This document shows positions 1-20,000 of a DNA stretch of 20,000 nt, piece by piece (position 1 is the first letter of the stretch; each line of letters begins with the position of its first letter). The stretch comes from Elsinoe ampelina. Its lineage: Eukaryota. The stretch covers positions 286,143 to 306,142 of the forward strand of contig ML992513.1 in NCBI GenBank assembly GCA_010093995.1. The letters run 5' to 3'. The notes under the pieces are model-generated. The model was given only the letters and a program-made list of their open reading frames with translations, ran no database searches and was not told the DNA's origin. The translations under genes were made by a program, and so were the position numbers.

Positions 1-645
1 TTATGGAGAGACTTGAAACAACAATATACCATGTGGGCTTTGCACATGCTTGTCATTCCTCCATTAAGAGACGCGGCCCATTTGTTCTTGTTCCAACTAC
101 ACGAGCCAAGCGCTGCAGCATGCCTTCAAGAGATCATCGGTATGGGAACAGGAAGGATTGTTGATATTATACTGATCAATCCTGCAGAGGACCTGCGAAG
201 CTTCGCCTTCCTCCACCCCTTGGCCAGTTGTGTGATCAACTCATTGCACGAAGTCGCCATCAAATACCATATAGACTGTCCAAAAGGTCTATTCGAACGA
301 CACCTTCAAGACGCCAAAAACACAAACCTACCATCTCTCGGAACATCAGCATTCACCGTGCGAGCCAAAATCGACATCGAAACACCCACGCATCATCCCA
401 CCTATCCTTCTCAAGCGCAAGGTCAATACCAGCAGCAGCCGGCAAGTCAAGAGATGGGACAATACGGCGTGTTCAACCTCGCCATGCATCATCCAACCCC
501 AACCTACAGGACCACAACCGAGCGTGACTACCCGCAGTACTTTCCAGATCAGCAATTGAGCGGAGCCGTCATCCAGAGTGGCTACGAAATGATGCAGCCA
601 TACTCAGGCCAAGGACCAGGTCCACAACAACCACCAAGACCATGA
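1..645 (+). CDS. 3' part of a fungal protein-coding gene, 5'-truncated by the window edge; possibly the C-terminal region of a Zn2Cys6 / fungal-specific transcription factor; probable 48-nt intron at 140-187
   Basis: Frame 1 is open from base 1 to TGA at 643-645. GTATGG(140)...CTGAT...CAG(187) is a canonical fungal intron. Removing it gives ...AACLQEIIEDLRSFAFLHPLASCVINSLHEVAIKYHIDCP followed by a Q/P-rich low-complexity tail. The TF family call rests only on my recall of similar C-termini. Confidence 0.6.
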   Translation, partial: LWRDLKQQYTMWALHMLVIPPLRDAAHLFLFQLHEPSAAACLQEIIGMGTGRIVDIILINPAEDLRSFAFLHPLASCVINSLHEVAIKYHIDCPKGLFERHLQDAKNTNLPSLGTSAFTVRAKIDIETPTHHPTYPSQAQGQYQQQPASQEMGQYGVFNLAMHHPTPTYRTTTERDYPQYFPDQQLSGAVIQSGYEMMQPYSGQGPGPQQPPRP

Positions 646-1665
646 TCGACCATGCTGAGCCATCAGACAAGAACATCCGCCCGAACGAAAGTACGCATGG
701 GCAGAAACCTCCCCGACGCGTCCGCACGCAGAATTTCTGCACGTCGAAAAGAGCGGAGTGATAGCGTCCACACTCTTTCGTTAAGAAGAGTTGCGCTATA
801 CAGTAGTGTACATGGCAAGAACAAGGGTGCTCGCAGTACGAGAATCGGAAGATAGTTCATGAACCCAGAAGCCGTCGTCTTTCGCTCCGTCCCGGGCTGT
901 CTACCACGTATCCCAAAACTCAAAAAGTCACAACTCGTAACGATGACGCGCCGGTCGGGAAAGTTGCCATTGATGAGACGATGCACTTTGTCGGACCTGA
1001 CAAGCGGAGCTAGAGGGTATACGCAATCTCTGATTCACTAGTGAGGATCCGTACCACACGATCAAATCGTTTGATTCCAAAGTCACTCCCGAACACGGTC
1101 TTGTGAAACCACGTCCATAGGGATCCTTGCGCTGCGTCTAGCATGGCAGCGTACGTGAGCTCTGGGTGGTGAACCTCGCGGGTGATCGTTCCACGGAGCT
1201 TAATGCCTGTTGGGAATGCTGCTCGTGTGCGCTGCCTGTCGATGAACTCGGTCGTCTTCCTCGGGGCAGTAGCAGGCCGTGATTTGAGCTGCTCGGTTGG
1301 CTCTGATCGAAGTGCTGACATGTCTTGGACGGGGATGGGTCGTCGTATGTGGATATGGGTTGTGCTGTTTATCAATGTCGGCATCTATACGCGTGGCGGA
1401 CCGTGAGGGGGGTCCTCTTCGCTTTTCGGAATATGTTCGTGTGACTTTTAGACGGTTTATGGGTATTGGATCGTTGAGGATGAGACACTGTCGGGTGAAC
1501 AGCCTCGGTCGGCCAAAGACTAATTCTGACGTTTGTGTCATCATTCGTTGCTTTCTGTTTGGTCACGTACGCTGTGTGATACTACCAGGCATCTAAAGCC
1601 GACCACAAATCTCCTTCACAGACATGGTAATTGCACCGAGAAATCCTAGTCGCTCTTCTCGACTC

Positions 1666-3332
1666 TCAAATCGTCTCTACTCTCAACATAGCCGGCACCC
1701 CTTGCTGCAACCCAGCACTAACCCCACTCGTCCTACTCTCCATCCCCTCCGCATCCCCTCCCCTCTCCCTCAACGCCTCCTGTAAACTAATCACACTCCC
1801 CTCCTCTCCCCTTCCCCCCTCGTGGCCCCTGGCAAACACCCGCCTTATACCCCTCGCCAACCTACTCCCTCCCACAAACACCCCGTTCGTATTAAACACC
1901 TCCTCGATACCCTCCAAACTCAACCCCTTGGTTTCCGGCATGAACGACCACAGTAACACCACGCTCGTGAGGCAGAATCCGCCGAAGAGGAAATACGCCC
2001 CGTAACTACTCTCCGCTAGAAAGATAGGCGTGAGGATTGTGACGAGCCAATTCGTGAGGAACCCGATCCCCTGCGCGACGCAATTCGCCATGCTGCGCGT
2101 CTGGGGAGGTTGGATCTCGGAGGCGTAGATCTTGCCTACAATACCCCATGTGCAGCAGTAGGTCAGGCCGAAAATGAAGACGAGGGAGATGACGAGGAAG
2201 CGCGCGGGCGAGGTGGGGGTTATGGCGTTGCTGGCGTAGAGGGAGCCGATGAGCAGCATGCAGGTTGTGAGAATCAGGCCGCCGGTGAGGGTAATGGAGC
2301 GGCGGGTGAAGCGGTCGGTGAGGAGGAGGGCGGGGATGGTGATGGCGAACATGAGGATGGCGGAGACGCCGGACGCGATGAAGGAGGCGGTGGTGGCGGG
2401 GAGGCCGGCTTGAGCGAACAGGCGGGGCGCGTAGTAGAGGACGCCGTCGATACCGGAGAGTTGGATCATGCCGAGCATGATTAGGGCGAGGGTGGTGCGG
2501 GTGCGGTAGGGGGCGGAGAAGATGGTGAAGATGGCGGTGAGAGGGTTGGGCTGGGCGGTGATGGTGCGAGCGGCGGAGGGGCCGAGGAGATCCTTTTCGG
2601 CTTCGATAGGGGAGAAGTTGAGTCGTTCTAGTTGGCGGATGGCGTCAGAGCGGCGGGATTGGAAGAGCAACCAGCGGGGAGATTCAGGTAGGAGGTTGCA
2701 AATGATGGCGAGGAGAAGACCCATGCCGGCTTGGATGATGTAGATGGAACGGAAGGACCAGATGGAGTCGACCTTGACGGTGCCGTATGCAGTAAAGTAC
2801 CCACAACAGATGCCGAATACTACACCAAGTTGAGGAGTCGCCATGAGCATACCACGTCGCATTGACGGAGCGATCTCGGTGACGTAGACTGCTTGAGGGG
2901 CCATCCAGGTGCCCATCCCAATGCCGCCTATCGCACGACCAGCGAGGAAGATCGAAAGCTTCGGGGCCATTCCCTGCAGAAGAGCGCCAACGACGAAGAG
3001 GAGAGCACCAATCATGATCGCTCGTAGTCGACCGACATAATCCGCAAGCTGTCCAGCATAGATTGACGGGAATGCACCTGTCAGTAAGATCATCGATACC
3101 GTGAGTCCATGCATGAAAGGAGTGAGTTCGCCGAAGGTCTGATGGAAGTATGGCATTTCGGTCACTGCTCCGGCTGAGCCTGTATCGTAGCCATTGAGCC
3201 AACCTTTTGGCTGTCAGTAGACCGTCAAACGAAGCCCTCAAGGGCGTTCTTGCCTGCTACCGAGATGAAGCAAGTCGCGACCACATAGCCGGGAGGCTTG
3301 AATATCCTTGGGGAGACTACGCCGAATGTCAT
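1666..3332 (-). CDS. MFS sugar porter family transporter, ~538 aa, 2 exons (3332-3254 and 3203-1666)
   Basis: Sugar-porter motifs GYDTG, LADYVGR, EIAPSMRRG, PESPRWL, QLSGIDGVLYY, DRFTRR, SEIQP, PETKGLSLE and many hydrophobic segments. The frame extends upstream of the ORF-track start (GWLNGYDTGSAGAV). Exon 1 MTFGVVSPRIFKPPGYVVATCFISVA joins across a 50-nt intron to give SVAGWLNGYDTG. Confidence 0.93.
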
Positions 3333-3951
3333 CTTCGGCACCTTGTTAGCGACTCTAGACCAGGGAACAAATTGATCACCGAGATTTGGTCCTGGACGTT
3401 GTTCTCGAGATATGAGAGATACTTATCCTGACTCCGTCTCGTGGTTGTGAGAGATCGGCGAACAGTGGGCCGATAGCAATCTGACGCTGGAGGATTGTGA
3501 CTTCATTGCTTAACAATCAATTCACCAGCTCCTATCTGAGGGCGACGTTGGGAGCAAGACAGCCATTCATGCCATCGACAATGGCTGAGGTCCGTCGTCG
3601 CAGGGCAATAGTGGACTGTGTTAGAGTTTGCAGTAAGGTTTGAATTACTCTTGTCGAAGTGTGAATCAATTTGAATCACATGACTTCGCGTTTTTGTCAA
3701 CCGAGGCATAAGCTGGAGCGCTAAGAAGACCCTGAATCAGTTCATCCCAAGGTTGAACTAAACACTATCTTACTATTTTACTAATCCATGATCAAATTAG
3801 ATAATTATTGTCTTAATCTGCTACTATTAAGGAGTTCTTTTAATTTAGCTATCTTTTAGTATACTAGGTTAAGTATTTATATAGTTATAATCTACCTTAT
3901 TTTAGTAGTTTAGGTAGTAATTAATTCTTTTTCCTCCCCTATATAAATTAA

Positions 3952-3964
3952 TAGTTATAAGTCT
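3952..3964 (+). other. Putative copia primer-binding site (RIPed TGGTTATGAGCC, complementary to the tRNA-iMet anticodon stem-loop); implies a 5' LTR at about 3750-3951
   Basis: TAGTTATAAGTC differs from TGGTTATGAGCC only by three transitions and lies ~160 nt upstream of the gag start. The LTR termini cannot be fixed without the partner LTR. Confidence 0.5.
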
Positions 3965-4121
3965 AGTATAACTACCCTTATATAAGTATATTACTTAGTT
4001 ACTTTCCTACTCTATTTATTAGTTAATTCTCTACTATCTTGCTTTTTAAGTATTAGAATCTATTAAGAACTACCTTAACTATAACTATAGAATTTAGGTA
4101 TTAATAAAGGGATAAATAACT

Positions 4122-6046
4122 ATAGATACTAATACCTTAATAGCTAGAACACCTATTATTCTTGCTATATTAGCTAAATAGGCTAGCTAGCTATATATTA
4201 TTAAGATAAGAGTATTAAATACTAAGATATAGAACCTTATTAATCCCTAGAAAACTATTAAACTAGAAGGGCTTCCTAAGCCTTAGAGGCTAAAGGTAGT
4301 AAATACTAACTTCTTAGTATTCTTCTAGATATATAAGGAGGAATAAGCATAATATAACAAATAGTATAAGGCCTTAACTAATTTAGCTAGCCTTATTTAG
4401 TTATTAATTACACTATAAGTTCTTACTATTATCTAACTAGAAGGGGATCCTTATCTATAGGCTATCCTTAGAGTATTAAAGAATAGATTTACTCTATCTA
4501 ATATAGCTATTTAGCTTAAGGTTAAAGCACTCTAGAGGAAGTAGCTATCTAGCTCTTCCTTATAGAATATAGACTATTAGCTTTAGTAATAGAAAGAGGT
4601 TATAGANNNNNNNNNNNNNNNNNNNNNNNNNNNNNNNNNNNNNNNNNNNNNNNNNNNNNNNNNNNNNNNNNNNNNNNNNNNNNNNNNNNNNNNNNNNNNN
4701 NNNNNNNNNNNNNNNNNNNNNNNNNNNNNNNNNNNNNNNNNNNNNNNNNNNNNNNNNNNNNNNNNNNNNNNNNNNNNNNNNNNNNNNNNNNNNNNNNNNN
4801 NNNNNNNNNNNNNNNNNNNNNNNNNNNNNNNNNNNNNNNNNNNNNNNNNNNNNNNNNNNNNNNNNNNNNNNNNNNNNNNNNNNNNNNNNNNNNNNNNNNN
4901 NNNNNNNNNNNNNNNNNNNNNNNNNNNNNNNNNNNNNNNNNNNNNNNNNNNNNNNNNNNNNNNNNNNNNNNNNNNNNNNNNNNNNNNNNNNNNNNNNNNN
5001 NNNNNNNNNNNNNNNNNNNNNNNNNNNNNNNNNNNNNNNNNNNNNNNNNNNNNNNNNNNNNNNNNNNNNNNNNNNNNNNNNNNNNNNNNNNNNNNNNNNN
5101 NNNNCTATTCTATAGTAATACCTTACTTAGTATTAAGAGTTAAAGAACTATTAATATTATAGCTCTTTATAAAGGAAAGTCTATAACTATCTATCTTATA
5201 AAGGTAGCCTATATACTATTAATTATAACTAATCTAGTTAGCCTTAGGAGGTTTATTAATAGTAGAGTCTACTAGAACACTTAAACTATAGAGATTAGCT
5301 ATAAAGGAAAAGTACTCTTCTTAGTTATACTAAAGTATAACTAATATATCTTTAAGAATAACTCTAAAGCTTCTAATATTACTACTATAGTATTAAGGAA
5401 TAATAATAATTGTCTACTATTAGTATTTACTATAGTTACTATAAGGACTAATTAATCTTAGTATAAAGTTATAGACTATCTAAGCCTAGAGTCTATTAAT
5501 TACCTTTTAACTGCTATAGTTAGTAGTAAACTAACTCTAACTAAGCCTAGTTTAGCTTAACTAATTTATCTTAGGTCTCTATATTAGACTTATAAGCTAT
5601 TAAATACTTAGTAGATTATATTAAGAAGCTCTAACAATAAACTTACTATATTAAAGCTATTTAAGAGAACTACCTTTAATATTATTATTAATAGATTTAC
5701 TAGCTATAATAAGGTAAGATATATAAGCTACTTTACTTATAGGACTACTAACTATTAACTAGTTACTACTTATACTTATAGATATAAGATTAATAAAATC
5801 TATATTAAGATAATTACTTATATTAAAAGTAATTTTAGCTTCAAAATTAAATTCCTTAGAAGTAATAATAAGAGAGCCTTTAGCCTTAAATTTACTATCT
5901 TCCTAAATAGTAAAGAAATCTATTATAAGCTATCTACTTTCTATACTTAAGCTTAGAATAGTTATAATAAAAGGATAGAAGCTATACTATTAAGGAGAGT
6001 AAGGGCAATTACTATCTTTACTAATCTACTAAGGGAATTATACTCT
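4122..6046 (+). pseudogene. Copia gag-protease-integrase, 5' part (spans the assembly gap), RIP-inactivated
   Basis: Start ATA (RIPed ATG) at 4122. In-frame stops are TAG/TAA at positions that read as Trp/Gln in conserved motifs. Confidence 0.8.
4607..5104. other. Assembly gap (498 N)
   Basis: Run of N between the copia gag and protease segments. Confidence 1.
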
Positions 6047-6233
6047 TATTAAAGCCTTATATTAAAGCTATATATATCGTAATATAGAGAACGCCTATTT
6101 AACTAAATAGTCCGTTAGTAGTAGAACTAATTACTATTAAGCCCCGGGCGTAAGCGCTACGTAGGATATTTAAGTACATTATGTAAGCGGAACTAGCTAC
6201 TACTAAGTGCCGCTCTAATACTAAGCTCTTATA
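6047..6233 (-). repeat. 3' LTR of G1
   Basis: Ungapped direct repeat of 12551-12737 with 13 mismatches by my count, all transitions. Termini TA...TA are RIPed TG...CA. Confidence 0.95.
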
Positions 6234-6237
6234 ATTG

Positions 6238-6248
6238 CCTCCTCCTCT
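6238..6248 (-). other. Polypurine tract of G1
   Basis: Minus strand AGAGGAGGAGG ending 4 nt before the 3' LTR. Confidence 0.8.
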
Positions 6249-6671
6249 AGGAGAGCTATCCTTAGCTCTCGACCGGAAGTGTGTAATATATAGTATTATT
6301 TAGAGGTAATATAGGCGTAAGGTAGTTAAGGCATTTTTATAAAGGCCTCGTATATGTCTTATATAATGTCTAGTAGTAGTAGTCCTAGGAATCTAGTTCC
6401 TAGGGGAGCGTTTGTCTAGTCGCTATAGCGCTAAAGCTAATCGGCAGTAATAATATTACTTTTCTTAGAATTTCTAGTAGTATTATAGGAGATATACGCC
6501 TTGTGCTAGTAGCTATAATAAAGATATAGTACACTAGAGGTTAGTCTATATTATCTTATTATTCCCCCTTATGTTCTTCTTTTCTACCTAAAACACATTT
6601 ATATTTTATTAACCTCTTACTATATAAGTATACTACCTATAACTATTATATTATTTAACTCCGGCCCCCCT

Positions 6672-7443
6672 ATAGCTAACACTTATAGCGTAAGGTCTAC
6701 TAGCGCCTAGGGAGCTATTACTGCTAGCGCTAACTCTATAACTCTCTTACTTTCTAAAGAGAAGGCTAATACCTATACTAGGTATACTAATAGCGTCGCT
6801 AAGAGTAAGCTAATAGAGCTCTTATAAGGGACATAACTAATTTATAGTAGGTCGTGTCTATACTAGAGGTAACTTTAGTATCTTCTTCTATTATAAGTGC
6901 GAACACTACGCCTATAATAAGTATATATACGAGCTACTTCTATCTATCCTATATAACTTATACATCGACGCCTTTAACATAGTTACTAAGCTTAAGGCCC
7001 CCGACTAGGCCGGCATCACTGTAGCTAAGAAGTATATATATACTATAGCCTATAAGAACGTCTCTAAGGTTAAGAAGTTTAAGACTATACTTAAGGTATA
7101 CTACACTAATAAGAACAAGGTCGTTAGTAAGGTCTTAACTCCTCGTATAGGGCCTATAGGTAGCTTACTTAGTAGTGTTATACTTAAGCGTAAGAAGGTT
7201 AAGAAACTATAGAAGATTAGGTATAGCCTTTATAGCTTAATTACTATCGGCAAGGAGGTAAGTTAAACTATGCTCTATATGCGTTATAAACATAGCTAAT
7301 AGGTTTAGATAGTGCGTAACTCTAGTAGTTCTACTACTAAAATCGACTATATTATAGCTAGTAGGTAGCTTATAGCCCCTATAGCACCTATAGGGGAGAA
7401 TCTTAGTATAGAGGTAAACGAGGAGGATAGTAAGGATAAGTAG
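6672..7443 (+). pseudogene. Antisense accessory gene inside G1: 3 exons (6672-6804, 6851-7257, 7309-7443), ~224 aa, six-Cys cluster plus helical region plus acidic tail; RIP-damaged
   Basis: Only four in-frame stops (TAG at 6708, 7006, 7210, 7366) over 225 codons in TA-saturated DNA. Introns are GTAAGC...CTAAT...TAG (6805-6850) and GTAAGT...GCTAAT...TTTAG (7258-7308). Intron 1 repairs a frame change. De-RIPed pattern is C-x2-C-x9-C-x12-C-x2-C-x6-C, with one intact TGC and five TAT/TAC codons. Confidence 0.72.
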
Positions 7444-7641
7444 GCACATACGAGACAGGTGTACGTCCCTAGCGCTATACCTATAATAAGGCCTTATATA
7501 GAGCATAATAGAGCATAGAGTTTAGGTTAATACCCGTAATAGTAGCGCAAGTATAGCGCTTTATTAAAATATATTTCCCTAGGTAAGGAGTCTACTCTTT
7601 ACTCTATTTATATATTTATATAATCTATCTACTTATATACT

Positions 7642-10600
7642 CTATAATCTACGCCTTTAGTAACCTTTCTTAGCTACTCTTAGCTATAACTTGTATATAG
7701 TAATTAGCTCTCTTATATTTACGTAATTCTCTTTAGGTTCCTAGCTATTAAACTTAATAGGCTAGTCCTTCTACTTTACTAAGTAGAATACCTTACCCTT
7801 TGTAGTTCTCCTGCCTAGAATCTTCTCTACTATCTACTTATCTACTTCGTTAGCGAGAGGTATACTCTCTTCTAGCTCCTTACTAGCTTTACCTATCTAT
7901 AGTTTAAGAAGAGATATATAAAAGACATTATAGATGTAATACTAACTCAGTAAAGCTAGGTAATACGCCTATAATTTAATTGTGTCAAGTATATAGAATA
8001 GGCTAAGGAATTGTAGTTCTATCTTCTTCTTTAGTATAGGTAGCTATAAGTTCTTAGCCGAGAGTAGTACTAAGTTACCTATACTATATACCTTTAGTAT
8101 ATACTTCCTATTGTAGTACTTAGCCTAGTAGGCGGAAGCCTCTTTCTATTACTCTACTAGCTTCGTATATATGTCTTATAAGCGTTATACTAACTCTACT
8201 ACTACTAGTACTCTTCTCTCTAAAGTCTTGTCCCGAGACTTAATAGCTATTACCTCTAACTCTAGATAGTAGCTATATATTATTTAGAAGAGGCTTATAC
8301 GTAGTATAGTATAAACGCTATTATTGCTTATAAATTCCACTTGTAATAGACGTTCGGCCTAGTCGTTCTATAGCTCTATATAGTAGTACCTTAGGTACTA
8401 TTCTAACATCTAGTTTTACTACTTAGTTTAACTATCTATCTACGAGTAAAAGGCTATACTAAGCCTACGCTTTATATACGTTTCGTAACAGAATTTACTC
8501 TAGAACTAGCTAGTAAAGACCGATCCTCGATTGCTTACTATTCCCCCCTAGGACACTATAATAGCGAATAACGTAGTTATATAGAATCTCTGCTAGCTCT
8601 ATAGACGTGCACTTCTTAGTAGTAGGGATATATAGTAATATCTTAGTGTAATAGTCTACAATTACTAGTACTATATTATAGACGCTACTACCTCGCTTGC
8701 TCGGTAGTAGGTTAGTAATAAAATCTATTATAATTTCTTACTATAGGCGGTCTAGTATCGGTAGCGTACGTAGCTCGCTATAGAGGTAATAGTAGCGCGC
8801 CTTATACTTCTAGCAAACTTAGTATAACTATATATAGTTATTAATATCTTTTCTTATAGTTAGCTAGAAGTATTTCTATAATAGGAGCTTAAGCGTCTTA
8901 TCCTTACTAAAGTAACTAGCCTATTCGCCGTTATAGTATATACATAGTATCTATGCCTTAAGCGCGCTATTATTCGGAATAACTAGTAACTCTTTATAGA
9001 AGAGAAGATTATCTTATATATTCTATAGCGCTCTACTTTTGTCTCTACTACTCCCCGCTTATAAACGTAGCTTTATAATCTCGAAGTCTTATTCTTATAG
9101 TAGCTCTACTACTAACATTAGGTTAGTAGACGAATCTTTAAAGGGATCCTCCCTTATAGTTGCTATAACTACGACTCGCTAGGTCGTTATAAGCCTCTAG
9201 AAGTTCTTAAAAGAGAAGTTACTACTATACGGCGTATAGGTAGCCTAGGCCTGTCCTAGAGTAGCCTTGTATATAGCGTAGATATGTCTAATAAGCGGAG
9301 TAGCTTTCTTAACGTTAGTAGTCTAGTCCTATATATAAAGCTTGTTCTAAAGGGTAGAAAGGAGATATAATACCTCTTACTCTTCCGCTACGTAGTTAAG
9401 GCGCCTCGAGAGTGTATTAGCTAGGTTCCTCGTGCCTAGCTAATGCTCTATTATAAAGTTAAAAGCAGTAAGGAAGGTAGCCTAGTAAGCTTATTAGCTA
9501 TTTAGCTATTTTAGCTTTATAAATCCTTAGAGATTATTATAGTTAGTAAGTACTTAAATTATATATAAGGCACCTTCGAGGTAGTATTACTATTACTTAA
9601 ATATATATACAATTACTAATAGCTCTTAGTTATACATCTCGTAATTATACTTAGCTAGGATAAACTTCCTTAACTAAAAGGCTATTAGGTGCTAAGCACT
9701 ATTAAATAGTTAGGACAGAATCGCTGCTACTATAAACTTTAATATATTACTTTTAATATATAGGGGCAGCGTAGAATTATAGTAGCAGAGAATAGAGGTA
9801 CGCGTAAATATGTCTCTAATGTCCTTAAACGTCTACTATTTACTTACGCTCTACATAAAAGAGCTATACTTACGACCTTTTACTAAGCCTTTAAGGAGGC
9901 TAGAGAGGGGGGTAATAATCTTAGAGTAGTACTACACGAACTAATAATAGAAGTTTATAAAGCTAGTAAACTACTAGACCTTATAATAACTCTTTAGCCT
10001 CGGCTAATTCTTAATTATAGTTACTCTACTAGGATCTATTAAGACGCCTATAGTAGAGATAATATAGCTAAGAAATTCTACCTCCTTAGTAAAGAATTTA
10101 CATTTCTTAAGGTTAGTATATAAAGTAAACTTCTATAGCCTCGCTAGAATCTTATAAACGTAATATATATAGTTCTCTCTTAAATTGCTATAGATAAGAA
10201 TATTATCGAGGTAGACAATATAGATAGTATTAACTAGCTTACCTAGCGCCTTATTAATATACACTTAGAAGGTAGCTAGGGCATTAGTTAATCTAAAAGG
10301 CATAACTAAGTACTTAAAATAGCTATAGCACATACGGAATATAGTCTTCTACTTGTCGCTATACTTAATAGGGATCCTATAATAGGCATCCTTAAGATCT
10401 AGCTTCGAGAACTACTAGGCTTACCTAAGCTAATTAAGCGTCTTACTAATAAGTAGAAGCGGGTAGCGATTCTTAATAGTTACCTCGTTTAAGCCCTAAT
10501 AATTTATATATAAGTATAGACTACTATCTTTCTTAGGCACGAACAGGATAGAAGTACTTATCTCGCTTATAGAGCGCCTAATCTACCTATTTAATTAAGT

Positions 10601-11338
10601 AGCCTCGAGATAGTTCTTAAGTACTTTAAGCTCTTTAACTAAAAGATTATATAAGGGCTAAAATAGAGACCTTCTACCTAGCTCTAGCTTAATTACATAC
10701 TTAGCGCCTAGAGGGCGTAGTAGATTTATAATATCCTTATAGACAAAGACATCGAAGAACTCTATAAACTCTAATAGTAGAGCTAGGTCGTCTACGGCGT
10801 AAGTATAGTCCTTAGACAGAGTCTATACTATAGTATATACCCTCGGCTTGTTCTTAAGGTCCTTTATAAAGTCTTCTAGTTCGCGTAAGTAAACTATATA
10901 TAAGGAGTAGCTATACGACTAGTTGTCTATAGCGCTATCTATAATTATATACTATCTTCTCTACTATAGGCACTCTAAAATAACTAGAGGGCCTAGTCCT
11001 AAGTCTATAGCGTAGAAGAGGCTAATTGTCTCTCTAAGGTTACTATAGAAGTCTACTAGGCGTACGTAAAGCTAGTGCGCGCTATAGTAGAATTCGGCTT
11101 ACTCTATAAAGAAAGAGATACTTAGATACTAAGTATGCTTAACTCTTAGTAGATTATAACGAAGAGTAAATGCCTAAGACACAAGATTAACTTCTATATA
11201 ATTGTCTATAAGGAACGTATAGTTTTTGTGCTCTATAGGCACTATAATAGCGCTATAATAGGGCAGCGATAGATAAGTGTTAATTAGGAGAGAAGAAGGG
11301 CTTAGTTACGCTCTTTAGCTAAGCCCTTAGAGTTTCCC
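7642..11338 (-). pseudogene. pol: G1 pol (protease, RT, RNase H, integrase, chromodomain)
   Basis: FLIDN protease site (~11201-11215), FSKLDLKDAY (~10382-10411), IVYLDN = YLDD (10219-10202), integrase I(M)DFIT (~8715-8735), IVS(D)RGSVFTS (~8510-8540), RLSTAFHPQTDGQT de-RIPed (~8425-8470), chromodomain VEKILGRRTTKGKVFYLVK(W)KD(W)P...S(W)EP (~7735-7835). One extra base in a C6 run at 8543-8548 shifts the frame. The 3' end is approximate. Confidence 0.93.
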
Positions 11339-12510
11339 GACTTAGAGTTATTAGACTTGTCTATAGTAGTAACCTTATACACTGCCTAAGACTCGCTATT
11401 CTTCTATAGGTGCTTCGACTTATACTCCGGCTTAATATAACTAGTTTTACTACAACTATAGTACTTAGCGTTTCTCTTCTACTTATCGAAGGAACCTCCT
11501 TACCTACTAAACTATTTAGTAGGTAAGTTAGTAGCTTTACGCTTATAGTAAGCTTAAGAGCTACTACTAGACTAGTAGTAGTATTCTTCTCGAGAGCTAC
11601 TATAACTACTATACTTACGTAGGTAGTTACTTTTATCTTTCTATATAGTATACTTACTACTAGTATAGTCTATAGACTTAATACGTAAGCCTAAAGAGAC
11701 TAACTTCTAGCACGTAGCTAGAATAGTATAGTGTTTAATAATAGTAGTACGTAGCATAGGCTATAGCTTAGTAAGGAGATAGTATACCCTCTACTCTTTA
11801 GAGTAGAGAGCTAGTTACTTCTTAAGGGTAGTAAGTTCTAAGGCGAAGGCCTAGATAGATTAGCCCTTATATTGTTAGGCTCCCTTATATATAAGAGTTA
11901 TACGCACTCTACGATTAATAGGGTTATTAACTGCGTTCTATATAAACTAGCGGAATTACTCCTACGTATAGTCTTCTAGGCTATCTATATAGTAGTAGTA
12001 GTACTATATCTTATCTAGCTCGCCTATAAGGAATATAACTTTATATAGCACCTTCTACTAGTTAGTAGAATAAGCCTTAGGGGCTAGAGTAAAGATAACC
12101 TCGAGATTCTTTAGGAAGGATCTTACCTCTTTTAGAGTCTTACTCTAGTAGAGATAGAGTTCCCTTAATCGAGGTTGTCTAGAGAATAGCCTTACGAATA
12201 GTCCGCCGCTACTATATATACTCTATATGCTAGTATTACTTACTATAGGCTTAGTAGAAGCACGCGAGCTATAGTCGAAGCCTCCTTAGTAGTATTCTAT
12301 ATCGCGTATATAGTGTATTTACTTAATCTCTTCCTCGAGGCTCTAAGCCTTAAGCTTTAGCTCTAAATACTTATACTTAGCATATAGGTGTAGTAGCTAC
12401 TCCGTAAGGGTCTCTTCTTTCTCTAGGGGAGTCTACTCGATAGAGTCTATCTCTATAACATTAATTACGTAAGGTACTAGCGCCTCGCTAATAGAGTTCT
12501 AGTTGTCTAT
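11302..12510 (-). pseudogene. gag: G1 gag
   Basis: ATA (RIPed ATG) at 12510 is in frame with the zinc knuckle K[C]YSC[G]KT[GH]IKPE[C] (~11420-11466) and with the slippery site G GGA AAC. Stop TAA at 11304-11302. Confidence 0.82.
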
Positions 12511-12550
12511 AGAGTCTAATAGATTACAACTGTAGGGGAGTAATTAGAAC

Positions 12551-12737
12551 TGTTAAAGCCTTATATTAAAGCTACATATATCGTAATATAGAGAACGCCT
12601 ATCTAACTAAATAGTCCGTTAGTAGTAGAACTAATTACTATTAAGCCCTAGGCGTAAGCGCTATATAGGATATTTAAGTATATTATATAAGCGGGACTAG
12701 CCGCTACTAAGTGCCGCTCTAATACTAAGCCCTTATA
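12551..12737 (-). repeat. 5' LTR of G1
   Basis: Starts TGTTAAAGCC on the plus strand and matches 6047-6233. Gag begins 41 nt inside it. Confidence 0.95.
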
Positions 12738-12742
12738 ACTCT

Positions 12743-13480
12743 AAACTATATAGATTAGTAGCCTATCTAATTAATAGAATACCTCTTAAGAAGCTAGACT
12801 AAAAGACTCTCTTTAAGCTAGTTTATAGATGTCCTCTATTAGTTACTTATCTTAGGCTACTTAGATATAAAGCTTATACTTTAGATAAGCTTATTATAAG
12901 TAGTAATAAGCTTATACTAAGGGCTTATATTAGCTATCTAGTTAGCTATAACTTAACTAACATCTTTAGGATCTTTATATTAGCCTCTAAGAAGGTTATT
13001 AGAATAAGAGATATTAGATTTAATAAAACTTCGTTCTATAAGCTAGAGGAATAACCTTAGCTAAAACTAATTAGATTACTTAATCTACTAAGGCTCCTAT
13101 AGGAGGTTAATAAATCTAAAGGAGTATATAAAGCAGAGAGAATAACTAAACTAAATCTAGTTTAGAATCTAGTTTAGAATCTAGTTTAGAATCTAGTTTA
13201 GCATCTAGTTTAGTATCTAGTTTAGAATCTAGTTTAGAATCTAGTTTAGTAGCCGAACTAGATACTATCTTAGACTCTAAGTTAGAGTAATCTAGATTAA
13301 GAGCTAAGCCTATCTTAGTAGCTAGATAAGAGTTACCCTATTATACTAGATTAGTTACTACCTCTATTAGACTAATTAGAAAAGGCTATTCTAGATCTAA
13401 ACCTAGCTTAGACCTAGGAATCTTTACTAAATAAATAGTTCTTTAATGCTCTAGCCTTACTACTATCTATAGTAGTATAG
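12743..13480 (+). pseudogene. Copia integrase C-terminal half and IN-RT linker (continuation of 4122-6046)
   Basis: Removing G1 plus one TSD copy rejoins ...GAA TTA TAC TCT|AAA CTA TAT AGA TTA GTA GCC TAT CTA ATT AAT AGA ATA CCT in frame (LPRELYPE...AAYLINRTP de-RIPed). Confidence 0.9.
13154..13249 (+). repeat. 12-bp minisatellite, 8 copies of (A/C/T)ATCTAGTTTAG, inside the copia IN-RT linker
   Basis: Directly visible tandem array. In the integrase frame it reads N-L-V-stop, i.e. RIPed (N/H)-P-V-Q. Confidence 0.95.
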
Positions 13481-13943
13481 TGTTACGAACTAGTAGGATA
13501 GCTAGAACGTAGGGACGTTAGGACTAATTAAGCTACTAAGATTATTACGTAACCTGGCCCGACATTTACCCGGTTCTCTATCTTCTCTAGCGGCTCTACC
13601 TCTAAAACTATAGAGCGCGTAGGTTACTAGTAGACGTGTACTCTATATTGCCCCCGACTCTCGCTACGAAGTATATAGAGCATACGGAGAACATAATAGA
13701 GAACACATATATATAGGAATAGTCCTTACCTTATGTAAGTACTATAGTTAACCTCGTCTAGATAGCGAACACTAGTATTACTAAGGCTAGCCTTTATAAT
13801 ACTATCTAATTGTACTTTATTATCTATAGGATATACCTTCTCCGACTCTTACCTTAGTACTATACTACTATAGAAGTAGAACTCCCTCGTTCTTAGCTTA
13901 GCTTAGACTACTAGTGTAGACTGTATTTAGACAGTTCGTAACA
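13481..13943 (+). repeat. 5' LTR of G2 (463 bp)
   Basis: Perfect 11-bp terminal inverted repeat TGTTACGAACT...AGTTCGTAACA. The copia frame is cut at 13480 and gag ATG lies 117 nt downstream. The partner LTR is not in the window. Confidence 0.88.
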
Positions 13944-14059
13944 TTTTAACTACCCTTACTATAGTATAGCACGCTATAAGGTTAATAAGTAACTCTCGCT
14001 CTAAGTTACTATTAGCATCTTCGATTACTAGTAAGCTAGGAAAGCTTACTATTAACGAC

Positions 14060-16045
14060 ATGTCTACTACTAGTTTAACCTCGGGCGAATATAGAAGGTC
14101 TCTTAGTATAGGGGAAGGACGGAGTAAGCCTAAGTTAGAGGTAGAACTCTTCTATAGGGACCGTGCCTACTTAAGGCGCTTCCTTGTTTAACTTAAAGCC
14201 TTCTTCGCTCTAGAGGGAGACAAGTACGCTAACGACGTAGCAAAGGTCCTCTATGCCGGGATACACCTTAAAGGCGCCGCCTTTAGGTAGTTTAAGCCTT
14301 ATATAAGTGGCTACCTAGATAGATAACTAGGCCTAGATATAAAGGCTATCTTTAAGAGCTTTAGTATCTTCTAGGCAAAGATTAAGTAAGTCTTTAACGT
14401 ATCTAATAAGGAACATGTCGCTACGACAAAGATCTAACAACTACGACAACGTAGGTCTATAGCCTAGTACTATTTCTAGTTCTAATAACTCGTAATGTAC
14501 CTAGACTAGAATAATAGTACTAAACATTTAGTATTCTACTAAGGACTAAGCGACTTAGTTAAAGACTAAATGATACTCGAGCTACCTAATAGCCTCTAAG
14601 AACTAGTAGATACCGTAATTGCTATTAATAACCGACTTTATAAACGACGTATAGAACGTTATAGAGGATATAAGGCAAACACTAGATATACGCGTTCCTC
14701 CCGAAACTATAGAGACCCTATAGAACTTAACGCTATACGCGAAGGTTGCCCCTTATAGGTATAAGGCTAAAGTTGTAGAGGAAAGTTCCTTAGTAGAAAA
14801 GAGAGAGAGAAGTATAGATAAGACAATCTATGTTTTAAGTGTAAAAGACTTAGGCATCGAGCTAGGGACTACCGACAAGGGGTACTAGCTAATAGATTAC
14901 ATATAATAGTTACTAGGCTAGTAGAGAAAAAGGCCGACACTACTATAGAAGACCTAACGACCTTTAGCGTAGGTAAGGAAATATAGAAGAAGTCTACGAC
15001 AACTCGAGAGGTAATAGAATCCTCTCCGGATGTTACGCTTAATATCTCTATAACTAACAGCGAATAACAAAGTTAATACGCAACGCTATTATAGATAGCA
15101 TATTATAATAACTCTTATTATATTTACTTATTAGACAAGTAGGGATCTAGTTAGTTCCTATATAAGCTATCTAAGCGTAGGTAACTAACGAAATAGCTAG
15201 ACTAGGAACTTAACCTAGAAGAGCTCTCTATAATTAGTAGTAACAGTAACTAACCTTAGAAGGTAGTTAGCGACAATTACTAATATACAATTATCGAGAC
15301 GAAGTATTAGGACGCGAGTGCTATATAATAATATAGTAGCCTTACCTTTAGCCTTTATAGCGAACTATAAGGAAAGGCAAATTATATATCGCTCTAGAAA
15401 TATACAAATCTAGATTGCGAATAGTACTATACTATTTACTTACACGATGTACTTAGAGAAGAGGCTATTAGTCTTAAATATACTACGGACTTCTCGGTAA
15501 TTGAAATAGGTAGTACTATTCCCTATAGCTAAGTACGGGAATGTACTTAGTATAGCCTTACTAACTATAACTATACTAGAGATAGTAGCGACGAAGAGGA
15601 ATATAACGAAGAATATGCCGAACAACTATAATATAACAACATAGATAACAATTTATCTAATAACAACAATAACGTACTACTATCGGGCAGACGACTTAAA
15701 GTATACCTTATAGGGATATAGAGAAACTATATAATAATATACACCTATTACTAGAATAGAACATAACAAGACAAATCTACTTAACCTACTTTCGTCTTTA
15801 ATGCTAATACCTAGCTACACCTAGAGGGAATAGTTATACTAATATAAGTATATAACACTACTTAGTGTAACTAATAGAGGATTATCGAACTTTACGGTCA
15901 TTAAGGAACTTAAGCACTAGAAGTCTACCTTGCTATGTTAAACAATAATAAGACACGACTAGCCTAATAGGTATAATATTAATAATAGATACGTGCGAGA
16001 AGGGATTAACTACTTATCTAAGGCGCTATAATGACAAAAAACTAG
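14060..16045 (+). pseudogene. gag: G2 gag with a long C-terminal extension (~660 codons)
   Basis: ATG 14060; ELFY[G]DRA...LRRFL...KVLYAG...LKGAAFR[W]F capsid-type motif; zinc knuckle CFKCKRL[G]HRARD[C] at 14831-14872. The same frame ends ...ACA AAA AAC TAG at 16045. Confidence 0.85.
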
Positions 16046-19000
16046 CTAGTTATCGCCTAACAAGGCAAGACAATAACACTAGCTAAAGCCTTAATATAAT
16101 AAAGATCTACACGTTAAATTACTTTATACTAGAAGTTAAAATATAAGGGAGTAAGGTAAGAGTAATAATAGATTCGGGAGCTAACTAAAGCTACGTCTCT
16201 ATAATAGTTACTAATTAGCTTAAACCTTATTAACACTAGAAGGAGTTACCTTACCTACTTACTATAGCGGATAGAACCCCTATAGGGAAGGATAGGAAAG
16301 TTACTTAGGAACTACGAAACGTTATAATCTAAATCGAAACATATACGGAAAAACAATTAATCGATATAGTTAACATGTAGTATAATATAGTACTTAGCAT
16401 AGACTAGCTACAACAATATAACCTAGACGTGGACTAGATTAAAGAAACACTTGAATTTCCTAAGTGTAATTATAGAACGTAGGGAGCATAATTAGCTCTA
16501 TAGATACTAACTATAAGGACAGTATAGGTACGACTAATAGTTAGAGCTATCGCTAGCATAAGTAATTAAGTACTTCCGCTAGAATACAAAGACTTCGAGG
16601 ACTTGTTTAAAGAAAGAGAAGGCATTACGGCCTTACTCTAACATAAACTATAGAATTACGAAATACTCTTTAAAGAGAGTAAACCCCCGACACACTATTA
16701 AGGTCTTATACTACTATCGAAACAAGAGGAGGACGTCCTTAAGAACTATATTAATAAGTACTTACTTAAAGGATTTATACAACTATTAAAATCACCTATT
16801 GCGTACGGAGTGCTTTTTGTACCTAAAAAGGATAGAACGTTACGAATATATATTAATTACTAGAAACTTAATGCACTTACTAGGAAGAATTACTATCCTC
16901 TACTAAGGATCGACGAACTTTAAGACCGACTACTTAGAGCTAAATAGTTTACCGTAATTGACATTAGGGACGCCTATTATTAAGTATAAATAAAGGAGAG
17001 CAAGGAGTAGAAGACGGCTTTTAGGACATAATAGAGTCTATATAAGTACCTTATTATACCCTTTAGGTTAACTAATACTCCTATAACCTTCTAAGAGTTA
17101 ATTAATAACACTCTATAAGAATACCTTAATAACTTTATCTTAGTATATTTAGACAATATTATTATCTTCTTAAAGATATATAACAAACACGTAGGACATG
17201 TTCGTAAAGTGCTATAGAAACTAAAAGAAAAAGACCTACTAGTAAAACTCTCTAAGTATAAGTTCTATAAATATAAGATATAATTTCTAAGCTATATTAT
17301 ATCTACTAATAGTATCGGACTCGATCCGAAGAAGATTAAGTTAGTAAATAACTAGCCGGAACCTACGATAGTTAAGGAGGTTTAAGCGCTACTAGAGTTC
17401 TTTAACTACTACTATAAGTTTATAGAAGGATTCTCTAAGGTAGCTACGCTAATATCTAACCTTACGAAAAAGGAAACTAGCTTTGTCTTTAACGAGAGAT
17501 ATAGGTAGGCCTTTAAGGAGCTAAAGCTTAGGCTTATAATAGCACCTATCCTAGTACTCTTCGACCTAGACCGACAAGTACTACTAGAAATAGATGCCTT
17601 AGACTTTGCAATAGAAGCGTATCTAGCGTAGAAGAATATAGAAGGACGACGCTACCCGATCGTATACTACTTACGAAAAATGACTAGACCTAAACTTAAC
17701 TACGACATATACAATAAGGAATTACTTACGATTATAGAAGCGTTCTACGAATAGAGAGTATACCTAGAAGGGACAACCTTACCTATATAAGTCTATACCG
17801 ACTATAAGAACCTTCTATATTAGACAATAACTAAGGTTCTTAATAGACGACAGGTTCGATAGTTAGAAACACTTGTAAGCTATAACTTCTAGATCTACTA
17901 TATTAAGGGATTAGAGAATAGCGGAGTAGACGCTCTTAGCTGCCGGCTAGATTACTTAAAAAACATAACAATAATAGAGGCCTCTATACTAAAGTAGTAA
18001 GACGGCGCTTTAGTCTATAAGTACCTAAAGGTAAAGTAGTTATATAGCCTTACCTAGGAGCTTACGTAAGAACAGAAAAAAGAAGTTATTTAAATATACT
18101 ATAATAACCTAACTATAGGACATAGTAGGATTAATAAGACTATTAAACTTATTATACGAAACTACCTCTAGAAAGAACTCCAAAACGATGTTAAGATGTA
18201 TATCGCTATATACGATATATACTATAAGTCTAAACACTCTCGATATAAACTATATAGCCTACTATAACCCTTGCTACTACTAGACAAACTATAGCAATCA
18301 GTTACGATAGACTTTATAGGACCTCTACTACTATTAGAAGAACCTCTTATAGGTATAAAGTACAATAGTATTCTAGTCCTAGTAGATAGGTTTACGAAGT
18401 ATTACTACTTTATACTATATAAGACAATAGTAACCGCCGAGAATATAGCCTTTACCTTCCTCCGAATAATTGTTTTATAACATAGAGTACTACGAGACCT
18501 AATAACTAACAGGGATAAGCTATTTACGTCATAATTCTAGTAATTATTTATAGACCTACTAGGAGTTAAACATAAGCTATTAACCTCCTTTTACCTATAA
18601 ACGGACGGACAAACTAAATAGGCAAATTAAGTACTAGAGTAGTACCTACGATGCTACCTAAACTATAAGTAAGACTTATAGGCGACGCTATTACTACTCG
18701 TAGAGCTCGCTATTAACAATAGAAAGTTAGTAAATAGAATTTTACTATTCTATATAAACTATAGAATATACCTGGATCTATACTATAACACACTTAGAAT
18801 TAAGCTAGTATCTAAGGATGCTAATATACTAGTAGCTAATATTAAGAAACTATATAACTAGCTATACTACGATATAGTATTTATATTACAAAGAATAGCA
18901 AAGTTTGCTAACTAGAAGAGAATTACAGGACTAATTCTATAGAAGAGAGAGAAAGTTTACCTCCTTAGTAAAAATATTAAAACGAAATAACTAAGCAAGA

Positions 19001-19415
19001 AACTTAACTATACTAAACTAGGACCCTTTAAGATCCTAGAAAAGAAAAATAAGAATATATACAAACTAGAACTACTAAGATATATAAGGATCTACCTAGT
19101 CTTTTATATATTACTACTAAAGAAAGTACTATAGAATGCTATACCTAGACCTATTAAACTAGATAAAGAAACATAGGAGCCATAGTATAAGATTAAAAGG
19201 GTTTTACGTTATAAACTTATAAAAGGAAAACGCTACTATCTTATTTACTAGAAGGAACATTAGTATAGCGAAGTAACATAGGAACTAGAGAAGCACCTTA
19301 CCTCGTAAGTAATTCTAGATTACTAGATCGAGAATCTATCCTAAGTAAACTAACTAGACAGACCTAGCACTCTAAACACTAAATAAAAACGAGAATACTT
19401 AAGGAAGACTACTTA
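16036..19415 (+). pseudogene. pol: G2 pol (protease, RT, RNase H, integrase, chromodomain)
   Basis: IDSGA (16168-16182), IDIRDAY (~16957-16977), YLDN = YLDD (17146-17157), LE[T]DA[S]DFA (~17584), NYDI[HD]KELL (17698), T[M]DF (18304), FHPQTDGQTE de-RIPed (18589-18618), GPF (19021), chromodomain Y[E]I[E]RVL...YLI[HW]KE...T[W]E[P]EKHL (19186-19299). The motifs I frame-checked share one frame. The end is approximate. Confidence 0.95.
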
Positions 19416-19961
19416 ACTAACAGGAGCGCTCTAATTATTACTAAATAAGGAACCTTAATTAGAGTCGAGCATAAATAACTACTAATCCTATAGTAGAACG
19501 GGATCTACCGACAATAGTATTTCCTCTTACTCTAGAACTTAAATACGGGTTTCCTCTAGAGAGATTACTTTCTCCGCCTTGTTCTCTAACTTTTATATCT
19601 CTTTACATAGGTAAAGCTTATTGCCTATAGCTCTTTAATAAGCCTCTTTTGCCTTTTTATAAGCTTCTTTAGCTTCCCTTCTAGTAGCCTTAGCTATAAC
19701 TAATTCCTTTCGTAAACGAATGTACTTAGACTAGAGACACTACTATTTTAATTTTGTTACTTAAATATTATAACTCGAGTAATTACTTACAACACACTAG
19801 CTATAGATACTCGACCGAACATAGACCTTATAGTCTAGCCCCTTCGATTTGCAACGAGAATAAGCCTATAGTATATTAGTTCTAAATAGTTTAATAAACT
19901 CTAAGAGATTCTTTCGTATAGATGTGCTAGATTCGCTATGCCTTTAACAACTAGGAGGCAT
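19413..19961 (-). pseudogene. Antisense accessory ORF inside G2: Zn2Cys6-like cluster plus coiled coil, ~180 aa; RIP-damaged
   Basis: Intact ATG at 19961 (MPPS...). 19862-19770 reads [C]SRCKSKGLD[C]KVYVRSSI[C]S*CVVSNYSS[C], where each [C] is TAT (TGT after RIP reversal), giving C-x2-C-x6-C-x8-C-x2-C-x7-C. An A/E/K/R-rich helix follows (RLRKELVIAKATRREAKEAYKKAKEA...KLENKAEKVISLEETRI). The stop position is approximate. Confidence 0.8.
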
Positions 19962-20000
19962 ATTTAGTACATAGCGCGTAAAGACAAGAAAGAATACTTA

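Follow-up and report, generated by a model that had tools for sequence, protein, structure and literature searches.

The extra genes carried by some LTR retrotransposons are the nearest equivalent of the accessory genes of retroviruses, and to our knowledge none of them has a known function. It is well established that introns lying antisense to an element's RNA persist through retrotransposition, and in antisense-intron reporters such as Ty1his3-AI the intron opposite to the element's RNA is not removed and survives retrotransposition. The message of the antisense gene HBZ of HTLV-1 is itself spliced. In the part of PMC7264820 drawn on here, the antisense promoter of HBZ is placed in the 3' LTR. 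Among plant elements, excerpts of PMC7264820 and PMC11963269 describe antisense extra open reading frames located between pol and the 3' LTR (aORF-3R), including Grande gene23, that of RIRE2, Retand ORF4/TRP28 and PvRetro13 ORF2; a nuclear, DNA-binding regulatory role has been proposed for their products, and gene23 was shown to have its own promoter. The available main text of these two articles does not contain the word 'intron'. In fungi, passages of PMC7264820, PMC8365987, PMC4227169 and PMC5987419 report the gene brtn, antisense between pol and the 3' LTR of the Botrytis element Boty, and it is the only fungal example named in the excerpts of PMC7264820, PMC8365987, PMC4227169, PMC5987419 and PMC11963269. 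The extra ORFs of Botrytis elements are presented in Fig. S1 of PMC8365987, which, judging from the text that cites it, may bear on the frequency of such genes. In another class of element, antisense homing-endonuclease genes with spliceosomal introns are described inside nuclear group I introns (excerpt of PMC9548176).

For Boty and several plant elements, antisense genes located between pol and the 3' LTR have already been published, which makes the idea of such a gene less new. The small gene analysed here fits this known kind (brtn, Grande gene23): it occupies positions 6672-7443 on the plus strand, with pol reaching 7690 on the minus strand and an LTR at 6049-6234, the placement by which an aORF-3R is recognised (PMC7264820). 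We consider it likely that this segment is an accessory gene of one chromovirus lineage, built of three exons, lying antisense between pol and the polypurine tract (PPT), and killed by repeat-induced point mutation (RIP).

RIP introduces C to T and G to A changes into repeated DNA. In the window, by which we mean the whole stretch of 20,000 nucleotides that was analysed, a GC-rich part (1-3500, 51-60% GC) gives way to AT-rich DNA with a GC content of about 30-39% and the TA-rich look typical of RIP. The switch to RIP-type DNA falls at about 3000-4000, and the GC-rich flank contains an intact sugar transporter of 515 aa (1666-3213, minus strand; Pfam Sugar_tr 6.9e-79, MFS_1). Within the AT-rich region, an assembly gap of 498 N (4607-5104) explains the apparent GC content of 13-17% and the 'ORFs' in all six frames at 4553-5162.

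The carrier of the small gene is a RIP-mutated Ty3/Gypsy chromovirus on the minus strand, with an LTR pair, the domain order RT-RNase H-integrase and a C-terminal chromodomain. Similarity between the LTRs outside the ends 6049-6234 and 12553-12738 was looked for and none was found. Our Pfam scan of the minus strand between the LTRs, with stops read as X, gave matches above cut-off in pol for RVT_1 (3e-19), RT_RNaseH_2 (6.7e-11) and Chromo (1.4e-05), and RT_RNaseH was matched as well; Integrase_H2C2 and SH3_Tf2-1 scored just under the cut-off, and SH3_Tf2-1 and Chromo are read after the one frame change in this RIP-mutated pol, near 8543. In a search with 8201-11203 (minus strand, stops as X), 200 proteins reached E <= 1e-10 among 7998 candidates scored, the top match being P0002, 'Transposon Tf2-5 polyprotein-like protein 3 [Elsinoe fawcettii]' (E 7e-264, 49% identity; 39% for the runner-up). 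This protein of 1198 aa carries all pol domains of the chromovirus and is colinear with its pol: from 11215 to 7690, aligned to residues 2-1176, 577 of 1175 positions are identical and 969 are identical or RIP-compatible, that is, differing in a way explicable by C>T or G>A alone. The features of the carrier are as follows.

12553 to 12738, minus strand: 5' LTR, 186 nt, from repeat comparison
7690 to 11215, minus strand: pol (RT, RNase H, integrase, SH3, chromodomain), from Pfam and alignment to P0002
7690-7833, minus strand: chromodomain, from Pfam Chromo
6249 to 6671, plus strand: spacer preceding the antisense gene, where its promoter and 5' UTR are presumed to lie, from position only
6238 to 6248, minus strand: putative polypurine tract AGAGGAGGAGG, three bases from the 3' LTR, its function suggested by position
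6049 to 6234, minus strand: 3' LTR, 186 nt, 93.5% identical to 12553-12738

The pol-to-PPT spacer measures ~1.4 kb. P0002 ends 22 residues beyond the point aligned to 7690, and the pol stop should therefore lie near 7625, about 180 nt from the stop of the small gene at 7443, so that the two genes converge. The sequence-only reading had placed the small gene between the end of the chromodomain and the PPT; its antisense position between pol and the PPT holds, but the PPT is at 6238-6248 and not near 6570. A second purine-rich tract on the minus strand, AGAAAAGAAGAACATAAGGGGGAA, occurs at 6560-6590, inside the spacer and upstream of the start of the small gene. The part of the spacer at 6249-6671 has no open frame and no Pfam match. 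An origin of the segment from a nested DNA transposon was rejected, since it is not flanked by convincing terminal inverted repeats (the best pair has 27-nt arms, 70% complementary).

About 100 nt beyond the 5' LTR of the carrier is a remnant of the integrase of another retroelement (12842-13039, plus strand; SH3_retrovirus, E 2.7e-4, below cut-off), and the chromovirus may have inserted into an older element. A tandem array of eight copies of the 12-nt unit AATCTAGTTTAG (96% matches) follows at 13154-13249, and 14261-19302 on the plus strand belongs to a second Gypsy element, likewise RIP-mutated and from a different family, with Retrotrans_gag at 14261-14551 and pol pieces 35% (16555-17955) and 27.5% (18076-19302) identical to P0002. 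A tblastn search of this second element with P0001, the E. fawcettii relative of the small gene described below, found no relative there.

As the sequence-only reading had proposed, removal of two introns from 6672-7443 leaves a plus-strand frame of 224 codons plus a terminal TAG, with four internal stops, all TAG, at 6708, 7006, 7210 and 7366. The predicted parts of the gene are these.

6672 to 6804, plus strand: exon 1, starting with ATA; Cys positions 1 and 2 (now TAT); TAG at 6708
6805 to 6850, plus strand: intron 1, 46 nt, GTAAGC ... CTAAT ... TAG
6851 to 7257, plus strand: exon 2, Cys positions 3-6 (TAT, TGC, TAC, TAC); helical middle; TAG at 7006 and 7210
7258 to 7308, plus strand: intron 2, 51 nt, GTAAGT ... 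CTAAT ... TAG
7309 to 7443, plus strand: exon 3, TAG at 7366; acidic end; terminal TAG at 7441-7443

The window copy of the small gene is dead, with an ATA start, four stops and five of the six cysteines lost; RIP can turn ATG into ATA. Its absence from the list of ORFs, already remarked on, is borne out, as no plus-strand ORF of at least 80 aa is listed in the region. The frame of exon 2 is nonetheless open to an extent that is more than chance: it has two stops in 135 codons, against a mean of 14.1 and a minimum of two in 28,194 intervals of equal size taken in six frames over 5500-20000, and is thus tied for the lowest count. The sole other locus with two stops in 135 codons, at 12635-13039 (plus strand), is the SH3 tail of the integrase of another retroelement.

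Both introns show, in their sequence, the features of fungal spliceosomal introns (GT donor, CTRAY branch, YAG acceptor, a length of ~40-80 nt and a colinear protein), and the signals named in the sequence-only reading can be read directly. Intron 1 changes the frame, and its removal is needed to join two frames, again as claimed; intron 2 is in frame but contains four stops. The end of intron 1 has tandem TAG acceptors 3 nt apart (6845-6847 and 6848-6850), either of which keeps the frame, and the downstream one, giving the 46-nt intron, yields the x9 cysteine spacing of P0001. A strict intron-like pattern occurs four times on the plus strand and three times on the minus strand in 14.5 kb, two of the four being introns 1 and 2; this count would predict about 0.2 in 772 nt. 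Intron-like patterns also appear by chance in RIP-rich DNA, and one lies on the opposite strand within the small gene (7106-7168), so that splice signals alone are insufficient.

The strongest link to a protein comes from Elsinoe fawcettii. A phmmer search with 6850-7443 (plus strand, stops as X) against 1,835,955,588 representative proteins returned P0001 as the sole protein at E <= 0.001 (E 2.1e-4, 34% identity, query 3-133). It is an intact hypothetical protein of 213 aa from automatic annotation. The sequence-only reading had restored a six-cysteine motif, C-x2-C-x9-C-x12-C-x2-C-x6-C, from the damaged frame, and P0001, which has not undergone RIP, carries exactly this motif at residues 31-67. 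The six inferred Cys codons of the window (TAT, TAT, TAT, TGC, TAC and TAC at 6774, 6783, 6859, 6898, 6907 and 6928) have the same spacing of x2, x9, x12, x2 and x6, and five of the six P0001 cysteines align to Tyr codons; TGY to TAY is a standard RIP change. The TAG at 7210 aligns to the Gln in LQKIR of P0001. The unmutated relative that the sequence-only reading had suggested seeking therefore has Cys at all six positions and Gln at one TAG. The predicted acidic end also has its counterpart, as both proteins finish in an acidic run, which in P0001 consists of Gly, Glu and Asp.

In the pairwise alignment of the window frame with P0001, 46 of 142 positions are identical, and tblastn of P0001 against the window matched 6850-7248 in one frame (44/134 identical, E 2e-09), the frame of exon 2 remaining unbroken across five gap positions. 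The spliced model is colinear with P0001 over both junctions, and the 46 nt and 51 nt of the introns have no counterpart in it; aligned to residues 25-185 it scores 129, compared with 26.7 +/- 4.3 for shuffles (maximum 43 in 500). Over the whole small gene, 51 of 159 positions are identical and 98 are identical or RIP-compatible, while permuted P0001 partners gave 31.2 +/- 4.7 (maximum 47 in 2000). By exon, the identical or RIP-compatible positions number 9 of 16 in exon 1 (residues 25-40, four identical), 80 of 127 in exon 2 and 9 of 16 in exon 3, where the alignment is weak (four identical); for exon 1, random partners gave 3.3 +/- 1.6, with 0.2% of 5000 draws reaching nine. Under BLOSUM62, which penalises Tyr versus Cys, the score goes only from 121 to 128 when exon 1 is added and only from 128 to 129 when intron 2 is taken out; intron 2 and exon 3 are therefore less supported than intron 1.

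The same comparison could also be read as homology of DNA between pol and the PPT that is conserved as a spacer and codes for nothing, the E. fawcettii frame being a chance ORF in GC-rich DNA called by the annotation pipeline. Consistent with this, phmmer and the word-based searches yielded one relative only, P0001 has no known domain and a poor predicted fold, it is rich in Ala, Gly and Glu like translations of GC-rich non-coding DNA, and the small gene is less conserved than pol (62% versus 82% RIP-compatible); the similarity of the two known members could indeed partly reflect homology of spacer DNA and not selection on a protein. However, even after heavy RIP no frame in the AT-rich part of the window has a lower density of stops than this one, every alignment gap in exon 2 preserves the frame, and both stretches that break the colinearity bear full intron signals. 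The conservation is also blocky, with the six cysteines, GNFS, TNKNK and KVK-L-KIR standing out between variable stretches, and the Atlas recognition value of 2403 exceeds the 2300 mark, reached by only 9 of 100 shuffled proteins; this is weak evidence. We regard a mere spacer as rather unlikely.

The reading that the minus strand is the coding one, with pol continuing C-terminally into the region and the plus-strand frame as its mirror image, was rejected as very improbable and already contradicted. The chromodomain frame is fairly open in places (a 94-aa ORF at 7237-7521; four stops in 135 codons at 6961-7365), but P0002 terminates soon after the point aligned to 7690, the chromodomain frame has eight stops from about 7690 to 7521, and the only database relative, P0001, matches the plus strand.

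Wider searches for the antisense gene extended over several collections. A word-based protein search with the RIP-damaged frame returned none of 515 candidates at E <= 1, and with P0001 it returned P0001 itself alone among 1476 candidates (proteins of 117-373 aa). Scans of metagenome and viral contigs with the alignment of the window and P0001 gave 589 and 138 pattern matches, of which none was confirmed. A degenerate-motif scan of metagenome contigs gave 25 loci, all of them rejected as chance matches; the best of these metagenome loci, L021, has 19 aligned residues, mostly forced by the pattern, and nothing beyond them. Megablast of the element against a plasmid collection, which is ill-suited to such an element, gave no match. 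A caller that lacks an intron model misses a three-exon gene, and the rarity of the protein in databases therefore says little about its true spread.

The association of the small gene with this pol lineage probably extends to E. fawcettii. P0002 and P0001 have consecutive GenBank accessions (KAF4546986.1 and KAF4546987.1), and each is on one contig, with a reported size of 18,192 bases for both; they are therefore probably neighbouring genes on one E. fawcettii contig. The sequence-only reading had supposed that the gene travels with the element, and this is supported, at the level of sequence, by the accession of the closest pol standing just before that of the closest small gene.

Two DNA runs of one sample (X1 and X2), searched for contig pieces of at least 80% likeness, yielded 1781 and 1205 matching pieces; the share of element copies that hold the gene is not countable from contigs. 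The pieces of both runs span 30 of 30 bins of 6000-7800, which indicates that the family is repeated and that diverged copies hold the segment, covering it throughout. In X1, 210 places vary, 204 of them by transitions. The only one of the six Cys codons that survives in the window (TGC at 6898) has A at 6899 in other copies (six contigs in X1, five in X2), so the family itself shows RIP converting Cys to Tyr. The sole indel listed among other copies is 1 nt at 7277, in one contig, inside intron 2. The outcomes that had been named as telling against a gene, namely stops or tyrosines kept in a consensus, splice signals that are not conserved and a segment absent elsewhere, did not occur. Among the contigs there are also variant copies with a 63-nt skip (7393-7457; one contig each in X1 and X2) by which exon 3 loses its end together with its stop, and a variant with a 200-nt skip in the spacer (6268-6469; one contig in X2). 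At eight CG dinucleotides kept in the window (6274, 6662, 6797, 6853, 6900, 6966, 7011 and 7144), most other-copy contigs have TA; at these sites, within 6274-7145, relatives changed both bases and the window copy retained CpG.

The same association bears on whether the gene is a passenger, that is, a cellular gene transduced into the ancestor of the lineage and merely carried, with no role in the life cycle. Capture of cellular sequence is one of the origins proposed for extra ORFs in the consulted parts of PMC7264820 and PMC11963269, and the closest clusters in the Atlas consist of hypothetical proteins of Ascomycota (0.91), which are leads only. Nevertheless, the link to pol is kept in two lineages with pol proteins merely 49% identical, the segment is present across diverged copies, and neither phmmer over 1,835,955,588 proteins nor the word-based search found a free-standing cellular homologue. 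Origin and present function are, moreover, separate questions, and this reading overlaps with that of an accessory gene. As an account opposed to it, we judge a passenger improbable.

The product of the accessory gene, as deduced from the two sequences, would be a protein of about 210-225 aa with an N-terminal six-cysteine motif, a helical charged middle and an acidic tail. The sequence-only reading had called the middle helical and rich in Lys and Ala; its helical, charged character stands, but part of the Lys richness comes from RIP, as Glu or Arg of P0001 align to AAG or AAA codons in the window. The protein family appears to be new: hmmscan of P0001 against Pfam at E up to 10 gave only Imm5_like (0.013, under cut-off), Pfam had no match on the plus-strand frames of the small gene, and a sequence search of the PDB with P0001 gave no matches. 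AlphaFold2 on the single P0001 sequence produced a low-confidence model (mean pLDDT 43.5) with predicted helices at residues 72-89, 97-129 and 149-172, and a prediction of a P0001 homodimer with zinc scored 0.02, which carries no weight either way. The nearest ESM Atlas clusters are unnamed Ascomycota hypothetical proteins (0.90-0.91) and DUF3716 appears there at 0.78, on 28% of the members of one cluster; both are leads only.

The six-cysteine motif probably binds zinc. The Zn(II)2Cys6 cluster has the spacing C-x2-C-x6-C-x5-12-C-x2-C-x6-8-C. Membership of this class was considered and set aside: four of the five spacings fit, the first loop being 9 instead of 6, and neither P0001 nor the window frames match the profile (Zn_clus PF00172). 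The overall layout is nevertheless like that of Gal4-type factors, with N-terminal Cys6, helices and an acidic tail, although membership of Zn(II)2Cys6 is unsupported. This combination of a Cys module, modelled helices and an acidic tail could point to a small regulator acting in the nucleus. Relying on composition and analogy only, we tentatively propose, as one possible role, that of a small nuclear protein binding nucleic acid or chromatin and regulating the expression of the element or the fate of its cDNA. More speculatively, and in our view doubtfully, the lineage might be a 'complex' retroelement whose antisense, intron-protected gene encodes a miniature Gal4-like trans-acting regulator, composed of a zinc module with six Cys, a helical region and an acidic tail for activation, that would switch on or tune the LTR. 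If true, this would represent a fungal counterpart of the retroviral transactivators together with a previously unrecognised zinc-module family.

Under the accessory-gene reading, the small gene, situated antisense to gag-pol in the interval that separates pol from the polypurine tract, would be transcribed separately and spliced, as predicted, into three exons by removal of two short spliceosomal introns. Its transcription, which would converge on pol, would require a separate promoter situated within the 423-nt spacer or the 3' LTR. Being antisense to the genomic RNA of the element, the introns could not be spliced there, and they would therefore be copied through reverse transcription and persist. 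Natural antisense introns would in this way be a built-in mark of separate transcription. The distinctive and testable layout of the protein adds to the usefulness of the small gene, and E. fawcettii can be cultured, so expression and function could be tested on its apparently intact copy. A RIP-aware reading recovers a gene missed by ORF finders, by annotation pipelines and by callers that have no intron model.

Compared with the systems described above, the closest parallel is Boty, which, according to the excerpts cited for brtn, is likewise a fungal chromodomain-bearing Gypsy element with an opposite-strand gene between pol and the 3' LTR, and brtn, like the small gene, was overlooked by genome annotation. 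The host class differs, as judged from the E. fawcettii relative, and neither the word-based search with P0001 nor phmmer, whose query was RIP-damaged, gave a BRTN-like match, in a comparison that is indirect and draws on the presence of BRTN in public databases. The plant aORF-3R share the position and orientation of the small gene and, in the passages available from PMC7264820 and PMC11963269, are present in most copies of their families and have no clear database relatives; unlike it, they are reported there from lineages outside the chromoviruses, whose spacers are much longer (2.9-6.6 kb in Retand), and their proteins are unrelated to that of the small gene. HBZ of HTLV-1 would resemble it in lying antisense at the 3' end of its retroelement, in having a promoter of its own and in encoding a nuclear regulator through a spliced message, but belongs to a vertebrate retrovirus and encodes a bZIP protein that is not homologous. 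Ty1his3-AI is an engineered marker, whereas the small gene is natural. The antisense homing-endonuclease genes, as described in the part of PMC9548176 consulted, are likewise antisense protein genes of mobile elements with small spliceosomal introns, although the class of element and the protein are different. Beside brtn, the small gene adds a second fungal case.

Follow-up and report, generated by a model that had tools for sequence, protein, structure and literature searches.

A RIP-inactivated Ty3/gypsy element of Elsinoe ampelina bears the relic of an antisense gene with a six-cysteine cluster, and an unrelated element may carry an analogous one

Genes that run opposite to gag-pol near the 3' end have been described in several kinds of LTR elements. 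Among plant Ty3/gypsy elements, ORFs of this type behind pol and ahead of the 3' LTR are reported for maize Grande, rice RIRE2 and Silene Retand (TRP28); in the sections of the two sources that treat them, they occur in most copies of a family, and nuclear or DNA-binding regulation is proposed for their products and described as unproven (PMC11963269, PMC7264820). Retroviruses make the antisense proteins HBZ (HTLV-1) and APH-2 (HTLV-2), as summarised in PMC11963269. A sequence-only reading of the DNA studied here, which proposed that two different chromoviruses each encode an antisense zinc-cluster protein downstream of pol, knew no characterised fungal example, yet brtn, the antisense gene of the Boty-like chromoviruses of Botrytis and Sclerotinia, was already in print (Zhao et al. 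2011, Virology 417:248; as cited in PMC8365987, PMC7264820, PMC4227169 and PMC5987419). The antisense gene of the type found here, G1, belongs to this kind already described in fungi (Boty brtn) and plants.

The window, that is the whole 20-kb stretch of DNA analysed, is filled from about position 3500 on by RIP-mutated repeat DNA, within which two different Ty3/gypsy elements, E1 and E2, were found. The earlier description of the two as dissimilar held, with nucleotide likeness between them limited to two short RT stretches. The TpA/ApT ratio was 2.14 in E1 and 1.98 in E2 compared to 0.60 in the genes at 1-3300, and (CpA+TpG)/(ApC+GpT) was 0.21 and 0.27, respectively, compared to 1.18 in the same genes; both indices were judged against the usual thresholds. 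Mismatches between contigs of the same DNA sample were mostly transitions, with 516 C>T, 478 G>A, 293 A>G and 277 T>C changes compared to 53 transversions in run X1. TpA excess, CpA/TpG depletion and C>T/G>A differences among copies, the signs of RIP, were thus all observed. The CCHC knuckle of the E1 gag (11422..11463, - strand, from motif reading) at present reads Y-x2-C-x4-Y-x4-Y and illustrates, within E1 itself, how RIP turns Cys/His codons into Tyr. Since this knuckle and the cysteine positions of the intact G1 homolog described below show Cys or Tyr codons, the earlier reading of Tyr as former Cys was justified.

E1 lies on the - strand at 6049-12738, as delimited by its LTR pair, Pfam domains and polypurine tract. 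The LTRs, direct repeats of 186 nt each at 12553..12738 (5' LTR) and 6049..6234 (3' LTR), share 93.5-94% identity, and the polypurine tract AGAGGAGGAGG, read from the sequence at 6238..6248, precedes the 3' LTR by 3 nt. RT, RNase H and the zinc-binding region of integrase were matched by Pfam at 8537..10939 (RVT_1, E 3.2e-19; RT_RNaseH_2, 7.3e-11; Integrase_H2C2, 4.2e-5), with a frame shift in pol near 8581. SH3_Tf2-1 was also matched when stops were read as X, and a chromodomain closes pol at 7690..7833 (Pfam Chromo, E 1.5e-5, 25.2 bits at a cut-off of 25.1). With RT, RNase H, integrase, SH3, chromodomain, LTR pair and polypurine tract, E1 has the features of a chromovirus. A spacer of about 1.45 kb separates the purine tract from the chromodomain end at 7690, and this spacer bears the relic of a protein-coding gene, G1, antisense to pol. 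As the sequence-only reading had stated, G1 (6672-7443, + strand) is downstream of a pol that runs on the - strand, the position and strand that characterise the antisense ORFs of Boty (brtn), Grande, RIRE2 and Retand.

G1 as first given measures 772 nt, which is not a multiple of three, so that a frame change is needed. A candidate intron of 43 nt at 6805..6847 (+), with GTAAGC ... ACTAAT ... TAG, would account for this change; without it G1 is 729 nt, or 243 codons. The putative exon 1 (6672..6804, +) was placed by a match to residues 31-41 of the homolog KAF4546987.1 upstream of the main alignment, and its frame has only 0-1 stops per 60 codons over 6523-6792; the start codon, now ATA, may formerly have been ATG. 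Exon 2 (6848..7443, +) was placed by alignment to the same protein and by codon score. The first CxxC falls in exon 1, with TAT at 6774 and TAT at 6783, and cysteines 3-6 of the cluster correspond to 6859 (TAT), 6898 (TGC), 6907 (TAC) and 6928 (TAC). Only one of the six is a real Cys codon at present, and all six positions are Cys or Tyr codons. After the cluster, exon 2 would encode a probably helical region with an acidic end. The codon score of 6672-7443 was +13.6 in the exon 2 frame, a value reached by none of 1000 shuffles; the score selected the G1 frame, and the same score chose the right frame in both gag controls. The six-Cys cluster and the longer region behind it stood as the earlier reading had them, whereas its ORFs of 180-225 aa did not: there are 8 internal stops in the 242 codons of the two-exon G1 model and 16 in the candidate relic of E2, G2, and no ORF of at least 80 aa (table 11) was listed on the G1 and G2 strands of those regions.

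Recovery of G1 relied on a full HMMER search, in which stops were masked, and then on asking if C>T/G>A changes alone could produce the mismatches. A word-seeded search missed even the gag of the same element. Among 1.84 billion proteins the sole HMMER match (E 1.7e-4) was KAF4546987.1, which is annotated in Elsinoe fawcettii as a hypothetical protein of 213 aa and whose residues 41-170 align to 6850-7248 (BLASTP 1e-14, tblastn 1.6e-9). The alignment covers 133 residues in a single frame at 33% identity, with whole-codon gaps over about 400 nt. Identical or RIP-reachable codons were found at 81 of 129 positions, compared to a null of 25.3 +/- 4.2 (0 of 5000 permutations), and the five cysteines of KAF4546987.1 within the alignment, four of them from the cluster, all fall on Cys or Tyr codons. 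For residues 31-41, the best RIP-reachable match within 290 nt upstream was at 6774, with 8 of 11 residues reachable (0.04 expected). When KAF4546987.1 was aligned to the six frames of 5105-20000 by a RIP-aware Smith-Waterman procedure, G1 was the top region with a score of 459 and the runner-up had 275. Because a database homolog was found and the RIP-reachability test was passed, G1 is, on this sequence evidence, a real gene relic beyond chance. A RIP-destroyed gene was recovered in this way, by a stop-masked HMMER search combined with a C>T/G>A reachability test.

KAF4546987.1 is an uninterrupted ORF with an acidic C-terminal tail, and its cysteines at 31, 34, 44, 57, 60 and 67 have the spacing CX2CX9CX12CX2CX6C. 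It forms a singleton cluster, is encoded on an 18-kb contig and is annotated as an ordinary gene. The AlphaFold2 single-sequence model gave helices at 72-89, 97-129 and 149-172, with a mean pLDDT of 43.5 that makes it unusable. In the Atlas, clusters that comprise 157, 63 and 52 Ascomycota proteins are neighbours of KAF4546987.1 (0.91-0.92), which we regard as a lead only.

The status of KAF4546987.1 as a lone hypothetical protein, on a short contig, without family match and with a poor structure model, would suit another explanation, namely that its likeness to G1 is DNA homology of a non-coding spacer and that the E. fawcettii protein is a miscalled ORF. We consider this very improbable. A non-coding spacer would hardly keep a single frame for some 400 nt, at no more than 33% identity, with codon-sized gaps and every cysteine conserved, the same G1 frame carries an independent codon-usage signal, and KAF4546987.1 is uninterrupted over all 213 aa; its Atlas neighbours, as a lead, point the same way.

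The cover of the spacer bears on how G1 entered the element. Summed contig depth, which is a sum over contigs of the same DNA sample at >=80% likeness and not a copy number, was about 14300-14600 at 6515-7446 and about 12000-23000 over the remaining E1; at 19097-20000 it was 46726-63843, as heavy as in the remaining E2. As cover of the spacers equals cover elsewhere in E1 and in E2, the spacers probably belong to the element families. G1 could still be a host gene transduced by the E1 lineage, a passive cargo with no role in the life cycle: transduction accounts for some extra ORFs of LTR elements, as the relevant section of PMC11963269 reports, and the only homolog is annotated as an ordinary gene. 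However, the cover of G1 equals that of the remaining E1 and the gene would therefore have been present before the family amplified, while captured genes usually occur in one or few copies by the same account (PMC11963269). The position and orientation of G1 also fit the recurrent antisense class, as far as its published descriptions go, and we find simple capture unlikely.

The second element, E2, runs on the + strand from about 13505 past the window end. Its probable 5' LTR, with approximate bounds of 13505..13970 (+), was recognised from a summed contig depth of 231166 compared to 50858-98693 in the E2 interior; the partner LTR would be beyond the window, and no LTR match for the 3' end of E2 was found inside the window. 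The gag lies at 14261..14551 (+; Pfam Retrotrans_gag, 3.1e-5), with a zinc knuckle at 14831-14872 (+) from motif reading, and pol at 16117..19128 (+) contains protease, RT, RNase H, integrase and SH3. Pfam matches in E2 were gag, RVP_2 (weak), RVT_1, RNase H, Integrase_H2C2 and SH3_Tf2-1. Pfam Chromo gave no match in E2 at E<=1; a chromodomain-like pol end at 19150..19335 (+) matches the E1 chromodomain weakly by BLASTP (E 0.003), which makes E2 a candidate chromovirus. The spacer after pol is at least 670 nt long, and 78 nt past the chromodomain-like end lies the candidate antisense relic G2 (19413..19961, - strand), the 3' LTR of E2 being outside the window.

G2 has an ATG at 19961, a Cys/Tyr pattern and a coding-like window. 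The pattern, YSRCKSKGLDYKVYVRSSIYS*CVVSNYSSY at 19862-19770 (-), has two real cysteines out of six, and a coding-like helical stretch follows at 19694-19515 (-) by codon score. For G2, the proposed strand opposite to E2 pol (-/+) was confirmed but the ORF was not: its frame has 17 TAA/TAG codons in 183, the terminal one included, and the cluster needs four Tyr as former Cys. The single family proposed for G1 and G2 found no support, with no similarity detected between G2 and either G1 or KAF4546987.1, and protein searches returned no homolog of G2.

It is possible, though we lean against it, that only G1 is a gene relic and that G2 combines a chance Cys/Tyr pattern with a purine-rich, Lys/Glu-like stretch, the E2 spacer being non-coding, 3' untranslated sequence. 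Its want of a homolog would agree with this, as would its stop codons, 8 of which lie in the last 43 codons, and the whole-region codon score, which is unremarkable and is reached by 85.7% of shuffles. The pattern itself was absent from all 3000 shuffles of the region, but shuffles understate its frequency: this permissive pattern occurs four times in the real RIPed DNA compared to 0.38 in shuffles, the three further sites including one on the sense strand of the E1 spacer, and the empirical chance for the G2 region is about 0.07. Against chance, the pattern adjoins the best coding-like window, the two share a frame and follow the expected order, and the frame is opened by a real ATG. That one 60-codon window scored an LLR of 11.7, reached in 4 of 1000 shuffles and in none of 465 windows read from known genes in a wrong frame. 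Taken together, the evidence for G2 as a gene relic is suggestive.

The Gal4-type consensus is CX2CX6CX5-12CX2CX6-8C. Membership of G1 in this class, as put forward by the sequence-only reading, is not supported by sequence, because KAF4546987.1 departs from the consensus spacing and shows no PF00172 (Zn_clus) match at E<=10. The first loop has 9 residues in KAF4546987.1 and 10 in the G1 model, compared to 6 in the Gal4 type. The Zn_clus HMM scan that had been suggested gave no match at E<=1 in the antisense frames of both spacers, a weak test for the window readings, whose Cys codons at present read Tyr. Sequence searches of the G1 reading and KAF4546987.1 against all PDB chains gave no match, and those of the G2 reading gave chance-level matches only, none to a zinc-cluster protein. 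That both products were nonetheless true Gal4-type Zn2Cys6 transcription factors that dimerise through a coiled coil appears quite unlikely. Some features recall that class: G2 fits the canonical spacing provided that four Tyr were once Cys, with Lys in positions +1 and +3 from the second Cys, and KAF4546987.1 has a second half-site C-x2-C-x6-C with basic residues as well as the acidic tail. The missing PF00172 matches, the long first loop and the empty or chance-level PDB searches speak against it. A DNA-binding, dimerising or regulatory role may be proposed for the G1 and G2 products from the cluster and what follows it.

The reading we favour, and think probable, is that E1 carries an antisense accessory gene, G1, homologous to KAF4546987.1, and that the unrelated E2 carries an analogous one, G2. 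E1 would be a chromovirus-type Ty3/gypsy element of high copy number that RIP has killed, with G1 as a two-exon gene of about 242 codons on the opposite strand between the pol end and the polypurine tract. Its protein would have an N-terminal six-cysteine cluster and probably a helical middle, followed by the acidic tail seen in the intact homolog. In E2, an unrelated gypsy family, G2 would probably be analogous at the same place and not detectably related to G1. G1 would be transcribed from integrated DNA, convergent with gag-pol, and its intron would outlast retrotransposition because the gene is antisense. The product may be a nuclear regulator that binds zinc and nucleic acid and controls how the element itself is expressed or silenced, the copies of G1 and G2 in this window presumably being dead relics.

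A wider proposal is speculative and in our judgement rather unlikely: unrelated chromoviruses of RIP-prone Ascomycota would each have gained, in one and the same position, a small antisense six-Cys zinc-cluster gene whose product has a helical region and an acidic tail. Such genes would be distinct from brtn and encode regulators that bind DNA, as LTR transactivators or as anti-silencing factors, with intact members so far overlooked among hundreds of Ascomycota 'hypothetical proteins'. If the G1/KAF4546987.1 family is a regular passenger of fungal chromoviruses, a set of these proteins would be explained as retrotransposon accessory genes, and antisense regulators near the 3' LTR would be a feature of fungi as well as of plants and retroviruses. 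An element-encoded factor with sequence specificity, if real, would offer a handle on activation or escape from silencing in RIP-prone genomes.

Compared to Gal4-type proteins (PF00172), the cluster is similar in that its six cysteines form two C-x2-C-x(n)-C half-sites close to the N-terminus, ahead of putative helices, with an acidic tail in the homolog; it differs in the lack of an HMM match and in a first loop of 9-10 residues (KAF4546987.1 and G1), G2 offering the pattern alone. HBZ is of the bZIP type. HBZ and APH-2, as PMC11963269 outlines them, likewise are regulators encoded opposite gag-pol near the 3' end and made from integrated DNA, but they are unrelated proteins of animal retroviruses, and G1 and G2 are known here from sequence. 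Grande, RIRE2 and Retand have their ORFs in the same position and orientation as G1; in contrast, they are plant elements, mostly non-chromovirus, with the unrelated TRP28 (PF04195) and spacers of 2.9-6.6 kb in the accounts given (PMC11963269, PMC7264820). From its cited descriptions, Boty brtn is similar in that a fungal gypsy element with a chromodomain carries it as an additional gene, antisense to gag-pol, behind pol and ahead of the 3' LTR; the host fungus is another, the E1 and E2 copies are RIP-dead, and the likeness noted here is one of position and orientation.

Bases 1-3500 had a GC content of 0.51-0.61 and held ordinary genes, including a sugar transporter on the minus strand (1666-3165; intact 499-aa ORF; Pfam Sugar_tr, 3.4e-75, and MFS_1); this host gene lies about 0.4 kb short of the block mutated by repeat-induced point mutation (RIP). 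From about 3500 onward the GC content was only 30-39%; a run of 498 N, either an assembly gap or sequence that was withheld, lay inside this AT-rich block at about 4606-5104. The TpA/ApT index was 2.14 in E1 and 1.98 in E2, the two Ty3/gypsy elements of the window, compared to 0.60 in the window's genes, and (CpA+TpG)/(ApC+GpT) was 0.21 and 0.27, respectively, compared to 1.18. Read against the usual thresholds for RIP dinucleotide indices, the AT-rich DNA from about 3500 bears the RIP signature. A single ORF of at least 80 aa was found in it (7237-7506, minus strand, 89 aa; table 11).

Domains in E1 and E2 were called with Pfam on readings in which stops were written as X. E1 (6049-12738, minus strand) was bounded by a 186-nt LTR pair (6049-6234 and 12553-12738, 93.5% identical), with AGAG ending its flanks on both sides and the purine tract AGAGGAGGAGG (6248-6238, minus strand) three bases ahead of the 3' LTR. 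It matched RVT_1 (3.2e-19), RNase H, Integrase_H2C2, SH3_Tf2-1 and Chromo (1.5e-5, 7833-7690). E2, on the plus strand, matched gag, a weak protease, RVT_1 (5.4e-18), RNase H, Integrase_H2C2 and SH3_Tf2-1, and its chromodomain resembled that of E1 weakly (E 0.003). At the DNA level E1 and E2 had two short RT stretches in common and nothing else, in agreement with the sequence-only reading that they are two different elements. In both, the spacer after pol (about 1.45 kb in E1, at least 670 nt in E2) had no explanation from the element domains.

One sample supplied two DNA runs, whose contigs were placed on the window at 80% likeness or more, with 1701 differing places. As 24764 and 15421 contigs matched 6049-20000 in the two runs, E1 and E2 represent abundant families. 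At 13505-13970 summed contig depth reached 231166 in X1, one of the two runs, roughly threefold the 50858-98693 of the E2 interior, as expected of the E2 LTR with approximate bounds; these bounds are loose because the 3' LTR of E2 falls outside the window. In other contigs of the same sample, E2-like or flank-like sequence (13133, 18167) ran straight into the outer edge of an E1-type LTR (6049), and therefore at other places in the genome E1-family copies are nested within these repeats. The E2 RT reading, searched against viral contigs, gave no confirmed related locus.

A Ty1/copia-type integrase C-terminal SH3 relic (12842-13039, plus strand; Pfam SH3_retrovirus, 7.8e-5) directly adjoined the E1 5' LTR. 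The insertion site of E1 apparently lies within or beside a third, copia-like element. At 66570-82219 in X1, depth of contigs over this relic was several times that of E1. Between it and E2, eight tandem copies of the 12-nt unit AATCTAGTTTAG (96% matches) occupied 13154-13249; the codon score of 12739-13500 is inflated because this unit repeats in phase. On the other side of E1, one plus-strand frame of 5200-6048, whose 283 codons include just 12 stops and whose codon score exceeds that of 97% of shuffles, may be another RIPed coding relic, although no frame there matched Pfam. Apart from the copia-type SH3 relic, nothing in Pfam matched either spacer or the flanks 3300-4605, 5105-6048 and 12739-13950, each read in six frames.

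The two spacers had been read as each encoding an antisense six-Cys ORF, G1 in E1 (6672-7443, plus strand) and G2 in E2 (19961-19413, minus strand). Neither is open. G1 as claimed is 772 nt long, which is no multiple of three, and G2 starts with a real ATG yet has 17 TAA or TAG codons in 183, the last codon included. The reading also depended on taking Tyr as former Cys. This is legitimate in principle, because a change from TGY to TAY is of the RIP type and the gag knuckles carry such changes: the CCHC knuckle of the E1 gag (11422-11463, minus strand), the identity of which is certain, is now Y-x2-C-x4-Y-x4-Y and that of the E2 gag (14831-14872, plus strand) is C-x2-C-x4-H-x4-Y. The two knuckles form a built-in gauge of how frequently RIP converted Cys or His to Tyr here.

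G1 was evaluated with a codon-usage score trained on RIPed pol genes, which picked the right frame in 17/26 and 26/30 cross-validation windows and for both gag genes. Over 6672-7443 the score picked the plus-strand frame of 6601 (+13.6), a value reached by none of 1000 dinucleotide shuffles, and just 5 of the 150 codons of this frame across 6700-7150 were stops. The G1 reading, searched in full with HMMER against 1.84 billion representative proteins, returned two matches. One, P0001, is a 2934-aa repetitive protein whose best stretch covered the Leu/Thr-rich query residues 14-45; it was taken as compositional and rejected. The other, P0002 (E 1.7e-4, query residues 83-215), is KAF4546987.1, a 213-aa hypothetical protein of Elsinoe fawcettii that forms a singleton cluster and is encoded on an 18-kb contig.

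Pairwise BLASTP of G1 and P0002 gave 1e-14. With tblastn of P0002 on the whole window, the sole real match was 6850-7248 (plus strand, 1.6e-9), the other rows being low-complexity matches of the acidic tail in the GC-rich part. Among 129 aligned codons, 44 were identical and 81 were identical or, by C>T/G>A alone, derivable from some codon for the P0002 residue; permuted pairings gave 25.3 +/- 4.2 such codons and 0/5000 reached 81. The codons opposite P0002 Cys 44, 57, 60, 67 and 108 were TAT, TGC, TAC, TAC and TAT, respectively. A RIP-aware Smith-Waterman comparison of P0002 with six frames of 5105-20000 also placed G1 first, at 459, with the next best at 275 and a median peak of 237.

For the first CxxC of P0002 (residues 31-41), the best match upstream lay at 6774 in another frame, where 8 of 11 codons were reachable (0.04 such matches expected over 290 positions); the 6774 site was absent among the top matches of a longer ungapped scan with residues 25-43. 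Between 6806 and 6848 the frame changes, for which a candidate 43-nt intron (GTAAGC ... ACTAAT ... TAG) accounts; without that intron 6672-7443 comprises 729 nt, or 243 codons with 8 internal stops. Both this intron and the ATA start of G1 are putative. On this model the six cluster codons of G1 lie at 6774, 6783, 6859, 6898, 6907 and 6928. The G1 reading had no match among PDB sequences. Word-seeded protein searches with G1 (frame 6601) and G2 returned no match, an outcome that is uninformative, since the gag of E1 itself also went undetected by that tool. Taken together, codon score, homolog and RIP-reachability identify G1, as far as sequence can, as a real gene relic, so the claim of antisense genes is upheld for G1, though not as an intact gene.

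The spacer that holds G1 sits within the E1 LTR pair. A nested insertion there was considered and rejected, as no internal terminal repeats were found and contig cover equalled that of the rest of E1. Summed depth (which is not copy number) over 6515-7446 was 14282 and 14607 in X1, like the rest of E1 (11985-22988); over 19097-20000 it was 46726 and 63843, like the rest of E2 (50858-98693).

P0002 has the cysteine spacing CX2CX9CX12CX2CX6C and closes with an acidic run. Its second half, C-x2-C-x6-C with basic residues, is like a Gal4 half-site. G1 had been assigned to the Gal4-type Zn2Cys6 proteins (Pfam Zn_clus, PF00172); this assignment is not supported, since even at E<=10 P0002 failed to match Zn_clus and Pfam gave zero matches in any antisense frame of either spacer. 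No solved structure in the whole PDB matched P0002 by sequence, and an AlphaFold2 model made from the single sequence with no alignment was unusable (pLDDT 43.5). In the ESM Atlas, unnamed Ascomycota clusters of 157, 63 and 52 members lay beside P0002 at 0.91-0.92, and clusters partly with DUF3716 or DUF8257 at 0.78-0.80, which we treat as leads only. The cysteine-cluster part (residues 20-90) lay at 0.78 beside a cluster with DUF3716 in 28% of members; P0002 itself had no DUF3716 match in Pfam. The available portion of one report places DUF3716 proteins among the accessory genes of a Zymoseptoria class II (DNA) transposon (PMC8232023). Searches of viral contigs with P0002, and of metagenome contigs with P0002 and with an alignment (A1), confirmed no related locus.

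For G2 the evidence was mixed. The stretch 19862-19770 fits the pattern [CY]x2[CY]x6[CY]x5-12[CY]x2[CY]x6-8[CY], its second and fifth positions being real Cys, and 0/3000 shuffles of the region contained this pattern. The six cluster codons lie on the minus strand at 19862, 19853, 19832, 19805, 19796 and 19772. In the same frame, 60 codons at 19694-19515 give a Lys/Glu/Ala-rich, helix-like reading with a codon score of 11.7. With every frame and window considered, 4/1000 shuffles of the entire E2 spacer reached this score, and 0/465 wrong-frame windows of known genes did. Against this, the actual RIPed DNA held 4 such patterns vs 0.38 in shuffles, one of them on the sense strand of the E1 spacer, so that the empirical chance for the pattern in its region is about 0.07. 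The codon score of the whole G2 region was unremarkable, and its last 43 codons hold eight stops. G2 showed no similarity to P0002, by RIP-aware scan either, and matched PDB sequences only at chance level (best E 0.12). A gene relic is therefore plausible and, if only just, the probable reading of G2. G1 and G2 had been proposed to form one family; tblastx and blastn of the two spacers found no similarity in any frame (best E 0.056), and one family is not shown.

Both copies in the window are dead. In a functional element, the integrated copy would serve as template for transcription of the accessory gene, in convergence with that of gag-pol, and the gene's intron could be retained through the element cycle because the genomic RNA would be antisense to it. 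The product may be a small protein of the nucleus. Its cysteine cluster would bind both zinc and nucleic acid, and its helical part and acidic tail might bring in partners, thereby tuning the element's transcription or silencing.

Among the papers listed by a literature search, none reported a Zn2Cys6 protein encoded by a retrotransposon. In the portions of the reports available, extra ORFs that run antisense in the interval from pol to the 3' LTR are described for maize Grande, for rice RIRE2 and for Silene Retand, 97% of whose clusters have the antisense TRP28 ORF (PMC11963269, PMC7264820). The sequence-only reading knew of no characterised fungal example; from the accessible parts of the sources, a precedent is the gene brtn, an antisense extra ORF in the same interval of Boty of Botrytis and Sclerotinia (PMC8365987, PMC7264820, PMC4227169), whose protein BRTN is matched by a Monilinia transcript (PMC5987419, likewise as far as available). 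Of the earlier interpretation, then, the antisense cysteine-cluster accessory gene stands; Gal4 membership and a single family are not shown, and there is a fungal precedent. Such a gene is, by its sequence features, present in E1 as a relic, and its kind appears already known from fungal brtn: likened by description and not by sequence, both lie antisense between pol and the 3' LTR of a fungal element.

Follow-up and report, generated by a model that had tools for sequence, protein, structure and literature searches.

The window, the whole 20,000-nucleotide stretch of Elsinoe ampelina DNA that was analysed, carries on its plus strand (14261..19330) a Ty3/Gypsy chromovirus, G2, degraded by repeat-induced point mutation (RIP), which spans gag, protease, RT, RNase H, integrase, SH3 and chromodomain. 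The Pfam matches are Retrotrans_gag, RVT_1, RT_RNaseH, Integrase_H2C2 and SH3_Tf2-1, and the pol protein of a metagenomic relative (L002) aligns to G2 by tblastn with 33% identity across pol residues 32-1062 (E 1e-135). The chromodomain at the C-terminus of pol (19186..19330, plus strand) was recognized by eye in the translation, just downstream of the SH3_Tf2-1 match; Pfam Chromo gave no match on the RIPed G2 pol frame. Self-comparison of the window places G2 and a second element, G1, in different families.

A RIP-inactivated antisense reading frame beside pol

On the minus strand, antisense to pol and convergent on it, lies a RIP-inactivated accessory ORF (19413..19961) that ends about 80 nt past the G2 chromodomain. 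Read from 19961 to 19413 with stops as X, it has 183 codons, begins with an ATG (19961-19959) and is interrupted by 17 in-frame stops (9 TAG, 8 TAA and no TGA). Because of these stops the ORF is not intact: the window copy is a pseudogene that cannot give rise to a protein and has no function of its own.

Three regions can be distinguished in the translation, all on the minus strand. Residues 11-31 (19869..19931) form an N-terminal conserved region, defined by alignment to the family motif SST.RRK.L..FI..FG..MP; within it, residues 11-25 are helical in the AF2 model. A six-cysteine, Zn2Cys6-like domain of the form C-x2-C-x6-C-x8-C-x2-C-x7-C follows at 19770..19862. Two of its cysteine codons, Cys37 (TGC) and Cys56 (TGT), are intact, and positions 34 (19862-19860), 44, 53 and 64 (19772-19770) are TAT and now read tyrosine. 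Residues ~70-140 (19542..19754) are the remnant of a long helix rich in E/A/R/L/K, a putative coiled coil according to the AF2 helix and its hydrophobic periodicity. An earlier note on this DNA, made from the letters alone, had described an intact ATG, two intact and four TAT-encoded cysteine positions at this spacing and an A/E/K/R-rich stretch after the cluster, and the translation confirms each of them.

Nineteen nucleotides beyond the antisense ATG, a purine-rich tract (19980..19994, plus strand in the sense of the element) is a candidate polypurine tract, and the G2 3' LTR would start at about the end of the window, beyond this tract. Self-comparison of the window detected neither a second copy of the ORF stretch nor a G2 LTR pair, and no 5' LTR repeat was found in 19400-20000. 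With the G2 3' LTR past position 20000, it is the purine tract and the relatives described below that suggest a location of the ORF inside the G2 LTRs.

Homology, not spacing, identifies the gene

The Cys/Tyr spacing pattern taken alone is weak evidence and not beyond chance. The window fits the Zn2Cys6 consensus spacing only when C or Y is allowed at each position, and 4 places in the window match it in this relaxed form; among Markov-1 shuffles of 5105-20000 the mean is 0.43 such patterns, and 35% of the shuffles contain at least one. Judged by sequence comparison, the antisense ORF is placed beyond chance by homology, seen both with phmmer and with a family profile, and not by the spacing.

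A phmmer search of the X-containing translation against 1.84 billion representatives returned 16 matches at E<=1e-3, three of them at E<=1e-10, to proteins of 69-214 aa. The best match (E 1.3e-15) is collinear, residues 11-148 aligning with 16-153. Conversely, a profile HMM built from 23 intact relatives and searched with hmmsearch against the six-frame translation of the window gives a single match, at 19515..19943 on the minus strand (HMM positions 4-145, E 4.3e-22); G1 does not match the profile. A word-based protein search with the RIPed translation found no match. A homology search of the kind that the earlier note had proposed yields collinear relatives, and nearly all informative loci of these lie antisense to chromodomain pol genes.

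The decay of the window copy follows the direction of RIP

Compared with the family consensus, 52 residues of the window copy differ. T>C/A>G changes alone recover 28 of these columns, against one for the opposite direction and 8-10 of the 52 for two transversion controls. The restriction of all 17 stops to TAA and TAG likewise speaks for RIP. The four TAT codons, each one RIP-type G>A step from TGT, align with columns that are Cys in all 14 intact homologues; a TAT codon that had previously been read as a former His falls on a column that is His in 12 of the 14, and a TAG codon aligns with the Trp column of a conserved SEW motif. Four of the six present-day codons do not encode Cys. The ancestral text deduced in the earlier note by undoing RIP is borne out by the homologues.

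In the source genome the ORF stretch is highly repeated, with 1857 contig pieces in run X1, and in the same run the copies differ almost only by transitions (96/97 change types). The differences between copies given here come from 40 of the 99 variable places, a set that does not include the four TAT sites (19861, 19831, 19804 and 19771). Most of the contig depth is un-RIPed at 19748 (Lys72 codon to Glu) and at 19739 (Cys75 codon to Arg), in both cases matching the consensus, and at 19852 other copies have TAC where the Cys37 codon of the window is TGC. RIP is the cause of the decay at this locus. The locus also illustrates that real genes can be recovered from heavily mutated DNA by reading RIP backwards (TAT to TGT, TAG to TGG or CAG).

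Relatives lie inside chromodomain Ty3/Gypsy elements

The relatives comprise proteins P0002-P0048 and metagenome loci L001-L033, a locus being counted as informative when it has at least 200 bp of downstream sequence. In 27 of the 29 informative loci the gene runs on the strand opposite a Ty3/Gypsy pol and converges on its C-terminal end, and all 17 scanned pol ORFs opposite the antisense gene end in SH3_Tf2-1 plus Chromo. The link to a transposable element claimed from the window copy is borne out by these loci. The near absence of a spacer also proves to be a family trait: in 22 of the 23 intact loci the antisense gene and pol abut or overlap at their 3' ends (-9 to +185 nt).

The boundaries on the other side are visible in a few elements. 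L029 has an LTR pair, with the antisense ATG 87 nt inside the 3' LTR, and in five further elements a polypurine tract is followed by TGTTACG or TGTAATG at 46-113 nt from the antisense ATG. Assemblies that are circular with one LTR, together with the one LTR pair, put the gene inside the element. In one relative (L026/L027) pol is missing beside the gene; L027 still has a gag fragment 630 bp away.

Purifying selection on the gene and its discordance with pol

At 26 of the 33 metagenome loci a reading frame of 150 aa or more survives. Codon-position differences among relatives of the antisense gene are 0.365/0.317/0.616, and the median dN/dS of 25 pairs is 0.33, with 0.05-0.12 in the six closest pairs. 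The protein is thus under purifying selection. The ORF stays intact even between elements that share only ~43-66% identity in the part of pol from integrase to chromodomain. The ORF and pol trees are discordant, which means that the antisense gene is not simply co-inherited with pol; co-divergence of the two is weak (Mantel r 0.32, reached by 40/2000 permutations; Spearman 0.09).

A predicted Zn2Cys6-like domain followed by a long helix

The six cysteines are invariant in the intact relatives (14/14 and 22/22), and in 23/23 of them the spacing is C-x2-C-x6-C-x8-C-x2-C-x6-8-C, within the fungal consensus C-x2-C-x6-C-x5-12-C-x2-C-x6-8-C. Between its third and fourth Cys the domain has a loop with an invariant family motif, VH.RSG, and a strict PROSITE-type pattern fits 2 of the 23 relatives. 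At the gathering threshold of Pfam Zn_clus (PF00172), 21 bits, only one of 22 domain-only relatives is recognized (21.4 bits), five more scoring 14.5-17.2 bits; none of 14 full-length relatives reaches it, with four at 10.5-12.9 bits, and the window frame has no Zn_clus match at E<=0.1. The reading as a Zn2Cys6 domain thus holds in its spacing, found in every intact relative, but hardly extends to the Zn_clus model.

Searches by fold retrieve no domains other than those of the Zn2Cys6 type, each with a weak score. Searched against PDB sequences, the profile gives only sub-threshold rows for zinc domains (Leu3, E 0.13; Lac9, E 4.7), and its better-scoring rows belong to coiled-coil look-alikes such as Gfh1. 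The ESM Atlas yields only unnamed Ascomycota clusters, the domain alone scoring at most 0.82, and UniRef labels one relative, from Lithohypha guttulata, a 'Zn(2)-C6 fungal-type domain-containing protein'.

C-terminal to the cluster, the AF2 model has a helix at residues 68-136 (pLDDT 92-98) with a hydrophobic periodicity of 3.5 residues that was reached by 23/5000 shuffles. A long helix with heptad periodicity agrees with the long coiled coil that had been proposed. The relatives are 69-219 aa long and no longer fused form was found among them, which is consistent, as weak evidence, with the claim that a middle-homology region is missing. The intact protein, of ~150-210 aa, is probably built of a basic N-terminal helix, a six-Cys domain with Zn2Cys6 spacing and a predicted Zn2Cys6-like fold, a heptad helix of ~70 residues and an acidic/aromatic tail.

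Discussion

The interpretation in the earlier note is supported overall. We consider it likely that the stretch is a RIP-destroyed copy of an accessory gene of an ascomycete Ty3/Gypsy chromovirus lineage, whose intact relatives resemble a miniature Gal4-type zinc-cluster protein. The homology, the position inside the element, the conservation of the six cysteines, purifying selection and RIP as the agent of decay are the established parts of this picture. In intact elements the gene lies on the strand opposite pol, past the end of pol and before the polypurine tract and 3' LTR, its stop abutting or overlapping that of pol.

We propose in addition that the protein may bind two zinc ions, dimerize through its long helix and bind DNA in the manner of a minimal Gal4-type factor. 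With the ATG only 46-113 nt from the LTR edge, transcription of the gene would be antisense and start within or beside the 3' LTR, and the protein would regulate the LTR-driven transcription of its own element or the relations of the element with its host. For this proposal as a whole we see an even balance between being right and being wrong. It can be extended to a wider and more speculative scheme, which we put forward tentatively: the chromovirus lineage would encode its own miniature Gal4-type transcription factor, antisense and expressed from the 3' LTR, and its dimer would bind the LTR of the element or host promoters. It could control the ratio of sense to antisense transcription or serve to evade silencing, as a fungal retrotransposon counterpart of HBZ of HTLV-1, and the gene would move between lineages as a module by recombination.

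Several other explanations deserve to be weighed. Since TAT codons are common in RIPed DNA, the cysteine pattern could be a chance product of RIP, and the four occurrences of the relaxed pattern in the window, with at least one in 35% of Markov shuffles, fit such a reading. It is already refuted, and keeps practically no probability, given the collinear homologues (E 1.3e-15), the profile match restricted to the site of the ORF (E 4.3e-22) and the 28 to 1 RIP direction of the mismatches. We regard it as extremely improbable that the stretch is what remains of an ordinary Zn2Cys6 transcription-factor gene of the host, or of a different mobile element, beside a truncated G2 rather than part of the retrotransposon. 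The 3' LTR of G2 does fall outside the window, no 5' LTR repeat occurs in 19400-20000, and one relative (L026/L027) stands without pol, but the same convergent antisense layout with chromodomain pol recurs in 27 of 29 informative loci, the one-LTR circular assemblies and the LTR pair locate the gene within the element, and even L027 keeps a gag fragment 630 bp away. In the window itself a purine tract follows the ATG, and the 1857 contig pieces (X1) mark the stretch as highly repetitive in the source genome. A captured host fragment that does nothing for the element, and is carried along as a neutral passenger, would agree with the discordant ORF and pol trees, which suggest a movable module; dN/dS of 0.05-0.12 in close pairs, six invariant cysteines and intact ORFs kept across elements ~43-66% identical in pol from integrase to chromodomain make this very unlikely.

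A less remote alternative accepts a real gene of the element whose product is something other than a DNA-binding regulator. Its Cys cluster and helix could then, for instance, bind element RNA, Gag or integrase, tether to chromatin or counter host silencing. We find this unlikely, though clearly less so than the readings above. It draws on the position of most of the family below the Zn_clus threshold, on the loop with its own invariant VH.RSG motif, on the canonical basic segment between the second and third Cys, whose strict pattern fits only 2 of 23 relatives, and on CGG..CCG sites in the LTRs, which were inspected by eye with no enrichment established. Against it stand the DNA-binding Zn2Cys6 domains as sole structural look-alikes, albeit at weak scores, and the general layout, in which a zinc cluster is followed by a linker, a long helix and an acidic tail as in Gal4-type factors.

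The reading as an accessory gene for a zinc-cluster protein can be set beside known systems. In Gal4, Ppr1 and Put3 the zinc cluster precedes a long helical dimerization element, and the cluster followed by a long helix in the AF2 model of the present family recalls this arrangement. Likeness to Gal4-type Zn2Cys6 factors (PF00172; solved domains Pho7, Gal4, Leu3, Lac9, Ppr1, Put3 and Hap1) also extends to the Cys spacing in 23/23 relatives and to a predicted fold that matches only these domains, at weak scores. Unlike them, the family reaches the Pfam threshold in 1 of 22 cases, has its own VH.RSG loop and a conserved N-terminal helix, and its protein is shorter than 220 aa, apparently lacks a middle-homology region and is encoded by a retrotransposon rather than at a host locus. 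Among animal retroviruses, HBZ of HTLV-1, a bZIP protein, and ASP of HIV-1 are products of antisense-strand genes transcribed from the 3' LTR. Like HBZ, the present protein is predicted to be small, dimerizing and of a DNA-binding type, and its gene lies antisense in the 3' part of a retroelement and begins near the 3' LTR. The analogy would be one of function, as the two share no homology, and antisense transcription from the LTR is putative in the fungal family.

LTR retrotransposons rarely carry accessory genes, and most of these are unexplained. A published precedent for an antisense gene is brtn, described in citing papers as an additional antisense gene of the Boty-like Ty3/Gypsy retrotransposons of Botrytis cinerea (Zhao et al. 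2011, Virology 417:248, via PMC8365987, PMC4227169 and PMC5987419). Compared by description, both are extra antisense genes beyond gag and pol in an ascomycete chromodomain Gypsy element; the accounts of brtn in these citing papers, however, do not mention a zinc cluster. No protein named BRTN is among the 38 matches of the family profile, which is weak evidence against close kinship. Our literature search for accessory genes of fungal LTR retrotransposons found only brtn, with the function of its product unstated in those accounts, and no relevant paper turned up on antisense genes of retrotransposons that have a Zn2Cys6 or zinc-cluster product. Extra ORFs between pol and the 3' LTR, some antisense and conserved within lineages, also appear in the parts of the literature consulted, as antisense aORFs of plant LTR retrotransposons (review PMC7264820) and as an 'add. 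ORF with unknown function' drawn for some fungal elements (PMC2864245). In contrast to the present family, these belong to other host kingdoms or are uncharacterized, and the same parts describe no Zn2Cys6-like product for them.

The present comparison brings out a whole conserved antisense family between chromovirus pol and the 3' LTR, under purifying selection and with a predicted product that shows the characteristic features of Zn2Cys6 transcription factors, a class specific to fungi. Should the protein bind DNA, fungal retrotransposons would carry their own regulator, which would bear on when the elements are expressed, on how they escape or provoke silencing and on the rewiring of nearby host genes.

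The antisense reading frame of G2 and its cysteine pattern

The minus-strand reading frame at 19961..19413 starts with ATG and spans 183 codons, among which are 17 stops (nine TAG, eight TAA and no TGA). Its translation places Y34, C37, Y44, Y53, C56 and Y64 at the spacing x2, x6, x8, x2, x7, with all four tyrosines encoded by TAT, and continues into a stretch rich in A, E, K and R. An earlier note made from the sequence alone had proposed these six cysteine-compatible positions, this spacing and this composition, and its description of the frame is accurate. Taken alone, the spacing is weak evidence: the window contains four instances of a relaxed pattern accepting C or Y at each position, and at least one arises in 35% of Markov-1 shuffles made from the AT-rich part (mean 0.43). 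A Pfam scan of the frame in its present state, mutated by repeat-induced point mutation (RIP), gave no Zn_clus match.

The frame lies in a repeat block. The GC-rich genic part of the window is confined to 1-3.3 kb (GC 0.51-0.60) and the remainder is AT-rich (GC ~0.13-0.39), with an assembly gap of 498 N at 4607-5104 in its most AT-rich part. An apparently intact MFS sugar-transporter gene (1894-3204, minus strand; Pfam Sugar_tr, E 3.6e-77) in the GC-rich flank adjoins the RIPed block. The AT-rich part holds two Ty3/Gypsy elements, G1 and G2, which belong to separate families according to self-comparison of the window. G1, an element of the minus strand, is bounded by LTRs at 6049-6234 and 12553-12738 (93.5% identical) and has a chromodomain at about 7690-7830. 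G2 is on the plus strand, with gag from ~14261; Pfam recognizes gag, protease, RT, RNase H, the integrase zinc domain and SH3_Tf2-1 (18952-19128), and a chromodomain is readable in translation at 19186-19330. Its pol is 33% identical to that of a related intact element, L002 (pol residues 32-1062, E 1e-135). Between the two elements lie a weak Copia-type SH3_retrovirus match (12844-13040, Pfam E 0.0025) and an imperfect palindromic or tandem stretch of 150 bp (13151-13301), in whose translation SKLD / LESS units repeat.

Homologues of the antisense ORF

The translated frame, its stops written as X, served as the phmmer query against 1.84 billion representative proteins. Sixteen proteins of 69-214 aa matched at E<=1e-3, three of them at E<=1e-10, in collinear alignments (for example query 11-148 against 16-153). 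The six cysteines are invariant in all 14 intact homologues, whose cysteine domain has the consensus FG..MP.AC..C...G..CKVHVRSG.C..C......CD..VT.SEW.RL. It is followed by a long segment rich in E, A, R, L and K, the motif AEEAI.VEE and a less conserved tail carrying the motif LALSP.TWS. Two further matches, P0012 and P0016, are gene predictions from other assemblies with Tyr in Cys columns, which marks them as RIPed family copies; on this sequence evidence, the decay seen in the window's copy also appears in other genomes.

A profile search added 38 proteins to the family, including a Lithohypha guttulata relative, to which UniRef gives the name "Zn(2)-C6 fungal-type domain-containing protein", and "hypothetical" proteins of Sporormia fimetaria. 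A search for longer, fused family members found none, which is weak evidence. The ESM Atlas clusters to which the protein belongs are unnamed, come from Ascomycota and have 62-210 members. When an HMM built from 23 intact metagenomic ORFs was run against the six-frame translation of the window, the single match was 19515-19943 on the minus strand (E 4.3e-22), with none in G1. In G1, ~1.45 kb (6235-7690) separates the chromodomain from the 3' LTR (6049-6234); this interval matches neither Pfam nor the antisense-ORF profile, and either another accessory ORF, as yet unrecognised, or decayed sequence of some other kind may occupy it.

Decay by RIP

Among 100 alignment columns with a majority residue, the window agrees at 48 and differs at 52. 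Undoing RIP, with no changes other than T>C and/or A>G, restores the consensus residue at 28 of these 52, compared with 1 for the opposite direction and 8 and 10 for two transversion controls. All four TAT Cys columns are among the 28, as are the KVHVRSG histidine and the SEW tryptophan. Copies of the stretch are very numerous in the source genome, where run X1 gave 1857 contig pieces with a likeness of at least 80%. Nearly every difference between the copies is a transition (A>G 22, C>T 31, G>A 27 and T>C 16, with T>A 1 as the exception). Among the 40 of 99 variable places listed, which lie outside the four TAT sites, most of the depth has the un-RIPed base at 19748 and 19739, giving the family consensus at both codons (Lys72 to Glu and Cys75 to Arg). 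At 19852, also among these 40, other copies read TAC and the window retains the Cys37 codon TGC. RIP is thus the cause of the decay of the window's copy, which is a pseudogene with no present function.

A conserved gene between pol and the 3' LTR

A scan of metagenome contigs yielded 33 loci of the antisense gene, and 29 of them have 200 bp or more of downstream sequence. For 27 of these 29, the C-terminus of a Ty3/Gypsy pol lies immediately downstream on the opposite strand, and all 17 pol ORFs scanned with Pfam terminate in SH3_Tf2-1 and Chromo; upstream in the same ORFs, where present, are protease, RT, RNase H and integrase, with gag in the ORFs that come next. At their 3' ends the two convergent genes meet or overlap (-9 to +185 nt) in 22 of the 23 intact loci, the remaining one having a shortened ORF and a value of -102 nt. 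The homologues share the arrangement that the earlier note had read in G2, antisense to a chromodomain pol with little or no spacer. In 13 loci with overlaps of 25-185 nt, the same DNA encodes both proteins.

The remaining two of the 29, L026 and L027, represent a single locus that was assembled twice. It has an intact 175-aa family member (L027 9977-10504 = L026 5087-5614) and no adjoining pol; 630 bp downstream is a gag fragment, and the neighbours are host-like (MIF4G/MA3 and a methyltransferase). Because an intact ORF and a gag fragment are kept among host genes, we read this locus as an internally deleted element; alternatively, it is possibly a copy heading towards domestication.

Several contigs self-close with overlaps of 123-127 nt, and two more with 174 and 149 nt at 99%; they are therefore one-LTR circular assemblies of whole elements of 6.2-7.3 kb. 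L029 retains an LTR pair (1469-1801 and 8776-9108, 94% identical), and its antisense ATG lies 87 nt inside the 3' LTR. In five further elements, 46-113 nt separate the ATG from a polypurine tract that leads into the LTR start, TGTTACG or TGTAATG. The window's own purine tract (19980-19994) lies 19 nt from the ATG, and the window ends just beyond. In sense orientation, the LTRs of L008, L011, L022, L023 and L009 share the TGTTACG or TGTAATG start, a TATATAG box and short motifs in tandem, among them CTGATCACACTGATCA repeats and TCACGTGAC; in some, CGG..CCG pairs occur no more than 60 nt from where the LTR starts.

The ORF reaches at least 150 aa in 26 of the 33 loci, is interrupted in six and runs off the contig in one. 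Across 23 distinct intact ORFs, mean pairwise differences are 0.365, 0.317 and 0.616 at codon positions 1, 2 and 3. Median dN/dS is 0.33 (25 of 253 pairs having usable dS), with values below 0.5 in 23 of the 25 and of 0.05-0.12 in the six closest ORF pairs. Long open frames also span the gene on the pol strand in L004, L008, L010-L012, L020, L023 and L024. Since the codon-position statistics and dN/dS favour the antisense gene, these frames are not the selected ones. The antisense ORF is a conserved, selected accessory gene between pol and the polypurine tract and 3' LTR.

The ORF tree is discordant with that of the integrase-to-chromodomain part of pol, in quick searches over 13 loci within L001-L031 that contain ORF and pol C-terminus alike. 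On the ORF tree, the loci with an x6-type ORF cluster together (SH-aLRT 96), and the pol data reject this group (delta lnL 117, AU p 1.9e-76), the groups having been named after the trees were seen; the ORF data in turn disfavour a pol clade (AU p 0.02). Pairwise identities of ORF and pol correlate weakly. The discordance suggests that the antisense gene moves between chromovirus lineages, and the simplest reading of these sequences is that recombination exchanged the 3' module carrying it between related chromoviruses.

Predicted structure of the protein

AlphaFold2, run with the 14-sequence alignment, gave a model with mean pLDDT 83 and a low-confidence tail. It comprises a helix at 11-25, two short helices, one after each C-x2-C pair, and a single helix at 68-136 (pLDDT 92-98). 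The strongest periodicity in the hydrophobic profile of the long helix is 3.5 residues, equalled in 23 of 5000 shuffles, a periodicity consistent with the coiled coil that the earlier note had proposed. Foldseek found no PDB match to the model at E<=0.001; the top rows, all above this value, are almost all Zn2Cys6 DNA-binding domains (Pho7, Leu3, Ppr1, Hap1, Gal4, Put3, Lac9 and AlcR), and the domain folded alone (pLDDT 77) retrieved the same list plus Cep3 of CBF3. Pfam Zn_clus, which the earlier note had named as a check, scored 10.5-12.9 bits in 4 of 14 full-length relatives; one of 22 domain-only relatives reached the 21-bit threshold and the rest stayed below it, five of them at 14.5-17.2 bits. 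Weak matches to DUF5651 and DUF3716 were also seen. As judged from sequence and model, the domain is Zn2Cys6-like, with the right spacing and predicted fold and a divergent sequence below the curated Pfam threshold.

Possible function and known antisense genes

The edge of the LTR is 46-113 nt from the antisense ATG. The promoter, and the greater part of the 5' leader, would therefore lie in the 3' LTR, and antisense transcription would start there, the LTR being read backwards. In the product, the six cysteines may bind zinc, the long helix may mediate dimerisation and the whole may act on DNA as a minimal Gal4-type binding factor, with the acidic/aromatic tail as a candidate effector segment; the element's own LTR would be the obvious target. 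We give even chances to the protein being such a putative DNA-binding regulator. That it instead binds RNA, Gag or integrase, or counteracts silencing, seems to us rather unlikely.

Antisense accessory genes of LTR retroelements are already a known kind. HTLV-1 has antisense regulators such as HBZ. Plant LTR retrotransposons are described as having antisense aORFs (PMC7264820). The nearest precedent, judged by its published description, comes from Botrytis cinerea, where Boty-like retrotransposons carry brtn, "the additional antisense gene" (PMC8365987, PMC4227169 and PMC5987419, citing Zhao et al., 2011); no protein named BRTN is among the 38 profile matches. An "additional ORF with unknown function" is drawn in some fungal elements (Novikova et al., 2010, PMC2864245), and a term search of Muszewska et al., 2011 (PMC3248453) found no mention of an antisense ORF. 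A full-text literature search combining Zn2Cys6, zinc cluster or binuclear with retrotransposon and antisense found nothing relevant. The earlier note's reconstruction was essentially right and the finding is real: this decayed copy points to a widespread, apparently undescribed family of Zn2Cys6-like antisense genes in the chromoviruses of ascomycetes.
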